Assembly (NCBI GenBank): GCA_041661245.1 | Contig: JBAZUY010000001.1 | Coordinates: forward strand, 678,876-742,875 | DNA length: 64,000 nucleotides | Direction of reading: 5' to 3' | Source: an archaeon | Lineage (GTDB): Archaea > Iainarchaeota > Iainarchaeia > Iainarchaeales > JAAZKV01 | Shown here: positions 1 to 64,000 of the stretch, in pieces | Position numbering within the stretch: position 1 is the first letter of the stretch | Layout of the letters: each line of letters opens with the position of its first letter | Notes under the pieces: generated by a model | Database searches by the model: none | The model's input: the letters and a program-made list of their open reading frames with translations, nothing else | What the model was told of the DNA's origin: nothing | Program-made: the position numbers and the translations under genes

Positions 1-200
1 TCTTTTTTTGGTTTAATTTTCATTATAGTAAAATATCTATTACTTAATCCTTCAGCGCATCTTTTTGGGCAGCCGATTTCTTGTTTTCTATCAAGTACTA
101 ACACATTTGCTTTTCCTTTAGCTAGTTCAAGTGCGGCAGATAATCCTGCAGGTCCAGCACCAACAATAATTGCATCATAAACAGTTTCATTTCCAATCAT
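1..200 (-). CDS. Geranylgeranyl reductase family FAD-dependent oxidoreductase, N-terminal part only (gene runs off the window start)
   Basis: Not in the ORF track because it is open at the window edge. Reverse translation from ATG (complement of 198-200) gives MIGNETVYDAIIVGAGPAGLSAALELAKGKANVLVLDRKQEIGCPKRCAEGL. It has a GxGxxG FAD fold followed by the GCP..C.EG segment typical of archaeal lipid reductases. An SD-like GGTGATTG lies just upstream. Confidence 0.65.
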   Translation of the reverse strand, partial: MIGNETVYDAIIVGAGPAGLSAALELAKGKANVLVLDRKQEIGCPKRCAEGLSNRYFTIMKIKPKK

Positions 201-227
201 TACAATCACCGCACCAATTTAATTTTT

Positions 228-398
228 TTAAAGACTCATTGCTCCAACAGGGCATATTTTTACACAAGATCCGCAGTTAATGCATTTCTTTTCGTCAATA
301 ACAATTCTAGTATCTTTTAATGTTATTGCGCTAACTGGGCAAACGCCAACACATGCTCCGCAATACAAACACTTATTTGAGTTATTTTTTACAACCAT
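228..398 (-). CDS. 2x[4Fe-4S] ferredoxin (56 aa), probable electron donor for the downstream GGR
   Basis: Too short for the ORF track. Reverse translation gives MVVKNNSNKCLYCGACVGVCPVSAITLKDTRIVIDEKKCINCGSCVKICPVGAMSL, with two CxxCxxCxxxCP motifs. It lies 27 nt upstream of the GGR start on the same strand. Confidence 0.8.
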   Translation of the reverse strand: MVVKNNSNKCLYCGACVGVCPVSAITLKDTRIVIDEKKCINCGSCVKICPVGAMSL

Positions 399-473
399 TT
401 CTGTTCACCACTTCAATTATCGTAATTTATTTCTTGTTAGTATCCTTTAAAAATGCTCTTTTTGTTCAAAGTA

Positions 474-1190
474 TTAAAGTTCTTTAACAAATATGTGTCC
501 TTGGTGGGTATATCCTAGGTCTCTTGCAACATAAGTGTAAGTTCGGTGAATTCTTCTTCTGATTCTTTCCCTTGCTTGGTCTAATAAATGATTAAGTTCA
601 GTTTTTTCTTTGTCACTCAAACCTTTCTCTGAGAATTTGGCTGCCAGTTCTTTGCCCCGTTCATTAAGCCCTCCAAGTGGATTTGGAGATTTGTATGAAG
701 CCATTACTTCAGGAGTAGGGAATACTACTCGGGAGTATCCGTTTGCTTTCGCTTGTTTTTCAATCTCTAAAACAAGATAGTTAGTAATAGGCATTTTAAC
801 AATTTCTTCAAACTCTTTTATTTGTCTGGCTTTTCCAGGTTTTCCTTGCAAAGCAGTTATGAAAACTTCGTTTTTATTAAATTCTACTCTTGCTTCAAAA
901 GCAATCCGTGTGTGCACTTCTTCGCCAAGAGTATTAAATGCTAAAGAAACGGAGATTGGGGATCCGCGAAAACTTCTGTGTAAATCTATTGCAAACTCAT
1001 GTTCTCCTTTTAGAGTATGGTGTTTGAAATTATTTATGAATCTTTTTCCAAATTTAACATAATTTTCTGTCGATTCTCTTGCTGCAATCATGGAGGGTCT
1101 AAAGATTTTCCATCTGGTTTGTGTTCTTGTGTTTTCTTTTTTAACAGCAGCTGGCAGCGTATGAAGTCTGTGTGGCATGAGTATCAACAA
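474..1190 (-). CDS. Hypothetical protein (238 aa), basic termini, possible alpha/beta fold
   Basis: Long ORF in an AT-rich background. I recognise no motif with confidence. The segment ITALQGKPGKARQIKEFEEIVKMPITNYLVLEIEKQAKANGYSRVVF is vaguely acyltransferase-like. Confidence 0.5.
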   Translation of the reverse strand: MLILMPHRLHTLPAAVKKENTRTQTRWKIFRPSMIAARESTENYVKFGKRFINNFKHHTLKGEHEFAIDLHRSFRGSPISVSLAFNTLGEEVHTRIAFEARVEFNKNEVFITALQGKPGKARQIKEFEEIVKMPITNYLVLEIEKQAKANGYSRVVFPTPEVMASYKSPNPLGGLNERGKELAAKFSEKGLSDKEKTELNHLLDQARERIRRRIHRTYTYVARDLGYTHQGHIFVKEL

Positions 1191-1235
1191 TCATGTATTA
1201 AAGTTAAATTTAAACTTAATTGCTCGTTAATTTTT

Positions 1236-1823
1236 TTATTCTAAGAATTGTTCGTATTTTTCTGAGTTAAATCTGTACAGGAACCTTTTGATTTTTTGTT
1301 TTTTATAAGAATATTTTTTTATTACAGCAAGTTTTTCGCCTTTGTATTCTTCAAATACATGTTCTTGTGCAGGATCAAGAATAATAAATTCTTTATTTAT
1401 TTCAGTAACAACGAACGCGTGAGTTTTAAGATCGTCAAGTTCTGCAATAATAACTTCCGCAGTACTGTCCCCCAGGGTTTTCATTGCAGCGCAAAGAAAA
1501 ACTGCTAAATCTTCATCATCCGCCACTTTTATTTGTAATAGTTCTCTTGGAGCAAGCCAGTAGTTTACATTCAAATCAATTTCAACAAAAGAAACTTCTT
1601 TTTTTACAAAATCAAATGCTTGTTTTAGTGCAGGTTCATAATCTTGTTCAAATTTGTAAGCGGGGTCCTTGAAATCTTCAACAAAAGATTGAACTGTTAG
1701 GTCAGTTCCATCAACAAGTGCTTTAATTTCCCCAATAGTGCGTTTCTCTCTTTCATTAATGATATCAGAGTATTTCTCAAGCAAGTACTTGCATAATATT
1801 AGTTCATTCTCTATATTTCCCAT
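1236..1823 (-). CDS. Hypothetical protein, possible transglutaminase-like fold with the nucleophile position substituted
   Basis: ADDEDLAVFLCAAMKTLG...THAFVVTEINKEFIILDP resembles the G.C.DFA..F...R.G (Cys) ... HAW.EV (His) ... DP (Asp) core of transglutaminase-like proteases. The canonical Cys position appears to hold Asp. Confidence 0.35.
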   Translation of the reverse strand: MGNIENELILCKYLLEKYSDIINEREKRTIGEIKALVDGTDLTVQSFVEDFKDPAYKFEQDYEPALKQAFDFVKKEVSFVEIDLNVNYWLAPRELLQIKVADDEDLAVFLCAAMKTLGDSTAEVIIAELDDLKTHAFVVTEINKEFIILDPAQEHVFEEYKGEKLAVIKKYSYKKQKIKRFLYRFNSEKYEQFLE

Positions 1824-1919
1824 AAGAGTATATCACTCGGAAGGGGTTAAAAATAGGTTTTTTTTAGGGGGTAAAAATGGTCCAAAAGTCTCTCTTTTGC
1901 CAGTTATTGTGCATTTTGG

Positions 1920-3248
1920 CTAAAGTGCTTCTTCTTCAAAGATAAGTGTTTTTCCAGTGACTTTTTGCGTGAATTCTTTAATTTGGGTGAGTTCATCAGC
2001 AATGGATTTTTTTATTGCAAGGGTTTGTCTTTCAATAAAACTTACTTTTTCTTTAAGTTCAAATAATTCCTTGTCCATTTCTTTTTCTTTTCGCTCTTCT
2101 TTCTCCAAATCAGTTTTTGCTGCGCTCTTACTTAGCTCTTTGTTTAAGTCAATTTGCTTTTTTTGTAATTCATTCATCTTCCAAAATACTTTTCCAAAGA
2201 AATCAAAATTAATTATTTCCGAAAGCGCTGCAAGTCTTGTTTCCTTTTCCTTATCTTTTAATTCTACTGCTCCTTCTTCAATTGCTTTTACAATTTCTGT
2301 GAGTACTTTCTTGAAAATTTCTGCTTTTGGATCTTTTTTTAGTGCGAGAATTGGATTTGTAATAAACAGATCAAGCATTTCTTTCTCTTCTTTTGAAATC
2401 TTCCATCGTCCTGAATCAACCAACTGTTTGAATCTTGCAAGAGGCCTGTCAACATTAATTAATAGTGCACTAATTTGGGTTTTGAGGTCCTGTTTCTCAC
2501 TCATAAGTTTAGTCATTTCTTCTTCCAAGTGTTTAACCTCTACCATTTCTTTTCCAACTTTTTTCTTCAAAATATTTTCTTTTTGATTGGCAAATAAGCT
2601 TTCTTTTTCACTAATTTGTGTATTGACAGTAGCTAATTGTTCATTTAATTTACTTAAGGAATGTTTCTTTTCAGTAATTGAGCCAATATTTTCTTTTAAT
2701 TTTTCAAAATCAAACAAATCCTTATTTTCTGCATAATTTTTATTTAACTCAATAAAAATGTTAATCATTTCTTGTAAAATTTCCCCAATTTCTTTCATTT
2801 CTTCTTTTAAATAAAAACTTGTATAAATTATATTTTTTCTAAAAGAAACAATTTCATTAATTAATAAAGCATAACTTTCTCCAGAGTAAGCTCTTGCATC
2901 ATCGAGAGTGTTTCCTCGGTCTGTTGGGTTTATTTTTTCCAAAAGTTTTTTTAGTTGATGTTCAATTTGGTGTTTTGAAGTAAGAACCGCTCTATTCAAT
3001 CTCTCATTTTCTTTGCCCTCAAGTTCTTTTTCCTTTAGTTCTTCAATCAATCCTGTGCATTTACTGTGCAGGTATTTAATTTCAGAAAATTTCTTCGCGG
3101 ATAAGTTCTCAAGTGCGTTTTTTTTAATTAAAAATTCTTTTTCAATCATCATGGGGATTTGTTCAATGTTTACTTTTACAATAGCATGTTCTTTTTTGAA
3201 AAATCCTTTAAGCACACTAATAAACTTTGCAATAAGCGTGAAAACCAT
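1920..3248 (-). CDS. Long coiled-coil protein (442 aa), function unknown
   Basis: Glu/Lys/Leu-rich sequence with heptad-like character throughout. No enzymatic motif is evident. The antisense ORF 1957-2586 is a composition artefact. Confidence 0.6.
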   Translation of the reverse strand: MVFTLIAKFISVLKGFFKKEHAIVKVNIEQIPMMIEKEFLIKKNALENLSAKKFSEIKYLHSKCTGLIEELKEKELEGKENERLNRAVLTSKHQIEHQLKKLLEKINPTDRGNTLDDARAYSGESYALLINEIVSFRKNIIYTSFYLKEEMKEIGEILQEMINIFIELNKNYAENKDLFDFEKLKENIGSITEKKHSLSKLNEQLATVNTQISEKESLFANQKENILKKKVGKEMVEVKHLEEEMTKLMSEKQDLKTQISALLINVDRPLARFKQLVDSGRWKISKEEKEMLDLFITNPILALKKDPKAEIFKKVLTEIVKAIEEGAVELKDKEKETRLAALSEIINFDFFGKVFWKMNELQKKQIDLNKELSKSAAKTDLEKEERKEKEMDKELFELKEKVSFIERQTLAIKKSIADELTQIKEFTQKVTGKTLIFEEEAL

Positions 3249-3270
3249 ACCCTATTTAGCGCTAAAAAGC

Positions 3271-3278
3271 TTATATAT
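3271..3278 (-). promoter_or_regulatory. TATA-like box for the coiled-coil gene
   Basis: TTATATAT lies 23-30 nt upstream of the start at 3248, which is leaderless-type spacing. Confidence 0.4.
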
Positions 3279-3327
3279 TCTTCTTAGAGTTTGCCTTGAA
3301 ATTTAACGCCGGCAAACCACTGAGACT

Positions 3328-3337
3328 AAATTTATAA
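3328..3337 (+). promoter_or_regulatory. TATA-like box for the recJ-like gene
   Basis: AAATTTATAA is centred about 30 nt upstream of the ATG at 3363. Confidence 0.4.
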
Positions 3338-3362
3338 CCCTAAAGAAACTAATTTCTATTAC

Positions 3363-4808
3363 ATGTATTCTCATTCTGAAGAACTAGGCGAACGCGATGA
3401 AAGCGGGTTTTTTGCAGTAATTGACAAAATCGCCTTGGAAGTAAAAAAAAGAGATGATTTTGTTGTTGTATTTCATTATGATGCTGATGGTTGTGCAAGC
3501 GGGGCGATTGCAGTTAAGGCGCTTGAGAGAGAAGGGAAAAAGGTTGCAACTCTTTGTTTAAAACAACTTTACAAAGAAAATATTCCTCAAATCACTGCTC
3601 TAGGAAAAAATTATTTATTTGTTGATTTTGGTTCAGGACAACTTGATTACTTAAAACAAGAATTTAATGATGATTTTTTTGTACTTGATCATCACCAACC
3701 CTGCTTAGTTGATGGAAAAGTATTAGCACACAAATTTCATGCAAACCCCTTATTGTTTGGGATTAATGGGGGAACTGAACTTAGCGGGGCAGGAGTAACC
3801 TTCTTTTTTGCTAATGCATTAAATGAAAAAAATAAAGATTTAAGTGTGCTTGCAATTGTTGGAGCGTGCGGAGACATGCAAGAATCACGCGGAGCGCTTG
3901 AAGGATTAAACAGAAAAATAATGCAAATCGCTGAGGAAGAAAAACTTTTGTCCGTGAAAAAAGATTTGCGTTTATTTGGAAGAATATCTCGCCCATTAGT
4001 TTCTTTTCTTTGTTTTTCATCAAATCCAATTTTGCCCCAACTAACTGCAAACGAAGAAAATTGTGTTGCGTTCATTAAAGGATTAGGCATTCCTCTAAAA
4101 GATCCTTTTACGGAAAGATACTTGTCTTATGAAGATCTTTCTCTTGATCAAAAACGTTCGCTTTCCTCTGCACTAATAATGCACTTAAGTAATTATGGTG
4201 TTGAAGAATGGAAAATAAAAGAATTAATTGGGGAAGTTTATACCCTTGAAAAAGAAAAAGAAAAAAGTCCGCTTCGTGATGCAAAAGAATTTGCAACCGC
4301 ACTTAATTCTGCAGGCAGACACAAGCAACCAAATGTTGCGCTAAATGTTTGTATGGGGGATAGAAATCCAAGCGGAGAGTATGGAAATATTATTGCGTTG
4401 CTTGATGAACACCGAGCAGCTCTACGTAATGGAATAGAGTTTATTCACAATCACGGAATCTCAGAAAGAAAAACTTTTTATTTTTTTGATGCAAAAGATC
4501 AAATAGAAGAATCCTTAGTTGGAATAATTGCTGGAATGCTTTACGGTTCAGTTATTCAAGAAAATAAACCAATTATTGCTTTAGCAAGAAATAGTGACGG
4601 CACAGTAAAAGCAAGCGGGAGAGGAACAAGCGCTTTACTTAGAAGGGGATTAAACATTGGGGCTGCACTAAAAGAAATTGGATTGGTTATTCCTGGTGTT
4701 GAAGGAGGGGGACACAAAATTGCAGCTGGTGCAAAAATCCCTTCAGATAAAGTTGAAGAATTTTTAGACTTACTTGAAAAAAAATTTGAAAGTCAACTAA
4801 AAAACTAG
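3363..4808 (+). CDS. recJ: DHH/DHHA1 phosphoesterase, archaeal RecJ/GAN (Cdc45-like) nuclease family
   Basis: DHH-family motifs are present: VVFHYDADGCASG, FVDFGSG, FVLDHHQP, GACGDM and the DHHA1 motif GGGHKIAAGA. Confidence 0.8.
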   Translation: MYSHSEELGERDESGFFAVIDKIALEVKKRDDFVVVFHYDADGCASGAIAVKALEREGKKVATLCLKQLYKENIPQITALGKNYLFVDFGSGQLDYLKQEFNDDFFVLDHHQPCLVDGKVLAHKFHANPLLFGINGGTELSGAGVTFFFANALNEKNKDLSVLAIVGACGDMQESRGALEGLNRKIMQIAEEEKLLSVKKDLRLFGRISRPLVSFLCFSSNPILPQLTANEENCVAFIKGLGIPLKDPFTERYLSYEDLSLDQKRSLSSALIMHLSNYGVEEWKIKELIGEVYTLEKEKEKSPLRDAKEFATALNSAGRHKQPNVALNVCMGDRNPSGEYGNIIALLDEHRAALRNGIEFIHNHGISERKTFYFFDAKDQIEESLVGIIAGMLYGSVIQENKPIIALARNSDGTVKASGRGTSALLRRGLNIGAALKEIGLVIPGVEGGGHKIAAGAKIPSDKVEEFLDLLEKKFESQLKN

Positions 4809-4835
4809 CGTTAGTTATTAAAATTAAACTTGAAC

Positions 4836-5585
4836 TCATTCTCCAAGCATTTTCCTCATAGTAATAATTTTTAACATTTTATTGTTTACTCCATCAATAG
4901 TAATTATTCGGGGTGTAACAAAATTTGCATCAAGCCCTGGCACGGGTTTTAATGGGGGTTCAACAGGTTCTAAGATTCCTTGATCTATTAGTTTTTTTGA
5001 TGGGTCCGCTGCATGGGAAACGTGTTCAGCGCAAGTCCACCAACTGTCAATGTCCCAATTCACCCTGCGTTTAATTCCGAGGGCTTTGTTTAGTTCATTA
5101 ATTCCATACGATAATAAAAGTGGGGTATCATATCTTCCTTTGATACGGTTAATGTTCCTTAGGAATGCTTCCATTTGTTTTGGGGTTGCATTTTCCCAAC
5201 GAAGAATTGCATACACAATTCCTTTTTTGTGAGCTTCTTTAAATGGGCGGGTTATTCCTGCGCGTCCTTTTCTAAAATCTCTTAGCAGTAGTTCATTGTT
5301 TGCTCCGCGTCCAACAAAAACCCCTACATGGCTATATGGGGATCCATTGGCGTTTGCAAGGCCTCTACTAATCCAGCTTCTTGTATCAATTGAAGCCAAG
5401 ATATCTCCTGCTTTCACTAAATGCAGTGCAGGTAATGTTGTGTTTTCAGAAAGTCTAAGTAGTCCTTTTCTATTTCTGCTTCGAATGATGCTTCTAATTT
5501 TTTCTAATCTTTTTTCTTTACTTTGCAAAGGCACCTGTCCGGCCTTTCTTTTAAGGTCATCAACAACTCTTTTCATTTTTTGCAT
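4836..5585 (-). CDS. Permuted papain-fold (YiiX/C92-like) putative amidase/peptidase with a basic N-terminal extension
   Basis: GDILASID..(x)..SPYSHVGVFVG followed late by WWTCAEHVSHA, giving the His-before-Cys order typical of the permuted NlpC/P60-like family. The N-terminus is KRKAGQ..KEKRLEKIRSIIRSRNRK. Confidence 0.45.
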   Translation of the reverse strand: MQKMKRVVDDLKRKAGQVPLQSKEKRLEKIRSIIRSRNRKGLLRLSENTTLPALHLVKAGDILASIDTRSWISRGLANANGSPYSHVGVFVGRGANNELLLRDFRKGRAGITRPFKEAHKKGIVYAILRWENATPKQMEAFLRNINRIKGRYDTPLLLSYGINELNKALGIKRRVNWDIDSWWTCAEHVSHAADPSKKLIDQGILEPVEPPLKPVPGLDANFVTPRIITIDGVNNKMLKIITMRKMLGE

Positions 5586-5638
5586 ATTAATCTCTACATA
5601 TTAAGTGAATTTAAATTAAATGCTATGGGGGAAAGGAG

Positions 5639-7168
5639 TTAATCCACTGCTTGAATTATTCCCTTTTTCTTTAATTGCTGTTCAAGTGTAACAAGTTCTT
5701 TTTGAACTGAATTAGTTAAGTTAGTTGCAACTTTAGTCGGAATACTCCTTTTAGCAAGTTTGTAATTAATTATTTGAAGTTCCAGTTCAAGGAGGTTTTT
5801 GCTGAGTGTGAGTTCATTTGCTCCTACAAGTTTTCCTAAAAATTCTTCCTCAATTAATTTTAGTTTTGCCTGTTTCTGGATTGAATTCTTTTCCAGTTCT
5901 TCAACAAGTTCAAACAAAACATCCTCGGTAATTTCGCGCTTGTAAAATTTTCTATTTAGATCAGTCAACCGGGTAGTTGTATCGCTTAGTTCACTAAACA
6001 AATTTACAAATTCAGTTTCTTTCCCTTTTAATGAAAAGAAAACTGTTGCGCTAGTTTCAATTGCTTTTTTTGTTAACGCATTCAAAAATTCACTTGTTTT
6101 TTCTGCACCGTTTTCGATTAAAAGTGGGCGAATTCCTTCAAGTAATATGATTGGGGCATTAGCTTTTTCCATGAATGAAAAAATGGATCTACTTAGAATA
6201 TCTATTTCTTTTGGGTTCATTTGTCCTTCCCCCGCTTCTGCACTATCGCTAATCCAAATAATGGGGGTCTTTGGCAAAGAATATATTTTTCGTACTTGCT
6301 CGGGGAAAGTAGTTGAAACAAGCAATCCTTGTCTATCATGTTTTACAAGATTTGCAAAAATTCTAAATCCTCTTTTTCTGGCTTCGTTTTTTTCATCAAA
6401 AGAATAAACTTTGCCCCGCCCTGCAGAAAAAAGAACTTTTTCTTTACTGTTTTCTTCAGAAACCGGAGTAATAACAAAAATTTTGTGCTGAACTACCGCA
6501 TAACTGATAATTATGCATCCAATTAAAATCAAAATGCTTGTAATTTTTAGTTCTCCAAACCCAAGTGCCCTTAGGATGAATACATCGCAAGGCAAACCGA
6601 TGATTGATCCAATGAGGACTCCAATGAATACAAAAAATATATTCCTTTTTTCAGATTCAATATTTGATTTTAAATATTCAATAAACAAAGTGCTAAATGC
6701 AGCTGTTAAAAAAATAATTAAGTGTAGTACTGCGAGAGTGTAAATGCTTCCGTATTCAACAGAATTAACTCCTTGGTCAGAGATAACTATATTTTTTATG
6801 AAATCATTTGAGAAAAACATTAAATATATTAAAATTAACGGGATGATTAAAACAAAAAGTTTTGAAGACTCATTTTGAAAAATTGTTTTTCGAGATCTAG
6901 GAAAATTACTTGCAAATAAAAAAAACAATGCTGATAATAAAATAAATCCTGCCCAATAAGCATATATCGCGGTTCTTGCCGCCGGGATAGTTGTTGCTAA
7001 TTGAAAGAATAAATCTCCTGCAACGTGAAGTGTAACCGCAACCATGAACAAAAAATAATAAAATGCTGCAGGACTCTTAATTTTTTTAATCAAAATATAT
7101 AAGGCAAGTAATGCATTAGCAATTACTGAAATTACTAGCCCTGAAAACAGAAAAATATTCATTGCCAT
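5639..7168 (-). CDS. Membrane sensor-like protein: N-terminal ~7 TM region + DUF835-like domain + C-terminal coiled coil
   Basis: About 230 aa of repeated hydrophobic helices come first. They are followed by GLLVSTTFPEQVRKIYSLPKTPIIWISD...IILLEGIRPLLIENG, which matches my memory of the archaeal DUF835 pattern. The tail is coiled coil and contains FYKREITEDVLFELVEEL. Confidence 0.55.
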   Translation of the reverse strand: MAMNIFLFSGLVISVIANALLALYILIKKIKSPAAFYYFLFMVAVTLHVAGDLFFQLATTIPAARTAIYAYWAGFILLSALFFLFASNFPRSRKTIFQNESSKLFVLIIPLILIYLMFFSNDFIKNIVISDQGVNSVEYGSIYTLAVLHLIIFLTAAFSTLFIEYLKSNIESEKRNIFFVFIGVLIGSIIGLPCDVFILRALGFGELKITSILILIGCIIISYAVVQHKIFVITPVSEENSKEKVLFSAGRGKVYSFDEKNEARKRGFRIFANLVKHDRQGLLVSTTFPEQVRKIYSLPKTPIIWISDSAEAGEGQMNPKEIDILSRSIFSFMEKANAPIILLEGIRPLLIENGAEKTSEFLNALTKKAIETSATVFFSLKGKETEFVNLFSELSDTTTRLTDLNRKFYKREITEDVLFELVEELEKNSIQKQAKLKLIEEEFLGKLVGANELTLSKNLLELELQIINYKLAKRSIPTKVATNLTNSVQKELVTLEQQLKKKGIIQAVD

Positions 7169-7253
7169 ATAGTATGTATTCTAGTTTTTCTCTAATAAAA
7201 ACTTATTTAAAGGAAAAGCCCCTTCTATTTGCAGTAAAGTTGGGTGTTATTTA

Positions 7254-10200
7254 GTGAAAAAAAAAATAAATTATTTCCTTTTGGTAACTATCTTTTTATT
7301 TGTTTTTTCCACTGTTTTTTCGACAGCGTATACTCGTACGGTGGGGTTGCCTGCAGGGGATAGGAATTCTTTTTTTAATGATTTGACTCATAATTATAAT
7401 TTTCCAGGGTTCGTTGAACCGCGAGGGTCGGATTCAGCATATGTGCAATCGGCTTCAATTGATTGGAATAAGTCCTTGTTTTCTCTTCCAAATGGGAGTC
7501 AATTAACTGCTGACAATAACTTGCTTGGGTTGTGGGATGCAAATTTAATTTCAATTTGGCATTTAGAAGAAAATGATGGCGCCCTAATAGTAGATTCTAA
7601 AGGGGGAAATAATGGTAATGGGGGGAGTTCTCATAAAAGTGCAGGAATTAATGGAAACTATGCGCAATCTTTTAGAAGTGTGGATCTTGCTACGGTGAAC
7701 CTTGATGCTAAGGCAGTAAATTTTGCAGGGAATTATTCGGAAGGAACGGTATTGGCTTGGATAAAGACCGATAGTTACGCAGATCAATCTTTTTTTTCAA
7801 TTTCTTCTAATCGGTGGTTCAGGCTGGGGATTAACACCGGAACAATCTACTGGTCAGTTTATAATGGAAGTACGCAGCCGTTTTATTATTCTTCAAGAAA
7901 AGCGCTTTCGGATAATAGGTGGCACCAAATAGTATACACTGTGGATGCTACAGGAAATAAAATTTACATTGATGGTCAGTTTGATGAAGGATCTTTTACT
8001 TCGGGAGGATCTGCGGCATCTTCATATTTTTTTGATGATGTTCCTTATTCTGCAGGAGCAACAAAATTTAGGATAGGTAATTTTTATTGGTCCACAGACG
8101 GGCGGTATTTTGATGGAAACATTGATGAAGTAACAGTTTGGAATCGAGCTTTAACGCCGACTGAAATTCAAGCACTTTACTCGTTGCAATACCCAAAGCA
8201 ATATGATCAAAATTTGAAAGTATATTGGAAATTTAACGAACTTTCTTATGTTATGGCTGATGAAGCAAATGGAAATGGTGCTAATTGTTGGCATAGTTCT
8301 TCTAATAACTTGTCTTGTTTAAGTTATTTGTCTTCATTTATTGGCCCTCGGCAGGGGGGGTTGTTTGATACTAATGGCTCTTACACTAGCGGCCCGACTT
8401 GGACTGTTGGGGGGCCATCAAGTATTTCTTTAGATTATAATGATGGGTGGTCTGCAAGTTCTTGGGTGAATTTTTGGGGGATGCATGCTAGCGGGACATA
8501 TGGGGTTTTAGTTAATGGAAGAGATTCGTCAGATATTGCATACTCTTTAGGAGTGCAAGTATCTGGTGCTGCGGGGGCACAGTTGTTTGTACCTTATGTT
8601 AAAATAAGTAATTCAGTTGATGGCCCCAAGTATTGTTATGCAACAGGAGTAAATATTCCAATTTATCAGTGGCATCAGCTTTCAGGAACCTATGATGGGT
8701 CAAGATTGAAGATTTTTTATGATGGTAAATTGATTAATACTTGCGCCACTACATTTAGCCCCTGGAAAAATGTGTCAAGTCGAATTGAACAAGGAATTGA
8801 TGTGGCTTCAATTTATGGAATGGTTGAAGAAACTAAATTGTATTCTTATGCTTTGTCAGATCAACAAATGGGGGAAGATTTTAATAGAATAAAAAGTTCT
8901 CATTTTGTTGGGGCAATCCCAATCTATTCTCCAACCCTATCCTCTCTTCGTTGGGACTCCGCAAAAGTTAATTCCTCTACAAATTTTTCATTTGGAAAAG
9001 AAATTTTATCTACAGACACAAAGTATTTTGATCAAAATCTTAAGGCGCTTTATCACCTAAATTCTTCTCCACAAGATAGTTCTGGGAATGGATTTGATGC
9101 AAATTTATATGGCGAAGGTGATGAGTATGTCTCGGGGCTATGGGGTACGCAAGCTGTAAGCCTGGATGGAAATGATTCTTTATCAATAAACAGTATGAAC
9201 AACTTGCTTTGTGGGGCAACAAGCACGGGGAAGTTTAGTTGGAGTGGGTGGATAAAACCTGATTCGATTTGTAACTATAATCCTACTTGGTGTACTTTAT
9301 ATGGGTCGTCAGGATTTACAATACGTAACCATAGTTCCCAATCTCTTTATGTCTATAATGGATCAACAGGAATTTTTAGTACTACTCAACCCTTCAATCC
9401 AAATTATTGGACGCATGTTGTTTTTACCTACGGGGGAGGAGTACGCAAACTCTATATCAATGGCCAGTTAGTTTTAAACACGGTCGGGGCAATCACATTT
9501 AATAATTGCTCTTCCTATTACCCACAAATTGGCGCGCTTAACAGAGGGGACTTTTTTAGAGGGGATGTGGAGGAAATTGCGCTTTGGGATAAAGACTTGT
9601 CTTATGATGATGTTGTTGATTTATTTAGAAAAGGAGTATCAAGTCTTGATTTAAATTTTTATTCCTGCGCAGATTACAATTGTAATAATAAAACTGCGTC
9701 AGTATTTATTGCAGACGCAAACAATAACCAAGATTATTCTTTAGCACAACTTCCTGTTACAAACTATTTAGGGTATGACGCTTTTTTCAAAACCGCCCCC
9801 TCCTTTTCAGATTATAATTTTGGGTTTGGTGCGTATGGGGCTTTCCTAAAAAACGTTGTTGTCGATGCCTCTCCAGGAAATACAAACCCAATTATGAATT
9901 TTAATTTAGTTGGAACAGATAACGCAAAAGGGGCAATTAGCACAAAGAATGGAACTGTAACTTTGGACTTTGACGTATTTGATTTACAAAATGACAGACT
10001 TGATTTGAATGTATATTTGAGTAATAATTCAGACATTAATAATTTATCAAGTGACACACTTGTAATAACAGATCTTAATTTGACAAGCACTCAATGTTCA
10101 AGCATTACTTGGAACGTAACTTCCGCGCATTGTACTCTTGACATTAACACCCCGCTTGCAATTGATGCTCAGGCGAAATATGTTAAATTATTAGTGAGTG

Positions 10201-13200
10201 ATTTATCGACTGCGGGTGTTTTGACTGATTACAACGTTTCGTCTCCCTTTATCCTAAACAACGTTGGCCCGGTTTTGAGTTTTAATCTAATTGATTCTAA
10301 CGATGCAAAAGGAATTCTTCCAACAAAAAGTGGAACAGTTACAATTGATTTCAATGTTCAAGACCAAGGAAATGATGTGCTTGACTTGAATGTTTATTTG
10401 AGTAATAATAACTCTTCAGGAAATTTTACTGGCGACACAATAGCAATTAGCTCCTCAAATTTTGTTTCAACATATTGTGCTCCAAGTGCAGATTGGAGTA
10501 CAACTTCAGTAAAGTGCACTGTTCCGATTAACACTGCTTTGATTTCTGATGGAAGCACTAAATACATTAAACTGAAAGTTGCGGACAACACTTACAACAC
10601 TTATGATATCTCAAGTTCTTTTGCAATAAACAATATTGCACCAGTTGTGACATTCAATTTAATTGGAAGTTCAATTGCTACAGGGAGCATAACCCCAAAG
10701 AAAGAAATTATAACAATTGATTTTAACATTAATGATCCTGGAACAAGTTTTGAAGATTTGAATGTTTACCTTAGTAATAATAATAGTACTAGTGATCCGC
10801 TTGTTGCATTAGACACTATTGCAATCCAAGATCTAAATTTAACTTCACTAAATTGCTCAAGCGGAACTTGGGAAAATGGAAGTGTAAATTGTACTCTCGA
10901 CAGTAATACTTTCCTTACTACTGACGGGGTAACAAAATATATTAAATTAAAAATTAAAAATAATGTTCAACCTGCTGTGTTTAGTGTTTCAAGTGGATTT
11001 ACAATCGACAATACTTTCCCCGTAGTTACTTGGAATAATGTTTCAAACAATTGGAGAAGGCACAATAATGACATTAATCTTTCTTGTGCAGATGCAACAA
11101 CAAGTTGTTCTCAAGTCCGGTATCAAATAAACGGGGGCACTTGGGAAGTATATTCTGCCCCAGTTTCTCTTCCAGCAGATGGGAATTATTTAATTCAAAC
11201 AGATGCAAATGATTTACTTGGAAATCGATCAACTACCCAAGCATTTAACATATTAGTTGGTTTTAATGGAAATCTAAGGACTTATAATGACTTGAATAAT
11301 CCTGAGTCTTTCTTTAGTGAAAATGAAAAAGCTGAATTAGTTTATGATATGAATTTAGCGGTTTCTCCGAGAATACAATTGATTGATAGTAATGGCGTAA
11401 TTGTTGTAGATTCTGTGATGACAAACATTTCTCAAGATTCAACTTTTGGAAAAAATGATTTGAATACCTATTATTTTGATTTCAATTTAATTGGGGAATT
11501 CGGATGGTATGATGCAATTATTCAAAACCAATTGTTTTCAAAAGCATTTTTTAAATCAAGAACTTGGGTTGATAGGTACACGGATTATAACGGAGTTAAT
11601 TATCCTTTTAGTTTTGACCTAAACTTAACAGAACCAAATGTTACAGAAAGAAGATTTAGTGCAATTGACACAAATATTCATTTTAATTACAAAGCAAATC
11701 CTACCTCCATAAGAGTATTGGATTTTAAAGGATCAGTTTACAAAGAAGTTCCAAGTGAAGTGTACTTGCGAGTTTACTCTGGAAGTTTAATCACGGATGC
11801 AAGATTAGTTTTCCTTTCAACACTCTACCAAGGTCAGCAAAAAACATACGCTGTTTCTTATGCTTCCTCACAAATGCCAAGGAGTTATTCCGCAGATTTA
11901 AATTCTTCATTAATTGCGCCGTTAATAGTTGATTTCAATAACAGTGCATTTGAAGCAAAAGTAGATTTGTCAAATGGAGCAGTACTCTCCTCTATTAAAA
12001 GTTGGATTGGAAAAGGGAGTGATTTGAATAATGCTCTACTTACAAAAGCTCCACAAAGTTCTCTTGGGTCCTCAAGTTATTCAGATTTATTTTTGACAAA
12101 TTATTCTCTTGCCTCAAGCGGTCCGCTTGTGACAAAATTAAATGCGTATGGGCCAATGGGTTCGTTTGATTACAATGTAACATACACCACTTATGCAAAA
12201 TCAAAGTATATTTTATTTGATTCAAATGCAGTTTTCAACTCAGTTTCACAAAGAGATATTTACAATTTAGTAACAAGCGAACAGCATTTCCAAAAAGGAA
12301 TTTTTACTAAAAACACAAGTTATGATGGGGCTTATGCAGTAATTGATTTGAACAGTACTGGAAATAATTTATCTTTCACAGATCTCAATTTGATTAGTTT
12401 GACAAATTCAAAAACTCTTGATTCTTATTCTGAAGCATATCTTTTGAAAACTTCTTCAAAGCCTATGATTGATACGACAAGAATTCGTGAAGATGTAAAC
12501 TCAATATATATACAAAGAAGAATTGCTCCATCAGATATTGGGGGAGATACACTTGCATTAGGCGATTATTACTCTACAAAAACAGCAATAATAATTTCTA
12601 ATCCATTGGATTCCTTTGAAGATGTAAACAAAATTTATTTAGCACTAACAAACCCCTTACAAATAGTTACTGGACGAATAGTTACTAATGATTCTCAAAT
12701 TCCAACGCTTGGCGGGCAAGGATATTCTCCAGCTGATGCAAATGATTCAACTGATTTGAATTGTTACGCTGCGTTCTTTGATAATACTTTGTTAAGCCGA
12801 GTGGAAGTAAATATTACTGGCGCGGATTTAAATATTTTTGAATCCCAAGAATTTTTAGATCAAAATATAGTAAGTTCCTATGTAGTTGATTCAAACACTC
12901 TTAATTCTGGAAACGTTAATTGTACTTTTACAGCATATGATATTGCGGACAATAATATTACAACTTCTTTTTTAGTTTCTGTTGCGGATAAAACTCCCCC
13001 AGTTATTGAAAGTACCCTTTTGTCCCTTGATTCAAATGCGTTGCTAGATCCACAAAAAGACACAAACTTTGACGCAAATGTTACTGAATACTTAGGATTA
13101 CAAACAGTAGAGCTTTATACAAGGACAAGCGCTGACGGCAATAATTGGTCTGAATGGAGTATTAATTCAATGCAAAACGATTTGAACAATTCCTCATACA

Positions 13201-15425
13201 ATTATCATTACACTTATTTACTCACTACTGATTCAAACGAATTAATTTACCAATTCTTTGTTCACGCTGTTGACTTGAATGGAAATGATAGTAATTCTAG
13301 CGTAGAAACACATTATTCATTTTATGATTACACTTGGGAAGTTAGCCCCCAAGTTCTTCCCGCAGTTACTCAATCGCTTAACACCGTTGCTCAATTAGGT
13401 TCTATTAGCATAACTAACACTGGGGACAAACCTCTAACATTTAAACTTTCTACAAATTGGGAAAACAAATCTCAAATTTGGTTTTCTGGAGATGCAGAAA
13501 CATTAACTGGAAAAGTAGTAGGTCTTTCCCCAGGGGATTCTCAGACTTATCTACTTAGTGCAACCACAAAACTAACTGAAAGAAGTGATCCAATAATAAT
13601 TACTGTTGACCCCTATAATGCCCAAGCAATTCCTGATTCAAACACAGTTAACGCTACGCTTGTTTCACTTTCAAACGGTCCATTTATGTTAATAGAATGG
13701 ACAAAGACAAACCCTGCTGTTCGACAAGAAGATGAAAATGTTCTTTACACTGTAAAGTTATCCAATGCAGGAAACGCAGATGCGAATGAAATTATTATTG
13801 ATTGGAATTATCCATTTGATTGGACACTTACTGATGGAAACTCAGATGAAAATTTAAGTGAAACAATTTCAGTTGGATTAAACTTAAGTCGTTCATTAAT
13901 CTTTTCTATCCCTGCCGATGCAAATAATGTTACACAGATATTAACTTTCACAGCCGGATGTAACAGTGATGAAAACAAAACACAAACAAGTTCCACTACG
14001 ACAGTAGTTTATGATAAAACCGGTACTAGTACTGGGGGAAACAACAATAACAACAATGGCGGCGGCTCTGGCACTGGGGGCGGAGGGGGAGGCGGCGGAG
14101 GCAATACGGGCTCTGGAGGATTACCATTTGTTCCTGGGCAAGAAGACAAATTTTTCCAAACAAGTTCCTTCTTTGAACTTGTAAGAGGACAGGATAATAC
14201 GTTCCCAATTAAATTTACAAATCCTTTGGATAATAATTTGCAGAATATTCATTTGAGTGTTTCCGGAATCATTTCAAGATATTTAAAGTTAAAAGATGAA
14301 AACATTGCGCAACTTGATTCTAATCAAGAGTTTTCAACTGAAATAGAAATTGTTTCTCCAAAGTATTTCACGCCAGGAAAATATGCATTGGTGTTCACAA
14401 TTACTGGGGAGTTTATAGATCGATATAGAAGACCAACTAGTTTCATAGAGGAACGAACAATCAATCTCTTGGTTCATGATGTAAACGAATCAACTGCAAA
14501 CGAAATGTTTGCCCAAATGCAATCCTTCTTGACTGAATTGCAAAAAAATAATTACCGTGTAAATGATTTGCCATTTTTAGTTAAAGATGCTAACACTATG
14601 CTTGGCAAGAGAGACTTTGATGGAGTTGCAGAAAAATATATGTTAGCAAAGAAAGTATTCGATGATGCAACATTAGCAGCAAACCAGGCAACTAGTATTT
14701 CTGGATTAATTGGACTTGCAACAAGTAAAGGAATTGAAACTCCAAATACTGACAGACTGTTAGTTCTTGCACAACTTGCCTTCCAAAGAGGAGATTATGC
14801 TTTAGCGTTGTCAAGACTAAAGGAAGCAGAGTTGACTTATTCAATTGAAACAAAAGGAGAATTTAACTGGATAGTTTGGGCATTAGCAAATATTGATAAA
14901 ATAATTTTAATGCTTGTTTTGTTCATTGCTGCCGCTTACATGTTTAATTTAGGATTTACAATGCTAAGAATTGATTCAAAACTAAAGTCTTCCTTGGCTG
15001 AAAATACTTTATTGCTTTCAATGATTGCAGGGATACAAAAAAGAAGCTTTGTTGAAAACAAAATGAGTCTTAGTGAATATTACGATGCGTTAGCCCAATT
15101 TGAAGATAGAATAGCAAGCGTGTCCGAATCCATTGTGGATCTTACTACCCGAAAGAGCAATATGTTAAAATTTTCAAGACCTTCTACAAGGTTAAATCAG
15201 GAAAAGAGAAGTTTGCTTGATTTAATTAGGGACACTCAGCAACAGTACTTTAATTTCGGGTTAGTTGAAACTAGAATTTATCAAACGAAAGTAAAAAGTC
15301 TTACAAAAAGACTTACTGAGGTTGATGAAGAAATTGTTTCAAGCGATTTAAAGAAGACTCTTCGTATGAACGGAAGAGGTCCAAGTGTACTCTTTTGGAA
15401 GTTGTATTATTTTATTTTTAGGTGA
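7254..15425 (+). CDS. Giant surface protein (2723 aa): signal peptide, three LamG/concanavalin-A-like modules, Ig-like repeats, Gly/Asn linker, one C-terminal TM helix and a cytoplasmic coiled tail
   Basis: GTG start with signal peptide KKKINYFLLVTIFLFVFSTVFSTAYT. LamG_3-type endings are present: FDGNIDEVTVWNRALTPTEIQALY, VEETKLYSYALSDQQMGEDF and FRGDVEEIALWDKDLSYDDV. There are three ~124-aa tandem repeats and an Ig-like segment, QVRYQINGGTWEVYSAPVSLPADGNYLIQTDANDLLGN. The TM helix is IILMLVLFIAAAYMFNLGF, followed by a ~170-aa tail. Confidence 0.85.
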   Translation: MKKKINYFLLVTIFLFVFSTVFSTAYTRTVGLPAGDRNSFFNDLTHNYNFPGFVEPRGSDSAYVQSASIDWNKSLFSLPNGSQLTADNNLLGLWDANLISIWHLEENDGALIVDSKGGNNGNGGSSHKSAGINGNYAQSFRSVDLATVNLDAKAVNFAGNYSEGTVLAWIKTDSYADQSFFSISSNRWFRLGINTGTIYWSVYNGSTQPFYYSSRKALSDNRWHQIVYTVDATGNKIYIDGQFDEGSFTSGGSAASSYFFDDVPYSAGATKFRIGNFYWSTDGRYFDGNIDEVTVWNRALTPTEIQALYSLQYPKQYDQNLKVYWKFNELSYVMADEANGNGANCWHSSSNNLSCLSYLSSFIGPRQGGLFDTNGSYTSGPTWTVGGPSSISLDYNDGWSASSWVNFWGMHASGTYGVLVNGRDSSDIAYSLGVQVSGAAGAQLFVPYVKISNSVDGPKYCYATGVNIPIYQWHQLSGTYDGSRLKIFYDGKLINTCATTFSPWKNVSSRIEQGIDVASIYGMVEETKLYSYALSDQQMGEDFNRIKSSHFVGAIPIYSPTLSSLRWDSAKVNSSTNFSFGKEILSTDTKYFDQNLKALYHLNSSPQDSSGNGFDANLYGEGDEYVSGLWGTQAVSLDGNDSLSINSMNNLLCGATSTGKFSWSGWIKPDSICNYNPTWCTLYGSSGFTIRNHSSQSLYVYNGSTGIFSTTQPFNPNYWTHVVFTYGGGVRKLYINGQLVLNTVGAITFNNCSSYYPQIGALNRGDFFRGDVEEIALWDKDLSYDDVVDLFRKGVSSLDLNFYSCADYNCNNKTASVFIADANNNQDYSLAQLPVTNYLGYDAFFKTAPSFSDYNFGFGAYGAFLKNVVVDASPGNTNPIMNFNLVGTDNAKGAISTKNGTVTLDFDVFDLQNDRLDLNVYLSNNSDINNLSSDTLVITDLNLTSTQCSSITWNVTSAHCTLDINTPLAIDAQAKYVKLLVSDLSTAGVLTDYNVSSPFILNNVGPVLSFNLIDSNDAKGILPTKSGTVTIDFNVQDQGNDVLDLNVYLSNNNSSGNFTGDTIAISSSNFVSTYCAPSADWSTTSVKCTVPINTALISDGSTKYIKLKVADNTYNTYDISSSFAINNIAPVVTFNLIGSSIATGSITPKKEIITIDFNINDPGTSFEDLNVYLSNNNSTSDPLVALDTIAIQDLNLTSLNCSSGTWENGSVNCTLDSNTFLTTDGVTKYIKLKIKNNVQPAVFSVSSGFTIDNTFPVVTWNNVSNNWRRHNNDINLSCADATTSCSQVRYQINGGTWEVYSAPVSLPADGNYLIQTDANDLLGNRSTTQAFNILVGFNGNLRTYNDLNNPESFFSENEKAELVYDMNLAVSPRIQLIDSNGVIVVDSVMTNISQDSTFGKNDLNTYYFDFNLIGEFGWYDAIIQNQLFSKAFFKSRTWVDRYTDYNGVNYPFSFDLNLTEPNVTERRFSAIDTNIHFNYKANPTSIRVLDFKGSVYKEVPSEVYLRVYSGSLITDARLVFLSTLYQGQQKTYAVSYASSQMPRSYSADLNSSLIAPLIVDFNNSAFEAKVDLSNGAVLSSIKSWIGKGSDLNNALLTKAPQSSLGSSSYSDLFLTNYSLASSGPLVTKLNAYGPMGSFDYNVTYTTYAKSKYILFDSNAVFNSVSQRDIYNLVTSEQHFQKGIFTKNTSYDGAYAVIDLNSTGNNLSFTDLNLISLTNSKTLDSYSEAYLLKTSSKPMIDTTRIREDVNSIYIQRRIAPSDIGGDTLALGDYYSTKTAIIISNPLDSFEDVNKIYLALTNPLQIVTGRIVTNDSQIPTLGGQGYSPADANDSTDLNCYAAFFDNTLLSRVEVNITGADLNIFESQEFLDQNIVSSYVVDSNTLNSGNVNCTFTAYDIADNNITTSFLVSVADKTPPVIESTLLSLDSNALLDPQKDTNFDANVTEYLGLQTVELYTRTSADGNNWSEWSINSMQNDLNNSSYNYHYTYLLTTDSNELIYQFFVHAVDLNGNDSNSSVETHYSFYDYTWEVSPQVLPAVTQSLNTVAQLGSISITNTGDKPLTFKLSTNWENKSQIWFSGDAETLTGKVVGLSPGDSQTYLLSATTKLTERSDPIIITVDPYNAQAIPDSNTVNATLVSLSNGPFMLIEWTKTNPAVRQEDENVLYTVKLSNAGNADANEIIIDWNYPFDWTLTDGNSDENLSETISVGLNLSRSLIFSIPADANNVTQILTFTAGCNSDENKTQTSSTTTVVYDKTGTSTGGNNNNNNGGGSGTGGGGGGGGGNTGSGGLPFVPGQEDKFFQTSSFFELVRGQDNTFPIKFTNPLDNNLQNIHLSVSGIISRYLKLKDENIAQLDSNQEFSTEIEIVSPKYFTPGKYALVFTITGEFIDRYRRPTSFIEERTINLLVHDVNESTANEMFAQMQSFLTELQKNNYRVNDLPFLVKDANTMLGKRDFDGVAEKYMLAKKVFDDATLAANQATSISGLIGLATSKGIETPNTDRLLVLAQLAFQRGDYALALSRLKEAELTYSIETKGEFNWIVWALANIDKIILMLVLFIAAAYMFNLGFTMLRIDSKLKSSLAENTLLLSMIAGIQKRSFVENKMSLSEYYDALAQFEDRIASVSESIVDLTTRKSNMLKFSRPSTRLNQEKRSLLDLIRDTQQQYFNFGLVETRIYQTKVKSLTKRLTEVDEEIVSSDLKKTLRMNGRGPSVLFWKLYYFIFR
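9885..11010 (+). repeat. Three tandem ~124-aa (about 372-bp) domain repeats inside the giant gene
   Basis: The units start near 9885, 10256 and 10629. Shared protein pattern: P(V/I)..FNL(V/I)....A.G....K.G.VT(L/I)DF.V.D......DLNVYLSNN...(x)..KY(V/I)KL(L/K)V. The DNA is conserved only in patches, for example GA(C/T)TTGAATGT(T/A)TA. Confidence 0.8.
14034..14120 (+). repeat. Low-complexity Gly/Asn linker (GGNNNNNNGGGSGTGGGGGGGGGNTGSGG), locally GC-rich with G-runs
   Basis: Read directly from the sequence: ggg gga aac aac aat aac aac aat ggc ggc ggc tct ggc act ggg ggc gga ggg gga ggc ggc gga ggc. Confidence 0.9.
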
Positions 15426-16306
15426 TGGATTTGAATAAAAAAAATATTCTGTTGTTAGCATTGCTGCTTCTCTTTTGCGTTTACTCTTTCGCGCTGGATG
15501 CAAATATTTATTCTTCTCAAATTCAGGCTGAAAAGGACAAAGTGGCTGCGTTTGGAGTAAGTATTTCTTCTATGAAAGAAAATGGGTTCACGGTTACAAG
15601 AATGCTTGATGAGTTATCCATTTTGCGTCAAACAGCCGAAAATAATATTTACAAAATTGAAAACAACCAATTACCTGATTTTGAAACATTTAATGCCCGT
15701 GCAGATGCGTTGGATAAAATTTTGATTGAAGCCCAACAAATCAAAGATGAGTTGGTTGCCCTCAAGACAACAATAGACGGACTCAAGGGAACTATTGACA
15801 TAACTCCATTAACCGAAATGCGGCTTGAAGCAGAAAAGGAATTTGCGGATGAACGATATGAGTATGCAATAAAACAAATTGATGCTACTTATGAAAAAGT
15901 GAGTGAATTGCAAGGAATCCAAGCCAAAGCTAATGCAGCATATGACGCAACACGAAGAAGTGTTTTGGGTTTTATTTCAGAGAATTGGGGATATATTTTG
16001 ATTGTGGTTTTGATTCCAGTGATAGGGTATTTAATTTTTAGAAAAAAAATAACTCTGTACCGATTGAATAAGCGAATTGAAGAAGTGCGGTTTGAAGAGG
16101 GGGTTTTGAAGGATGAAATAAAAAAAGCACAGGAATTATATTTTGTTGGAGGGAAACTTCCAGAAGCGGAATATTCTATAAAAGTGAAAATGTATGGGGA
16201 AAAAATTAGAGACTTGAATAGACTGGCAGCAGTTTTTGAAGAAAAAAAAGAAGAAATTCTCCAAGGGTCTATGAAATCTGAAGAGAAGAAACCTTTAAAT
16301 AAATAG
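15422..16306 (+). CDS. Bitopic membrane coiled-coil protein (294 aa), translationally coupled to the giant gene
   Basis: The start overlaps the giant gene stop (GTGATG, with ATG at 15425). Signal peptide ILLLALLLLFCVYSFA, an extracellular helical region, TM helix WGYILIVVLIPVIGYLIF, and a cytoplasmic tail containing ELYFVGGKLPEAEYSIKVKMYGEKIRDL. Confidence 0.7.
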   Translation: MMDLNKKNILLLALLLLFCVYSFALDANIYSSQIQAEKDKVAAFGVSISSMKENGFTVTRMLDELSILRQTAENNIYKIENNQLPDFETFNARADALDKILIEAQQIKDELVALKTTIDGLKGTIDITPLTEMRLEAEKEFADERYEYAIKQIDATYEKVSELQGIQAKANAAYDATRRSVLGFISENWGYILIVVLIPVIGYLIFRKKITLYRLNKRIEEVRFEEGVLKDEIKKAQELYFVGGKLPEAEYSIKVKMYGEKIRDLNRLAAVFEEKKEEILQGSMKSEEKKPLNK

Positions 16307-16322
16307 GAATAGTTGATATGAC

Positions 16323-17108
16323 ATGGACAAAACAGACGTACAATCAAAACGAGAATATTTTATGCCACAAGTGCAAGGCTTAAACGGATTATTTAGTAAA
16401 GGAATCCCGATTGGCTCAGCAGTAATAATTGAAGGGGGGCCAGGTTCAGGAAAAACCTTATTTTGCTTGCAAGCTTGTGTGGATGCATGCGAGCAAGGCA
16501 AAAAAGTTCTTTTTATGAGTTTTGAAGAACCGGAAAGAAATTTACGAAGCCACTTAAACATGTTCAATTTTGATTCAGTACAATATGAAAAAAAAGGACT
16601 CTTAAGAATAAAAAGATTTAATGCTTTAGATATTGCAAGAAGTGTTGAAGCACTATTAAGTGAAGCAAAAAAGGAACTGCTAATTGATGTGCAACCAATT
16701 CTGATTCCTCAAGATTTCCAACCAGACTTAGTGTTTATTGATTCATTGACCTCAATTTCTTCAGCATTTAGTGGAGAATCAAGCAGATTTAGAGTATATA
16801 TGGAACAATTATTTCGTTACCTTGAATCTCACAACATTACTTCATTCTTAATCATGGAAACTCCACACCCAACTCACTTAGGACAAGTTGTTGCAGGGAT
16901 TGACCAAGCGGTGTCCTTCCTTTCTGATGGAATTATTGTAATTTACAATGTGTTTTATGAAAACGGAAGAAGAGGAAGAGCTATAGAAGCTCTAAAAATG
17001 CGTGGGGAAGATATTAATAGAAAAATAGTTGAACTAGAAATAAAAGATAAAAAAGGAATAATAGTATACCCTGACAAACCATTGAAAGGGAAATATACTT
17101 TAACTTAA
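16323..17108 (+). CDS. Single-domain KaiC/RecA-superfamily ATPase
   Basis: Walker A VIIEGGPGSGKTLFCLQ and Walker B PDLVFIDSLT. The length and the C-terminal ALKMRGEDINRKIVELEI are typical of archaeal KaiC-like proteins. Confidence 0.8.
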   Translation: MDKTDVQSKREYFMPQVQGLNGLFSKGIPIGSAVIIEGGPGSGKTLFCLQACVDACEQGKKVLFMSFEEPERNLRSHLNMFNFDSVQYEKKGLLRIKRFNALDIARSVEALLSEAKKELLIDVQPILIPQDFQPDLVFIDSLTSISSAFSGESSRFRVYMEQLFRYLESHNITSFLIMETPHPTHLGQVVAGIDQAVSFLSDGIIVIYNVFYENGRRGRAIEALKMRGEDINRKIVELEIKDKKGIIVYPDKPLKGKYTLT

Positions 17109-17182
17109 ACTAGTTCCTTTAGGGCGTGAGCAACTTTTTAATATACTTCCAAGTACAATATCCAGTAATACAAGGTGACTTT

Positions 17183-18277
17183 ATGGGATACAAAATAAGT
17201 GAAGCAGACAGCAAAATGGAAATTAAAGACTTCTTAAAAGCAAAAGTCCCTGAGGTTGAGAAAGAAATAGAAAAATACATTCCTAGAAAAGCTAGTAAAG
17301 AATGGATAGAGCAAGCACTTGGAAAAACTGTTTTTGAATTAGATTTAGAAGCATATACAAAAGGAGTAAATGCACCAATTTGGGATTTACTTGACAGAGG
17401 GGGAAAAAGATTTCGCCCAGTAATGACTTGTATTGTCAGCGAAGCAGTTGGGGGAAAATGGGAAGATGGAATGAAATTATCTCCAATGGTAGAACTAATC
17501 CACAATGGAACCCTAATGAGTGATGATGTGGAAGATGATAGTGTTGCAAGAAGAGGAAAGCCTTGTGTTCATAAAATATTTGGAGTAGATACTGCAGTAA
17601 ACACAGGGGCAATAATGTATTTTTGGCCATTAATGAAAATCAAAAATAATGAATTCAAACTAAGTGAAGAAAAAAGAAACGCGATTTATGATTTGTATGT
17701 TACTGAAATGGTTCGTGTATCAAGCGGACAAGCATGGGATATTGAATGGCACCACGGAGGATACACTCCAAATGAAAAACAATACCTTAACATGTGCTTA
17801 TGTAAAACAGGAGTATTAACTAAATTTGCATGCCAACTCGGAGCAATAGCTGGGGGAGCAAGCAAAAAACAATACGAAGCCTTAGGTGAATTTGGTCAAA
17901 TTGTTGGAGTAGGATTTCAAATACAAGATGATATACTTGAACTAACAGAAACTAGCTTCAAAGAAAAAAAAGGAAGTATTGGCGGAGATATTCACGAAGG
18001 AAAAAGAACTTTAATTGTAATACGAACTTTTGAAAAAGCGAACCCCAAGGATAAAAAAAGATTAGTCGAAATTCTTGATTCCCACACAACGGATGAAAAA
18101 GTAATTCAAGAAGCACTAGACATCATAAACAAATACGACGGAATCAAATATGCAAAAAGCGTTGCTGACAAAATGGTTGAAAATGCTTGGGCAAAAATAA
18201 ACAAAGCTTTGCCCGAAAGCAATGCAAAAGCCCTGCTAAAGAAATTTGCAGAACACTTAGTTGAAAGAAAAATTTGA
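17183..18277 (+). CDS. idsA: Short-chain trans-prenyl diphosphate synthase (GGPP synthase-like)
   Basis: First Asp-rich motif LIHNGTLMSDDVEDDSVARRGKP and second motif GFQIQDDILEL. I prefer ATG 17183, preceded by AAGGTGA, over the GTG at 17126 used in the track. Confidence 0.85.
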   Translation: MGYKISEADSKMEIKDFLKAKVPEVEKEIEKYIPRKASKEWIEQALGKTVFELDLEAYTKGVNAPIWDLLDRGGKRFRPVMTCIVSEAVGGKWEDGMKLSPMVELIHNGTLMSDDVEDDSVARRGKPCVHKIFGVDTAVNTGAIMYFWPLMKIKNNEFKLSEEKRNAIYDLYVTEMVRVSSGQAWDIEWHHGGYTPNEKQYLNMCLCKTGVLTKFACQLGAIAGGASKKQYEALGEFGQIVGVGFQIQDDILELTETSFKEKKGSIGGDIHEGKRTLIVIRTFEKANPKDKKRLVEILDSHTTDEKVIQEALDIINKYDGIKYAKSVADKMVENAWAKINKALPESNAKALLKKFAEHLVERKI

Positions 18278-18311
18278 ATAAAATGGAAAATTAATTGGAA
18301 AAAAGGTTTTT

Positions 18312-19052
18312 ATGAAAAATTGGGCGAATATGAAAGGTGGCGCGAGAAAGAAACTAATTGGTCTCTTTGAAAAAGTGAAAGGTTCAACAATTGGAAAAGC
18401 AACTTTTTTTACTGAATCTCCACTTGGAAGGCTTCGTGCAGTTAAACCGAAGAGAGATCCCTCAAAAAAAAGAGCAAGAGATGTGCGAATACAAAGAAAA
18501 GTGCTTGCCCGAATGGGGGTGCCAACAAAACAAGCAAACAATGTAATTTGGTGGTATAGATTAAGGCGAATTTCAGAGATTGCAACAAGTGGAGGGATTT
18601 GTACTTCAAATGCGGGGAAAGTAATTTTGGATTTTATGAAACAAAACAAGAGCGCGTATTTTGCTGGCATGAAGTTTAAAACAATTACAGAAAAGCGACA
18701 AATGCTTCAATCCATTAACGGGGCTATTGCCATTCTTGAGGAAAATATAGAAAAAAATTATCATTTTTATCGGGATGAAATTGCGCAAGGAATTGGTACA
18801 AAAGAAATTCTTCAAGAACAAATTGAACATGAGCAAATGCTAGCTGAATTTAATGAACGCTTAGTAGTAAAAAGACCAAAACTTAATAGTCCTGTAATTA
18901 TGGTGTTGCCTTCAGTTTTTTTACTTGCCGCAGACATGGCAAATTTTAGAATAAAACAAGTCCTTGAAAAAAAACAATCATTTTTCGAAGAGCAAGTAGC
19001 TAAAGAGCATGAGGCCTTTGAAAGAATGCGGGATATGCCTTCTGTGAATTAG
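18312..19052 (+). CDS. Hypothetical basic protein (246 aa) between the prenyltransferase and IPP isomerase genes
   Basis: Long ORF with no recognised motif. The N-terminal third is rich in Lys/Arg (GGARKK, KPKRDPSKKRARDVRIQRK). Confidence 0.55.
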   Translation: MKNWANMKGGARKKLIGLFEKVKGSTIGKATFFTESPLGRLRAVKPKRDPSKKRARDVRIQRKVLARMGVPTKQANNVIWWYRLRRISEIATSGGICTSNAGKVILDFMKQNKSAYFAGMKFKTITEKRQMLQSINGAIAILEENIEKNYHFYRDEIAQGIGTKEILQEQIEHEQMLAEFNERLVVKRPKLNSPVIMVLPSVFLLAADMANFRIKQVLEKKQSFFEEQVAKEHEAFERMRDMPSVN

Positions 19053-19128
19053 GTTAATATATTGATAAAACATAATAATTAATATAATGAAAAAGTAGGA
19101 TATGGTTAAGTTAAAGGTAGTGATTTTT

Positions 19129-20193
19129 ATGCCATCGATTATAGAAAAAAGAAAAGCAGACCACATAAAGCTATGCGCTACAAAAGATGTTGCCTTTAAA
19201 GACAAAACTACTCTTTTGGAAGAAGTAGAACTAAATTACAAATCTTTACCTGAATTAAATCTTCGCGAAATTGATTTAAGTACTGAGTTTTTAGGAAAAA
19301 AGTTTTCTTTTCCTTTCATTGCATCAGCCATCACTGGTGGGGCACAAGTATCAAAAAAAATAAACAAAGATATTGCAATTGCAGCTCAAGAAGTTGGAGC
19401 AGGAATGGGTTTGGGAAGTATTCGCGCAATGATACAACAGCCCTCTTTAATAGAAACCTATTTTGTTCGTGATGTTGCCCCAGACATATTTTTAGCAGGA
19501 AATATTGGAGTAGCTCAATTAAAACAATTTACTCCTGAACAACTAAACGAAGCATTAACTGCGCTTGAAGTAAATGCGCTTGCAATTCACTTAAACTCAG
19601 CGCAAGAAGCAGTACAAGCAGAAGGGGACGCTGACTTTACAGGCCTTGTTGCAAAAATCGCAGAGTTTTCTGACAAAATAACTGTTCCAGTTTATGTAAA
19701 AGAAGTAGGACACGGAATAAGTTACGATGTTGCTCTGGCATTAAAAGAAACAAAAATAAAAGCAATTGATGTACAAGGGGCAGGCGGAACAAGTTGGACA
19801 ATGGTTGATGCACTAAGACACAAAGATGGATTCGGTTTACCATTTAGAGATTTTGGATTGCCAACTGCTGTTTCCATAATTGAAGTAAAACACGCATTAC
19901 ACGTTGCAACAACTAATTCCACTACAAGCAAAAAAATAATTGCGTCTGGAGGAATAAGAAACGGACTTGAAGCAGTAAAAGCAATAGTACTTGGCGCAGA
20001 CATGGTTGGAAATGCAATGCCAATTTTAAAAGCCCAACAAAAAAATGGTTCAATAGGGGTTGCTAATTATTTAACTAATTTTAAACGAGAAATGGAAATA
20101 GCATCCTTCCTAATTGGTTGTCAAAACCTAAAAGAATTACACGAAGAAAAACCAATTTTGTTTGGAAAACTAAGACAATGGGTAGAAGAATAA
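19129..20193 (+). CDS. fni: Isopentenyl-diphosphate delta-isomerase, type 2 (FMN-dependent)
   Basis: IEKRKADHIKL, FPFIASAITGG, VKEVGHGIS and IASGGIRNGLE are typical of IDI-2. ATG 19129 is preceded by AAGGTAGTGA. Confidence 0.85.
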   Translation: MPSIIEKRKADHIKLCATKDVAFKDKTTLLEEVELNYKSLPELNLREIDLSTEFLGKKFSFPFIASAITGGAQVSKKINKDIAIAAQEVGAGMGLGSIRAMIQQPSLIETYFVRDVAPDIFLAGNIGVAQLKQFTPEQLNEALTALEVNALAIHLNSAQEAVQAEGDADFTGLVAKIAEFSDKITVPVYVKEVGHGISYDVALALKETKIKAIDVQGAGGTSWTMVDALRHKDGFGLPFRDFGLPTAVSIIEVKHALHVATTNSTTSKKIIASGGIRNGLEAVKAIVLGADMVGNAMPILKAQQKNGSIGVANYLTNFKREMEIASFLIGCQNLKELHEEKPILFGKLRQWVEE

Positions 20194-20244
20194 ATAATTT
20201 TAATTCTTTACTCTGTTTAGAAGATTTTTTCCATTAAAATTAGT

Positions 20245-20253
20245 TTTATATAT
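20245..20253 (+). promoter_or_regulatory. TATA box for the pilin-like adhesin gene
   Basis: TTTATATAT is centred 25 nt upstream of ATG 20274. A T6 run at 20225-20230 could terminate the upstream fni gene. Confidence 0.5.
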
Positions 20254-20273
20254 TTGAATCTTCTACTGGTAGT

Positions 20274-22583
20274 ATGTCTAACAAATCTTTTTCTGCACAA
20301 AGCCTGCCATGGGCACCTTTTGAGATGCAGGCGCCCCGCGGGGCACAGGCGTCAGGCCAGAGTACTGTTGAGTATTTGGTGATTATTGGGGTTGTTGTTG
20401 TTTTGAGTTTGGTTGTTGTTGGTATTTCTGTTGGGTTGTTGGGGCAGAGTTCTGGGGTTAGTGCGGATTCTTCTAAGTTGTTTTGGGCGTCGCAGCCGTT
20501 GGGTTTGAGTGAGGCGGGAGCAGATTCGTCAGGCGATACTTTTTTTGTTGTTACTAATAATACGGGCGAGGATATTACTCTTTTAGGGTATGTTGCTGAT
20601 GGGGTTGTTAGGGATTTTACTGTTACGACTCCTTTGATTCCTCGTGGGGGGAAGAAGGTTGTTTTTATTGCTCGACAAGAGGCTTGTGCTACTAGTGGGA
20701 GTTCTTGTTCTTTGAGTAATGTTTCTTTTAAGTATCGTAGTGCAACTGGTTTGGATAAGGTTTCTAGTGGTAATGATTTGGTTTTGGAGAAACAAGAAAA
20801 TGTTTCTGTTGCGATGTTTGATGGGCAACCAACTGCTCTTGTTTGTGTGAATAACGGGGATGTTGGACAATGCGGGAGCGGAGGGGCTGATACAAATAGT
20901 TGGACGGCTGGGATTATTAATGATTCAAATATTTTCCAAATTGATTTGAACACAACTGGAAATTTGAAGGCGAGCGGAGGTTATTTGTGCAACGCTTCTA
21001 CATGTTATAATATTTCTGATTTAAACATTTCTGGCTCGGGAGGCGGAGGAAGTTTAACAAACCCCATTACAATGGATTTTAATATTTACAAAACAACTCC
21101 TGCGTTAATTTTGTCTACAAGCGATGACAATGGAAATTTTGCAACACTTTCTCGGAGTGCTACAAGCAGAACTCTGGCCCTGAAAAATTCAGTTGGAACT
21201 CCTTCCTCAAGTGCCACAGGAATACTAAATGTTAATGACAGTTATTACACAACTACTGCTTTGCCCTCAATTACTCAAGATATTTCTATTAGTGCATGGA
21301 TAAAACCAACCACTGCAAAAGGAGAAATACTAAGTTGGGGCTGGGGCTATGGGGGAAATGAGCGAGGATTTACTTTTGGGGCGGGCGCTGATGCTGCGGG
21401 CGGCGCGGATGGAAGTTTGCATTGGTGTAGCGGGGATAATGGATCAAATGCAAATACAGCCGCATGTAGCAGAGTAAATAGTGTCCTCTCTACAGGCGCG
21501 TGGCAGCATGTAATAGTAACAAAAAGCGGAACAAGCATTACGTTTTATTTTAACGGAGTTAACGCGGGAAGCGGAACAGTGAATAGATCTTCAATTGCAC
21601 CGAATGGAACAAATTGGACGCTTGGAGGCCAGAATACTGACCCTACTTATGACATAGTGGAGTTTGATGGAATATTGGACGAAGTGATAGTTTACAATAA
21701 AGCGCTTGATTCCACTGAAGTGGCAAGAGAGTATGGGGAAGGGTTAGGTTATTACCACACTGGGGCTGAAGCAGGATTTGTTACTGGATATCATGTTGAT
21801 GAAGGCGTGGGGGGAATTATTTCAGATATTGGGGGATTGTACAATGTTTCAAAATCTGGTTCAGGGAGTTCAAGCTGGGTTGAGGGAAAAGTTTCTTCTC
21901 CTTCAAGCGTTCAGGAAGCAACTTTAATTAAATCTATAAATGGAGTTATGGCTGGTGAAAAAGGAATAAACACTTTTGGAGAAACTTCCGGCAGAACAAT
22001 ACTTGACGGACAGACATTGCGATTTAATATTGGGGGAAGTGAAAAGATTCAAATTCAATCTGATGGGAATATTTATTTTCCAGTTCAAGATGTGAATACA
22101 AAATTTAATATTAATGATGGGGGCACAGTAAGGACTGCTATTCAAATTAATGGAGCTGAAGGAAGTGTAAGTTTTCCAAGACAAAGTTACGTTTATGCAT
22201 ATCGGACAACAAATCAAACAATTGCTGCGCAAATAGATTCAAATGTAATTTATGATGGGGTTCTTACTGATACTTTGGGAGAATATAATAACACTACTGG
22301 AATTTTTACCGCAAAGAATGATGGAGTATATTTAGTAACCGCACAAGTTTTTTGGACGGCTTTAGATCCTAATGATGGGTACATATACATTCTTGCAGGG
22401 GGATCTGCGCGAGCTCAGGTTAATACACACGGTATTACTGCACAAAATTATACTATGCAAACAACTCAACCAATTAAATTAAATGCTGGGCAAACAATAC
22501 AAATTCATGCTGCTCAATGGGTTGGGGGAACAATTCTGTCAAGTGCTATGAAATCTTCCCTAATCATAGCAAAAGTTGCCTAG
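20274..22583 (+). CDS. Secreted/pilin-like protein (769 aa): class III signal peptide + LamG domain + C-terminal C1q/TNF-like head
   Basis: The N-terminus ...PRGAQASGQSTVEYLVIIGVVVVLSLVVVGI matches the archaeal prepilin pattern (KG/RG, then Q.S.EYL plus a hydrophobic helix). LamG ending FDGILDEVIVYNKALDSTEVAREY. The C-terminus VIYDGVLTDTLGEYNNTTGIFTAKNDGVYLVTAQVFW...IKLNAGQTIQIHA...SSLIIAKVA follows the C1q-domain pattern. An alternative start is ATG 20325. Confidence 0.7.
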   Translation: MSNKSFSAQSLPWAPFEMQAPRGAQASGQSTVEYLVIIGVVVVLSLVVVGISVGLLGQSSGVSADSSKLFWASQPLGLSEAGADSSGDTFFVVTNNTGEDITLLGYVADGVVRDFTVTTPLIPRGGKKVVFIARQEACATSGSSCSLSNVSFKYRSATGLDKVSSGNDLVLEKQENVSVAMFDGQPTALVCVNNGDVGQCGSGGADTNSWTAGIINDSNIFQIDLNTTGNLKASGGYLCNASTCYNISDLNISGSGGGGSLTNPITMDFNIYKTTPALILSTSDDNGNFATLSRSATSRTLALKNSVGTPSSSATGILNVNDSYYTTTALPSITQDISISAWIKPTTAKGEILSWGWGYGGNERGFTFGAGADAAGGADGSLHWCSGDNGSNANTAACSRVNSVLSTGAWQHVIVTKSGTSITFYFNGVNAGSGTVNRSSIAPNGTNWTLGGQNTDPTYDIVEFDGILDEVIVYNKALDSTEVAREYGEGLGYYHTGAEAGFVTGYHVDEGVGGIISDIGGLYNVSKSGSGSSSWVEGKVSSPSSVQEATLIKSINGVMAGEKGINTFGETSGRTILDGQTLRFNIGGSEKIQIQSDGNIYFPVQDVNTKFNINDGGTVRTAIQINGAEGSVSFPRQSYVYAYRTTNQTIAAQIDSNVIYDGVLTDTLGEYNNTTGIFTAKNDGVYLVTAQVFWTALDPNDGYIYILAGGSARAQVNTHGITAQNYTMQTTQPIKLNAGQTIQIHAAQWVGGTILSSAMKSSLIIAKVA

Positions 22584-22588
22584 TCTCA

Positions 22589-22634
22589 ACGTCAATTGTC
22601 GTAAAGCACTTCGCTTTTTAGATAGGTTTTTATA
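22589..22634 (+). promoter_or_regulatory. Conserved 46-bp intergenic element, copy A (motif + T-run + TATA)
   Basis: ACGTCAATTGTCGTAaagcACTTCGctTTTTAGAtAGGTTTTTAtA matches 27640-27685 at 38 of 46 positions, including an exact 15-mer. It starts 6 nt after the stop codon at 22581-22583. Confidence 0.6.
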
Positions 22635-22750
22635 GTTCTACTTCCAAATCTACATCTGGCCTGGTAGACCAATAGTACTAGTAGAGTACGTGGCGTAAGC
22701 AGGTCAAAGGAATAATTGTTAAAAAAATAAATTAATTTGGTGTTAAAAGA

Positions 22751-24097
22751 ATGAAAGTGCCTTTACTTCCAATTGAAGAACGAAAAACTACTTTTAAGGA
22801 AGTAGAAATCGGATTTACTGCCTCCCAAGTAACAATTGAAGCAAATCGTTGCCTTCAATGTGTTTCACCAAAATGTGTAGAAGCGTGCCCTGCAAAAGTA
22901 AATATTCCTGGATTCATTAAAGCTTTTAGAGATGGAAATATTATCAAAGCAGTTGCAATTATTAGAGAAAAAAATTATTTCCCAAGCATTTGTGGAAGAA
23001 TTTGCCAACAAGAAAAACAATGCGAAGGAAGTTGTATTTTAGGAAAGACTCCTGAAGGAGCAGTGTGCATTGGAGGAATTGAAAGATTCATTGGAGATAA
23101 TGCTCCTTTTCCAAAAAGAAATAATTTAACCGGAAAAAATATTGCAGTAATAGGTTCTGGACCAAGCGGACTAGCAGTAGCAGCATACTTATCACAAATT
23201 GGGATGCACGTAACAATCCTAGAAGGAACAAATGCCTTCGGAGGAGTAATAAAATACGGAGTGCCCGATTTTAGATTACCAAAAGAAGTAGTCGCACGAG
23301 AACTAAAAGGACTACACGAACTAGGAATTGATTTTGAACCAAATGCAAAAATAGATGAAGAGGGACTTGAAAATATTTCAAAAAGATTTGATGCAGTATT
23401 CATTGGAACAGGAGTAGGAAAACCAAGACTCCTTGATGTCCCCGGCTCCTCTCTTAAAGGAGTAATGAGTGCAATGAAATTCTTAATTAATTTAAACCAA
23501 AGTAATATCCCGATGATTGCTAAAGGAGAAAAAGTTGTAGTAGTTGGGGCAGGGTATGTTGGAATTGACGCTGCAAGAAGTGCAGTACGATTAGGCGGAG
23601 AAGTAACTTGCATTACTGTTGCAAGAGAAAAAGATGCATTCAAGAGTGTTAGCCCAAAAGATTATGAAGAAGCAAAAGAAGAAGGAGTAAAATTTATTTT
23701 TGAAGCAAAAGTAAAAGAAATACTTGGATCCGAAAAAGTTGAAGGAGTAGGATATTCAAATCACATTGAAGGAAAAGTTGAATGCACAAAAGTAATTTGC
23801 GCAATAGGGCAAGAGCATGATGAAGATTCTCTAAAAACACCAATAAGGACAGGAAAAAACGGGTGCATTGAAGTAAATACAAATTTTCAAACCACAATCA
23901 ATAATGTGTTTGCGGCAGGGGATTGTGTGCACGGACCAAAAACAGTAATACATGCGATAGATGCTGGAAGAAAAACCACGCAAGCTATGATAAAATACTT
24001 GGATGCAAAAATAGCAAATGAAGCAATGGGAATAACTCACGTTGATGATATTCCTAAAATAGTTCCTAAAGTTGATCACTCAAACAAAGATATTTAA
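22751..24097 (+). CDS. Glutamate synthase small-subunit-like NAD(P)H oxidoreductase (GltD / SudA / NfnB family)
   Basis: N-terminal Fe-S Cys clusters CLQCVSPKCVEACP and CGRICQQEKQCEGSC. Two Rossmann motifs are present, IAVIGSGPSGLAVAAYL and VVVVGAGYVGIDAA. No partner subunit gene is adjacent. Confidence 0.75.
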   Translation: MKVPLLPIEERKTTFKEVEIGFTASQVTIEANRCLQCVSPKCVEACPAKVNIPGFIKAFRDGNIIKAVAIIREKNYFPSICGRICQQEKQCEGSCILGKTPEGAVCIGGIERFIGDNAPFPKRNNLTGKNIAVIGSGPSGLAVAAYLSQIGMHVTILEGTNAFGGVIKYGVPDFRLPKEVVARELKGLHELGIDFEPNAKIDEEGLENISKRFDAVFIGTGVGKPRLLDVPGSSLKGVMSAMKFLINLNQSNIPMIAKGEKVVVVGAGYVGIDAARSAVRLGGEVTCITVAREKDAFKSVSPKDYEEAKEEGVKFIFEAKVKEILGSEKVEGVGYSNHIEGKVECTKVICAIGQEHDEDSLKTPIRTGKNGCIEVNTNFQTTINNVFAAGDCVHGPKTVIHAIDAGRKTTQAMIKYLDAKIANEAMGITHVDDIPKIVPKVDHSNKDI

Positions 24098-24127
24098 CCT
24101 AATTAATACAATAGTCTAAAGGTAAAG

Positions 24128-24913
24128 ATGGCTTCAAAATCAAGCGGAAAGATACTTTTAGTACACAAAGAAAACAAATTTGATAGTACTAAGCAAGCCG
24201 TAAAAAAAGTTGAAGAAGTGTTAAAACAAAAAAAACTTTCTTATAAAAAAATTCCTGTTTCTATGCTACTAAAAGAAGATTTAGTTGGATTTGATAAAGT
24301 AATAATTCTCGGAGGGGACGGAACAATACTAAAAACTTGTAAATACATTTACTCCCAACCAGTAATTTTAATTAATTCAGATCCCCAAAACAGCAAAGGA
24401 GTAATAGACGAATTTACAATTAACGAACTTGATAAACTTTCAAGCATCCTTGATGGAAAATTTGAAATAAAATTAAGACAAAGATTGGAAATTAGGGTAA
24501 ATAACTCTCCGATTGAAGATCCAATTTTGAATGAAACATTTTTCGGGTCCGCGCACGCGTGCATGATTGCAGAATACGAAATTGATTATGATGGCAAGAA
24601 AGAAATCCAGAGGAGTTCAGGGGTATTAATTGCAACAGGCACCGGGAGCACTGCATGGTATAACTCTGCAGGAGGAAAACCATTTGATGCGAGCGAAGAA
24701 AAAGCTTTATTTTTAGTAAGAGAACCCTACAATAAAGAAAAAGAAAAATTAACAATATTTAACGGAGTCGCAGTCGGAAATGATTTTAAGTTAATTGTAA
24801 AAAAAGACGACATGTGTCTCTCAATGGATTCTTACACAATGCAATTATTAAAAAAAGAAGACAAAGTAACCTTCAAACTCTCAAAATTCCCTCTAAAAGT
24901 ACTTTGCCCCTAA
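24128..24913 (+). CDS. nadK: NAD+ kinase
   Basis: VIILGGDGTILK (GGDGT motif) and ATGTGSTAWYNSAGG. Confidence 0.8.
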   Translation: MASKSSGKILLVHKENKFDSTKQAVKKVEEVLKQKKLSYKKIPVSMLLKEDLVGFDKVIILGGDGTILKTCKYIYSQPVILINSDPQNSKGVIDEFTINELDKLSSILDGKFEIKLRQRLEIRVNNSPIEDPILNETFFGSAHACMIAEYEIDYDGKKEIQRSSGVLIATGTGSTAWYNSAGGKPFDASEEKALFLVREPYNKEKEKLTIFNGVAVGNDFKLIVKKDDMCLSMDSYTMQLLKKEDKVTFKLSKFPLKVLCP

Positions 24914-24971
24914 GAGTGAATTTATATTTGCTTCGATAAAGTCATAATTAATCAAACAAGGAGTTGGTCAC

Positions 24972-26261
24972 ATGGACAAAGCAGCATTCAGTGGATTTTA
25001 TAAAAAGTCAATAGCAGAAAGACAAGAAATAGTTGCAAAAGAGTTTATGCTTACTGATGCTGAGAAAGCAATGCTTACCAAAGAAGGACCACTTCCATTT
25101 AGTGTAGCAGACCGAATGATAGAAAATGTAGTAGGGACAATGCCTCTTGCTTATGGACTTGCAACAAACTTTGTAATAGACGGAAAAGATTATATTATTC
25201 CATTTGCTCTTGAAGAACCAAGTGTAGTAGCAGCTGCATCAAATGCAGCAAAATTATCAAGCGGATTTACTACTAGCGCAGATGAACCAATAATGATTGG
25301 ATTAATTCAAGTAGTAAAGTGTCCAAACGCAACTGATTCATTAATCAAAATCTTATCAAAGAAAAATGAACTCTTAGAAGAAATAATGAAAATTGATCCA
25401 ATACTTGTAAAGTTCGGTGGTGGGCCACGCGACATTAAAGGGGAAGTACTAAAAACTTCAAGAGGCGAAATGATTTCATTACAATTACTAGTTGATGTGC
25501 GAGATGCAATGGGATCAAATGCAATAAACACTATGGCTGAAAAAATCTCTCCAATCATTGAACAAATCTCGGGCGGAGAAGTACGATTAAAAATTATTTC
25601 AAACCTTGCAATCCACAGAAAAGCACGCGCAAAAACAACTTGGACAAAAGAATCCCTTGTAGCAAGTATGGGCCCGGAAACAAAAATGGCTGGTGAAGAA
25701 ATAGTTGAAAGAATACTTGATGCATATGAATATGCGGTAGCAACAGTATTTCGAACTGCAACTCATAACAAAGGAATCATGAATGGAATAGATGCATTAA
25801 CAATTGCAACAGGAAATGATTTTAGAGGAGTGGAAGCCGGAGCACACTCATTTGCAGCATACGGACACGAATACCAATCCTTAACAAAATATTACAAAGA
25901 TGAAAATGGAAATTTGGTTGGAGAAATCGAAATGCCAATGGTTCTTGCAACAATCGGCGGAACAATGAAATCAAACCCCATGGCACAACTTTCATTAAAA
26001 ATACTTGGAGTAAAAACCTCAAACGAATTATCAAGGATTGGCGCGAGTGTTGGTTTAGCCCAAAACTTTGCTGCGTTACGTGCGCTTGCAACAACAGGAA
26101 TACAAGCTGGGCACATGAAATTACACGCAAAATCACTTGCAGCGCAAGCTGGTGCAAGAGAAAATGAAGTTGATTTAGTTGCACAAAAAATGATTGAAGC
26201 AAAATCATTCAACCAACTAAAAGCTGAAGAAATTTTAAAAGAAATTAGGGCTGTAAAATAA
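24972..26261 (+). CDS. hmgA: HMG-CoA reductase (class II-like, 429 aa)
   Basis: EEPSVVAAASNAAK, DAMGSNAINTMAE, TATHNKGIMNGIDA and GHMKLHA. The length and the N-terminus FSGFYKKSIAERQ resemble class II enzymes. Confidence 0.85.
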   Translation: MDKAAFSGFYKKSIAERQEIVAKEFMLTDAEKAMLTKEGPLPFSVADRMIENVVGTMPLAYGLATNFVIDGKDYIIPFALEEPSVVAAASNAAKLSSGFTTSADEPIMIGLIQVVKCPNATDSLIKILSKKNELLEEIMKIDPILVKFGGGPRDIKGEVLKTSRGEMISLQLLVDVRDAMGSNAINTMAEKISPIIEQISGGEVRLKIISNLAIHRKARAKTTWTKESLVASMGPETKMAGEEIVERILDAYEYAVATVFRTATHNKGIMNGIDALTIATGNDFRGVEAGAHSFAAYGHEYQSLTKYYKDENGNLVGEIEMPMVLATIGGTMKSNPMAQLSLKILGVKTSNELSRIGASVGLAQNFAALRALATTGIQAGHMKLHAKSLAAQAGARENEVDLVAQKMIEAKSFNQLKAEEILKEIRAVK

Positions 26262-26282
26262 ATATATTCTTGTAGTGCCTTT
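26222..26282 (+). repeat. 61-bp direct repeat, copy 1 (last 37 coding nt of hmgA + stop + 21 nt)
   Basis: Exact match to 26319-26379 at an offset of 97 bp. Confidence 0.95.
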
Positions 26283-26291
26283 GGCACTACA
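26271..26291 (+). terminator. Perfect 9-bp hairpin just after the hmgA stop codon
   Basis: TGTAGTGCC-TTT-GGCACTACA. No T-run follows it, so a terminator role is uncertain. Confidence 0.3.
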
Positions 26292-26318
26292 CATATTCTG
26301 TCGCCTAATGTGATTGGC

Positions 26319-26379
26319 AGCTGAAGAAATTTTAAAAGAAATTAGGGCTGTAAAATAAATATATTCTTGTAGTGCCTTT
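26319..26379 (+). repeat. 61-bp direct repeat, copy 2 (orphan copy of the hmgA 3' end)
   Basis: Identical to 26222-26282. It retains only the left arm of the hairpin. Confidence 0.95.
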
Positions 26380-26416
26380 TGGGGAATTACTTTTATTTTG
26401 CCTTGGAAATAATTTT

Positions 26417-27205
26417 TTACCCAACCAAAAGTAGGGCTGCCATTACAAGCATTCCTGCAAGCAGGAATATTACTTGCATTAATGCCTTTCGTGTTGTAAA
26501 ACTTTCTTGGTCGTGTAATTGTGGCAACAGATCTGTTCCTGCAATGTACAAAAAACTTCCTGCGGCAAAAGCAATTAACAAAGGAGTTATTCCATTAATT
26601 GAACTTCCCAAAATTAAAGCAAAAATTGCTCCAACAAATGCACTCAGTGCAGTAATAAAATTAAATGCCAATGCTTTCTTTTTTGAAAATCCTCCTTTTA
26701 ATAAAACTCCAAAATCTGCAATTTCTTGAGGAATTTCGTGAAGAACTATTGCAATTGCTGTAGAAAAACCAATTACTGGACTTGCTAGGAAAGCCCCTGC
26801 AAGAATTATTCCATCAATTGCATTATGGAGCAAATCTCCTGCAAGACTCATGTAAGTAAAAGTGTGATATTTTTTTCCATGGTGTGCATGGTGGCAGTGA
26901 TGCCAGTGAACAACTTTCTCTAAAATAAAAAAAACAACTACTCCCGAAAGTATTGCAAGCGAAATGTCTAAAGAAAAACCTTTTTCTGAAAGTTCTGGCA
27001 GTAAGTGAATGAAAACGTCTCCAAGAAGAGCACCGACCGCAAAAGCAACCATTAATTCAAGAAAGTTTTCAAGTTTTTGTTCTTTAATTTTTAAAGTAAA
27101 AACCCCAATTAAGGAAACAAGCGAAATTGCTGTTAAACTTGCAAATAATTCAAAATACATTTTATCACTAACAATTTGATGATAGTTAATAATATTAAGG
27201 GGCAT
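26417..27205 (-). CDS. zupT: ZIP-family divalent metal (zinc) transporter
   Basis: HEIPQEIADFGVL signature, a His-rich loop HWHHCHHAHHGKKYH, and multiple TM helices. Confidence 0.8.
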   Translation of the reverse strand: MPLNIINYHQIVSDKMYFELFASLTAISLVSLIGVFTLKIKEQKLENFLELMVAFAVGALLGDVFIHLLPELSEKGFSLDISLAILSGVVVFFILEKVVHWHHCHHAHHGKKYHTFTYMSLAGDLLHNAIDGIILAGAFLASPVIGFSTAIAIVLHEIPQEIADFGVLLKGGFSKKKALAFNFITALSAFVGAIFALILGSSINGITPLLIAFAAGSFLYIAGTDLLPQLHDQESFTTRKALMQVIFLLAGMLVMAALLLVG

Positions 27206-27206
27206 T

Positions 27207-27245
27207 GTTATTAATCTTTGTTTAGTTTATGGGTTTAGTTATTAA
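27207..27245. promoter_or_regulatory. Candidate operator in the ZIP / NikR-like divergent intergenic region
   Basis: Direct repeats GTTATTAA (27207 and 27238, 31 bp apart) and GTTTAGTT (27220 and 27233) fill the 49-bp spacer between the two start codons. Confidence 0.35.
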
Positions 27246-27254
27246 GTGACTTTT

Positions 27255-27632
27255 ATGACAAAAATACTTAGTTTCTCTTTGAGTGAAGATTTCAATAGTC
27301 AACTTTGTGAAATTCAAAAAACTTATAATTTTTCAGGAAGAAGCGAAACTATGCGTGCAGCAATAAGGGCGCTTGTGAAAGAAAATGAAGCTATTTCAAA
27401 ACTCAAGGGGAAAGTAAGCGTGATTTTGGTTTTAACGCATGCTCACGAGAGCGATGTTGCAAAGTTGGTTCACAAACATGAAGGGCTAGTTGTAACTCAT
27501 ATTCATCAACATGTAAAAGATAGGTGTGTGGAAATATTCATGCTTAAAGGGGCCGCTAAACAGGTTAAAGAAATATTTCAAACCGTTTCAAAAACAAAAG
27601 GGGTATTTGAGGTAAAACTAGTCACAGTATGA
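27255..27632 (+). CDS. nikR: NikR-like metal-responsive ribbon-helix-helix regulator
   Basis: N-terminal RHH LSFSLSEDFNSQLCEI...GRSETMRAAIRALV. The C-terminal metal-binding domain has VILVLTHAHESD, HIHQH and CVEIFMLKG. It is divergent from the ZIP gene. Confidence 0.7.
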   Translation: MTKILSFSLSEDFNSQLCEIQKTYNFSGRSETMRAAIRALVKENEAISKLKGKVSVILVLTHAHESDVAKLVHKHEGLVVTHIHQHVKDRCVEIFMLKGAAKQVKEIFQTVSKTKGVFEVKLVTV

Positions 27633-27639
27633 ACAAAAC

Positions 27640-27685
27640 ACGTCAATTGTCGTATTTAACTTCGTCTTTTAGAAAGGTTTTTAAA
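27640..27685 (+). promoter_or_regulatory. Conserved 46-bp intergenic element, copy B
   Basis: ACGTCAATTGTCGTAtttaACTTCGtcTTTTAGAaAGGTTTTTAaA starts 8 nt after the nikR-like stop codon and lies upstream of the HMGS operon. Confidence 0.6.
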
Positions 27686-27847
27686 TTAGGGCGACGAGAA
27701 ATTGTTTATCGAGTGCCTAACTTGAAAAATCGGGTTAGTGCTTAGTTTTTTATTCAAAGGAAACGTTAAATTTGTTATAAGTCCTAGTGATGAGACGCAG
27801 AAGTGGAATAAAATAGTTATTGACAAAAAATTTATTGGTTGATTTTT

Positions 27848-28888
27848 ATGAGTGGAATTGTTGGATGGGGGGCGTATATCCCTAAGTATAGAATTACTGC
27901 AGAATCCATTGCCCAAGTACAAAATGCTGATGCTGATGCAATTAAAGCTGGACTAGGTTTAACTGAAAAATCCGTTCCCGGAAAAGATGAAGACACAGCA
28001 ACTATTTCAGTTGCAGCAGCAAGAAATGCAATGAAGAGAGCGGAAATTAATAGAAAAGAAGTTGGCTCAGTTTATGTTGGAAGTGAATCTCACCCTTACG
28101 CAGTAAAACCAACAGCAAGTATTGTTGGAGAAGCACTTGATATTGGAAACAAATACATGGCTGTAGATACAGAGTTTGCATGCAAAGCAGGAAGTGCAAC
28201 AATTCAAATTAACGCTGGACTAGTTGATTCTAAAATGATTAAATACGGATTAAGTATTGGTGCAGACACTTCACAAGCAGAACCCGGTAATGCACTTGAA
28301 TATAGTGCGGCAGCAGGCGGAGCAGCATTTGTAATCGGGCCAAATGAAGAATCAGTTGCAATACTTGAATCAACAGTTTCATTTACAACAGATACTCCAG
28401 ATTTTTGGAGAAGAGCAATGCAAGAATATCCTTCCCACGCAGGAAGATTTACTGGAGAACCAGCTTATTTCAAACATGTTGTTAGTGCAACAAAAATGAT
28501 GCTAGAAAAAAGTGGAATGCAAATGAAAGATTTCAAATACGTAGTATTCCACATGCCTAACGGAAAATTTCCACTTAGAGTTGCAAAAATATTTGGAGTA
28601 ACAAAAGAACAAATCGAACCAGGGTTAGTTGTAACAAAAATTGGAAACACGTATTCAGGTTCTTCAATCTTAGGACTTGCAAGTGTACTTGATGTTGCAA
28701 AACCAGGTGACAAAATATTGGTTACAAGTTACGGATCTGGATCAGGAAGTGATTCATTTATTTTTACTTGCACTGAAAAAATAACAAAAGCACAAAACAA
28801 AGCAAAAAAAGTAAATGATTACATTGCAAGAAAAGAATACATTTCATACGCGCAATACTTAAAACACATGGAAGGGATTCACCAATGA
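27848..28888 (+). CDS. HMG-CoA synthase (archaeal type)
   Basis: MSGIVGWGAYIPKYRI, VGSESHPYAVKP, FACKAGS and GNTYSGS. This is the archaeal HMGS/condensing-enzyme pattern. Confidence 0.85.
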   Translation: MSGIVGWGAYIPKYRITAESIAQVQNADADAIKAGLGLTEKSVPGKDEDTATISVAAARNAMKRAEINRKEVGSVYVGSESHPYAVKPTASIVGEALDIGNKYMAVDTEFACKAGSATIQINAGLVDSKMIKYGLSIGADTSQAEPGNALEYSAAAGGAAFVIGPNEESVAILESTVSFTTDTPDFWRRAMQEYPSHAGRFTGEPAYFKHVVSATKMMLEKSGMQMKDFKYVVFHMPNGKFPLRVAKIFGVTKEQIEPGLVVTKIGNTYSGSSILGLASVLDVAKPGDKILVTSYGSGSGSDSFIFTCTEKITKAQNKAKKVNDYIARKEYISYAQYLKHMEGIHQ

Positions 28889-29382
28889 AACGCAAAGTAT
28901 TAACATTGACTCATCCTTCAATACAAGACGCATTAAAGGGTGTGGAAACTGCTCGCAATAAAAGTATGTGGAAAGCGTTTAAGGACGCGTTTAAGAAAAG
29001 TTGGCACGCAAGAGATTTTACTGCTGCTAATGGTCCAATTAATGCGGTGCTAAAAGTTAGAGTTGGCGCAAAGGTTGCGGTAGGACACGTTGGAAAAGTA
29101 ATAGCTTACGAAGCTTTCCGAGACAAAGCTCTTCTTACTCAGTTAAAAGATTTGAAAAAAGAAGGATGGACTCATATTACAGTTGACAAAAAAGGACAAC
29201 CAATTCTCGAGAAATTAAGTATGCCTACCGATTACATGTTCTCTGGGCCCAATACAATGCATGCTAATCTGCACCACATTCCAATAAGCAATATACTTGC
29301 TTGGGCTGAGGACTTTAAAGGATCAAAAATCAGAGACGGACTTGCAGCGGCAGGAACCCCAATAGGATTCAAAAAACCGTAA
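28885..29382 (+). CDS. Hypothetical protein (165 aa) inserted between HMGS and thiolase
   Basis: The start overlaps the HMGS stop (ATGA). No recognised motif. Basic N-terminus MKRKVLTLTHPS. Confidence 0.55.
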   Translation: MKRKVLTLTHPSIQDALKGVETARNKSMWKAFKDAFKKSWHARDFTAANGPINAVLKVRVGAKVAVGHVGKVIAYEAFRDKALLTQLKDLKKEGWTHITVDKKGQPILEKLSMPTDYMFSGPNTMHANLHHIPISNILAWAEDFKGSKIRDGLAAAGTPIGFKKP

Positions 29383-29423
29383 ATAAAATTTTGTAAAAAT
29401 AAAAAATGAAAAAAGGGATGTTT

Positions 29424-30578
29424 ATGAAAGTTGGAGTACTAGGAATAGGAATAACAAAATTCGGCGAAATATGGGAACAATCCATGCGCGACTTGTTACT
29501 TGACGCACAACTACGTGCACTAAATGATGCGAAAATAAATGCAAAACAAATAGATGCACTTTATACTGGAAACATGTGCGGAGATTCACTCAGCGGGCAA
29601 TTACATGTTGGAAGTATGGCTGCAGAAAATTTAAACTTAGACAAACCAAGTGTGAGAGTAGAAGGAGCATGTGCATCTGGTTCACTTGCATTAAGACAAG
29701 GAGTTCACGCAATTGAAGCTGGAGAAGCAGATATTGTAATGGTGAGCGGAGTAGAAAAAATGACGGATGTTTCAACAGAACAAGTAACAACTGCACTAAT
29801 GGGTGCAGGGGATGAAGAACTTGAGGGATTTAATGGATTAACTTTCCCAGGGCTTTATGCATTACTAGCAAACGCTTACATGAAAGAATATGGATTGAGT
29901 AGAGAAGTTTTAGCAGAAGTATCTGTAAAGAACCACTTCCACGGAGCAAGAAATCCATACGCACAATTTCAAAGCGAAATAACAGTTGATACAGTACTTA
30001 ATTCAACAATGGTTGCAGACCCATTGACATTATTTGATTGTTCTCCAATAACAGATGGGGCAGCAACAATAATTATTGCAAGCGAAAAAACTGCTAAAAA
30101 AATGGGAAGCGAAGTTTACATTACTGGATCTGGTCTTGCAACGGATACACTTTCGCTAGCAAGAAGAAAATCATTACTTAGACTTGACGCAGGAATAACT
30201 GCAAGAGAAAGAGCTTTTGCTCAAGCAGGAATCACTTCAAAAGATATGGACTTTGCAGAAGTACACGATTGTTTTTCAATTGCAGAAATTTATGCAGTTG
30301 AAGCACTTGGAATTGCTAAACAAGGAGAAGCAGCACAACTTTATACTTCAAAACAAACATACTTTGATGGAAAACACCCTGTTAATACTTCAGGCGGACT
30401 AAAAGCATGCGGACACCCTGTAGCAGCAACAGGAGTAAAACAAGCAGTAGAAGCAACAATGCAATTACGAGGAGAAGCAGGAAAAAGACAAGTAAAAGAC
30501 GCAGAAATTGGAGTAACATATAATGTTGGTGGATCAGGCGGAACAGCTTGTGTACACGTATTTAAGAAAATGAAATGA
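29424..30578 (+). CDS. Acetyl-CoA acetyltransferase (archaeal thiolase)
   Basis: MKVGVLGIGITKFGE, VEGACASGSLAL, the HDCFSIAE region and GGLKACGHPVAATG. The track starts 18 nt earlier, at 29406. Confidence 0.85.
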   Translation: MKVGVLGIGITKFGEIWEQSMRDLLLDAQLRALNDAKINAKQIDALYTGNMCGDSLSGQLHVGSMAAENLNLDKPSVRVEGACASGSLALRQGVHAIEAGEADIVMVSGVEKMTDVSTEQVTTALMGAGDEELEGFNGLTFPGLYALLANAYMKEYGLSREVLAEVSVKNHFHGARNPYAQFQSEITVDTVLNSTMVADPLTLFDCSPITDGAATIIIASEKTAKKMGSEVYITGSGLATDTLSLARRKSLLRLDAGITARERAFAQAGITSKDMDFAEVHDCFSIAEIYAVEALGIAKQGEAAQLYTSKQTYFDGKHPVNTSGGLKACGHPVAATGVKQAVEATMQLRGEAGKRQVKDAEIGVTYNVGGSGGTACVHVFKKMK

Positions 30579-30619
30579 TTAATTAGTAATTGAATTATAT
30601 TTAGTGTAAGGGTGGAAAC

Positions 30620-30820
30620 ATGACAGGATTGATGGAAAAGTTGAAGAATTTGTTTGGAGGAAACTCAAAGGACAAATACGAACACGAAGTTCCAAGAAGA
30701 CTTGAAGTCAAAAAAGAAGAAGTTGCGACTGAAGAGTTCACTCCAAGATACAAATTAGCAAGACAACAAAGAGAAGATAGAGAAATAGATACTCCAATAG
30801 TTAAAAGAAAAAGATTTTAG
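30620..30820 (+). CDS. Small highly charged protein (66 aa) between thiolase and DUF35
   Basis: ORF preceded by the SD-like GGGTGG. Mixed-charge sequence with no motif. Confidence 0.4.
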   Translation: MTGLMEKLKNLFGGNSKDKYEHEVPRRLEVKKEEVATEEFTPRYKLARQQREDREIDTPIVKRKRF

Positions 30821-30866
30821 GAATTAATTTTAGTAAAGTAGAAAAAAAATAAAGAAGGGAAATGCA

Positions 30867-31265
30867 ATGTTTAGAGAAAGTCCAATAATCAGATGGAGAA
30901 GTTACGGCGACCATTACAGGTTGAAAGGATATCAATGCGCTAAATGCAAAGCAACTTTTTTTGAAAAGAAAGGTTTGTGCACTTGCGGAAGCTTGGAATT
31001 CAACGAAATTGATTTCTCAGGAAACGGAAAAATCATTGCATTCACACAAATTCATTCAGGCCCTGAAGTATTTGAAAATAAATCACCATATTGTGTTGCA
31101 CTAATTGATTTAGAAGAGGGGGCAAGAATTGAAGCCCAAGTAATGGACTGCAAATTTGAGGACCTTAAAGCAGGAATGGAAGTAGAAGCAGTGTTTAGAA
31201 AATTCTACTCAAGCGGAGAAAAAGGAGTAATACACTACGGAACAAAATTTATTCCAAAATTTTAA
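30867..31265 (+). CDS. DUF35 OB-fold / zinc-ribbon protein (scaffold of the archaeal thiolase-HMGS complex)
   Basis: Zinc ribbon YQCAKCKATFFEKKGLCTCGS followed by an OB-fold-like segment GKIIAFTQIH...YCVALIDLEEGARI. Confidence 0.8.
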   Translation: MFRESPIIRWRSYGDHYRLKGYQCAKCKATFFEKKGLCTCGSLEFNEIDFSGNGKIIAFTQIHSGPEVFENKSPYCVALIDLEEGARIEAQVMDCKFEDLKAGMEVEAVFRKFYSSGEKGVIHYGTKFIPKF

Positions 31266-31283
31266 TTTTTTAGGGGCATAGAA

Positions 31284-31547
31284 ATGGATTTTAACACAGT
31301 GAAAAACACTGTTATTCGAACATTCGTTGCACTAATCTTATTCTTCATAGTGTACCTCCCGCTATTTGCCACAACCACTTGCACATGTGTAAGCAATACT
31401 TGTGCAAAAGGAGAAATGAGAGGATTCTTTTTATGCAATGCATGCAATTGCCTCCCAGTAACCGACGCATTAATTCAATTTTTTATATTTGGAGTAGTTC
31501 CATTTTCAATATTCTATTTAGTGGCCTACTTTTTCATTAGAGAATAA
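31284..31547 (+). CDS. Small two-TM membrane protein with a Cys-rich loop (87 aa)
   Basis: TM helices FVALILFFIVYLPLFA and FFIFGVVPFSIFYLVAYFF flank CTCVSNTCAKGEMRGFFLCNACNC, which holds 6 Cys in 24 residues. Confidence 0.5.
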   Translation: MDFNTVKNTVIRTFVALILFFIVYLPLFATTTCTCVSNTCAKGEMRGFFLCNACNCLPVTDALIQFFIFGVVPFSIFYLVAYFFIRE

Positions 31548-31559
31548 GTTCAACGTACG

Positions 31560-31571
31560 CTAAATATTTAG
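31560..31571 (+). promoter_or_regulatory. Palindromic TATA-like box ahead of the radical-SAM operon
   Basis: CTAAATATTTAG lies 36-47 nt upstream of ATG 31607. Confidence 0.4.
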
Positions 31572-31606
31572 TATTGTTTTCAACAAGAAGATATTAATAA
31601 GCCTAA

Positions 31607-32275
31607 ATGAGTACCTTTTATATGCCTAAATCAAATTTTTGCATTGTCCTTCCTACTCTTAATGAAGAGAAAGGAATTGCTCAAATGATAAAAGAAGTTC
31701 GCAGATATTTTAACGGAGAAATTATTGTTGCAGATGATGGCTCGGTTGATTCTACTTTAAAGCATGCAAAAACTCAAGATGTAACTATTTTGGACAGAAA
31801 AAATGCTGCAATTCAGGGGTTGATTGCTTCAGTAATTGACTCAGCAAATCTAACAAAAGCAAAATATGTTATCGTAATGGACTCAGACTTTCAACACCCT
31901 GCAAGTGAAATTCCAAAAATTATTAACAAAATGAAAAACAACGACTTAGTAATTTGTTATCGAAGTTCTTTAACTGGCTTAAGCTTCTTGCGAGCAATTG
32001 TCTCACTCCTAGCTTCAGGTTTAGCATATGCTAGACTTGGTAAAAAATTTCAAGATCCATTGTCAGGATATTTTTGTGTAAAAAGAGGACTACTTCAAAA
32101 ATTAGCTACGCAAACTAAAGAAAAACGCGGGTTCAAAGTACTATTTGAACTCCTCAAAAATAACCCAAACTGTAAAATTGCTTATCATGAATATGATTTT
32201 GCCTTAAGAAAATATGGAGTAAGTAAGCTAAATTTGCGACAAATCGGGTACTTTCTTAAGGCTATTTTCAGCTAA
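31607..32275 (+). CDS. Family 2 glycosyltransferase (polyprenyl/dolichyl-phosphate glycosyltransferase-like)
   Basis: CIVLPTLNEEKGI, VADDGSVDST and VMDSDFQHP (DxD region). Confidence 0.75.
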   Translation: MSTFYMPKSNFCIVLPTLNEEKGIAQMIKEVRRYFNGEIIVADDGSVDSTLKHAKTQDVTILDRKNAAIQGLIASVIDSANLTKAKYVIVMDSDFQHPASEIPKIINKMKNNDLVICYRSSLTGLSFLRAIVSLLASGLAYARLGKKFQDPLSGYFCVKRGLLQKLATQTKEKRGFKVLFELLKNNPNCKIAYHEYDFALRKYGVSKLNLRQIGYFLKAIFS

Positions 32276-32306
32276 ATTCTATTAGAAAAACGTGGTGGGT
32301 TGAAGA

Positions 32307-33275
32307 ATGAAACTAGACAAAATGCTATCTAGCGGAACATCAGTAATATTAGCCAAATTTTTAGGAAAAAAAGTCCCTCTCGCCGTGGGGTGGGAATTAA
32401 CTCACAAATGCAATCACACTTGCAAATACTGTATAACTTGCAACAAATTCAACAACGAACTTACAACTAAACAAATCTTCAAAATTGTGGACGAACTCAA
32501 AGAAATGGGTTGCCAAGTAATCGGATACACCGGAGGAGAAGCTCTTCTAAGAAACGACTTAAAACAAATAATTCATTACACAAAAAAGAAAGGAATCTAT
32601 GTAATGCTAACAACAAACGGCGGATTAGTTCCTGAAAAAATAAATGACATACTTGAAGTTGACAATGTACAATTAACATTAGATGGTCCAAAAAGAATTA
32701 ATGATTTACAACGTGAAAAAGGAATGTATGACGAGACAATAAAAGCAATAAAAATCTTTAAAGAAAACTCCATCAAAACTACACTCAACTGTGTTATAAC
32801 AAAATACAATCAAGATCATGTTCCGCAAATACTTGCTGAAGCAGAAGAACTGGGAGTGTCCATAGCTTTCCAACCAGTTGCAAAAAACCTTAAGCAATTA
32901 GTTCCAGATGCAAAGAAATACCGAAAAGCACTTGACTACTTGATTTCTGAAAAAGAAAACGGAAACAAAAATCTGAATCAATCAATCTCAATTCTAAAAC
33001 ATATTTCAAGGTGGCCTAATGAAAGTCCAATAACTTGTGCTGCTGGAATAATTTATTGCAGAATTGATCCTGAAGGATATGTTGCGCCATGCAATATGAT
33101 TTATCAAGAATCAAAAGTTAACGAACTTAATGCTGCAAAGGTTGGTTTCAAAAACGCATTCAATAATTTGCCTAAAATGGATTGTAAAGAATGCTGGCAT
33201 CATTCGAGACTAGACTTAAACTTCATATACAACTTTGACATTAATACAATACTAAGCGTGGCAAAACATCAATGA
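32307..33275 (+). CDS. Radical SAM protein with a SPASM/twitch-type C-terminal Cys cluster (paralog 1)
   Basis: CNHTCKYC (CxxxCxxC) and GYTGGEALL. C-terminal CAAGIIYCRIDPEGYVAPC ... CKECWHHS. Confidence 0.8.
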   Translation: MKLDKMLSSGTSVILAKFLGKKVPLAVGWELTHKCNHTCKYCITCNKFNNELTTKQIFKIVDELKEMGCQVIGYTGGEALLRNDLKQIIHYTKKKGIYVMLTTNGGLVPEKINDILEVDNVQLTLDGPKRINDLQREKGMYDETIKAIKIFKENSIKTTLNCVITKYNQDHVPQILAEAEELGVSIAFQPVAKNLKQLVPDAKKYRKALDYLISEKENGNKNLNQSISILKHISRWPNESPITCAAGIIYCRIDPEGYVAPCNMIYQESKVNELNAAKVGFKNAFNNLPKMDCKECWHHSRLDLNFIYNFDINTILSVAKHQ

Positions 33276-33284
33276 GGCAACCCT

Positions 33285-34712
33285 ATGAAAATCACATTCA
33301 TTTACCCTCCATTTAAGCACAAGAGGTTTAATGAAAACGTTGCGGTAGTAGATGAAGAATTTGGATTATACCAACCAATCGGATTAGCATATGCTGCAGC
33401 AATATATAGAAATCTGGGTGCGCAAGTTGACTTAATTGATGCAAATGCATTAAAACTGACTAAAGAAATCGTTCTTGAAAAACTAAAAACTCAAAAACCA
33501 GACATATTGTCATTTGACCTTCACTCAGCTTACACTTTTTTTGATAATCTTGAATGGATAAAATATTTCAAAGACAACTTAGGCTACAAAGTAATAATTC
33601 TTGTTGGCGGATTTAATTTCAACCTTTATCCAAGCGAAGTAATGTACCACAAAGAGATAGACTTCGGTCTTTTAGGGCAAGCAAACACTACAGCAAAACA
33701 ATTCATGCAATTCTTTGAAAAGAAAACTAGCCCAAGGAAGATACAAGGGTTAGTTTATAGAAAAAATGGAAAAGTAATAATCAACAAACAACCAGAAATG
33801 TTTTGCAACCTCGAAGAACTACCTTTCCCTGCAAGAGACTTAATACCAATGGACAAATACTACTCCTTCATCTCAGGAAGGAAAAATTTTACAGTAATGC
33901 TTTCTCAAATTGGATGTCCATTTAGGTGTAATTTTTGTGCTATTGCAAAAGTTCCTTTCAAGCAGCGCTCTGCAAAAAGTGTTTTTGAGGAAATACTTGA
34001 ATGTTATAATAAATACAAAGTAAGAGAAATAGATTTTTTTGACGGAACATTCACTGCAAACAAAAAAGTAGTCATGGAACTATGTCAGCTAATAATTGAC
34101 TCAAAAATTGACATTGCTTGGAGTTGCAGAACAAGAATTGATAGAGTGGATGACGAACTCCTTTCAATAATGGCAAAAAGCGGATGCAAGAGAATATACT
34201 ACGGAATTGAATCCTCGGATGACAAAGTAATAATCAACATTTGCAAAGACATTACTATTAGTGGGGTAAAAGTAGCAATAGACAAAACTAGAAAATATAA
34301 AATTGCCCCACTTGGCTTCTTTATGATAGGCAATCCAGGAGATACTAAAGAAGGATTTATGAAAACAGTTGAACTTGCAAAATCACTCAACTTAGAGTAC
34401 GCGCAGTTTTCAAGAACAATTGCAAAACCAAAAACAGAGATAGATACAAAATTACAAGGAATAACCAAAAAGGATTATTGGAGTGATTACTTGCTTGGGA
34501 AAGTTGGCGAAGAAAGATTACCAAACCCTTGGTGTAATATTCCTGAAAGCGAGGTTGAACAATTAACTAAGAAAGCATACCTTTCATTTTACCTTAGACC
34601 AACTTACGTATTCAAACGAATTATTGGAATTAGGTCAGTTCATGAATTGTTGCGTTACATCAAAGCCGGATTTAAGATGATATTCTCAATGTTTAAGCAG
34701 GAGGACTTATAA
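33285..34712 (+). CDS. B12-binding-domain radical SAM protein (class B-like), paralog 1
   Basis: N-terminal Rossmann-like GLAYAAAIYRNLGAQVDLIDAN...PDILSFDLHS...ILVGG, then QIGCPFRCNFCAI. Confidence 0.75.
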   Translation: MKITFIYPPFKHKRFNENVAVVDEEFGLYQPIGLAYAAAIYRNLGAQVDLIDANALKLTKEIVLEKLKTQKPDILSFDLHSAYTFFDNLEWIKYFKDNLGYKVIILVGGFNFNLYPSEVMYHKEIDFGLLGQANTTAKQFMQFFEKKTSPRKIQGLVYRKNGKVIINKQPEMFCNLEELPFPARDLIPMDKYYSFISGRKNFTVMLSQIGCPFRCNFCAIAKVPFKQRSAKSVFEEILECYNKYKVREIDFFDGTFTANKKVVMELCQLIIDSKIDIAWSCRTRIDRVDDELLSIMAKSGCKRIYYGIESSDDKVIINICKDITISGVKVAIDKTRKYKIAPLGFFMIGNPGDTKEGFMKTVELAKSLNLEYAQFSRTIAKPKTEIDTKLQGITKKDYWSDYLLGKVGEERLPNPWCNIPESEVEQLTKKAYLSFYLRPTYVFKRIIGIRSVHELLRYIKAGFKMIFSMFKQEDL

Positions 34713-35908
34713 TGATCTGGCCTACAATTTCAAAAAGAAGAAATACTCCAACAATTAACTTGACAACCTGCATTTCTGATGTTTTACTTAAGAAAAAGGA
34801 TTACGTTTCAGATTTAGAAGAAGCATTTGCAAAGTTTTACGGTACAAAATATGCTTTTGCTACTGCAAGTGGTAGACAAGCAATGGAACTTGCCCTAAGA
34901 TCATTTAATCTCAAAGAGGGAGATGAAATTATTTTTCCAACCCTTACCTTCTATGTTCTGCCCTCCATTGTAAAAGAATTAGGATTTATCCCTGTCTTTG
35001 TTAATTGCAAAGAAGACTTCAATATTGATATTGAAGAACTAAAGACAAAGATAACTCCAAGAACAAAAGTAATAATTGCAACACATATTTTTGGAAAAGG
35101 CTGCCAAATTGACTCAATAATGAAAATTGCTCATTCTAATGAAATAAAAGTAATTGAAGATTGTGCGCACATACAAGGAACCACTTACAAGAACAAGCTT
35201 CTTGGAACATTTGGAGACGCTGCATTCTTTTCATTCCAAAATAGAAAACCAATAAACGCATTTGGAGGAGGAATGTTAATAACAAACAACAAACAAATCC
35301 ACAGTATTTCTAAAGACATAATTTCAAAACAAAATAACTCAAGATTAGCAATAGTTCCTCGCTTTTTACTTAACTATTTTGAGCTATTGATGACTAGTCG
35401 TTATTTTTATACTTTCCCAATTCTTTGGTGGAAAAGCAAGACGTATGGAAAATTTGTTTCAGACATTTACCAAAAAGTACATCATAAGAATGTAGATAAA
35501 AGAAAAAGATTCTCAAGACTTCAAGCGAGAATTGCACTAGAGCAATTCAACGCAGTAGAAAAAACTAATGAAAAAAGATTCAATCTGGCTAAAGATTACT
35601 CAAATAACTTAGCAGGTGTCAAAGACTTTACTCTTCCAAGAATAAGCAAAGGGGATAATAGTTTTTACTCTTTGGTTGCTCTTTCTAAACATGCTGATAA
35701 GCTGGGAAAAGATTTGTTTTCAAAAGGGATTGATGTAGGAACTGGTGAAATTGTTTTAAGAAACTGCGGCAAAATGTACGACCCAAAAGGAAATTACAAA
35801 AAAACTGAAGCTATTTTACAACACCTGGTTGAATTGCCAATGTACCAGCAATTAAGCAAAAAAGATATCCAAAAAATATGTTTCACAATAAAGGAAGTGC
35901 TAAAGTGA
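34712..35908 (+). CDS. DegT/DnrJ/EryC1/StrS-family PLP aminotransferase
   Basis: LEEAFAKFYGTKYAFATASGRQAMELALRS, ATHIFG, and SFQNRKPINAFGGG with the Lys in the expected place. Confidence 0.8.
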   Translation: MIWPTISKRRNTPTINLTTCISDVLLKKKDYVSDLEEAFAKFYGTKYAFATASGRQAMELALRSFNLKEGDEIIFPTLTFYVLPSIVKELGFIPVFVNCKEDFNIDIEELKTKITPRTKVIIATHIFGKGCQIDSIMKIAHSNEIKVIEDCAHIQGTTYKNKLLGTFGDAAFFSFQNRKPINAFGGGMLITNNKQIHSISKDIISKQNNSRLAIVPRFLLNYFELLMTSRYFYTFPILWWKSKTYGKFVSDIYQKVHHKNVDKRKRFSRLQARIALEQFNAVEKTNEKRFNLAKDYSNNLAGVKDFTLPRISKGDNSFYSLVALSKHADKLGKDLFSKGIDVGTGEIVLRNCGKMYDPKGNYKKTEAILQHLVELPMYQQLSKKDIQKICFTIKEVLK

Positions 35909-36906
35909 AACTTAGAACAATGTTAAACGGAGGAATAGGTTTTGCAAAAGCAAAACTATTTGGAAAAAAGATTCCGCTTGTTGTCGGGATGGCATTGACA
36001 AATAAATGCAATCTCAAATGCGAGTATTGTAATATTTCTTCAATTAAGTCAAAAGAAATGACAACAAATCAAGTACTACAAGTTATTGACTTGCTTGCAG
36101 ACTCTGGTTGTATTAGGATTGGATTTACTGGCGGTGAACCTTTATTAAGAAAAGATATTAAGGAAATTATTGAACATTGTAAAGAAATGGGGATTGAATC
36201 AACTCTTACCACAAATGGAGTTCTAATAGAAAATAAACTATCTGATTTGAAAGATTTGTCACTTTTGATTGTAAGTATTGACGGTAATGAAAAAGTCAAC
36301 GATTGCATACGTGGAAAGAATTCATTTAAAATGGCAAAAAATGCAGTTACTCTTGCAAAGAAAAGCGGACTACATGTAGCTTTGTCAACAGTAGTTTCAA
36401 AAGCAAATAAAGACCAATTAAAATATTTATTCGACTTTTCAAAAGAACCTAAATCAAGTATTCATTTTCAATTTGTTAGCGGTATACCTCTAACTGCAAA
36501 TAACATTTCAAAATATCTCTTATCCAATTCTGAAAAGAAAGAAATTGTAAGCAGAATAATTGAAGAGAAAAAGATCAATCCTTTAATTTTAAATTCGAGA
36601 GATGGATTAAACGAAATGGCGACTGCCTTATCTGGTAAAAGAATAAACTCCAGCAATTGTGCTGCAGGAAGGATTTTCTTTAGAGTATCCACAGAAGGCA
36701 AACTGTACTCTTGTTGGAGACAAAAAAACAAATCTTCGCTTGACTTAACAAAACTAATTGGAAAAAGTCCAAAAATGTTTGAAAATGAATTAAATAAACT
36801 TTCTTTGCCAGAGTGTGCCTCTTGCGAAATAGCAGACGGAATAGAATTGTCTCTTGTAAATGCTTTGAATCCAAAGTCCGTATTGAATGTATTTTTAAGA
36901 TATTAA
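35905..36906 (+). CDS. Radical SAM protein with a SPASM/twitch-type C-terminal Cys cluster (paralog 2)
   Basis: CNLKCEYC and GFTGGEPLL. C-terminal CAAGRIFFRVSTEGKLYSC ... CASCEIADG. A GTG start at 35905 overlaps the DegT stop, and VKLRTMLNGG aligns with MKLDKMLSSG of paralog 1. Confidence 0.8.
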   Translation: MKLRTMLNGGIGFAKAKLFGKKIPLVVGMALTNKCNLKCEYCNISSIKSKEMTTNQVLQVIDLLADSGCIRIGFTGGEPLLRKDIKEIIEHCKEMGIESTLTTNGVLIENKLSDLKDLSLLIVSIDGNEKVNDCIRGKNSFKMAKNAVTLAKKSGLHVALSTVVSKANKDQLKYLFDFSKEPKSSIHFQFVSGIPLTANNISKYLLSNSEKKEIVSRIIEEKKINPLILNSRDGLNEMATALSGKRINSSNCAAGRIFFRVSTEGKLYSCWRQKNKSSLDLTKLIGKSPKMFENELNKLSLPECASCEIADGIELSLVNALNPKSVLNVFLRY

Positions 36907-36919
36907 TTGCAACAAATTA

Positions 36920-37750
36920 GTGGTCGAAACAATGGTTAAAATAAAGATTGGAATGGAAAGAGAGATGCCAACAAAAGAAGAAGCGAAACTTTTTGATGGA
37001 GTATCTTTAATCAAAGGCGGAAAGGGAAACCCAACACATAACATTAACCAACCTGAAAGAATAAAGGAAATCTCAACATATTTGGATCAACTTTGCTCTT
37101 CATTCAAAGGAAAAGATGTTTGGTATAGACTAGGAGATTTATTGACTTTTCAAGTAAACGCGCTAATTGGGTGTGAAGAGCAAATAAATGAGCTAAATCC
37201 CTTAATGGGACTTAGAGGAATAAGAAGAGCTCTTACTTTTCCTGCCTCTCTAAAAAAAGAACTTGAAATGATTGTTACCCTAAGAAAGAAACACAAAAAC
37301 TTACACTTGTTGATCCCTTTTGTGCATGCTCCAATTCAAATTATTGAACTAAAAAAACATCTAAAGGAAGCAAATTATTCAGGAAGACTTGGAGTAATGA
37401 TTGAGCTCCCCTCTGCTGCACTAACTGTAACGGATTTCATTAAACTTGGAATTGATTACATTGTTGTAGGCACAAATGACTTGCATGACTTTACTTACGG
37501 CATTTCAAGAAGAGACAATGTAAAAGAAAGAATTCACCAAGACAAGGAATATGTTGCGCTAAGAAAACTTCTAAAACAAATCTTGGCAAAGAAAAACAAA
37601 AAGGTAGAATACGTTGTCAGCGTAGACTTACACCCTGTCCTTTTGGATTATGTTAGCAAAATGAACTATGACTCAATATCAATTCCTTATAATGTTCTAC
37701 AAAAGAATCCAGAACTTAGAGAAAAGTTTGTAAAGCTGAAAAAGAAATAA
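36920..37750 (+). CDS. Stand-alone PEP-utilizing-enzyme C-terminal (TIM-barrel) domain protein
   Basis: NPLMGLRGIRRAL, VMIELPSAAL and VVGTNDLHDFTYG resemble the PEP/pyruvate-binding domain of PEP synthase/PPDK/EI. There is no phosphohistidine or ATP-grasp domain. The start may be ATG 36932. Confidence 0.6.
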   Translation: MVETMVKIKIGMEREMPTKEEAKLFDGVSLIKGGKGNPTHNINQPERIKEISTYLDQLCSSFKGKDVWYRLGDLLTFQVNALIGCEEQINELNPLMGLRGIRRALTFPASLKKELEMIVTLRKKHKNLHLLIPFVHAPIQIIELKKHLKEANYSGRLGVMIELPSAALTVTDFIKLGIDYIVVGTNDLHDFTYGISRRDNVKERIHQDKEYVALRKLLKQILAKKNKKVEYVVSVDLHPVLLDYVSKMNYDSISIPYNVLQKNPELREKFVKLKKK

Positions 37751-37759
37751 CTGGTTTTT

Positions 37760-38845
37760 ATGGATTCAAAGAAAATAAGCAAAACATTTGAGTCAATAAT
37801 AGAAAAAGACCGACTTCTTATAGATGAAGCAAAGAAAAACTTGGCTCGCTTTGATAAAGAAGGTTGTTTTGTAGCAATCTACGGCAGTGGGGCAAGATTA
37901 ACTCCTGCAAAAGAAATTGATTATCAAGTATTTTTTAGTGATGGATACACCTTTAGTGAAGAAGATTATTATTTAGCGGGTCCAGAAAAAGGTTGTTCCA
38001 ATTGTAAGTTAAGAAACATGAGTGAGATAAAAAAGTCTTACAGTATCTCCCTAAAACAAGTCACTAGACTAATTGACTTCAAGTTCCTTTTGGGTGACAA
38101 AAAGAAGTTTGACGAGTTCATTAATGAAATGAAACAAACCATCCTAAAAGACAAATCTGAGCAAATAATACTAGCCTTGATAAATGAACGAGAGTTTTAT
38201 TACTCTAAACAAAATAAGAATGATACTAAAAATGGACCTGGCGGAAAAAGAGACATTGATGCAATATACTTTATTGAAAGCCTGCTCCAAGATAAACGCT
38301 CTGACTTTTCAAACATGCTTCAATCAATGAATAACAAAAAAATCCTCTCGAATTCATCAACTTCAAAAATCCTAGAATTTTATGACCAACTAAATAATCA
38401 AAAAGAACCAAGCAAAAAGCTAAGAAAAGAAATTTCCGCAATTTATTTAAAATACATTAAACAACATACAACTAGGGGAAAGCAAAATAGAGGGGCTATA
38501 CTCCTTTCTTTTACTAAGGGGCTAAATCAGTCCATATCAACAAAGACTAAACCAAAAGAGTTAGTTAGTTTAGCGGAGAAATGTTTGAATTCAGAAATTG
38601 GGTTTGAAGAATGGTGTGTTTTACGAAACATTGCAAGAAACACTAACATTTCAGAAGAATTGGCACTCAAACTTGCGAGAAAGTTCAGACAAGATGTTTC
38701 AATGCGCCACATACGAATTGAACTTGTGCGAAATAAAAGTGTGCCAAACCATATTAAAGAAGAAATATTACTAAATGATCCATGCAAGATTGCAATGCAA
38801 AACGCCCTTGGCTCTCAAGCAAATAAAACTGTGGTGAAAAAATGA
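37760..38845 (+). CDS. GlnD-like nucleotidyltransferase-fold protein
   Basis: VAIYGSGARLTPAKEIDYQVFF (compare G.YGR.EL.P.SDIDL) and KNGPGGKRDIDAIYFIE (compare K.GPGGLRDI). Confidence 0.5.
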   Translation: MDSKKISKTFESIIEKDRLLIDEAKKNLARFDKEGCFVAIYGSGARLTPAKEIDYQVFFSDGYTFSEEDYYLAGPEKGCSNCKLRNMSEIKKSYSISLKQVTRLIDFKFLLGDKKKFDEFINEMKQTILKDKSEQIILALINEREFYYSKQNKNDTKNGPGGKRDIDAIYFIESLLQDKRSDFSNMLQSMNNKKILSNSSTSKILEFYDQLNNQKEPSKKLRKEISAIYLKYIKQHTTRGKQNRGAILLSFTKGLNQSISTKTKPKELVSLAEKCLNSEIGFEEWCVLRNIARNTNISEELALKLARKFRQDVSMRHIRIELVRNKSVPNHIKEEILLNDPCKIAMQNALGSQANKTVVKK

Positions 38846-40344
38846 AAGTTGTTTTCAGTTACGCAGCACATGAAAATTTAGGCGTTGAATACTTATCTGC
38901 TTCGCTTAAACGAGCAGGGCACTCCACAAGTCTAGTTTTTGACCCGCAATTATTTGATGACAAGTTCATTAAAGTCGAGTTTCTTGGAAAGTTATACTCT
39001 GTTGAGAAAGAAATAGTTAAACAGATACTTGAAAAGAAACCAGATTTGCTTGCATTATCTGTTGTTAGCGGAGATTTATCTTGGGCGTATAGAATAGCAA
39101 AAGCAGTAAAAGCACAAACTAATGTGCCAATTTTGTTTGGGGGGATTCATCCTTCGTCAGTACCTGAAAAAGTGCTTGAGAATGATTTTGTTGATTACAT
39201 AATTATTGGAGAAGGAGAAAAAGCAATTGTAGAACTAGCTAATGCTTTGGGATCAAAAAAGAATCTTGCTAAGAAAATTTCAAAAATACATGGGCTTGCA
39301 TACAAAACTGCGGGGAGAGTTGTAAAGAATAAACTTTCTCCCCCAATACAGGACTTAGATAGTTTGCCTTTTCCTGACAAGGAATTATTTTATTCTGCAG
39401 CTCCATTTCTAAAAAGAGAATACACAATAGTGACTCGGAGAGGCTGCTTAAATGCATGTACTTATTGTCACAATAGTATTTGGAAAAGCTTGTATGGAGT
39501 TGAATGTTCGGGGATTAGACTTCGCTCAGTAAAAAACGTAATGAAAGAATTAAGGGAAGCCTATGCAAAGTACAAGTTTAATAGATTAAGAATAAATGAC
39601 GATATTTTTACTAGTCATAAATCTTGGCTAAAGGAATTTGCTGACGCTTACTCAAAAGAGTTCAATGTACCTTTTTGGTGCTATGTTTCTCCAACAACTG
39701 TTGATGATGAAACTGCAGAATTGCTAAAGAAAGCGCATTGTTATCAAGTTAGCCTAGGTGTTCAAAGTATTAACCCAGAACTTAGAAAAAAGATATTGCA
39801 CAGATATGAAACTAATGAACAAATAGCTACGGCAATTTCTGCTTTACGAAAAAACAATATAAGATGCATTACTGATAATATGCTCGGATTACCAGAACAA
39901 GAAGAAGACGAACTCTTGGATTTAGCAAAATTTTATCTAAAAAATAGAGTAGATAGAATTTGCATATATTGGTTAATCTATTTCCCAAAAACTAAAATTG
40001 TTGACATAGCCCAAGTTCATGGCAATATTACCCAAAAACAATTAGATAATATTGAATCAGAACCAATTGAGTCTGCAAATACAATACTTAACGAGTACAA
40101 TAATAAAAAATTCATTAAATATCATCTATTACTTCTGGCAACCACGCTACTTCCAACTAAGATAACAACGTGGATAATTGAGAAGAAGATTTACGAAAAA
40201 TTCCCTGCAATAAACCCTTCAATAATTGAAAACCCAATTACTTTTTTTATGAATGATAGAAAAGAAATAGAAAGAGTACGATTTGTTAAAAGATACTTAT
40301 ATTACGGAATTAGAATTCCTTTTCAAAAATTGCTTAAGTTCTAA
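38842..40344 (+). CDS. B12-binding-domain radical SAM protein (class B-like), paralog 2
   Basis: PDLLALSVVSGDLSWAYRIAKAVKAQTNVPILFGGIHPS, then TRRGCLNACTYC. The ATGA overlaps the upstream gene. Confidence 0.75.
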   Translation: MKVVFSYAAHENLGVEYLSASLKRAGHSTSLVFDPQLFDDKFIKVEFLGKLYSVEKEIVKQILEKKPDLLALSVVSGDLSWAYRIAKAVKAQTNVPILFGGIHPSSVPEKVLENDFVDYIIIGEGEKAIVELANALGSKKNLAKKISKIHGLAYKTAGRVVKNKLSPPIQDLDSLPFPDKELFYSAAPFLKREYTIVTRRGCLNACTYCHNSIWKSLYGVECSGIRLRSVKNVMKELREAYAKYKFNRLRINDDIFTSHKSWLKEFADAYSKEFNVPFWCYVSPTTVDDETAELLKKAHCYQVSLGVQSINPELRKKILHRYETNEQIATAISALRKNNIRCITDNMLGLPEQEEDELLDLAKFYLKNRVDRICIYWLIYFPKTKIVDIAQVHGNITQKQLDNIESEPIESANTILNEYNNKKFIKYHLLLLATTLLPTKITTWIIEKKIYEKFPAINPSIIENPITFFMNDRKEIERVRFVKRYLYYGIRIPFQKLLKF

Positions 40345-40904
40345 GTTCTTGCAAAAAGTTTTTGCTTCAAGTAGTTCAATACTGAAGTGTCTGTTAGTTT
40401 AGCATTTTCTACAAGATGCTTATCTAGCAATGGAACTAGAACTACTATGTATGCACTAACTGTTACAAGGTGCATTATTGTAAAAGGAATTTGACCAAGG
40501 ACTGCATCCGTGAAAGTCATTCCAAACATCCAAGAGGACATTATTGGGCCAGTTATAAAATCAAATATTAGCACTCCTAATATTCCTGCTTTCAAATATT
40601 TTAATAATCCAATCTTTTTGGCGTTAACTTTAAAGTAAAAATTTGAGAAAAAGAAACCAAGTAATGCATAAGTTCCAGCAGTTACAATTGTCCACACTCC
40701 AACTTTTCCTGTGATTATATCAAAAGAAACCATTGTCAAAAGAGGAAATAAAACAGCAATATATTTGTGCTTAGTTTTAGCATAAGGCAACATTATTGCC
40801 ATGATTGGATCATTATTAGGAATAAAATGAAGCAATCGAATAAGGTTTGATAAAATAAGTCCTGCGAAGAACTTTACTATTCCGACATTTGTTTCCTTTG
40901 TCAT
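40341..40904 (-). CDS. Small polytopic membrane protein, DUF6580 / ECF S-component-like putative transporter
   Basis: Five to six TM helices. The N-terminal RLLHFIPNNDPIMAIMLP resembles the R.IPH.PNF.PI.A pattern of that family, from memory. Confidence 0.4.
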   Translation of the reverse strand: MTKETNVGIVKFFAGLILSNLIRLLHFIPNNDPIMAIMLPYAKTKHKYIAVLFPLLTMVSFDIITGKVGVWTIVTAGTYALLGFFFSNFYFKVNAKKIGLLKYLKAGILGVLIFDFITGPIMSSWMFGMTFTDAVLGQIPFTIMHLVTVSAYIVVLVPLLDKHLVENAKLTDTSVLNYLKQKLFART

Positions 40905-40953
40905 ACAATACCTTCTTTTTTATAATTAATAAATATTCTGCGTATGCTTTTTG

Positions 40954-42591
40954 TCAGCATTTATTCTGTTTAAGTATTTTTTCTCTGTAGTTTAGAAGCA
41001 TTCCGTTTGGAAGAGGAGACATTTTTATTTTGAGTTTCTTTCTTCGCTCTTCAAGTTCTTTATTTGAAATTAAAACATCAATTCTTTTTTTAGTTAAATC
41101 AATTTTAATTTTGTCTCCATTTTTTACAAGCGCAATGTTTCCGCCGATTGCGGCTTCGGGATCAACGTGTCCAATGCTTAATCCTTTAGTTGCTCCGGAG
41201 AAACGTCCATCAGTAATTAATGCAACATCCTTGTCAAGTCCAAGTCCTGATATTGAGGAAGTCGGGTAAAGCATTTCAGGCATTCCTGGTGCGCCTGCTT
41301 TACCAACGTAACGAATAATTATTACATTTCCTTTCTTTACTTTTCCACTCTCAATAAATTTTTGGCAACTCTCTTCATCATCAAAACAAACCGCACTTCC
41401 CTCAAATATTTTTTCAGCTTCAGAACTTATCCCTGCAGTTTTAATTACAGCGCCATTCTTTGCTAAATTTCCTCTAAGAATTGCAATTCCTCCAGTTGTT
41501 GAATAAGGAGTTTCTATTGGTTTAATCATTTCGGGATTTTTGTTCTTTGCATCAATTAATCTTTCATATAGCATTCCGTCAATTGTTTTATTATTTTTAA
41601 TTAAATTTTTCTTTTTTAGTTCAGCCAAAACCGCAGGAATTCCTCCGGCGTTATGTAAATCAATCATTCTAAAAGAACTATTTGGAGAAATTTTTACTAA
41701 GTTTGGAGTTTTTTCTGAGAAGGAATTAATTTCTTCTAAGTCAATTTTAATTCCGGCTTCGTTAGCTATATCCGGTAAGTGAAGAACCGTATTTGTGCTT
41801 GCTCCTATTGCAAGATCCATGTGAAGTGCGTTATCAAAAGCAGTTTTATTCAAAATATCTTTTGCTCGAATATTTTTCTTTACAAGTTCAAGTACTTTTG
41901 CACCTGCGTTAAATGCTTGATTTGATTTTTCTTGAGTTATTGCGTGAGTGGTTGCGCACATTTTCTCGCTCATTCCAAGTGTTTCAACAATACAAGCCAT
42001 TGAGTTTGCAGTAAATAATCCTGCACAGCTTCCTGCGCCTGGGCAAGATTTGCAAATAATATTGTCATATTGTTCTTGATTAATTTTATTTCCCTCAAGA
42101 GCGGCTTTTGCTGAAAAAGAATCCTTAACATCCATTACTTTTTCTCCATTTTTCCCAGGCATCATTGGTCCGCCAGTAACAAATACACTTGGTAAATTAC
42201 ATCTAATTGCAGCCATTAAGTGGCCAGGAACTATTTTGTCGCAAGAGCAAATAAAAATTGCTCCGTCAAAAACTCCGTGTCCTTTAATAGTTGCTTCAAT
42301 GGAATCGGCAATTATTTCTCTTGAAGGCAAGGAGTATCTCATTCCTTCGTGCCCCATTGCAATACCATCGCAAATAGCAATAGTGTGGAATTCAAATGGG
42401 ACTCCTCCCGCAGCAATTACTCCTTTCTTTGCTTCTTCTCCAAGCGCACCTAAATGAATGTGCCCGGGAACAATATCCACTTGAGAATTAACAATTGCAA
42501 TAAAAGGTTTTTTCATTTGCTCGGTTTTTAGTCCATCCGCGTAAAGCAAACTCTTTGCTGCTGGCAATTCTTTAATAGTTTTTGAATCCAT
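40954..42591 (-). CDS. ilvD: Dihydroxy-acid dehydratase
   Basis: [31 protein letters not shown] and TDGRFSGAT. Confidence 0.9.
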
Positions 42592-42654
42592 AAATATGCC
42601 TTTTTAAAAATAAAACTCTGAAGAAATTTAATTTCCCCAGAGCACTAAACTTTT

Positions 42655-43638
42655 TTATTTCTTTTTGAACATTGCTCTAATTTCTTTTCCAATTGTTTCA
42701 ATTGGGTGTTTTCTTTCTTCGTCAATCATTCTTTCCATGTTCTTGAATCCTTTCTTGTATTCGTCAACGAATTCATCAGCGAACTTTCCGCTTTCTACTT
42801 CATCAAGGATTTTGTGCATTTCTTTTTTAGTTGCAGGAGTAATAATTCTTTTTCCTCTTGTTAATCCACCGTAGCACGCAGTGTTACTAACAACATCATA
42901 CATGTGCGGAATTCCTCCTTCATAAACAAGATCAACAATTAATTTCATTTCGTGCAAGCATTCAAAGTAAGCCATTTCAGGAGGGTATCCTCTCTCTGTT
43001 AATGTTTCAAATCCTGCTTTAACTAATTCTGCAAGTCCTCCGCAAAGAACTGCTTCTTCTCCGAACAAGTCTTCATAAGTTTCTTGTGGGAAAGTACATT
43101 CAATTACTCCTGCCCTAGTAAATCCGCAAGCTTTAGCCATTGCAAGTCCATTTTCTTTTGCTTTTCCACTAGGGTTTTGATAAACTGCTAAAAGCCCTGG
43201 TACTCCAAATCCTTCTAAGTATCTTTTTCTTTCTTCAGTTCCTGGAGATTTTGGTGCAACCATTATTACATCAATATCTTTTGTTGGAATTATTTTTTTG
43301 AAAGCAATATTAAATCCGTGAGAGAAAGAGAGTGTTTTTCCTACTTTCATAGAAGGTGCAATTTCTTTTGCATACACTTCTGCTTGAACTTCATCCGGTA
43401 TTAGAATGTGGACAATATCAGCTTTTGCTGCTGCGTCTTTAACTGAAAGTGTTTTTAGTCCGTCTTGTTTTGCAAGTATATCACTCTTACCGCCAATTCT
43501 TACTCCTACTATTACATCAAGTCCAGAGTCATGCATACATTGAGCCTGTGCTCTTCCTTGTGCCCCATAACCTATTACAGCTATAGTTTTTCCTTTTAGT
43601 ACTTCTAGTTTTGCATCCTTGTCTTGATATACCTTCAT
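42655..43638 (-). CDS. ilvC: Ketol-acid reductoisomerase
   Basis: IAVIGYGAQGRAQA, SHGFNI and EDLFGEEAVLCGG. Confidence 0.9.
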   Translation of the reverse strand: MKVYQDKDAKLEVLKGKTIAVIGYGAQGRAQAQCMHDSGLDVIVGVRIGGKSDILAKQDGLKTLSVKDAAAKADIVHILIPDEVQAEVYAKEIAPSMKVGKTLSFSHGFNIAFKKIIPTKDIDVIMVAPKSPGTEERKRYLEGFGVPGLLAVYQNPSGKAKENGLAMAKACGFTRAGVIECTFPQETYEDLFGEEAVLCGGLAELVKAGFETLTERGYPPEMAYFECLHEMKLIVDLVYEGGIPHMYDVVSNTACYGGLTRGKRIITPATKKEMHKILDEVESGKFADEFVDEYKKGFKNMERMIDEERKHPIETIGKEIRAMFKKK

Positions 43639-43689
43639 CTAAAACACACTCCTTAATAAAAATAACTTTCTTCATTTCTGTTTTTGTAC

Positions 43690-43977
43690 TTACAATTTTT
43701 TTGCTCTTGACAAATTGAGTTTTTTTCTTCTTTTGTTTGCAAGTTGTGCTAACATTTTTCTTCTAATATACTCTACGCCCACCATTGGGCCATTTGCACT
43801 CAAGAACATCTTCTCTTTTTTGGCAATCTGAATACTTTTTTTCCCTTCAGCAGAATTTGCTTTGAGATTAACTAATCCCAAGCTAGCCATGGCCTTTGCT
43901 TTGCGGTTTAACCGAAGTAGTTTTGTAGTTGCTTTGGTTCTTTCTCCCCCAAGTAATACTCTTCGTGGCATGTTCAT
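43690..43977 (-). CDS. Small very basic protein (95 aa) inserted between ilvN and ilvC
   Basis: Lys/Arg-rich ORF (RRKMLAQLANKRRKKLNLSRAKKL) preceded by the SD-like GAGG. No motif recognised. Confidence 0.45.
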   Translation of the reverse strand: MNMPRRVLLGGERTKATTKLLRLNRKAKAMASLGLVNLKANSAEGKKSIQIAKKEKMFLSANGPMVGVEYIRRKMLAQLANKRRKKLNLSRAKKL

Positions 43978-43998
43978 TTCCTCGTAACTTTATCCCTT

Positions 43999-44050
43999 AT
44001 TTCGCTATCTTGCAAATTGCTATTTGCATCTAGCGAAATTGTTATTTCGC
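43999..44050 (-). promoter_or_regulatory. Structured RNA element: two mutually exclusive hairpins at the ilvN stop codon
   Basis: Hairpin A spans 43999-44039: a 9-bp stem ATTTCGCTA/TAGCGAAAT enclosing a 7-bp stem TGCAAAT/ATTTGCA with loop TGCT. Hairpin B spans 44033-44050: GCGAAAT-TGTT-ATTTCGC. They share the arm at 44033-44039. The outer arm of hairpin B covers the last ilvN codons and the stop. Confidence 0.5.
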
Positions 44051-44542
44051 AAGCGCATTAATCCCCGTTCTACTTAATTCTTTTATTCCGAAAGGTTTTA
44101 ATGCCTCAACGAACTTGTCAATTTTCTCTGGTTCGCTGACAATTTCAACAATAATGCTCTTATGGTTAGCATCAAGCACTTGGGCTCCATTAAGCTGAGT
44201 GAAGTTAAGGATGTCTTTTCGGTTTTGTTCAGTTGAAGTAACTTTAATTAAACAATGTTCTCGAATGATACTATTTTCAGTCAAATCATTGACTTTGACA
44301 ACTTCGATTATTTTGTAAACTTGTTTCTCTACTTGTTCAAGAGTTTTACTATCCGTGTTCATGCTTACAACAACGTGTGAGATTCCTTCCTGAGCAGTTT
44401 TGCCCGCAATAATTGTGTCAATGTTAAATCCTCTTCTTAGAAATAATCCTGCAAGTCTCTCAATTATTCCTGGTTGATCTTCAGCAAGAAGCCCAAGTAT
44501 TCTTCTTTTTTTCTCGCTATTACTTCCATTTCCGTTAGCCAT
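44042..44542 (-). CDS. ilvN: Acetolactate synthase small (regulatory, ACT-domain) subunit
   Basis: ILGLLAEDQPGIIERLAGLFLRRGFNIDT is an ACT domain. The gene is adjacent to ilvB. Confidence 0.85.
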   Translation of the reverse strand: MANGNGSNSEKKRRILGLLAEDQPGIIERLAGLFLRRGFNIDTIIAGKTAQEGISHVVVSMNTDSKTLEQVEKQVYKIIEVVKVNDLTENSIIREHCLIKVTSTEQNRKDILNFTQLNGAQVLDANHKSIIVEIVSEPEKIDKFVEALKPFGIKELSRTGINALAK

Positions 44543-44597
44543 TTTTATTCACCAAAACTTATTTTTTATTCACTATTTCTTTCTTGCAAACTTACTT

Positions 44598-46298
44598 CTA
44601 AAATAATTCTCCTTTGTTTTGTATGCATCCACCGAACATATCTGTGTGTTTTGCCCCTGCGCTAAACATTGGAAGAATATTTGATTCTTCTTTTACTAAA
44701 ATGTCAAGTAATGTTGTCTCATCATTTTTGAAAGCTTCTTTTAGTGCTTTTGATATTTCGCTTTCTCTATCAACTGTAATTCCTTTAAGTCCGTAAGCGT
44801 CAGCAACTTTAGCGAAATTAGGAGTTCTATTTAGAGTAACTCCTGAGTATCTTTTGTTAAAGAAAAGTTCTTGCCACTGTCTAACCATTCCCAAATAGGA
44901 ATTGTTAAAAATAATTGGAATTGTCTTAATATTTTCTTCTTTACAAGTTGCAAGTTCCTGAATAACCATTGCAAAACTTCCGTCCCCATCAATATCAACT
45001 ACTTCGCTTTTTGGTTTAGCTACTTTTGCTCCAATTGCTGCAGGAAAACCATACCCCATTGTTCCTGCTCCGCCACTTGAAATAAAAGTCCTAGGGATAC
45101 TTCGCTTCAAAAAATGTGCAGCATACATTTGGTGTTGCCCAGTTCCTGTTGTAACAATATCGGTATCTTTTAGAGCTTTATTTAATTCAAAAATTATCTT
45201 TCTTGGGTCAATTGGCTTTGATTTAACATCAAACGAACAATCACATTCTCTTCTGAACTTTTTTATCTTTTCGGCCCAAGGAGAATTTGCTTTTTTGGCT
45301 TTAATTTTCATTACGTTTATTAGTTCAGTTAAGATATTTTTTGCATCCCCAACTATTGGAAGATCAGCCCTTACATTCTTTCCAATTTCTGCACTATCAA
45401 TATCAATGTGAATTATTTTTGCTTTCTCTGCAAAAGTTTTTGTGTCTCCAGTAATTCTATCACTAAATCTGCATCCGATTGCGATTAGTAAATCTGCTTC
45501 GCCTACTGCATAATTTGCAACTTTTCTGCCATGCATTCCAAGTACTCCGAGTGCAAGAGGGTGACTCTCATTAAAACAACTTTTAGCCATAAAAGTTGTT
45601 GTTACTGGTAAATTAAATGCTTCAGAAAGACTAGCAAGTTCTGCACTTGCGTTACTCATTATTATTCCTCCGCCTGCAATGATTACTGGACTTTGCGCAG
45701 CTAGAATCATTTCGGCAGCTTTTTTTATTTGTTCAGGATGCCCCTGAAGAACAGGATCAAACCCTGCAATTTTTTCAGTAGGTGCTTGTTTTGTAACTTC
45801 TTTTACTTGAGTATCTTTTGGGATATCAATGAAAACCGGTCCTGGTCTTCCATTTAGTGCAATTGTAAATGCTTTGTTTATTGTTGCATTAATTTGATTT
45901 GGATCCCTGATTTGGAAATTGTGCTTTGTGATGGGCATAGTTATTCCAACCATGTCCGTTTCTTGGAAAGCATCATTTCCTAATAGAGTTGTTGGGACAT
46001 TTCCGGCTAATGCAATTAATGGAACCGAATCCATGTATGCAGTCATAATACCGGTTACAAGGTTTGTTGCTCCTGGTCCGCTAGTTGCTAAACAAACCCC
46101 TGCTCCTCCGCTAACTCTTGCGTAAGCATCTGCTGCATGTGCTGCTGCTTGTTCGTGTCTTACTAACACGTGTCTTAAGTCTTTTTCAAAGTTTAATAGT
46201 TCATCATAAAGAGGAATTACTTGCCCGCCAGGAAAACCAAATACGTGCTTGGTTTTGTTTGCAATTAGTGATCTGATTATGCTTTCAGTTCCCTTCAT
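44598..46298 (-). CDS. ilvB: Acetolactate synthase large (catalytic, ThDP) subunit
   Basis: VFGFPGG, TSGPGATNLVTG, and GTMGYGFPAAIGAK...DGDGSF...NN..LGMV (ThDP motif). Confidence 0.9.
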   Translation of the reverse strand: MKGTESIIRSLIANKTKHVFGFPGGQVIPLYDELLNFEKDLRHVLVRHEQAAAHAADAYARVSGGAGVCLATSGPGATNLVTGIMTAYMDSVPLIALAGNVPTTLLGNDAFQETDMVGITMPITKHNFQIRDPNQINATINKAFTIALNGRPGPVFIDIPKDTQVKEVTKQAPTEKIAGFDPVLQGHPEQIKKAAEMILAAQSPVIIAGGGIIMSNASAELASLSEAFNLPVTTTFMAKSCFNESHPLALGVLGMHGRKVANYAVGEADLLIAIGCRFSDRITGDTKTFAEKAKIIHIDIDSAEIGKNVRADLPIVGDAKNILTELINVMKIKAKKANSPWAEKIKKFRRECDCSFDVKSKPIDPRKIIFELNKALKDTDIVTTGTGQHQMYAAHFLKRSIPRTFISSGGAGTMGYGFPAAIGAKVAKPKSEVVDIDGDGSFAMVIQELATCKEENIKTIPIIFNNSYLGMVRQWQELFFNKRYSGVTLNRTPNFAKVADAYGLKGITVDRESEISKALKEAFKNDETTLLDILVKEESNILPMFSAGAKHTDMFGGCIQNKGELF

Positions 46299-46396
46299 TT
46301 TTCATCCCTTCAAAATCTTCTTTTTTTCCTCTTCTCTTCGTTCCTCTAATTAAAATAATCCAAACCCGCACTCCAAAAAGATTGTTTATGAGCGCG

Positions 46397-46471
46397 TTAT
46401 TCAACGAGCAGCAAGACAGATACCAGTAACAAACCTAGAATAGTACTAATTTTTTGTGTAATCTTGCTCAT
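46397..46471 (-). CDS. Candidate leader mini-ORF (24 codons, Leu/Val/Ile-rich) upstream of ilvB
   Basis: My own translation gives MSKITQKISTILGLLLVSVLLLVE. It lies 98 nt upstream of the ilvB ATG on the same strand, with a TATA-like CTTTTTAAG about 35 nt upstream of its ATG. Confidence 0.3.
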   Translation of the reverse strand: MSKITQKISTILGLLLVSVLLLVE

Positions 46472-46567
46472 CGTATCACTGCAAAATATGTGCAGTTATG
46501 AACTTAAAAAGTTATTCCCTAAAGCCAAACTGACAAAAAAAGGGGGAGTGACTAAAAAACAGGGGTT

Positions 46568-46711
46568 CTACAATACTTCTTTTTTGACTTCCATTGTTCT
46601 GCAATATCCACAATGCGAAACTTTTTCTCGAATTCCAATATATTGCGCACTCATGCGTCCATTATAGAAGACTCTGACGTCCTCACTTCCACAAACTCCA
46701 CATTTAGGCAA
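46568..46711 (-). CDS. Possible unannotated zinc-ribbon mini-protein (47 aa, TTG start)
   Basis: My own translation gives (M)PKCGVCGSEDVRVFYNGRMSAQYIGIREKVSHCGYCRTMEVKKEVL, with two CxxC pairs. There is no in-frame ATG/GTG start, so it could be a remnant. Confidence 0.25.
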   Translation of the reverse strand: MPKCGVCGSEDVRVFYNGRMSAQYIGIREKVSHCGYCRTMEVKKEVL

Positions 46712-46849
46712 AATTGGCTCACTTTGAAAAATGGATTCAACGCCTTTAAGAAGCAGTTAGTTCAAACGTGATTAAATTGAAAATTTTGCTTGAAAATTTT
46801 TTTAAAGGGCAAATTGAATCGCGTTTAGTTATTGGGCGGCAGGATTTCC

Positions 46850-47842
46850 TTATTGTTGAGATTTTTTTGATGTTCTGTTTCTTTTCCATCTTTGTCTTTC
46901 TAATGGTGCTGCACGTAAAAATTCGGCTCGGTCCTGTCTTTTTGCAACTTCCTCATTTACAAATTGGGAGCGTCTTTTTTTTCCAACTTTTCCATATCCT
47001 GCGCGTTGTAAGTCTTTTTTTAGTAATTTAGTGTTGCGACGATAATTCCCAAATTTTTCATTTACAATTAGCTGTACTCTTTTTTCACTGTTTCTTCTAA
47101 GTTTTCTTTTCAGCAACCACTCTTTTACTTTTCTAATACGTTTGTTTTTTGAAGGAGTTCCTGCTAAAAGAAAGTTGCTTCGCGGAGGTGGAGTTTGTTG
47201 GCTAGCTCTTGTTAGGTCTTTGGCCAGTCTTTCAAAAGATTCTGAAAATCCTTTCATTCCCTTTAGAAATGCTTCATCAAATTTCCTTGCGGCAAGCTCT
47301 TCTATAAGTGCCCGGTCTGTGGGTAAAGTCTGATAAGTTCCATCCAAAATCTTTTGTGAATCAAGTCGCATTCGTCCAATTCCAAGAATTCTTGGGCGGT
47401 TTGTTGCGACGATTCCTCCTTTTTTATCAATGAATAAATACTTGTGTTGTTTTACAATCTTGAGCAATTCTTCATTTTCCGCGAGTTCTTGGGTTAATGC
47501 ATTTCCCACAGTTCTTGTTGAAAAATTGATTAAGCGTCTATACCGAGCAGTGCCTATCCCTAGATGCATTAGGGGTATTGCAACCAGCATTGCATCCATG
47601 ACGTTTGGATGAAAATTAAGGGACTTCGCTTTATAATAGTCTGCACCGTGTGCGAGTAGACTTACTGCCCCATAAATTCCCATACTCCCTTTATCGGGTC
47701 GAATAATTCTCGCCCGTTCTTCTCTTAATTTAAGCAAATCCTCAATTGCTTTTTTAGTAACATCGACACGTGGCCCTGTTAAAGAAGTTTTAGCCACAGG
47801 CGGGCGTCTTCTAATTGCTAATGTTGTTGACAGCGATTTCAT
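46850..47842 (-). CDS. Hypothetical protein (~330 aa) with a strongly basic C-terminal third, immediately downstream of leuD
   Basis: Long ORF. I prefer ATG 47842, 4 nt after the leuD stop, over the overlapping 47881 in the track. The C-terminus is KNKRIRKVKEWLLKRKLRRN...GKKRRSQF...RQRWKRNRTSKKSQQ. No motif recognised. Confidence 0.55.
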   Translation of the reverse strand: MKSLSTTLAIRRRPPVAKTSLTGPRVDVTKKAIEDLLKLREERARIIRPDKGSMGIYGAVSLLAHGADYYKAKSLNFHPNVMDAMLVAIPLMHLGIGTARYRRLINFSTRTVGNALTQELAENEELLKIVKQHKYLFIDKKGGIVATNRPRILGIGRMRLDSQKILDGTYQTLPTDRALIEELAARKFDEAFLKGMKGFSESFERLAKDLTRASQQTPPPRSNFLLAGTPSKNKRIRKVKEWLLKRKLRRNSEKRVQLIVNEKFGNYRRNTKLLKKDLQRAGYGKVGKKRRSQFVNEEVAKRQDRAEFLRAAPLERQRWKRNRTSKKSQQ

Positions 47843-47846
47843 ATTT

Positions 47847-48482
47847 TCACTTAAAGTGCAAATAAGGTAGTTTTCCTTCAACTGCTTTGATTCCTTCTTT
47901 GTTTTGTTGTAAAATAGTTAATGCATCCCAAGTTCCGTTTAGGAAAGCTTGTCTTCTTCCTTCAATAATCTCAAGTGCAATTTCTTTTTTTCCGTATTTT
48001 ACTTTTTTATCTTTCAAATCAACAATTACTTGAGTGTTTGGGTTTTGTGTAATAAACTCTATGAGTGCAGTGATTTCTGCTTTTGGAATCATTACTCCAA
48101 CAATTCCTAATGAAGCACAGTTTCCTGCAAATATTTCTGCGAAACTCTCAGCAATAATTGCTCTGATTCCATATCTGTAAAGTGCTTGTGGGGCGTGTTC
48201 TCTACTTGAACCGCAACCATAATTTGCTCCCGCAACTAAAATATTTCCTCCATGGTAAGTTGGATCGTTAAACGGGTGAGTTAAAACTTCTTTTCCATCT
48301 TTATTTCTTTCATCAAAGTAAACATATTTTCCTAAATTTCCAAAAGTAATTTCTTTCATGTATCTTGCTGGAATAATATCATCAGTGTTTTGATCATTAG
48401 CTGGTTTAGGAATTGCTCTTCCTGTAACTTTATCAATTATATTTTCTTTTATTACAAACTCTGCCATATTATTCACCTTCAA
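47847..48482 (-). CDS. leuD: 3-isopropylmalate dehydratase small subunit
   Basis: NTDDIIPARYMK and GANYGCGSSREHAP. The start may be at 48467 (MAEFVIK). Confidence 0.85.
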   Translation of the reverse strand: MKVNNMAEFVIKENIIDKVTGRAIPKPANDQNTDDIIPARYMKEITFGNLGKYVYFDERNKDGKEVLTHPFNDPTYHGGNILVAGANYGCGSSREHAPQALYRYGIRAIIAESFAEIFAGNCASLGIVGVMIPKAEITALIEFITQNPNTQVIVDLKDKKVKYGKKEIALEIIEGRRQAFLNGTWDALTILQQNKEGIKAVEGKLPYLHFK

Positions 48483-48531
48483 TTTTTTACTTTTGTTTTA
48501 TTTCTTTTTTTACACTAAGCGTAATCTCACT

Positions 48532-49941
48532 TTACAAATATTTTCTTGGATCTGCTAATTTTCCTTCTATTGCGCAAGCTGCTGCAGTGTAGGGACTCAT
48601 TAAGTGAGTTCTTCCTGTTGGAGAGCCTTGTCTTCCTTTAAAATTTCTATTTGAAGTAGAAGCACTTCTTTGATTACCAATTAATTTATCTGGATTCATT
48701 GCTAAGCACATTGAGCAACCTGCATTTCTCCATTCGCATCCAGCATCCTTGAATATTTTATCTAAACCAAGTCTTTCTGCTTCTTTTTTTACTGCTAAAG
48801 AGCCAGGGACAACTAAAGTTTTTACTGCAACTTTTTTTCCTTTCAAAATTTTTGCAGCTGCAATAAAATCGCTAAGTCTTCCATTTGTGCAAGAACCAAT
48901 AAAGACAACATTCACTGGGGTTCCAACTAATGGTTTTCCTGCTTCAAGTCCCATGTACTTTAATGCATCAATAACTTCCTCTTGATCCTTGCTTGTGAAT
49001 TTTTCAAGGCTTGGGATACTCTCTGAAACAGTTATTCCTTGTTCAGGATTAACTCCCCAAGTAATCATTGGTTCAAGAGTTGTAGCATCAATTTCAACAA
49101 CACTATCATACTCTGCATCTTTTCCAGAAGCAACAGTTTTCCAATAACTTACAGCTTTATCAAAATCCGCTTTTGGGGCTTTTTCTTTTCCTTTCAAATA
49201 TTTGTAAGTAGTTTCGTCTGGGTTAACATATCCAAGTCTTGCTCCGCCTTCTACTGCTAAATTACAAAGAGTCATTCTTTCTTCCATTGAAAAAGAATCA
49301 ATTACACTTCCGCCAAATTCGTAAGCAAATCCAACTCCGCCTTTGACCGTGAGTTTTCTAATAATGTGAAGAGCAACATCTTTTGCGGTAACGGCTTTTT
49401 GTAATTTTCCATTTACGGTAATTCTTCTAACTTTTAATTTATCCATTGCCATTGTTTCGGTTGCTAATACGTGAGAAACTTGAGTAGTTCCTATTCCAAA
49501 TGCTAGTGCTCCAAATGCACCATAAGTGCAAGTGTGGCTATCTCCGCAAACAACTAATTGTCCCGGCCAAATGATTCCTTGTTCAGGAAAAGTAACGTGA
49601 CATACTCCTTGTAATCCAATTGCTTCTGTGCAAAAATTTAATTTAAATTCTTTAGTATTTTTTTCTAGTTCAGCAGTCATTACTTCTGCTTGATTATCTT
49701 TGTAAGGCCTTGAAACATTATCCGTTGGAATAACGTGATCTACAACTGCAGTAGTTAATTCTGGGTGAGGCACACGAAGTTTTCTATCTCTAACCATTTC
49801 AAAAGCTTGAGGAGAAGTTACTTCATGCATTAAGTGTCTTCCAACAAAAATTTGTGTTTGTCCCGTTGGCAAAACTCCAACAACGTGCTCGTTCCAAACT
49901 TTATCATATAATGTGTTTTTTGACATGCGATTCATCTCCAC
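48532..49941 (-). CDS. leuC: 3-isopropylmalate dehydratase large subunit (aconitase family)
   Basis: HEVTSPQAF, VCGDSHTCTYGAFGALAFGIGT, GSCTNGR and MCLAMN. Confidence 0.9.
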   Translation of the reverse strand: MEMNRMSKNTLYDKVWNEHVVGVLPTGQTQIFVGRHLMHEVTSPQAFEMVRDRKLRVPHPELTTAVVDHVIPTDNVSRPYKDNQAEVMTAELEKNTKEFKLNFCTEAIGLQGVCHVTFPEQGIIWPGQLVVCGDSHTCTYGAFGALAFGIGTTQVSHVLATETMAMDKLKVRRITVNGKLQKAVTAKDVALHIIRKLTVKGGVGFAYEFGGSVIDSFSMEERMTLCNLAVEGGARLGYVNPDETTYKYLKGKEKAPKADFDKAVSYWKTVASGKDAEYDSVVEIDATTLEPMITWGVNPEQGITVSESIPSLEKFTSKDQEEVIDALKYMGLEAGKPLVGTPVNVVFIGSCTNGRLSDFIAAAKILKGKKVAVKTLVVPGSLAVKKEAERLGLDKIFKDAGCEWRNAGCSMCLAMNPDKLIGNQRSASTSNRNFKGRQGSPTGRTHLMSPYTAAACAIEGKLADPRKYL

Positions 49942-49962
49942 AAATTAATTTTTTCTTTAAAT

Positions 49963-51081
49963 TTATTTTTTTCCTTTCAAGAACTTTGTAGCTTTTGCTA
50001 CAAGTTCATCAAGTTTCATTTTACTATAATTTGGATCTCGAATGTTTTCAAGTGCTGCTTCTTTTAATGCATCAGCTGCTTTTTTTTCGCCCATGAGTTC
50101 AAGCATCATTGCGTAAGAAAGGAAAGCTGCTTCTGGTTTTATTTCCTGAACTTTTTCTTTAACAAAAGTTCCTGGAATTAATGCTCCCGTAGCATCCACT
50201 TCATACCATTTATCAGGGGCTGTTCCGTGAATTGGTTCAAACATTGAAGGGAAAGATTTTGTTGGGTTAATGTTTCCACTAACTGCACTACCTATCCCTC
50301 CTTGAATTACTGCTCCTGCGTCAGTTGCAATATCCCCAAACATGTTTTCAGTTACAACAACATCAAACTGTGCTGGGTTTAGTAGCATTTGCATTAAGAA
50401 ATTATCAATGTGCATATATCTTGCTTCAATATCTGTTCTCTTCTTGTACTCGTCAAACACTCTTTGCCAAGGAGAACCTGAATAAATTAACACATTTGTT
50501 TTGAAAACAAAATGAATTATTGGTTTTGCATTTTTTTTTCTTAATTTTCCTCTCTCAACTGCGTACTCTGCTAATCTTTTGATTCCCTTGTAAGTGCACT
50601 TCATTATTTGGTAGCCTGCTTCTTCATCAGTTCCTTTTTTTTCAATCCAACCCGCATCAACGTATAATCCTTCTGAGTTTTCTCTGCAGATTTCAAAATT
50701 AATATCTTTTGAAGTTTTTCCTTTAATTATGGATTCAACTCCTTCTGGGAGAACAACTGGTCTAAGGTTAACGTATTGATCAAATGCTTGTCTAAGTTTT
50801 AGTAAAATTCCTACTTCAAGAACACCTGGTTTAATTTTAACTGGGTCTCCAATTGCTCCTAAATAAATTTGATCAAATTTTTTTAATTCTGAAAGTTCTT
50901 TTTCTCCAAGTTCTTTTAAATTATTTTTCAAAAAGTAATCCGCGTTATAATCAAATCTTGTGTGTTTGATTGGTTTAGTTAAAAGATGATTTAGTGCTTC
51001 ACTAACCTTAAGTGTAGCTTCAGTAACTGTCATTCCATTCAAATCTCCAGGAATAACTGCTATGTTGTGAAAATCGCTCAT
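49963..51081 (-). CDS. leuB: 3-isopropylmalate dehydrogenase family protein (isocitrate/isopropylmalate dehydrogenase fold)
   Basis: IAVIPGD, YVNLRPV and NMFGDIATDAGAVIQGGIG. It sits upstream of leuCD. Substrate specificity was not tested. Confidence 0.75.
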   Translation of the reverse strand: MSDFHNIAVIPGDLNGMTVTEATLKVSEALNHLLTKPIKHTRFDYNADYFLKNNLKELGEKELSELKKFDQIYLGAIGDPVKIKPGVLEVGILLKLRQAFDQYVNLRPVVLPEGVESIIKGKTSKDINFEICRENSEGLYVDAGWIEKKGTDEEAGYQIMKCTYKGIKRLAEYAVERGKLRKKNAKPIIHFVFKTNVLIYSGSPWQRVFDEYKKRTDIEARYMHIDNFLMQMLLNPAQFDVVVTENMFGDIATDAGAVIQGGIGSAVSGNINPTKSFPSMFEPIHGTAPDKWYEVDATGALIPGTFVKEKVQEIKPEAAFLSYAMMLELMGEKKAADALKEAALENIRDPNYSKMKLDELVAKATKFLKGKK

Positions 51082-51120
51082 CTAAATCAACCCCAATAAT
51101 TAATTAGAATCAGCTAAAAT

Positions 51121-51159
51121 CAGTTTTTAAAAGAAATGGGGCAGGGCAGTTTTAAAAGG
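51121..51159. promoter_or_regulatory. Pair of near-identical palindromic TATA-like boxes in the leuB / methyltransferase divergent region
   Basis: CAGTTTTTAAAAG (51121-51133) and CAGTTTTAAAAGG (51147-51159). Each lies 30-45 nt from one of the two divergent start codons. Confidence 0.4.
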
Positions 51160-51190
51160 AAGAAAAGCACTAGGTATATAGTGAAGATTA

Positions 51191-52525
51191 ATGCGACAAC
51201 GAAGTAGAGTGGCTGCGCCCCTAAGAAGGGTTTCAAAGAATTATTCTAACTCTGCACTTAGAAAAAGAGTATTTGACGCTGTTGTTAATGGTAAAGGGCG
51301 CGGGGGTAGAAAAGTTCAACAAGCAGTTAATCCTTATGGAAAATCTCCTTATCCTACAAGAAATATTGGTTCTCCAGTAAAAGTTCCCGCTGAAGTAAGA
51401 GCGCACGGATGGGGGTTATACTCTAAAGTTCGTGGTGCAATTGGAGTAAAATCAATACCTGGCGAATTTATTGAGCAAGCGCTTGATGCAAGATCAAAAA
51501 TAGAATATGAAAAAGAATGGAGTACTACTACAAAAAAGAAAATGAGTGCTGAAGCTAAAAAAGCTGCACAAGTTACTACTCAACTAAGAATGGCAGAATG
51601 GAAAGAAGATATTACAAGAAATATTACAAATGCTAATGCTAAAAATGGGAAAATTGTTGCTAATGATGTTATTAGCCGATTAAGGAAACAAAAAGAAGTA
51701 ATTCTTGCTGATTTGGGTACAGGCGCGGGAATGACAATTGCGCCGGTAATTAGAAATCTTTCAAGAGAACAAAGACAAAGAGTAAAAATATTTTTGGTTG
51801 ATGTTAGTGAAAAAGATTTAAAGAATGCAAAACAAATGCTTGCAGGGATGAATGTTCCTGAAAAAAATATAACTATTTGTGCAACTGATTTTAACAACAT
51901 GCTTCACAACAAAGCAATTCAATCAATTGCTGGAAAAGCGGATGTAATTACAAGCGGTGCTGCACTCCATCATATTTCAAGATCACAAAAAATATTTTCA
52001 CAGGTTGAAAAATTACTTAAGAAAGGAGGATCATTTAAATTTTGGGATTGGAGTCACCCTGCTTGGAGAGCAGAAACTTTGCTTGTTGCTCCAAAAGGCG
52101 CCAAAGTTTCAGCAAATGGTTTGGCTTGTGTTATTGAAGGCAGATTAATTAGAGCCTCACGCGGAGCAGCATTTATTTCTCAAGAAGCTGGAAAGTATCC
52201 AAATCAAAGATCGGAACTTGCGCAAACAAAAGAAATGCTTTCCACTTGGATTAGCTTACTTAATTTTTCACAAGAAGAACGAACCAAATACGAACAATAC
52301 TTTGATTCGCTCATTACTGAAGGAAAGCCAATTAGATTTGCGGATTATTTAAAACGATTAGAATCGGTTGCACCAAGTTCAGTGGCAAAACCCCAAGTAA
52401 TGGAAGCACACAAAACTTATCAAAATTACATGCGAGCACTTAACGGAGTTGGGCTTAAAGCGCAAGTGCCTGTTTTTTCGCCAGACTCAGGGTTACTTGT
52501 CCATTACTCTGCTACAAAGAAATAG
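51191..52525 (+). CDS. Class I SAM-dependent methyltransferase-domain protein with a ~150-aa basic N-terminal extension
   Basis: Motif I VILADLGTGAGMT, then LVDVSEKDL, ADVITSGAALHHI and LLKKGGSFKFWDW. The N-terminus is MRQRSRVAAPLRRVSKN...GKGRGGRK. Confidence 0.6.
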   Translation: MRQRSRVAAPLRRVSKNYSNSALRKRVFDAVVNGKGRGGRKVQQAVNPYGKSPYPTRNIGSPVKVPAEVRAHGWGLYSKVRGAIGVKSIPGEFIEQALDARSKIEYEKEWSTTTKKKMSAEAKKAAQVTTQLRMAEWKEDITRNITNANAKNGKIVANDVISRLRKQKEVILADLGTGAGMTIAPVIRNLSREQRQRVKIFLVDVSEKDLKNAKQMLAGMNVPEKNITICATDFNNMLHNKAIQSIAGKADVITSGAALHHISRSQKIFSQVEKLLKKGGSFKFWDWSHPAWRAETLLVAPKGAKVSANGLACVIEGRLIRASRGAAFISQEAGKYPNQRSELAQTKEMLSTWISLLNFSQEERTKYEQYFDSLITEGKPIRFADYLKRLESVAPSSVAKPQVMEAHKTYQNYMRALNGVGLKAQVPVFSPDSGLLVHYSATKK

Positions 52526-52597
52526 ATTTTTCAATATTTTTAAATCTCTTAAGGGATTAATTGTCTTTAAAAGTCTTCTTTTATCTAATACTATTAG

Positions 52598-53539
52598 GTG
52601 ATGATTGTGGTTGGCACTGGAAAAGGATACGGAAAAACGATTCTATTTGGGGAGCACTTTGTTGTTTACGGACTTGAAGGAATACCTTGTGCCTTAGCTC
52701 AAGCCACCATTGCAGAAGTAAAAAAAGTACCTGGCGATAATGGATATGAGTTAATTGACAATCGCCCAGCAACACCAGGGTATAAAGAAGAAAAGAAAGG
52801 GGAATACTCAGCACTAATTTCAAGAGTAATAGAATACATGCAAGTAAAAGATCGGTTACAAATTACTTTGAGTGGAGATTTATACGGTGCGAGCGGAATG
52901 GGGGCAAGTGCGGCATGCGCAGTGGCTATCGCCAGAGCAATAAATGAGGAATACAAATTAAATTTAACTGATGAGCAAATAAACAAAGTTGCATTTGAGG
53001 GCGAAACTGCTGGATCAGGTGCTCCAAGCGGGATAGATAATACTGCTGCAACGTATGGCGGATTTTTACTATTTAAGAAAAATTTAACCGGCGGAGAAAA
53101 CAAAATTGAAGTAATAAAAATCAAACAACCAATTGAAATTGTTCTTGGAAATTCAGGCAAAACTGCTCTGACAAAAGAGGTTTTAGCAGATGTACGAAAA
53201 CTAAAAGAAACACAACCTGAAAAAGTTGCAAAAGTATTTTCGGAATACGAGAAACTTGAACAAGAAGGAATACAAGCACTAAAGAATTATGATTTGAAAA
53301 AAATCGGAGAACTAATGGACAAAAACCATAAGCTCTTGCAAGAAATGACCATTTCTGGAAAAGAACTTGACGAACTAGTTGCAATTGCAAAAAGTGCAGG
53401 AGCATTAGGTGCAAAATTAACAGGGACTGGGAGAGGCGGAATAATGATAGCACTTACTCCTGGAAAAGAATTGCAAGACAAAGTTGCAAAAGCAATTGAA
53501 CAAGCAGGATATGCTGCAACAAAAACTCAAATTGGTTGA
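52598..53539 (+). CDS. mvk: Mevalonate kinase (GHMP family)
   Basis: GKTILFGEHFVVYG, GASGMGASAACAVAIA and GALGAKLTGTGRGG. Confidence 0.85.
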   Translation: MMIVVGTGKGYGKTILFGEHFVVYGLEGIPCALAQATIAEVKKVPGDNGYELIDNRPATPGYKEEKKGEYSALISRVIEYMQVKDRLQITLSGDLYGASGMGASAACAVAIARAINEEYKLNLTDEQINKVAFEGETAGSGAPSGIDNTAATYGGFLLFKKNLTGGENKIEVIKIKQPIEIVLGNSGKTALTKEVLADVRKLKETQPEKVAKVFSEYEKLEQEGIQALKNYDLKKIGELMDKNHKLLQEMTISGKELDELVAIAKSAGALGAKLTGTGRGGIMIALTPGKELQDKVAKAIEQAGYAATKTQIG

Positions 53540-53593
53540 AGAAGTATTGTGAAGTTAAAGGAAATTAATTAAAATTATTTTTGGAGAAAAAAT

Positions 53594-54484
53594 ATGGCTG
53601 AAAAAATGAACGCAAAAGCAAGTCCTGCAATAATATTGTTCGGAGAATATTTTAACGAAGTGGGCGGGCCAATAGTAGCTTTTCCTGCTCCTGAATATGT
53701 TGAAGCAAAAGTGGAAAAGAAAAAAGAACTTGAAGACGTTGAAATTGATAATCAACTTACAAAAGAAAAATACAAAAAGTCTGAAGGCAAAGACAAACTT
53801 GAATCAAAAATAATTGATGAAATATTTGCTAGCGAACTAGATGTTCCAAAAAAAGGATATAAATTAACAATTTCTGGAAATGTAACTACAAAAACTCCCG
53901 GGTATGAGTCTTGTGTCTGTGTAGCTGTTGCAAAAGCGGTAAACCAATTATCAATTACGACTTGGAAAACAGACGATGCATTTAATGCTGCAATGAAAGC
54001 AAGCAAATTCATTAGTGATGATAAAATTCACTTAGCAACTGCAGCATACGATTCATTTGTACAAATAGATGATTCAAAAGACCCAAAACCAAGACCATTT
54101 CACCCAGGTAAAGCATTATTCTTTGTTTTAGCAAATACTGAAAAACTAGTCGACAAACACGCATCTTCTGATTCACTAAAGAATTGGGTGACTGATGTAA
54201 AAAAAATTGTTTCAAAATCAAAAAATGAAATGAAATATGCTGGAGTAGTAGAACTTGGTAAATTAATGAATCAAAATCATTCGCTCTTAGCTGAAAATAA
54301 ATTAGCCAACAAAGACACTGATCAAATAATTAAAATTTCAAATTATGAAGGTGCACTTGGGGCAAAAATAACTGGATACGAAGGAAAAGTTTTGATTCTT
54401 TGTGAAGGGGACAAACAGCAAGACAAAGTATTAGCATCTTTACAAGGCAAAGGATACGGTGCAGTAAAAATTAAAGCGAATTAA
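53594..54484 (+). CDS. Divergent GHMP-kinase-fold paralog with degenerate phosphate-binding motifs
   Basis: AIILFGEYFNEVGGPIVAFPA (motif 1, His replaced by Tyr). TKTPGYESCVCVAVAKAV stands in place of P.GSGLGSSAA. GALGAKITGYEGKVLILCEG stands in place of TG.G.GG. Confidence 0.55.
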   Translation: MAEKMNAKASPAIILFGEYFNEVGGPIVAFPAPEYVEAKVEKKKELEDVEIDNQLTKEKYKKSEGKDKLESKIIDEIFASELDVPKKGYKLTISGNVTTKTPGYESCVCVAVAKAVNQLSITTWKTDDAFNAAMKASKFISDDKIHLATAAYDSFVQIDDSKDPKPRPFHPGKALFFVLANTEKLVDKHASSDSLKNWVTDVKKIVSKSKNEMKYAGVVELGKLMNQNHSLLAENKLANKDTDQIIKISNYEGALGAKITGYEGKVLILCEGDKQQDKVLASLQGKGYGAVKIKAN

Positions 54485-54501
54485 CCTGTTGTTTTGATTT
54501 T

Positions 54502-55257
54502 ATGGCTGAAACAAAAAAAGTCATTGCATTTGACTTTGATGGGACAATAATTGATACGGCCCAGGAGAGTTTTCTAACCTCGGCGAAAACTTATTATGAG
54601 ATGACAGGAATTGGTTTAGTTACTGAAAAAAATGCCAAGCATTACATCCAAGGGAGAGGGTTCTCACTAAATGCTGAAGCAAACTATACATTAATCAAAT
54701 TAATTGCTGATAATCCTTTAATTGATTTTTCAATTTATACTCAAGTACAATTTGACAAAGAGGCGGCGCAAAATAAAAGCGCTGCACAAGAGTTTGCTAA
54801 AAAGTTTGGTGAGAATAGGAAAAAGTTCGCAGAAACCAAAGAATGGTTTGATTGTCAAAAACCATTTTGGGGTGTAAAAGAACTCATTGGAGAGTTGTCA
54901 AAGAACTATGTAGTGTACATTACAACAACAAAAAAGAAATGGAGTGTAGAAGCTTTGCTAAATTATTACAACTTTAACTTTCCTGAAGAAAAAATAATTT
55001 CAGATCATTCAAAAGAAACAAAAGAGGATTTGCTAAGATTAGTTGCTGAAAAAGAGGGAATTTTGATTTCCGAGATTATTCTTATTGATGATGCAATAAA
55101 ACAAGTATTAGTTGCAAAGAAAGCCGGGGCTAAAGTAATTCTTGCTATGTGGGGCGAGAAAAGAAAAGTGTTTGAAGACGAGGCCAAGAAAGAATTAATT
55201 CCTATTGCATACTTGCCTAAGGATTGTGAAAGAATAATTGGGGCAATAGTAAAATAG
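54502..55257 (+). CDS. HAD-superfamily hydrolase
   Basis: VIAFDFDGTIIDT (motif I), YITTTKKK, and LIDDAIKQV near the C-terminus. Confidence 0.65.
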   Translation: MAETKKVIAFDFDGTIIDTAQESFLTSAKTYYEMTGIGLVTEKNAKHYIQGRGFSLNAEANYTLIKLIADNPLIDFSIYTQVQFDKEAAQNKSAAQEFAKKFGENRKKFAETKEWFDCQKPFWGVKELIGELSKNYVVYITTTKKKWSVEALLNYYNFNFPEEKIISDHSKETKEDLLRLVAEKEGILISEIILIDDAIKQVLVAKKAGAKVILAMWGEKRKVFEDEAKKELIPIAYLPKDCERIIGAIVK

Positions 55258-55295
55258 TTAAAACATCCCATTTACGATTAGTTTAAGGTGGTTAA

Positions 55296-56294
55296 ATGAA
55301 GGTAACTGTAAAAGCAAATGCAAATATCGCATTAACTAAATATTGGGGGAAAAAGGACGCTGCGTTAAAAACTCCTTGGAATAGCAGCACAAGTATTACC
55401 CTTGATGGACTTGAAACAACTACTACAGTTGACTTTGATAAAAAATACAAAACGGATGTTTTTATTTTAGATGGAAAAGAATACGCAGAAACTACTGATG
55501 AATACAAAGAAGTAAAAGAACAACTTGATATTATACGCGGAAAAGCAAAAATAGATTTGAAAGCAAAAGTAATGTCAAAAAATGATTTTCCAACAGCAGC
55601 AGGATTTGCATCTAGTGCTTCAGGACTTGCAGCACTAACATTTGCTTCAGCAAAAGCAGCAGGATTAAATTTGAGTACAAAAGAACTAAGTATAATTTCA
55701 AGAATGGGTTCTGGTTCAGCATCAAGAAGTTTAATTGACGGATTTGCAATATGGCACAGAGGAAGTGCAAGCGATGGACTTGATTCATTTGCTGAACAAA
55801 TTGCTCCAAAAGAACACTGGCCAGAATTTAGAATACTTGGATGCGTTGTTTCAAAGAACGCTAAGAAAATCAAATCGAGAGCAGGAATGGCTCAAAGTGT
55901 AAAAACATCTCCAATATTTGAAACATGGTACACAACTGCGGAAAAAGATGCACAAGCAATGGTTCAATTAATTAAAGACAAAAACTTTGAAGCCTTAGGA
56001 CAACTTGCACAAAAGAACTGCTTACTAATGCACTCTTGTGCAATAACAACAACTCCTCCAGTAATCTACTGGGCGCCAGGAACTCTTGAAGTAATGCACA
56101 GAGTAATGGAAATGCAAGATGAAGGAATGAAATGTTATTTCACAATGGACGGCGGACCACAAGTAAAAATAATCTGCCTAGAAAAAGATGTAAAAGCAAT
56201 CAAAAAAGAAATCAAAAAACTTGAATCAGTGCACGACATAATTGAATGCAAACCTGGAATGGGTCCAAGAGAAGTAAAAGGACATCTTTTCTGA
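55296..56294 (+). CDS. mvaD: Mevalonate diphosphate decarboxylase family protein
   Basis: ANIALTKYWGKKD, FPTAAGFASSASGLAAL, GSGSASRS and YFTMDGGPQV. MVAPP versus MVAP specificity cannot be decided by eye. Confidence 0.8.
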   Translation: MKVTVKANANIALTKYWGKKDAALKTPWNSSTSITLDGLETTTTVDFDKKYKTDVFILDGKEYAETTDEYKEVKEQLDIIRGKAKIDLKAKVMSKNDFPTAAGFASSASGLAALTFASAKAAGLNLSTKELSIISRMGSGSASRSLIDGFAIWHRGSASDGLDSFAEQIAPKEHWPEFRILGCVVSKNAKKIKSRAGMAQSVKTSPIFETWYTTAEKDAQAMVQLIKDKNFEALGQLAQKNCLLMHSCAITTTPPVIYWAPGTLEVMHRVMEMQDEGMKCYFTMDGGPQVKIICLEKDVKAIKKEIKKLESVHDIIECKPGMGPREVKGHLF

Positions 56295-56304
56295 GGCGAG
56301 AGAT

Positions 56305-56988
56305 TTGTTTAATCTAGTAGTGTTTGATTTAGAGGGAACCCTAGTCAAACACACTACAAGACAAGCAAAAATAGTTGAAAACTCAATTACTTCCCAAGGA
56401 ATAAAACTTTCAATTGATGTGGAGTATCTTTATTCTCTTCGCTCAAAACCAGAGTTTCATTCCGCAAAGGATTTTGTTAAAGAACTCTTGAAAAGAAATG
56501 AAACCTCTTTTGATGAAAAACTAATTGATGCAATTGTTAATGAATACAAAAAACTAAGGCAAGATCCTGCATATTTATTTGAATTACAATATTTATTTTC
56601 TTGAACAAAAGAAACGCTTGAACAACTAAAACAAAATGGAGTCAAGTTGGTATTACTTACAAATGCGAACCCAAAGCAAACAAATTATTTAATTGAAAGA
56701 TTTGATTTGAAAAAATACTTTGATTTAGTACTTGATGATTCTTGTGACCTTCCTGAAAAACCAGACCCTGCAAGAATAAATTTTATTTTAGAAAAATTTG
56801 ATTTGAATCCAGACGAAGTTCTAATTGTCGAAGACTCTGAAGCGGGAATTGAGGCTGGTAAAAAAGCAAAAATAAAAACCTGCGGGGTACTAACTGGCAA
56901 TGCCACAGAAAAAGGATTAAAAGCAGCAAAAGCGGATTATATACTAGAATCGGTAAAAGAATTACCGCTTGAAATATTCGGTGAATAA
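56305..56988 (+). pseudogene. HAD-superfamily phosphatase interrupted by one in-frame TGA (56602-56604)
   Basis: The track ORFs 56305-56604 and 56647-56988 are in the same frame. Motif I (VVFDLEGTL) is before the TGA. Motifs II-IV (LVLLTNA, EKPDP, VEDSEAG) are after it. The codons between the TGA and 56647 also read as HAD sequence (TKETLEQLKQNGVK). Confidence 0.7.
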
Positions 56989-57708
56989 ATGAAACGAAAA
57001 TTACTGCCCCCTACAAAAGCTGCTGTGGTGAAAACTCCTGTGAAGGCAAGGCATATTTTAGTTAAAGGGGAAGGTTTGCTTGGGAACAAATGGGTAAAAC
57101 GAGTTTTAGTGCCTGAACAATACCAACGAAATCTTACTCCCTTCAAAAAAGCAGTTCTTAGGGCAGTTGTTCGATATGGATCAACAGCAGCACGTTTAAG
57201 AGACGATGCTTGGGGAAAAAGATTTGTATTAAGACTAGCAAAAAATGAGGTGCGCAATAAAAAATTTTATACCCCTGCTGCTGCGCAAAGAGCATTAATA
57301 GCACTAATCGATGTTCACTCAAAAGGAAAAAAGTTTATTGAAGACAAAGGATATTCTGAGGATTATGATCATCCTCAAATTGGGGAAATAGCAATACCTG
57401 CAAAACGAAAAGTGGTATTTAGAAAGAGTGCTTTAGAAGATGCTCCGTTACTGGATGATAAAGTCAGGGCAAGAGATGTGGGGTATTTAACTTATAGTGT
57501 AAATTTACCTTTCTGTTGTGAAAAGTACGGTTTTGATTATCGCTCAAAATTTGATCCTCCTCTTTATCCAATAAATGTGGAAAAGTTTGCTGAAGAATAT
57601 GCTAAAAGAACGGGCGTGAAAGATGTTCCTAAATTTATTGAAGATGCAAAGCAATCAGTGAAGTCTCTTAATTGGGACCATTGGGATCATGCAGCGGATC
57701 ACATTTGA
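56989..57708 (+). CDS. Hypothetical protein, paralog A of a tandem pair (239 aa)
   Basis: TAAATG junction with the HAD gene. It shares WGK, LHSKG/VHSKG, EDY.HPQIG, YSVN.PFC and KFA.EYAKR with the next ORF. Confidence 0.6.
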   Translation: MKRKLLPPTKAAVVKTPVKARHILVKGEGLLGNKWVKRVLVPEQYQRNLTPFKKAVLRAVVRYGSTAARLRDDAWGKRFVLRLAKNEVRNKKFYTPAAAQRALIALIDVHSKGKKFIEDKGYSEDYDHPQIGEIAIPAKRKVVFRKSALEDAPLLDDKVRARDVGYLTYSVNLPFCCEKYGFDYRSKFDPPLYPINVEKFAEEYAKRTGVKDVPKFIEDAKQSVKSLNWDHWDHAADHI

Positions 57709-57713
57709 TTATT

Positions 57714-58403
57714 ATGAAAAAAAGAAATTTGCCAATGAAAGTGCCAGTTCATGAAGATCCAAAACACGCAAAAAGTCTTGTCGCACGTGTTTGCCAAATG
57801 AGTGACGGGGAAGCTGTACGCGCACTGCTTAAAATAAAAAAAGGGGAAGCTTGGAGAAGAAAAACATCTGACCAATGGGGGAAGAATTATAAAAAAACTC
57901 CTTTATTTTTTAATCCAAAAGCATGTGAATTTCTTTTAAGAGAACTTGTAAGATTGCACTCTAAAGGAATTTCCATAAAAGAAACTTATGGATTTCCGGG
58001 ATTTGTTGAAGATTATTTGCATCCACAGATTGGCCAAGTTGCAGTTCTTGGAAAAAACGCAGCACGAATTAGGGCAGAGTATCTTGAAAAAACTCCCATT
58101 ACTGAACAGAAGCGAATTGATAATTTAACACTGCTAATTTATAGTGTTAATAGCCCATTTTGTTCAGCAATAGATCAAAGACGGGCGCGAGAAGCCTATT
58201 TGGAAGGCCCTTTAGCACATATACGTTTTACAAGTACTTATGGGTGGGATAAAGCTCCAGACCAGCCAATACATGTTGGAAAATTTGCTTTTGAATATGC
58301 TAAGCGAATGAGAATCCAAGATCCAAAACTTTTTGCTGAAAAAGTAGAATCAGATTATAAGATGTTTAATTCAAATTTCATTCATGATTCAGGCGGTGAG
58401 TAA
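57714..58403 (+). CDS. Hypothetical protein, paralog B of the tandem pair (~229 aa)
   Basis: I prefer ATG 57714 (MKKRNLPMKV), 6 nt after the paralog A stop. See the shared motifs listed for paralog A. Confidence 0.6.
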   Translation: MKKRNLPMKVPVHEDPKHAKSLVARVCQMSDGEAVRALLKIKKGEAWRRKTSDQWGKNYKKTPLFFNPKACEFLLRELVRLHSKGISIKETYGFPGFVEDYLHPQIGQVAVLGKNAARIRAEYLEKTPITEQKRIDNLTLLIYSVNSPFCSAIDQRRAREAYLEGPLAHIRFTSTYGWDKAPDQPIHVGKFAFEYAKRMRIQDPKLFAEKVESDYKMFNSNFIHDSGGE

Positions 58404-58406
58404 AAA

Positions 58407-58982
58407 GTGAAACAAATAAGACATTCAAAATTAAGTCAAGCAGTACGAAAAGCTATTACTAAAAAAATGTTTGGGCCTGCAGAACATCGAGCAACCAATT
58501 TTGCAGCACAAAGGATATTACTTGAAAGATTAAATCTTCCAAAAGAAAAACTTGCCCGAGCAAAAAGACTTGAAAGACATTCAATAAGACTACTTGAAGC
58601 AACAACACAAATAAGCAGAGGGGCACCAATTACAATCGGACTTGCAAGACAAATAATAAGACACGCTAGAAATGAAATTAGTGGATTTGTGCAAAGAAAT
58701 AAGCAAAGATTATATCCGGGCCAGGAGCGACAGATGATGGAATTATACCAAAATTTAGGCGTAGATTTAGCCAAACTTACAAAAACTCCTAGCGAACTTC
58801 CTACCAGTTTATCTATGCAATTTGTTAGGGACGCTACAACAATGCATTTTGAAGAATTGCGAACTACAATTGGGGAAGCTGCATTTAAGAGGTACATGAC
58901 ATCCCAGAAAAGATTTCAAAGAGTACTTGCTCGAAGAGGAAAATGGATGGAAAAAACAAAAGAAAATGCTCCTAACAACTGA
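58407..58982 (+). CDS. Hypothetical helical basic protein (191 aa)
   Basis: GTG start 4 nt after the upstream stop. Arg/Lys-rich with helical character. No motif recognised. Confidence 0.5.
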   Translation: MKQIRHSKLSQAVRKAITKKMFGPAEHRATNFAAQRILLERLNLPKEKLARAKRLERHSIRLLEATTQISRGAPITIGLARQIIRHARNEISGFVQRNKQRLYPGQERQMMELYQNLGVDLAKLTKTPSELPTSLSMQFVRDATTMHFEELRTTIGEAAFKRYMTSQKRFQRVLARRGKWMEKTKENAPNN

Positions 58983-59023
58983 ATATAAGTTTTTTGGATT
59001 TGGATATTAGTATGGGTGATTCT

Positions 59024-60133
59024 ATGAAGGTAACTGCGCCAGGAAAATTAATGCTAAGTGGAGAATGGAGTGTTCTTGAAGACGGAATACCCTGTGTTGT
59101 AATGGCAATAGATCAAAGAGTAAGTGCAGAAGTAAAAGATTCAGATAAAATAATGTTTTCTGCGCCAGGATTTGGAATCAATAATGTTGAAGCAGATTTT
59201 AATGACGCAATCACTCTAAAATGCGACGATGCTACAAAAGAGAAACTAATTTTTGTTGCAAAATCAGTAGAAGCAGCACTAAGATACTTACAAGGAAAAG
59301 GAATTAAGACAAAGGATTTTATTTTAGAAACAAATTCAGAAGATACTGTTTATGATCTTGGAAATGGAAAAAAAGCAAAAGTAGGATTTGGTTCAAGCGC
59401 AGCAATAGTTGCAGCAACAGTTGCAGCAGTACTTGCTTACCATGGAGAAGAAATAAGTTCACTAAAAGCAAAAGAGCACATATTCAAACTAGGGTGCATC
59501 GCTCACTTTTTAGCCCAAGGAAAAATTGGTTCCTCATTTGATGTAGCTGCATCAACTTACGGCGGAACTTTAGTTTACCAAAAACCTGATATGAAATGGG
59601 TAACAAAACAATTTGAAGAAAAAAAAGGAATAAAAGAAATAGTAGAACAAAAATGGCCGCTTTTTAGAGCCGAACCTTTGGAACTACCTGCAAATTTTAA
59701 TTTAAGCATTGGATTTGTTGGATATAGCGCTAGTACAAAAGAACTTATTTTGAAACTAAATACTTTCAAAACAGAAAAGAAAACAGAATATGATAAAATA
59801 ATTTCAAATATCAAAGGAATAACTGAAAAATTAATTACTGCAATACAAAAGAAAAATGAAAAAGAAATAATTTCTTTGCTAAAAGAAAACAGAGTTCAAC
59901 TAAAAGCCCTAAGCGATGGGTCACAAAATAATTTAGAAACAAAAGAACTCGGAGTGCTTGCAGATATCGTTGACAAACTCGGAGGAGTAGGAAAATTCTC
60001 TGGAGCTGGCGGAGGAGACTGCGGAATAGGAATAAGCTTTGATAAAAACACTAAAGCAAATATTGAAAAAGAATGGAAGAGCAATAATATTACTCCAATA
60101 TTAGTTGGAATTGCACAAAAGGGAGTGAACTAA
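59024..60133 (+). CDS. mvaK2: Phosphomevalonate kinase (ERG8 / GHMP type)
   Basis: KVTAPGKLMLSGEWSVLEDG, VGFGSSAAIVAATVAAVL and GKFSGAGGGDCGIGI. Confidence 0.8.
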   Translation: MKVTAPGKLMLSGEWSVLEDGIPCVVMAIDQRVSAEVKDSDKIMFSAPGFGINNVEADFNDAITLKCDDATKEKLIFVAKSVEAALRYLQGKGIKTKDFILETNSEDTVYDLGNGKKAKVGFGSSAAIVAATVAAVLAYHGEEISSLKAKEHIFKLGCIAHFLAQGKIGSSFDVAASTYGGTLVYQKPDMKWVTKQFEEKKGIKEIVEQKWPLFRAEPLELPANFNLSIGFVGYSASTKELILKLNTFKTEKKTEYDKIISNIKGITEKLITAIQKKNEKEIISLLKENRVQLKALSDGSQNNLETKELGVLADIVDKLGGVGKFSGAGGGDCGIGISFDKNTKANIEKEWKSNNITPILVGIAQKGVN

Positions 60134-60135
60134 AT

Positions 60136-61182
60136 ATGGGCATGAGGGCAGCAGCAAAAAGAGTAGGGCTAAGAGGAATTGAACTTACCGCAAAAAAAGA
60201 AAAAAAAGGAATAGGGAGTAAAGTTCATGGTGGAGACCACGCAATGGCTGTTGCAAAAACTGCTTATATGCTTGCTTATAGAAAAGCACTTGCTGAAGGG
60301 GCGAGTATTCCTGAAGCAAAGCGATCTGCATCCATGGCATTTGCTGCTGGCGGACAACACGACATGACAAGAAAAGCAACTGAACTAAAACCACACGGAA
60401 ATACTGCTAAGAGGGCATTTCTTACTTTAGCAAAAAGATACCCCTCAGTATACGAATTTAATGCTGCTGAAAAAGAAGCAATTGCTGATGCAATTGAACT
60501 ACACGAACTTGCATACGAAGAACTAAAAGCAAAAGTTGCAGGAAAAACAAGAGAAGCAAGAGTCGCTGCAGAAGCCGTACAAATTGCGGACAAAGTATTT
60601 GAAGCAAGCGGAGTAAGAGTAATTGAAAGAAGAGCATTTTTTGTTGGAAAAGAAAGATTAATGCCTGGAAAAGATTTGCACTATTTAAAAGAAATTTATG
60701 GAGAAAAAGCGCCTTTGTGTGCAGTAGCAATGGAAAGTTGTATGCGATTAAGGGGGATAAATTATTTGCCTGATGTGGAAAAAGCAATGCAACCTATTGC
60801 AGCGCCTTTACATGCAGTGCAGGAAAAATTTTATCTCGGGCTATTGCACGAAATAGGATTCAAAAATGAGTCTCAATTATTAGAAGAAATGAAAAGAATA
60901 AAGTTTCCAAAATTAGATAAAATGGGTGCGAAAATTGAAAAAACAATTGCAATCGAGGCTCCAAGAGTAGCCCGACTGAATATTTCTTCAGATACTGCAA
61001 AAAGTGCGGCTGAAACAGTAATGCATTTTGTGCAATCAAAAAGTCCAACTGAAGCTCTTGCAACATTTAGGCCACAAGGACAACAAGCAAAAGAATGGTT
61101 AAAAGGAATGCAAGGGTACAGACAAGGAAACTTTGGATATCTAAAACAATTAAGCCGGCAACTAAGACAAGCATTTGCTTAA
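60136..61182 (+). CDS. Putative HD-domain phosphohydrolase-like protein (348 aa)
   Basis: VHGGDHAMAVAKTAYMLA ... AAGGQHDMTRK resembles the H..(D)H...HD signature. The rest is unrecognised. It starts 3 nt after the PMK stop. Confidence 0.35.
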   Translation: MGMRAAAKRVGLRGIELTAKKEKKGIGSKVHGGDHAMAVAKTAYMLAYRKALAEGASIPEAKRSASMAFAAGGQHDMTRKATELKPHGNTAKRAFLTLAKRYPSVYEFNAAEKEAIADAIELHELAYEELKAKVAGKTREARVAAEAVQIADKVFEASGVRVIERRAFFVGKERLMPGKDLHYLKEIYGEKAPLCAVAMESCMRLRGINYLPDVEKAMQPIAAPLHAVQEKFYLGLLHEIGFKNESQLLEEMKRIKFPKLDKMGAKIEKTIAIEAPRVARLNISSDTAKSAAETVMHFVQSKSPTEALATFRPQGQQAKEWLKGMQGYRQGNFGYLKQLSRQLRQAFA

Positions 61183-61213
61183 AATAATTTGCAAAAATCC
61201 TTGCCGAGTTTTT

Positions 61214-61223
61214 CGTCAATTGT
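61214..61223 (+). promoter_or_regulatory. Third copy of the CGTCAATTGT core motif, upstream of the por operon TATA
   Basis: An exact 10-mer shared with 22590-22599 and 27641-27650. It is preceded by a T5 run and followed 13 nt later by TATTTAAA. Confidence 0.4.
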
Positions 61224-61297
61224 ACTAAGTGTCAGTTATTTAAACTCTAAATTTAACAAAGTAATCTTGTAAAGAAGCCAAATTTTGGTGAGCATGA

Positions 61298-61867
61298 ATG
61301 AAACAAATAATTGTACTAGGGAGAGGAGGACAGGGAGCTGTTACAAGTTCACAAGTCTTAGCGATAGCTGCATTTAAAGATGGCAAAGCTTCACTAGCAT
61401 TCCCTAACTTTGGAGTAGAAAGAACTGGGGCGCCAGTACGAAGTTATTGTCGAATTGATTCAAAACCAATTACACTAAGAGAACAAGTATACGAAGCAGA
61501 TTATGCAATCGTACTTGACCCAACTCTACTAAAAGGATTAACTGAAAAGATCACTGGAACAATTATTGTAAACTCTAATAAAAAACCAGAAGATTTGGGG
61601 ATTGTGACTAAGGCAAAAGTAAAATGCGTTGATATTACAAGTACTGCGCTGAAAGTAATTGGAAAACCATTTGTTAACATTGCAGCACTTGGAGCATTTG
61701 CAGGAATCACTGGAGAAGTAACACTTAAATCTTTAGAAGAAGCAATTGCATTACAAATGGGGAGTAAAGGCCCAATGGTAGAAAAAAATATTGCAGCAAT
61801 AAGAGAAGTTTATGAAACTGCAAAGACTTGCGGGCATGAAAATGGAAAATGCGAAGTAAAGAAATGA
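61298..61867 (+). CDS. porG: 2-oxoacid:ferredoxin oxidoreductase gamma subunit (pyruvate/ketoisovalerate type)
   Basis: IIVLGRGGQGAVTSSQVLA and ERTGAPV. It is followed by delta, alpha and beta subunit genes. Confidence 0.85.
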   Translation: MKQIIVLGRGGQGAVTSSQVLAIAAFKDGKASLAFPNFGVERTGAPVRSYCRIDSKPITLREQVYEADYAIVLDPTLLKGLTEKITGTIIVNSNKKPEDLGIVTKAKVKCVDITSTALKVIGKPFVNIAALGAFAGITGEVTLKSLEEAIALQMGSKGPMVEKNIAAIREVYETAKTCGHENGKCEVKK

Positions 61868-61885
61868 TTTATTGGTTTGATAATT

Positions 61886-62212
61886 ATGGCAAAAGAAAAG
61901 AAAGAAGTTGTTGAAAAAAAAGATACAACTAAAGTAAATGCTAGCGGAATTCCATTAAACATGGGTGCAGTAATACTTGAACCTGGCTCAACAAAGAAAT
62001 ACAAAACTGGGGAATGGAGAACATTTATTCCAATGATAGATTCAACAAAATGCATTAAGTGCGGACAATGCTGGATGACTTGTCCAGATGCAGCAATATT
62101 TAAAGCAGAAGACGGATCATTTAGAATAAATTACACTTACTGCAAAGGATGCTTACTTTGTGAAAAAGTATGCCCAGTAAAATGCATAAGTCACAAGGTT
62201 GAGGAAAAGTAA
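61886..62212 (+). CDS. porD: 2-oxoacid:ferredoxin oxidoreductase delta subunit (2x[4Fe-4S])
   Basis: CIKCGQCWMTCPDAAI and CKGCLLCEKVCPVKCI. Confidence 0.85.
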   Translation: MAKEKKEVVEKKDTTKVNASGIPLNMGAVILEPGSTKKYKTGEWRTFIPMIDSTKCIKCGQCWMTCPDAAIFKAEDGSFRINYTYCKGCLLCEKVCPVKCISHKVEEK

Positions 62213-62251
62213 ATTGGATTTAAAAAATGATTAATTAAATGGTTGATGATT

Positions 62252-63397
62252 ATGAGTGAAAGAAAAGTTATTTCAGGTTCGGATGTAATGGCGCACGCTG
62301 TAAAGATGTGCAGACCAAAGGTACTTCCAATGTTTCCAATTACTCCTAGTACATTAATTCCTGAAAGATTAAGTGAATTTGTTTTTAACGGCGAACTTGA
62401 TGCAAAACTAATACACGTTGAAAGTGAACACTCAGCAATTAGTGCGCTATATGGTGTTTATGCAACTGGTGTAAGAAGTTTCACTGCAACAGCTTCACAA
62501 GGACTAGCATTAATGCATGAAATAATTCCAATTGTTTCTGGATCAAGATTTCCTGCAGTAATGGCTGTGGCAAATAGAGCCCTATCAGGTCCACTAAATA
62601 TTTGGAACGATCAAAGTGACACAATTAGTGAAAGAGACCAAGGGTGGATACAACTTTATTGTGAAAATAACCAAGAAGCATTTGATACATTAATTATGGC
62701 TTACAAAATCGCTGAAAACTCTAAAGTACTTACTCCAGTAATGGTTTGTGTAGATGGATTTTATTTAACACACGCATACGAGCCAGTACAAATAGAAGAT
62801 CAAAAAGATGTTGATGAATTTTTGCCAGAATATAAACCACTCGATTTCTTGGACACATCTTCCCCTAAGACATTTGGAGCTTTTGCACAACCAAACTCTT
62901 ACATGGATTTTAAATTAGAGCAAGAAATTGCAATGGAAAATGCACTAAAAGTAATTAGTGAAGTTAATTCTGAGTTTGGTAAAAAGTTTGGAAGAACTTA
63001 CGGGGATGGATTAATTGAAACATATAATACTTCAAAAGCAAAAGTAGCTCTCCTTTGCCTTGGAAGCGTAGGCGGAACAATAAAAGAAGTAATTGATGAA
63101 TACAAAAAGAAAGGAAAAGAAATTGGATTAATTCGATTAAAATCCTACCGACCTTTTCCAACTGAGCAATTAAAAAAAGTTACAAAAAACATTAAAGCGA
63201 TTGGAGTAATTGATAAACACGCTTCAATTGGGTTTGGCGGAGCACTAACTAATGATGTAAAAGCAGCTCTCTTTGGAGAAAAAGTTCAAATTGAAAGTTT
63301 CATGGCCGGTTTAGGTGGAAGAGATATTGACCGAGCAAAAATTAGAGATGCAATTGAAACAATGATGAAAGGCAAAAGCGGAAAATGGTTAAAGTAG
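62252..63397 (+). CDS. porA: 2-oxoacid:ferredoxin oxidoreductase alpha subunit
   Basis: [29 protein letters not shown] and [13 protein letters not shown]. Confidence 0.85.
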
Positions 63398-63407
63398 GTT
63401 GATGTTT

Positions 63408-64000
63408 ATGGCTGTACTTGGAATTGATGAAAAAGAATATTTTGCAAGCGGACACAGGGCTTGTGCTGGATGCGGGGAAGCACTAGCAATAAGACACATC
63501 CTTAAAGCTGCTGGGCAAAAAACAATGATGGTAATGGCTACTGGATGCATGGAAGTAGTTTCAACCCCCTATCCTGAAACTTCATGGGAATTACCTTGGG
63601 TGCACTGCGCATTTGAAAACGCAAGTGCAGTAGCAAGCGGAGTAAGGGCTGCGCTTGAAGCGAAAGGAGAACACGACACTAATGTAATTGCAATAGGCGG
63701 AGACGGATCAAGTTTTGATATTGGATTTGGTTCACTAAGCGGAGCATTTGAACGCGGAACAAAATTCCTATACGTTTGCACGGATAACGAAGCATACATG
63801 AATACAGGAATTCAAAGAAGCGGAGCAACATTCCCATTTGCTAATACTACAACCTCCCCTGCAGGAAAAGTAATACACGGAAAACAAGAACCAAAAAAAC
63901 CACTCCCATTTATTTTAGCAGCACACGGAGCAAAATACATCGCAACAGCAAGCGTAATGAACTTATTTGATTTAAATAAAAAAGTAAAAAAAGCACTAGC
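63408..64000 (+). CDS. porB: 2-oxoacid:ferredoxin oxidoreductase beta subunit (ThDP-binding), 3' end cut by the window
   Basis: Not in the track because it is open-ended. My translation gives [30 protein letters not shown]...[21 protein letters not shown]...[13 protein letters not shown]. Confidence 0.8.

Follow-up and report, generated by a model that had tools for sequence, protein, structure and literature searches.

The locus described here raises the question of whether a giant, lectin-bearing archaeal surface protein is functionally tied to the KaiC-like ATPase encoded near it, and which neighbouring genes belong with the two. The locus lies within a 64,000-nucleotide stretch of an Iainarchaeota contig (hereafter, the window) and comprises four genes, for which an original prediction from the DNA sequence had proposed a sensor-linked, ATPase-controlled surface-adhesion module. 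We find that three of them, encoding the giant, a bitopic partner and the ATPase, form a module conserved throughout DPANN archaea, a testable candidate for surface-to-interior linkage in these tiny symbiotic cells.

Locus architecture

All four open reading frames lie where the original prediction had placed them:

5639-7168, minus strand: 7TM-DUF835 sensor, 509 aa (HisKA_7TM, DUF835 and a coiled coil)
7169-7253: AT-rich divergent spacer, 85 bp, with a TATA-like TTTAAA (read from the sequence) ~40 nt ahead of the GTG start codon of the giant
7254-15425, plus strand: giant surface protein, 2723 aa (signal peptide, variable lectin/Ig-like head, conserved stalk, C-terminal anchor module)
15422/15425-16306, plus strand: partner, 294/293 aa
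16323-17108, plus strand: KaiC-like ATPase, 261 aa (single domain, RecA superfamily)

The TGA stop codon of the giant shares TGATG (15423-15427) with the partner's ATG, and 16 nt separate the partner from the KaiC-like gene, both as first described; the spacer, originally put at 86 bp, is one base pair shorter, and its TTTAAA may be a promoter element of the giant. By our own ORF calls, the start/stop overlap between giant and partner also occurs in several other loci. Pfam bore out the domain claims: the sensor matches HisKA_7TM (E 7.9e-16) and DUF835 (E 2.6e-17), the giant contains three Laminin_G_3 domains, and the ATPase matches KaiC (PF06745, E 1.9e-39).

Conservation of a three-gene module

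Gene order, whose conservation had been set as a check on the proposed module, is kept for giant, partner and ATPase across five DPANN phyla (Iainarchaeota, Woesearchaeota, Pacearchaeota, Aenigmarchaeota and Micrarchaeota). When the search was seeded with the partner, the C-terminus of a giant, the partner and a KaiC-like gene were adjacent in 12 of 12 GTDB genome loci, the ATPase lying co-directionally downstream in 5, convergently downstream in 6 and divergently upstream in 1; the same trio occurs on metagenome contigs L004, L007, L009 and L011. An independent metagenome sample seeded with the ATPase had a partner or giant at 46 of 80 loci, and at 17 of the 19 that were well flanked (at least 2.5 kb on both sides). 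Of the two exceptions, L059 carries the N-terminus of a giant downstream, and L037 is a deletion that has taken out giant and partner and cut off the 5' end of the ATPase. L013 retains only a degraded giant remnant, having neither partner nor ATPase, and in these two loci (L013 and L037) the module decays as a unit. Clustering of every ORF from 20 loci yielded no further family conserved with the trio. Most of the evidence for the module comes from metagenome contigs, and no description of it was found in the literature searched, which did not include Makarova, Galperin and Koonin 2017.

The giant and its paralogous partner

Orthologues of the giant, 1968-3314 aa long, are present in 20 loci. 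Its parts, all on the plus strand, differ in conservation:

7734-9614: three Laminin_G_3 (LamG/ConA-like lectin) domains, aa 161-306, 391-538 and 639-787
11064-14423: conserved stalk, aa 1271-2390
14424-15422: C-terminal anchor module, aa 2391-2723
14739-14867: TPR-like hairpin of the anchor module (AF2)
14892-14966: TM helix of the anchor module (AF2)

The Laminin_G_3 domains (Pfam E 9.6e-23, 2.9e-09 and 5.9e-22) make up a variable head; the N-terminal 1270 aa retain only weak similarity, at 25-32% identity, within Iainarchaeota and in two loci of Aenigmarchaeota, and none was detectable in the loci of other phyla. Glycans of the host or of a substrate are the probable ligands of this fast-evolving head of lectin and Ig-like domains. 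The stalk contains an OmpL47-type barrel, an NPCBM_assoc-like domain and tandem Ig-like sandwiches (NCBIfam and Pfam), the last also seen as tandem Ig-like folds in AF2 models with Foldseek, and shares 38-42% identity inside Iainarchaeota and 25-35% with other DPANN phyla (tblastn). The anchor module, modelled by AF2 as a five-helix ectodomain, a TM helix and a cytoplasmic tail, shares 30-56% identity over all loci.

The partner is bitopic and all-helical:

15425-16306, plus strand: partner gene, 293 aa from the ATG; the exact protein with this start is already recorded
15425-15493, plus strand: signal peptide
15986-16039, plus strand: TM helix

It has no Pfam match; 17 homologues were aligned, and 965 cluster representatives were found at E<1e-3. 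An HMM of the giant's anchor module matches partners along almost all of the module's length (E 1e-6 to 5e-19), and the AF2 model of the partner (pLDDT 84.7) has the topology of the modelled giant anchor: after the signal peptide come a five-helix ectodomain, a TM helix and a cytoplasmic hairpin, single in the partner. The partner is thus paralogous to the entire C-terminal anchor module of the giant.

A shared cytoplasmic tail motif

Three copies of a tail motif follow the two TM helices, all on the plus strand:

14988-15155: giant copy 1, aa 2579-2634, a predicted helical hairpin (hhalign, with 16 orthologues aligned)
15189-15356: copy 2 of the giant, aa 2646-2701, a predicted helical hairpin
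16082-16249: partner copy, aa 220-275, also a predicted helical hairpin

AF2 predicts helices flanking a turn at ENKMS in copy 1, and helices at residues 206-242 and 247-280 in the partner. The motif is the most conserved part of the partner, with invariant E224, V227, L228, K229, E231, A235, Q236, F240, E247, Y250, K253, I261, R262 and N265.

The original prediction had aligned the giant and partner tails without gaps (11 identities in 50 positions) and pointed to a second copy in the giant. Single-pair BLASTP of the partner tail is not significant against copy 1 (E 1.3) and marginal against copy 2 (E 0.008-0.018), whereas profile-profile comparison, with profiles built from 16-17 orthologues, relates all three copies in the register of that alignment (hhalign P 1e-9 for copy 1 against copy 2, 8.6e-7 for copy 1 against the partner and 4.9e-11 for copy 2 against the partner; overall span 1e-6 to 5e-11). 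Copy 2 is the one nearest to the partner's (hmmsearch iE 0.003). Among 527 six-frame ORFs of the window, the sole non-self match of the partner-tail HMM is the giant tail (E 1e-4) and that of the giant-tail HMM is the partner tail (E 1.3e-3); in tblastn searches the partner tail cross-matches giant tails (E 3e-5). The homology between the giant copies and the partner is real, and the second copy and the significance of the motif by profiles both stand.

The KaiC-like ATPase

The ATPase is catalytically intact as judged by its motifs: the Walker A sequence GGPGSGKT (16434-16457, plus strand), the catalytic SFEE, the Walker B Asp and KMRG are all conserved. It matches KaiC structures in the PDB at E 1e-25 to 1e-31, reaches no NCBIfam equivalog cut-off, and stays below that of the ArlH model (43.6 bits, with 215 required). 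No other part of the module is nearly as conserved: the ATPase is 57-87% identical across DPANN and has 92 of 261 residues invariant in 17 loci. Identity this high between phyla would not normally be expected of a protein that works with fast-evolving surface proteins, and could reflect a different core function.

A candidate link between cell surface and interior

We lean towards a reading in which the giant and partner, with the ATPase docked on them, couple the state of the surface to an internal switch. The giant would be exported by the Sec pathway and anchored by its C-terminal TM helix, exposing two helical hairpins to the cytoplasm, and the partner, made by translational coupling to the giant, would add a third. 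Paralogy and the start/stop overlap suggest that the two proteins pair, presumably via their homologous helical and TM modules. We infer that the three homologous hairpins are a docking site, a platform that would recruit the KaiC-like ATPase, which we assume to be hexameric by analogy with its relatives. The ATPase could then tie the state of the surface proteins to an ATP- or autophosphorylation-dependent intracellular switch, with the signal passing outside-in, reporting contact, or perhaps inside-out, controlling the clustering or conformation of the adhesin.

The sensor and other neighbours of the ATPase

In the four-gene system originally proposed, the 7TM-DUF835 sensor would be an integral input of the ATPase-controlled adhesion module. 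In both the window and L001 it is the divergent neighbour of the giant, L079 has two sensor copies and a 249-aa gene beside a giant remnant and the ATPase, and DUF835, classed as an inactivated KaiC-like domain (iKaiC; PMC5847659), could plausibly bind an active KaiC-like ATPase. We nevertheless consider the sensor's integral membership unlikely. It was detected in just two of 105 loci, L001 (the window's strain) and L079 (one relative). Of the 104 other loci 102 lack it, among them those of the closest genomes, L014 and L016, in which the giant directly follows a DHH gene. Nor does the sensor tail carry the shared motif: at E<=10 all three motif HMMs passed over 'FYKREITEDVLFELVEEL', which had been read as a related copy. 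The sensor is a lineage-specific neighbour outside the conserved module of giant, partner and ATPase. Because of this classification of DUF835, which the original prediction had not brought up, a lineage-specific functional tie to the ATPase is plausible, and the sensor may feed the same ATPase via its inactivated KaiC-like domain.

A prenyl synthase gene downstream of the ATPase is likewise a local neighbour, its synteny confined to Iainarchaeota loci. The ATPase had been considered as possibly grouped with this prenyltransferase only; the phylum-restricted synteny and a 74-bp gap containing the TATA-like TTTAATATA speak otherwise.

The ATPase might also be a housekeeping protein (RadB-/RadC-like DNA repair or general signalling) whose adjacency to the surface proteins is inherited synteny, free of any functional link. 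Core functions typically show conservation as high as that of the ATPase (the best 120 database matches are all at least 65% identical), its structural relatives include Sulfolobus SSO2452, and a Diapherotrites MAG (L012) encodes a short anchor protein and partner with no ATPase at the locus. We doubt this explanation, however, since the adjacency is kept through three orientations and five phyla while every other neighbour differs, and deletion variants drop or truncate the ATPase along with giant and partner.

Alternative roles for the giant and its partner

It is similarly improbable, in our judgement, that giant and partner make up a two-component SlaA/SlaB-like S-layer as its canopy and stalk, with the ATPase as an assembly or quality-control factor. 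The order of a large protein and then a small helical, TM-anchored one resembles slaA-slaB, unknown SlaB-like anchors have been proposed for DPANN (bioRxiv 2021.04.28.441871, 2023.10.27.564410), and a DPANN-specific secreted protein occurs beside S-layer-like proteins (Makarova et al. 2019; PMC6393860). However, the giant has a TM anchor of its own and a hypervariable, lectin-rich, adhesin-like head, some loci encode two giants (L011 and L014), and the proposed DPANN S-layer proteins are ~1000 aa long and have no C-terminal TM helix. A secretion or transfer conduit in which the ATPase powers transport through or along the giant, as nanohaloarchaeal SPEARE proteins (giant, membrane-anchored, with cytoplasmic P-loop ATPases) have been interpreted (PMC10266531), is very improbable, since the module has no VirB4/TraG domain or polytopic channel component, each protein has one TM helix, and KaiC-like ATPases are known as switches or timers and not as translocases of proteins across membranes.

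Comparison with known systems

The proposed surface-to-switch module shares features with several known systems. SlaA/SlaB of Sulfolobales likewise pairs a gene for a large surface protein with a following gene for a smaller helical, TM-anchored protein; here the giant carries a TM anchor and a cytoplasmic tail of its own, the partner is paralogous to that anchor, and neither showed sequence similarity to S-layer families in Pfam or NCBIfam. The tail motif resembles what we take to be the SHOCT (PF09851) consensus, in which a short helical element with a G-x-[ILM]-x-x-x-E-Y-like core follows a TM helix. The tail unit is longer, however (a ~55 aa two-helix hairpin), and the original SHOCT-type assignment fails, the Pfam model matching no tail or motif peptide even at E<=10.

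Archaeal KaiC-like ATPases have been suggested to act as hubs of signal transduction (Makarova, Galperin and Koonin 2017, as cited in PMC5847659). Like those hubs, among them single-domain PH0284/PH0186, the ATPase has a single RecA/KaiC domain with intact Walker A, catalytic Glu pair and Walker B, and its gene lies beside those for membrane proteins, with an inactivated KaiC domain (DUF835) nearby in this genome; here, however, the subfamily is DPANN-wide and tied to a giant and an anchor paralog instead of the usual sensor or output domains. The crenarchaeal archaellum offers the best precedent for the docking we propose: there, KaiC-like ArlH binds the cytoplasmic domain of single-TM ArlX (PMC8978795). 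ArlX has no large ectodomain, and the module's tails are short hairpins; arlI/arlJ genes are missing from the window locus and are not conserved from locus to locus, L007 alone having T2SSE/T2SSF genes ~1 kb downstream of the ATPase. The SPEARE proteins of Nanohaloarchaeota, presumed to act in host interaction, also combine a giant ectodomain with one TM anchor in a DPANN lineage (PMC10266531). In those proteins of 5000-9400 aa a VirB4/TraG-like ATPase is fused to the giant, whereas the module described here encodes its KaiC-like ATPase separately and has a dedicated anchor paralog and a shared tail motif.

The Surface Protein, Its Partner and the ATPase

The window, which is AT-rich (G+C about 35%), derives from a DPANN metagenome-assembled genome whose nearest named relatives are Ca. 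Iainarchaeum/Diapherotrites; a search of it for tRNA genes and Rfam families found none. Our ORF calls agree exactly with the positions of the four open reading frames that the original prediction had grouped into one module:

5639-7168, minus strand: sensor, a 7TM-DUF835 protein of 509 aa
7254-15425, plus strand: giant, a surface protein of 2723 aa
15422/15425-16306, plus strand: partner, a bitopic protein of 294/293 aa
16323-17108, plus strand: ATPase, a KaiC-like protein of 261 aa

The junctions are likewise as described: the TGA stop of the giant gene overlaps the partner ATG in TGATG (aggTGATGgat at 15420-15430), and 16 nt separate the partner stop from the ATPase start. Public gene calls start the partner at the overlapping ATG and thus give a product of 293 aa, and the spacer between the divergent giant and sensor genes is present but measures 85 bp rather than 86. 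Pfam also recovers the domains that had been proposed: the sensor has HisKA_7TM and DUF835, the giant carries three Laminin_G_3 domains and in addition a weak NPCBM_assoc domain, the 261-aa protein matches PF06745 (KaiC), and the partner has no Pfam match. With Laminin_G_3 scores of 81.4, 37.7 and 78.9 bits (cut-off 27.6), the giant belongs among proteins with LamG/concanavalin A-like lectin domains.

The N-terminal 1270 aa of the giant, comprising the lectin domains and Ig-like repeats, are variable, and similarity to them is weak (25-32% in Iainarchaeota and two Aenigmarchaeota loci); identity across phyla is 25-42% in the stalk and 30-56% in the anchor, that is, the C-terminal ectodomain helices, TM helix and cytoplasmic tail. 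In the AlphaFold2 model of the C-terminal 583 aa of the giant (pLDDT 74.5), two Ig-like sandwiches and a Gly-rich linker precede five ectodomain helices, one TM helix and a pair of cytoplasmic hairpins. For the partner alignment (pLDDT 84.7) the prediction is all-helical: a signal-peptide helix is followed by five helices of the ectodomain, a TM helix at 188-204 and a cytoplasmic hairpin formed by H206-242, a turn and H247-280. An HMM of the C-terminal 340 aa of the giant matches partners over almost the full length of the HMM (E 1e-6 to 5e-19), which makes the partner a paralog of the entire anchor module and not of the tail alone. In Foldseek searches the predicted partner matched no PDB entry at E<=0.001, with generic helical bundles only, and the giant C-terminus matched nothing beyond generic tandem Ig-like folds (RbmA, integrin calf domains and NCX calcium-binding domains). 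At the extreme C-terminus, Iainarchaeota giants carry a conserved aromatic/basic peptide (window 15387-15422; consensus KYFWRLYYKIFK) whose W and Y are invariant in alignment A3; Aenigmatarchaeota giants have long Lys/Arg-rich extensions in its place and giants of other phyla a short basic tail.

One rival reading of this architecture takes the giant and partner as an S-layer pair and the ATPase as their assembly factor. A table entry in Makarova et al. 2019 (PMC6393860) describes a DPANN-specific secreted protein, cluster cls.004306 (NEQ255), which is possibly the partner, as "often encoded next to ... S-layer-like proteins"; the pair as predicted here ends in homologous cytoplasmic hairpins, to which we now turn.

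A Repeated Cytoplasmic Hairpin

The original prediction had aligned the cytoplasmic segments of giant and partner without gaps, and had noted a second copy in the giant. A conserved unit of about 55 aa does occur twice in the giant tail and once in the partner tail in all orthologues aligned, giving three homologous hairpins per giant-partner pair, and both predicted cytoplasmic hairpins of the giant coincide with motif copies 1 and 2 in the AlphaFold2 model. Its approximate core is E-x2-[LV]L-x2-[IL]-x3-Q-x2-[YC]F-x2-[GK]-x-[ILM]-x3-[EY]Y-x3-h-x2-[YF]-x2-[RK]-h. Pairwise BLASTP detects the relationship weakly (copy 2 against partner, E 0.008-0.018; copy 1, E 1.3). By hhalign, P is 1e-9 for copy 1 against copy 2, 8.6e-7 for copy 1 against the partner and 4.9e-11 for copy 2 against the partner, values that depend partly on the pattern itself because the slices were cut around the Q-x3-F anchor, and all three pairings agree on the gapless register. 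Scans that are unbiased and hence free of this caveat give the same relationship: among 527 six-frame ORFs of the window, the sole non-self match of the partner-motif HMM is the giant tail (E 1e-4), the reverse scan with a giant-tail HMM returns, apart from itself, the partner tail alone (E 1.3e-3), and tblastn with the partner tail finds giant tails in L019 (E 3e-5) and L023 (E 4e-5), two of the loci compared. The motif therefore proves significant at the profile level, in both hhalign and the window HMM scans, as the original prediction had asked. Two further proposals about it fail: none of three motif HMMs matches the sensor tail, where a related copy had been suggested, and the suggested SHOCT identity (PF09851) found no Pfam match at E<=10 in two scans, which covered the three protein tails (with the partner scanned whole) and 10 motif peptides from several phyla and whose HMMER filters can drop very weak matches.

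A Single-Domain KaiC-like ATPase

The ATPase consists of a single KaiC/RecA domain, belongs to PF06745 (135.8 bits, cut-off 26.6; E 1.9e-39) and matches PDB KaiC chains with E down to 8.7e-31. Walker A (GGPGSGKT), the SFEE motif with its catalytic Glu pair, the Walker B Asp (D140) and KMRG are invariant in 17 orthologues, as are 92 of the 261 residues across 17 loci, and by these motifs the enzyme is catalytically intact. It is also far more conserved across phyla than the partner (57-87% vs 25-56% identity); at least 1314 proteins among the candidates examined are related to it at E<=1e-30, and the best 120 matches are all at least 65% identical, those with a phylum-level name all being DPANN. 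It reaches none of the NCBIfam equivalog cut-offs for KaiC, ArlH, RadB or archaeal KaiC-type models. A circadian KaiC of the KaiABC oscillator needs tandem CI and CII domains and is rejected for this one-domain protein of 261 aa (NF006799, 93.7 bits against 408; TIGR02655, 51.4 against 546), as is ArlH (NF052589, 43.6 bits against a cut-off of 215); arlI and arlJ are absent at the window locus and not conserved across loci, T2SSE/T2SSF genes occurring only in L007. PADLOC gave weak P-loop matches only, and a defense-system reading was discarded.

Conservation of Gene Order

A word-indexed protein search returned just 20 partner homologues (identity 37-69%), whereas a profile search of 1.84 billion cluster representatives returned 965 matches at E<1e-3 (263 at E<1e-30), some of them the C-termini of proteins of 1200-3500 aa. 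On contigs with partner homologues, giant, partner and KaiC-like gene stand in a row in L004, L009 and L011; L007 starts at the partner and L006 ends there. A recurring 736-aa protein (L004, L006) was rejected as a fourth component since it has no homologue in the window; its L006 copy clusters with the giants and its L004 copy is an unrelated singleton. Type IV pilus-like genes (T2SSE, two T2SSF) lie about 1 kb downstream of the ATPase in L007 (2759-6074).

A genome scan for the partner, using one genome per GTDB species, yielded 12 loci in Iainarchaeota, Woesearchaeota, Pacearchaeota (one complete genome of 711 kb), Aenigmatarchaeota and Micrarchaeota. By tblastn and ORF maps, a KaiC-like gene adjoins in all 12, and wherever upstream sequence exists the partner is immediately preceded by the C-terminus of a giant (at most 3314 aa long), with the exception of L017, where the giant gene sits downstream of the ATPase. 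The ATPase gene lies downstream in the same direction in L014-L017 and L025 and in convergent orientation in L018 and L020-L024, and L019 has it in divergent orientation just 5' of the giant; a second giant gene follows the ATPase gene in some loci (L011, 3530-8263; L014, 14298-20648). All-vs-all clustering of ORFs from 20 loci found no further family common beyond close relatives. The adjacency of the trio has thus been retained in three orientations and five phyla while all other neighbors change, so that the neighborhood comparison proposed in the original prediction comes out in favor of a conserved trio.

A rival reading holds that the ATPase is a housekeeping enzyme unrelated to the surface pair. 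To test the adjacency independently, a metagenome scan was seeded with the ATPase alignment. A partner and/or giant C-terminus was present in 46 of the 80 loci (on the same strand directly upstream of the ATPase in 40 of these 46) and in 17 of the 19 that were well flanked (>=2.5 kb on each side of the ATPase). In the first exception, L037, a DHH gene abuts a 5'-truncated ATPase ORF without Walker A (region 4585-6657), a joint deletion of giant, partner and the Walker A end of the ATPase; in the second, L059, a giant N-terminus that runs off the contig lies downstream of the ATPase, beyond a small insert. L013 holds a decayed giant remnant (P0027; region 8687-10996) with neither partner nor ATPase, and the module has thus decayed as a unit in both L013 and L037. 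L012 encodes a short anchor protein and a partner with no ATPase at the locus.

Some variants are of separate interest. L037 and L013 share an opposite-strand, TM-anchored protein of about 1250 aa that appears to be coiled-coil; L079 (1-5795) carries two sensor copies and the gene for a 249-aa protein, followed by 189 aa of N-terminal giant remnant and the ATPase; and P0194 is a 452-aa LamG-KaiC chimera whose ATPase part lacks about 26 N-terminal residues. The L079 and P0194 variants could be real deletions or assembly artefacts.

The Sensor and Other Neighbors

The surroundings of the trio in the window include:

4836-5585, minus strand: 249-aa protein, same strand as and directly downstream of the sensor
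17183-30578: polyprenyl synthase, type-2 IDI, HMG-CoA reductase, HMG-CoA synthase and thiolase
20274-22583, plus strand: 769-aa protein with Laminin_G_3 (E 8.5e-22) and a C-terminal C1q domain (E 1.5e-6)
31607-40344, plus strand: co-directional genes for a GT2 glycosyltransferase, three radical-SAM proteins (one with a B12-binding domain), a DegT-type aminotransferase and a PEP-utilizers_C-like protein

In its original four-gene version the module included the sensor, and that version holds for the conserved giant, partner and ATPase but not for the sensor. With the sensor as phmmer query, the 105 loci (786 kb) gave matches only in L001, which is the same strain, and in L079, the related contig whose two sensor copies, 249-aa gene homologue, giant N-terminal remnant and ATPase are described above; in L014 and L016, the genomes closest to the window, the giant comes immediately after the DHH gene. 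A lineage-specific insertion therefore accounts for the sensor and the 249-aa gene, which are kept together in L079. The 249-aa protein has no Pfam, NCBIfam or PADLOC match; its pattern SPYSHVGVF...WWTCAEH presumably recalls permuted papain-like amidases. As to the sensor itself, only HisKA_7TM and DUF835 were detected, with no HisKA or HATPase_c, and a histidine kinase was rejected. Its membership of PF05763 (DUF835) is clear (63.3 bits, cut-off 33.1), and no GxxxxGK[ST] is visible on reading residues 264-381. Galperin et al. 2018 (PMC5847659), citing Makarova et al. 2017, count DUF835 among inactivated KaiC-like domains, and a local functional link between sensor and ATPase through it is possible.

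Downstream of the module, and in Iainarchaeota only, lie polyprenyl synthase, IDI2 and other mevalonate-pathway genes, an isoprenoid block syntenic in the window, L012, L015 and L016; a 74-bp gap with TTTAATATA precedes the synthase ATG at 17183. Because this synteny is confined to Iainarchaeota, we reject an operon of the module with the prenyl synthase, and the ATPase does not belong with the prenyltransferase only, the counter-reading that the original prediction had raised. In L014 the synthase ORF (11635-14124, 829 aa) has two homologous parts about 1.36 kb apart, a split that suggests an intein, and L012 begins with an Intein_splicing fragment (1-236). The 769-aa protein clusters with the giants via its LamG part; C1q domains are, to our knowledge, unusual in archaea. 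The cluster at 31607-40344 may serve sugar modification or phosphonate synthesis for surface glycans.

A Proposed Mechanism

The conserved trio, the anchor paralogy, the three homologous hairpins of each giant-partner pair and the intact ATPase lead us to propose that the anchors of giant and partner pair, that the KaiC-like ATPase, presumably in the form of a ring, docks on the hairpins, and that the complex would link the surface protein's state to a switch dependent on nucleotide or phosphorylation. Docking of this kind has a precedent in ArlH and the single-TM protein ArlX, whose cytoplasmic domain ArlH binds (PMC8978795). A more ambitious reading, which we consider rather unlikely, is that of an integrin-like DPANN device, in which a giant lectin-headed adhesin and its anchor paralog dock a KaiC-like ring on three hairpins; host contact would trigger the ATP- or phosphorylation-dependent switch, or the ring would cluster the adhesin from inside, and the device would be central to the episymbiotic lifestyle across phyla.

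Almost all surface proteins of DPANN archaea lack annotation, and the module bears on how these cells attach to hosts and signal across their envelope. It gives a concrete entry point present in several phyla (965 cluster representatives for the partner, >1300 ATPase relatives at E<=1e-30 among scored candidates) and joins giants with hypervariable, lectin-bearing heads to a cytoplasmic protein that ranks among the most conserved of these loci, and the short conserved hairpin motif makes the docking idea directly testable. If true, the giant-partner pair would be the first defined client of an archaeal stand-alone KaiC-like ATPase outside the archaellum.

Relation to Known Systems

A literature search, with the 2017 KaiC survey (Makarova et al., mBio) outside its coverage, found no paper tying a KaiC-like ATPase to DPANN giant surface proteins. 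A SPEARE-like conduit is very unlikely: SPEARE giants bear VirB4-like ATPases (PMC10266531), with a cytoplasmic VirB4/TraG-like domain fused after the TM helix, whereas the 152-aa tail of the window giant consists of helical hairpins in which no P-loop domain was detected. In some Nanohaloarchaeota, KaiC genes lie within type IV pilus-like clusters (PMC9563170). The giant, partner and ATPase would belong to a kind already known, that of membrane modules centered on a KaiC-like ATPase, and there is a real chance that they will turn out to be more distinctive than one further example of it.

Follow-up and report, generated by a model that had tools for sequence, protein, structure and literature searches.

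An undescribed radical SAM-rich operon in an Iainarchaeota genome, with a possible role in sugar tailoring

BtrN, a radical SAM dehydrogenase of the twitch type, is paired with the DegT aminotransferase BtrS. On acceptor-bound sugars, the combination of a glycosyltransferase, a deacetylase or aminotransferase and radical SAM ring contraction, and also radical SAM C-methylation, has precedents in HpnI/K/J, Cds and PtmJ/PctP/PctC/PtmC/PtmH (PMC13459092; PMC9092360). The operon described here, which lies within a window of 64,000 nt (the whole stretch of DNA analysed, from an uncultivated archaeon), resembles in its logic the BtrN/BtrS pair, the hopanoid cyclitol ether genes HpnI/K/J and the pactamycin aminocyclopentitol pathway. 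The cluster is real and, as a first-pass annotation of the window had suspected, undescribed: no characterised pathway matches it, the sources consulted give no informative names, no matching cluster was found in the literature searched, and in a search of NCBIfam profiles all eight proteins fall short of every curated equivalog cut-off. Given this last result, all enzymatic assignments are made at the superfamily level.

The operon consists of eight co-directional plus-strand ORFs (31607-40344; Table 1), translationally coupled and closely spaced in the ORF list of the window. When the junctions were re-read from the sequence, the overlaps claimed earlier were confirmed as TAATG between p3 and p4 (34710-34714), GTGA between p4 and p5 (35905-35908) and ATGA between p7 and p8 (38842-38845), and the gaps, where present, measure 31, 9, 13 and 9 nt. 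The operon follows, on the same strand, genes for a polyprenyl synthase, an IDI2-like protein, HMG-CoA reductase, HMGS, a thiolase and a DUF35 protein, and its adjacency to lipid-precursor (mevalonate) genes is thus real in this genome. An ORF encoding 87 aa, rich in Cys, lies just 5' of the operon, and its product appears to be a membrane protein with two TM segments.

Table 1. Features of the operon and its upstream region, in window coordinates.
Feature	Position	Strand	Description
CTAAATATTTAG	31560-31571		Perfect 12-nt palindrome 5' of p1, read from the sequence
p1	31607-32275	+	GT2 glycosyltransferase
p2	32307-33275	+	Radical SAM, twitch-like four-Cys C-terminal domain
p3	33285-34712	+	Radical SAM with N-terminal B12-binding domain
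p4	34712-35908	+	DegT/DnrJ/EryC1-class PLP aminotransferase
p5	35878-36906	+	Radical SAM paralogue of p2, twitch-like four-Cys domain
p6	36920-37750	+	Stand-alone PEP-utilizers_C TIM-barrel protein
p7	37760-38845	+	Near-orphan; remote GlnD/GlnE-type nucleotidyltransferase homologue
p8	38842-40344	+	Radical SAM with N-terminal B12-binding domain

Searches of Pfam profiles showed that the earlier domain calls for p1 to p6 and p8 were right. The Radical_SAM profile matches p2, p3, p5 and p8 at 74-89 bits. As had been proposed, p2 and p5 are paralogues (31 % identity) with C-terminal Cys clusters, and each has four Cys in the pattern C-x17-C, with G-x4-C inside, followed by CxxC. In p2 the motifs are CNHTCKYC at residue 35, C244-x17-C262 and C293-x2-C296; in p5 they are CNLKCEYC, C261-x17-C279 and C313-x2-C316. 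This C-terminus appears to be of a half-SPASM or twitch-like type.

The other two radical SAM proteins, p3 and p8, join this domain (78 and 74 bits) to a B12-binding domain (44 and 71 bits). The best curated match of p3, over its full length, is HpnJ (E 7e-42, 143.8 bits, cut-off 577.6), which is also that of the p8 orthologue in L009, a distant cluster described below, and the best PDB match of p3 is AprD4 (6fd2, E 3e-20). With relatives encoded in 325 genome stretches, p8 is conserved more widely than any other protein encoded here; none of its 492 homologues at E<=1e-30 carries an informative name.

The glycosyltransferase p1 (Glycos_transf_2, 66.6 bits) has AglJ, PgfS, PpgS, ArnC and a Dol-P hexose transferase as its top NCBIfam matches, all far under their cut-offs, which at the superfamily level suggests a polyprenyl-phosphate sugar synthase of the Dpm1/AglJ/ArnC-like GT2 type. 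In p4 (DegT, 231 bits) the PLP lysine is kept (SFQNRK), as seen in the alignment to the glutamine:scyllo-inositol transaminase 7b0d, and NDP-sugar aminotransferases score about the same as 7b0d among its PDB matches.

The remaining pair is p6 and p7. PEP-utilizers_C (93 bits) is the sole Pfam domain of p6, which matches the C-domain of the PEP synthase 8a8e (E 2e-28) and has six relatives in total in a search of 5.8 billion proteins. It retains NPxxGxRGxR, the Glu of MIELP and the Asn-Asp of GTND, which align to PPDK E745 and N768/D769, and has VVSVDLHP in place of SICGQAG and LIKGG in place of LLRAE. By this alignment, p6 keeps the predicted Mg/PEP-binding residues and is without the canonical catalytic Cys. 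Three relatives of p7 in total were found among 1.84 billion representative proteins, and no Pfam profile matches it. Its designation as a GlnD-like nucleotidyltransferase stands as a remote homology, seen over residues 33-215 (hhalign probability 92.6 % against a GlnD-like protein), in a weak NCBIfam match to GlnD (E 1e-4) and in the motifs YGSGARLTPAKEIDYQ and GGKRDID; the metal motif of the window copy is degenerate, with DYQ (DxQ) where DxD is expected. The AF2 model (mean pLDDT 51) is confident at residues ~250-340 alone, which are helical, and Foldseek returned no significant match for it. The N-terminal part of p7 is thus probably a remotely related GlnD/GlnE-type nucleotidyltransferase with a helical domain, and its C-terminal part may consist of helical repeats.

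Two related clusters indicate how far the eight genes belong together. In L004, a related contig of 33 % GC, all seven checkable operon genes occur in the same order (46-78 % identity; 77 % for p2, 57 % for p5 and 57 % for p1). In L009-L014, of 64 % GC and probably bacterial, full-length orthologues of p2, p4, p5, p7 and p8 keep the same order at 22-53 % identity (for L009, 50 % for p2 over its full length, 42 % for p4, 37 % for p5 and 53 % for p8), and p1, p3 and p6 have no counterparts in the cluster. The conserved order in independent contigs of very different G+C indicates that the operon is more than a chance arrangement. The view of the first-pass annotation that the genes form one eight-gene system holds for a core of five, whose co-conservation spans a very large distance in phylogeny; the distant cluster is without p1, p3 and p6, and none of the 78 other p8-family loci examined has p6 or p7. 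As a whole, the operon is a mosaic and not a single indivisible unit. The L009 cluster has six radical SAM-domain proteins, among them a fused 804-aa double radical SAM at the operon end, whose N-terminal half passes TIGR04083, 'peptide-modifying radical SAM enzyme' (353 vs 300), and a 542-aa protein weakly similar to YydG epimerases. An NT5C-family nucleotidase is encoded between its p7-like and p8-like genes, and a 38-aa ORF lies upstream.

Members of the p8 family are recurrently encoded beside PMT_2 (the ArnT-like GT-C family), GT2, GT1/4, Polysacc_deac_1 with DUF3473, NDP-sugar epimerase/dehydratase, Wzy_C, Asn synthase and DegT genes, and at least one such glycan-type neighbour occurs in 38 of the 78 p8-family loci, as judged with few exemplars. 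Homologues of p3 (38-46 % identity) adjoin p8-like genes in 13 of these 78. A block of p3-like (43-46 %), p8-like (42-50 %) and p2/5-like (33-35 %) genes is repeated in Omnitrophota, Elusimicrobiota, Planctomycetia and other loci, where in the three named groups it sits amid GT2, GT1/4, ArnT-like GT-C, CE4 deacetylase, NDP-sugar epimerase, Wzy and DegT genes; a Woesearchaeota locus (L021) has the order GT2, epimerase, methyltransferase, B12 radical SAM and p8-like. Because the closest bacterial and archaeal homologues of p3, p8 and p2/5 occupy glycan-assembly loci, the tailoring of a sugar or glycoconjugate is supported, and with it part of the earlier proposal of a modified sugar, cyclitol or lipid head group; the product, the carrier and the link to archaeol that it named are not supported by any result. 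Given the size of the p8 family and its many paralogues, the context of relatives at 35-50 % identity may not transfer to the operon.

We consider the chances about even that the operon is a radical SAM cassette which tailors a sugar for a lipid-linked or surface glycoconjugate, and that parts of the cassette moved horizontally between bacteria and archaea. Most likely, a sugar is remodelled to give a surface or lipid head group of an unusual kind, with an amino or methyl group or a contracted ring. The catalytic steps and the nature of the product are what we infer from gene order, domain content, motif states, co-conservation and genomic contexts, all computed directly. In such a route, p2 and p5 would act as anaerobic dehydrogenases (or as an epimerase/dehydratase) on secondary alcohols of a hexose-derived substrate, and p4 would transaminate the keto group or groups so made. 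C-C chemistry on the sugar skeleton, either C-methylation or ring contraction to a cyclitol like that of HpnJ/Cds/PtmC, would fall to p3 and p8, and p1 would join the sugar to polyprenyl phosphate or another lipid acceptor, before or after tailoring. An add-on restricted to this small clade may be formed by p6 and p7: p6, which probably has PEP or pyruvate and Mg2+ as its ligands, would be incapable of canonical phosphohistidine and Cys chemistry, p7 may be a diverged and possibly catalytically impaired GlnD-type homologue with a repeat domain, and jointly they might attach or activate a group derived from PEP or linked to a nucleotide, or serve as a specificity or scaffold subunit.

Several observations count against a glycoconjugate. 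Genes for an NDP-sugar synthase, a dehydratase, a flippase and a GT-C are all absent from the operon, and the other ORFs of the window that were scanned include no GT-C either. Of the distant clusters, L009 is the most similar; no glycosyltransferase is encoded within 19 kb there, and the cluster includes radical SAM enzymes of the peptide type and has a small ORF upstream. In the PDB, p2 matches best, though weakly, the peptide-modifying SPASM enzymes SkfB, CteB and PqqE.

A soluble specialised metabolite (an aminocyclitol, modified nucleoside or aminoglycoside-like compound), with p7 and the bacterial NT5C nucleotidase handling a nucleotide-linked intermediate, would suit the L009 type of cluster, with its nucleotidase, its six radical SAM-domain proteins and no glycosyltransferase. 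Inosose aminotransferases are among the top PDB matches of p4, AprD4 is an aminoglycoside enzyme, and in the fosfomycin pathway methylation by a B12 radical SAM enzyme follows a cytidylyltransferase step. The operon, however, has no carbocycle-forming synthase of the DOIS or inositol-phosphate synthase type, no exporter and no resistance gene, its archaeal version includes the Dpm1/ArnC-like GT2, and relatives of p3, p8 and p2/5 are located in polysaccharide loci; we regard such a product as unlikely.

A RiPP-like role of the core cassette, acting on a ribosomal peptide or protein, is distinctly unlikely; in this scheme the twitch/SPASM enzymes would cross-link or oxidise residues, the B12 enzymes would C-methylate them and p7 would recognise or modify the peptide. 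Proteins are the substrates that relatives of p7, among them GlnD and GlnE, nucleotidylate, and the 804-aa and YydG-like proteins and 38-aa ORF of L009, the PDB matches of p2 and the Cys-rich ORF directly upstream in the window all fit this scheme. Yet the candidate precursors are mutually dissimilar, the two-TM-like 87-aa one being unmatched in L004 and L009, and a protease, a leader-peptide-binding (RRE) domain and a transporter are all missing from the operon. DegT and GT2 enzymes are of the carbohydrate type, homologous blocks lie within glycan loci, and p2 and p5 match peptide maturases weakly, with scores far under family cut-offs.

The upstream mevalonate and polyprenyl genes could tie the operon to methylation, bridging or cyclisation of the isoprenoid lipid core (cf. 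Hgm/Gmm, Hbs, Grs). Pairs of Hbs (SPASM/twitch) and Hgm (B12) radical SAM enzymes are documented lipid tailors clustered in archaea, and Omnitrophota, too, have homologues of Hbs (bioRxiv 10.1101/2023.10.20.563219; PMC13459092). We nevertheless hold this to be very improbable. Hbs is described as a homologue of AhbD that is extended and carries a COG4001 domain (bioRxiv 10.1101/2023.10.20.563219), whereas p2 and p5, of 322 and about 333 aa, are short, and DegT and GT2 enzymes play no part in the tailoring of core lipids. The 'lipid biosynthesis B12-binding/radical SAM' model matches p3 and p8 at about 1e-28, but with scores (97-99 bits, cut-off 360) that do not exceed those of many other B12 families. 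Adjacency is weak evidence in a compact genome, and no lipid genes adjoin the cassette in L009 or the Omnitrophota loci.

Tetrapyrrole or cofactor modification, or a viperin-like antiviral system making modified nucleotides, is hardly credible: NirJ, AhbC and AhbD are among the top NCBIfam matches of p2 and p5, which also match PADLOC pVip models (1e-22 to 1e-25), p8 matches BchE and L009 has a nucleotidase, but the NirJ, AhbC, AhbD and pVip matches span the generic radical SAM core alone (roughly residues 25-185), all matches including BchE are far under the curated NCBIfam cut-offs where these exist, there are no other tetrapyrrole or defence genes, and the glycan context of homologues counts against both readings.

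The palindrome reported earlier upstream of p1 is present and is a candidate archaeal TATA-like element, 36 nt from ATG 31607 and 51 nt from ATG 31622. The latter start is favoured because the L004 GT2 aligns from p1 residue 6. For p5, GTG 35905, which gives the 4-nt overlap with p4, is likelier than ATG 35878, because homologues align from p5 residue 10. Gene callers place the start of p6 at ATG 36932.

The eight genes p1–p8, which read in one direction in the ORF listing of the window, form a real and conserved cluster that is without description in the libraries and literature searched. The first-pass annotation had taken them for one translationally coupled unit that probably makes or decorates a sugar, cyclitol or lipid head group. 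Its gene junctions hold on re-reading of the sequence, with gaps of 31, 9, 13 and 9 nt and overlaps at TAATG, GTGA and ATGA, and its domain list agrees with Pfam for p1–p6 and p8, p7 having no Pfam match. A perfect 12-nt palindrome (CTAAATATTTAG), inside the 59-nt spacer 5′ of p1, is a plausible candidate for an archaeal TATA box. Homologue alignments favour an ATG start for p1 and a GTG start for p5, and point to a possible ATG start for p6. The operon ends at a convergent gene for a DUF6580-like multi-TM protein (Pfam 26.4 bits, just below the 27-bit cut-off); this gene and the stop codon of p8 share 4 nt. Scans of the window with Rfam and for tRNA genes gave no match, and thus no riboswitch, for example for cobalamin, is recognised ahead of the operon. 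GC3 is 0.23–0.30 in the operon and 0.18–0.23 in the neighbouring housekeeping genes, a gap too small to date any transfer.

Coordinates of the features discussed, in the window and in homologue-bearing contigs
Feature	Contig	Coordinates	Strand
Giant 2723-aa ORF	window	7254-15425	
Isoprenoid-precursor neighbourhood	window	17126-31265	same as operon
Polyprenyl synthase	window	17126-18277	same as operon
FMN_dh-type IDI2-like gene	window	19102-20193	same as operon
769-aa protein	window	20274-22583	
HMG-CoA reductase	window	24972-26261	same as operon
HMG-CoA synthase	window	27839-28888	same as operon
165-aa ORF	window	28885-29382	
Thiolase	window	29406-30578	same as operon
DUF35/ChsH2-like protein	window	30867-31265	same as operon
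87-aa Cys-rich ORF	window	31284-31547	
Palindrome (candidate TATA box)	window	31560-31571	
Operon p1–p8	window	31607-40344	plus
Favoured p1 start, ATG	window	31622	plus
Overlap TAATG	window	34710-34714	plus
Favoured p5 start, GTG	window	35905	plus
Overlap GTGA	window	35905-35908	plus
p6	window	36920-37750	plus
Possible p6 start, ATG	window	36932	plus
p7	window	37760-38845	plus
Overlap ATGA	window	38842-38845	plus
DUF6580-like gene	window	40341-40904	minus
ilvD, ilvC, acetolactate synthase small and large subunits	window	40954-46298	minus
p7-like gene	L004	6883-7536	
Three HEAT-repeat proteins	L009	2-4543	
p7 orthologue	L009	10001-11134	
804-aa radical SAM fusion	L009	13271-15685	
p6 homologue	L006	1493-2317	
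p6 homologue	L007	1629-2486	

Four of the products (p2, p3, p5 and p8) are radical SAM enzymes, combining a CX3CX2C motif (CNHTCKYC, CPFRCNFC, CNLKCEYC and CLNACTYC, respectively) with PF04055 matches of 74–89 bits (cut-off 29.5). The paralogues p2 and p5 (31% identity) share a C-terminal pattern of C-x17-C (CX12GX4C) followed by CX2C. A full SPASM domain (CX9-15GX4C, CX2CX5CX3C and a final C) has seven Cys and two auxiliary clusters; with four conserved Cys and no Pfam SPASM match, p2 and p5 fall outside it and agree in pattern with a twitch or half-SPASM domain that has a single auxiliary cluster. An N-terminal Rossmann-type PF02310 domain (44.2 bits in p3 and 71.4 in p8; cut-off 32.1) fused to the radical SAM core places the other two in class B, whose members have a B12-binding domain. 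The solved structure closest to p3 is that of AprD4, an enzyme not known to contain cobalamin, and its best curated match, over the full length, is HpnJ (TIGR03471, 143.8 bits). The best curated matches of p8 in NCBIfam are BchE, a ladderane-type lipid B12 family and HpnJ (98 bits). Both scores lie below the HpnJ equivalog cut-off of 577.6, and none of p1–p8 scores high enough to pass as an NCBIfam equivalog.

Two further products, p1 and p4, are of carbohydrate-enzyme families. p1, a candidate polyprenyl-phosphate glycosyltransferase of the Dpm1/AglJ/ArnC type, has a GT2 domain, with the DSD motif visible in VIVMDSDFQ, and its top NCBIfam matches (AglJ, PgfS, PpgS and ArnC) score 32–54 bits against cut-offs of 325–529. 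p4 belongs to the DegT/DnrJ/EryC1/StrS family (PF01041, 231 bits) and has the PLP-binding Lys, that of SFQNRK aligning with the Lys of FYPTK in 7b0d. It matches inosose aminotransferases (2c7t, 5w71, 7b0d) at about 1e-32 to 1e-35 and NDP-sugar aminotransferases about as well, and it stays below the NCBIfam cut-off of every specific equivalog (ArnB, PseC, LegC, DesI, WecE). The first-pass annotation had named a nonulosonic acid pathway as one that would count against its reading. Such pathways are recognised by a NeuB-family PEP-condensing synthase (NeuB/PseI/LegI) and a CTP_transf_3 cytidylyltransferase; p6 and p7 match neither in Pfam or NCBIfam, and p4 scores merely ~143 bits against PseC and LegC, for which the cut-offs are 420 and above.

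The cluster recurs in other genomes. L004, a metagenomic contig of 33% GC, carries in the same order genes for GT2, radical SAM, B12-domain radical SAM, DegT, radical SAM, PEP-utilizers_C and p7-like proteins, and stops inside the last, leaving seven genes to compare; p7 is the least conserved (46% identity between the window and L004), the others reaching 57–78%. A second locus, of 64% GC and found in several samples (L009–L014), is probably bacterial, given its cold-shock-domain gene and multihaem cytochrome. In L009, full-length orthologues of p2, p4, p5, p7 and p8 (50, 42, 37, 22 and 53% identity, respectively) stand in the same order and are translationally coupled. p1, p3 and p6 are missing, and L009 instead carries a radical SAM protein of 542 aa, a nucleotidase of the NT5C family and an 804-aa protein made of two fused radical SAM parts, of which the N-terminal one exceeds the cut-off of TIGR04083 (‘peptide-modifying radical SAM’). 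This fusion of two radical SAM/SPASM enzymes closes the L009 cluster, and three HEAT-repeat proteins lie ahead of it. A 587-aa B12 radical SAM gene downstream in L010 has no BLAST match to the query set. A metagenome scan built on the p2 alignment, with patterns that were too specific, gave best matches just 36% identical and uninformative synteny.

The p8 family is large and unnamed: one search gave 492 matches at E<=1e-30, and relatives occur in 325 genome stretches. The family is present in Omnitrophota, Elusimicrobiota, Patescibacteria, Planctomycetota, Thermodesulfobacteriota, Acidobacteriota, Woesearchaeota and Aenigmatarchaeota. Of 78 loci, 13 have a p3-like gene (38–46% identity) as immediate neighbour of the p8-like one, and in several a p2/p5-like gene (33–35%) then follows the pair. 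Four loci of Omnitrophota and Planctomycetales (L035, L039, L052, L062) have tandem arrays of six to eight p8-like paralogues on one strand, 33–41% identical to p8 and often with a DegT gene nearby; no description of such arrays was found in the literature. In a neighbour-joining tree without support values, the p8 of the window pairs with that of L009, and the pair adjoins an Omnitrophota/Patescibacteria group, apart from the Woesearchaeota homologue; this placement suggests that p8 has moved between domains. The recurrent neighbours of the family are PMT_2 (ArnT-like GT-C), GT2 and GT1/4 glycosyltransferases, Polysacc_deac_1 with DUF3473, NDP-sugar epimerase/dehydratase, Wzy_C, glutamine-dependent Asn synthase and DegT, the genes of which pathways to surface polysaccharides and lipid-linked sugars consist. 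In the Woesearchaeota locus L021 the order is GT2, epimerase, methyltransferase, B12-domain radical SAM and p8-like. Family HMMs for p6 and p7 found no further members among the 5,162 ORFs of all fetched loci, and both therefore lie outside this widespread module.

That the operon tailors a sugar or glycoconjugate is, in general terms, a reading that we judge evenly balanced between right and wrong, and each particular catalytic step commands much less confidence. p2 and p5 would oxidise or epimerise a substrate derived from a hexose at carbons that bear hydroxyl groups, the keto intermediate(s) would be aminated by p4, and the skeleton would be C-methylated or rearranged by p3 and p8, while p1 would join the sugar to polyprenyl phosphate or a lipid. 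p6 and p7 would extend the pathway in this lineage only, possibly by providing or activating a group that derives from PEP or is linked to a nucleotide.

Precedents for radical SAM enzymes that contract the ring of an acceptor-bound sugar are HpnJ, Cds and PtmC (PMC13459092; PMC9092360). HpnI (GT2), HpnK (CE4 deacetylase) and HpnJ (B12-domain radical SAM) lead to the cyclitol ether of BHT (PMC13459092): the GT2 puts a hexosamine on the lipid acceptor, and the B12-domain radical SAM enzyme remodels the bound sugar. The operon resembles this pathway in the full-length match of p3 to HpnJ, and the bacterial p3/p8/p2-like blocks have a GT2 gene before them and a CE4 deacetylase gene after. However, p3 is no HpnJ equivalog, the window has neither hopanoid genes nor a CE4 deacetylase, transamination by DegT would take the place of GlcNAc deacetylation as source of the amine, and the operon adds two twitch radical SAM enzymes, p6 and p7. 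The pactamycin set comprises the glycosyltransferase PtmJ, the oxidoreductase PctP, the aminotransferase PctC/PtmA, the radical SAM enzyme PtmC, proposed to contract the ring, and the radical SAM C-methyltransferases PtmH/L/M (PMC9092360). Compared by description, it brings together the same enzyme classes, for glycosyl transfer, oxidation then transamination, ring contraction and C-methylation, but its acceptor is an ACP-bound polyketide in Streptomyces and its oxidoreductase is of NAD type, whereas oxidation in the operon would fall to twitch radical SAM enzymes. The archaeal calditol synthase Cds contracts the ring of a lipid-bound hexose (PMC13459092; PMC9092360) and is, by description, likewise a radical SAM enzyme acting on a sugar bound to a membrane lipid; unlike the eight-gene operon it is a single enzyme, with homologues reported mainly from acidophiles.

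Two further systems share the aminotransferase. In the BtrN/BtrS pair of butirosin (2-deoxystreptamine) biosynthesis, a twitch radical SAM enzyme adjoins a DegT aminotransferase, as in the operon; p2 and p5 have the C...C...CxxC auxiliary-cluster pattern, and p4 matches inosose aminotransferases, but NDP-sugar aminotransferases equally well. The operon lacks a 2-deoxy-scyllo-inosose synthase, and p2 and p5 are not detectably nearer to BtrN than to many other SPASM/twitch enzymes. With the Arn pathway to L-Ara4N lipid A, the p8-family loci have four families in common, namely DegT (ArnB), a small GT2 (ArnC), CE4 (ArnD) and PMT_2 (ArnT). p1 matches ArnC at 5e-8 and p4 matches ArnB at 6e-41, far below the equivalog cut-offs; ArnA is missing, the window has no CE4 or GT-C gene, and the Arn pathway itself has no radical SAM enzymes. 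A described cluster of the operon's gene content was not found in the literature, which gave general or lipid-focused papers only, as it did for B12 radical SAM enzymes in Omnitrophota glycan loci.

The only Pfam domain of p6 is PEP-utilizers_C, and its sequence is homologous to the PEP-binding barrel at the C terminus of PEP synthase (8a8e, E 2e-28). With PEP synthase, PPDK and PTS Enzyme I it shares the fold family and the Mg2+/PEP-binding motifs, retaining the WYR arginine, NPxxGxRGxR, and the Glu of MIELP and Asn-Asp of GTND, which align with E745 and N768/D769 of PPDK. It differs from all three in standing alone, without a phosphohistidine swivel or ATP-grasp domain; SICGQAG of PEP synthase is replaced by VVSVDLHP, with Val at the position of the catalytic Cys, and the first Arg motif is altered from LLRAE to LIKGG. 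The operon has no gene for a phosphohistidine (His) domain or for a nucleotide-binding partner. A search of 5.8 billion proteins gave six relatives. A Cys in GC[ED], about 8 residues before NPxxGxRG, is invariant in the seven members (window p6 and P0003–P0008), while the canonical catalytic position holds Val, Leu or Ile in 4/7 and Cys in P0004–P0006, the three members at 47% identity. Stand-alone p6 homologues on contigs L006 and L007 lie in quite different contexts; a homologue with 47% identity has the genes for prolyl- and cysteinyl-tRNA synthetase on its two sides, the overlap being 4 nt, and one with 29% identity occurs together with Cys_Met_Meta_PP, DUF455 and PALP enzymes.

p7 is a near-orphan. 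A word-indexed homologue search returned p7 itself only, a PDB sequence search nothing even at E 10, and an exhaustive HMMER scan of 1.84 billion representatives three relatives. Family scores are weak (Pfam GlnD_UR_UTase E 0.06; NCBIfam GlnD 20.7 bits against 519), but hhalign aligned residues 33–215 with a GlnD-like relative (probability 92.6%, E 4.5e-7), covering the nucleotidyltransferase strand-loop (YGSGARLTPAKEIDYQ) and the helical-domain motif GGxRD, present as GGKRDID. GlnD/GlnE-type enzymes combine an hG[GS]x9-13DxD metal motif with a GlnD_UR_UTase helical domain containing GGxRD. The DxD position reads DYQ in the window, DKQ in L004 and DVD in L009; since Gln thus replaces in both archaeal copies the second metal-binding carboxylate, which is Asp in the bacterial-type homologue, the archaeal proteins may be catalytically impaired. 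An AlphaFold2 model from a four-sequence alignment (mean pLDDT 51, N-terminal 118 residues unmodelled) is poor except for a C-terminal helical repeat, and Foldseek found for it no PDB entry below E 0.2, only generic ARM/HEAT repeats. The family conserves a GCxxC motif (KGCSNC in the window, KGCETC in L004, IGCPGC in L009) in the position of WDTGLDVG of GlnD-like proteins, and a C-terminal HDPCK motif within the helical repeat.

Other products can be considered. A soluble aminocyclitol or nucleoside-type metabolite would suit the L009 cluster, which has a nucleotidase and no glycosyltransferase, and is nevertheless unlikely. Peptide modification of RiPP type we regard as quite unlikely. In its favour are the peptide-type radical SAM enzymes and the small upstream ORF of L009, the PDB matches of p2 to SkfB, CteB and PqqE, and the action of GlnD-type enzymes on proteins; against it, no precursor was found to be conserved between the window and L004 or L009, and DegT and GT2 are carbohydrate enzymes. 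Each cluster has a small ORF upstream, of 87 aa (window), 135 aa (L004) or 38 aa (L009), and neither contig has an ORF similar to that of the window. The window ORF, which is Cys-rich (TTTCTCVSNTCAKGEMRGFFLCNACNC), has hydrophobic segments on either side and lies immediately 5′ of the palindrome, was weighed as a RiPP precursor and judged unlikely to be one. Tailoring of the isoprenoid core is slightly less likely still; the operon comes after genes from polyprenyl synthase to the DUF35 protein, and Hbs/Hgm-type pairs offer a precedent (bioRxiv 10.1101/2023.10.20.563219), but linkage to isoprenoid genes was seen in no relative. Of the GDGT-tailoring enzymes, Hbs is an extended AhbD homologue with COG4001 (bioRxiv 10.1101/2023.10.20.563219); p2 and p5 have no extension past ~330 aa, and p5 scores 70.8 bits against the NCBIfam Tes model (cut-off 450). 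A role in tetrapyrrole, cofactor or viperin-like defence metabolism is highly improbable, all matches in favour being at core level, and defence was rejected because the PADLOC matches (pVip and PDC-M51A, nothing more) are of this sort, those of p2 and p5 to pVip spanning profile positions 2–156 of 257–262, the radical SAM core, short of the viperin C-terminal extension.

To return to sugar tailoring, a bolder form of it is rather unlikely: p2, p4, p5, p7 and p8 would be an unrecognised, domain-exchanged radical SAM pathway to a new class of aminated, C-branched or carbocyclic (pseudo-)sugar, with p6 and p7 adding unprecedented chemistry in the archaeal lineage. Within it, one possibility is a PEP-derived C3 extension, or enolpyruvyl or phosphoryl activation, of a lipid-linked sugar before radical rearrangement, which, if true, would give a new archaeal head group or surface glycan. 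The operon is not a categorically new system, since all its enzymes belong to well-known superfamilies and its logic has precedents. What is new is the five-gene core common to both domains, the near-orphan p7 and the Cys-less stand-alone barrel p6, and the link of a very large unnamed B12 radical SAM family to glycan loci. If sugar tailoring is correct, this family modifies the glycans or glycolipids of lineages that are anaerobic and for the most part uncultivated (Omnitrophota, Elusimicrobiota, Patescibacteria and DPANN-type archaea), and cell-surface biosynthesis makes far more use of radical C-C sugar chemistry than one would gather from the handful of cases characterised (HpnJ, Cds, PtmC, GenK). 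For p6 and p7, rare proteins in which the catalytic motifs have changed, any function would be new to biochemistry. The operon, which is compact, self-contained and made of eight genes on one strand behind one putative promoter, suits heterologous expression.

Several features of the surroundings deserve mention. The convergent DUF6580-like arrangement is also found in L001–L003, loci from other samples with the same p7 protein; a part for this protein in transport, for example of a cofactor, is speculation. NCBIfam gave no match for it, nor for the 87-aa and 165-aa ORFs of the window, the NT5C-family protein of L009 or a 426-aa protein of L021. The 165-aa ORF, also without a Pfam match, lies between the HMG-CoA synthase and thiolase genes, overlaps the synthase stop codon and may encode an extra, unrecognised partner of the archaeal HMGS/thiolase/DUF35 complex. 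Directly downstream of the operon region come ilvD, ilvC and the acetolactate synthase genes, followed by aconitase-family (leuCD-like) genes; these genes for branched-chain amino acids merit attention should the organism prove to be a genome-reduced archaeon of DPANN type. The window also has a giant ORF of 2723 aa and encodes a protein of 769 aa in which Laminin_G_3 and C1q domains occur. Archaea with small genomes that live in association with a host typically have large proteins of this surface or adhesion type, and in host-dependent archaea of this kind unusual surface glycoconjugates may matter to host attachment.
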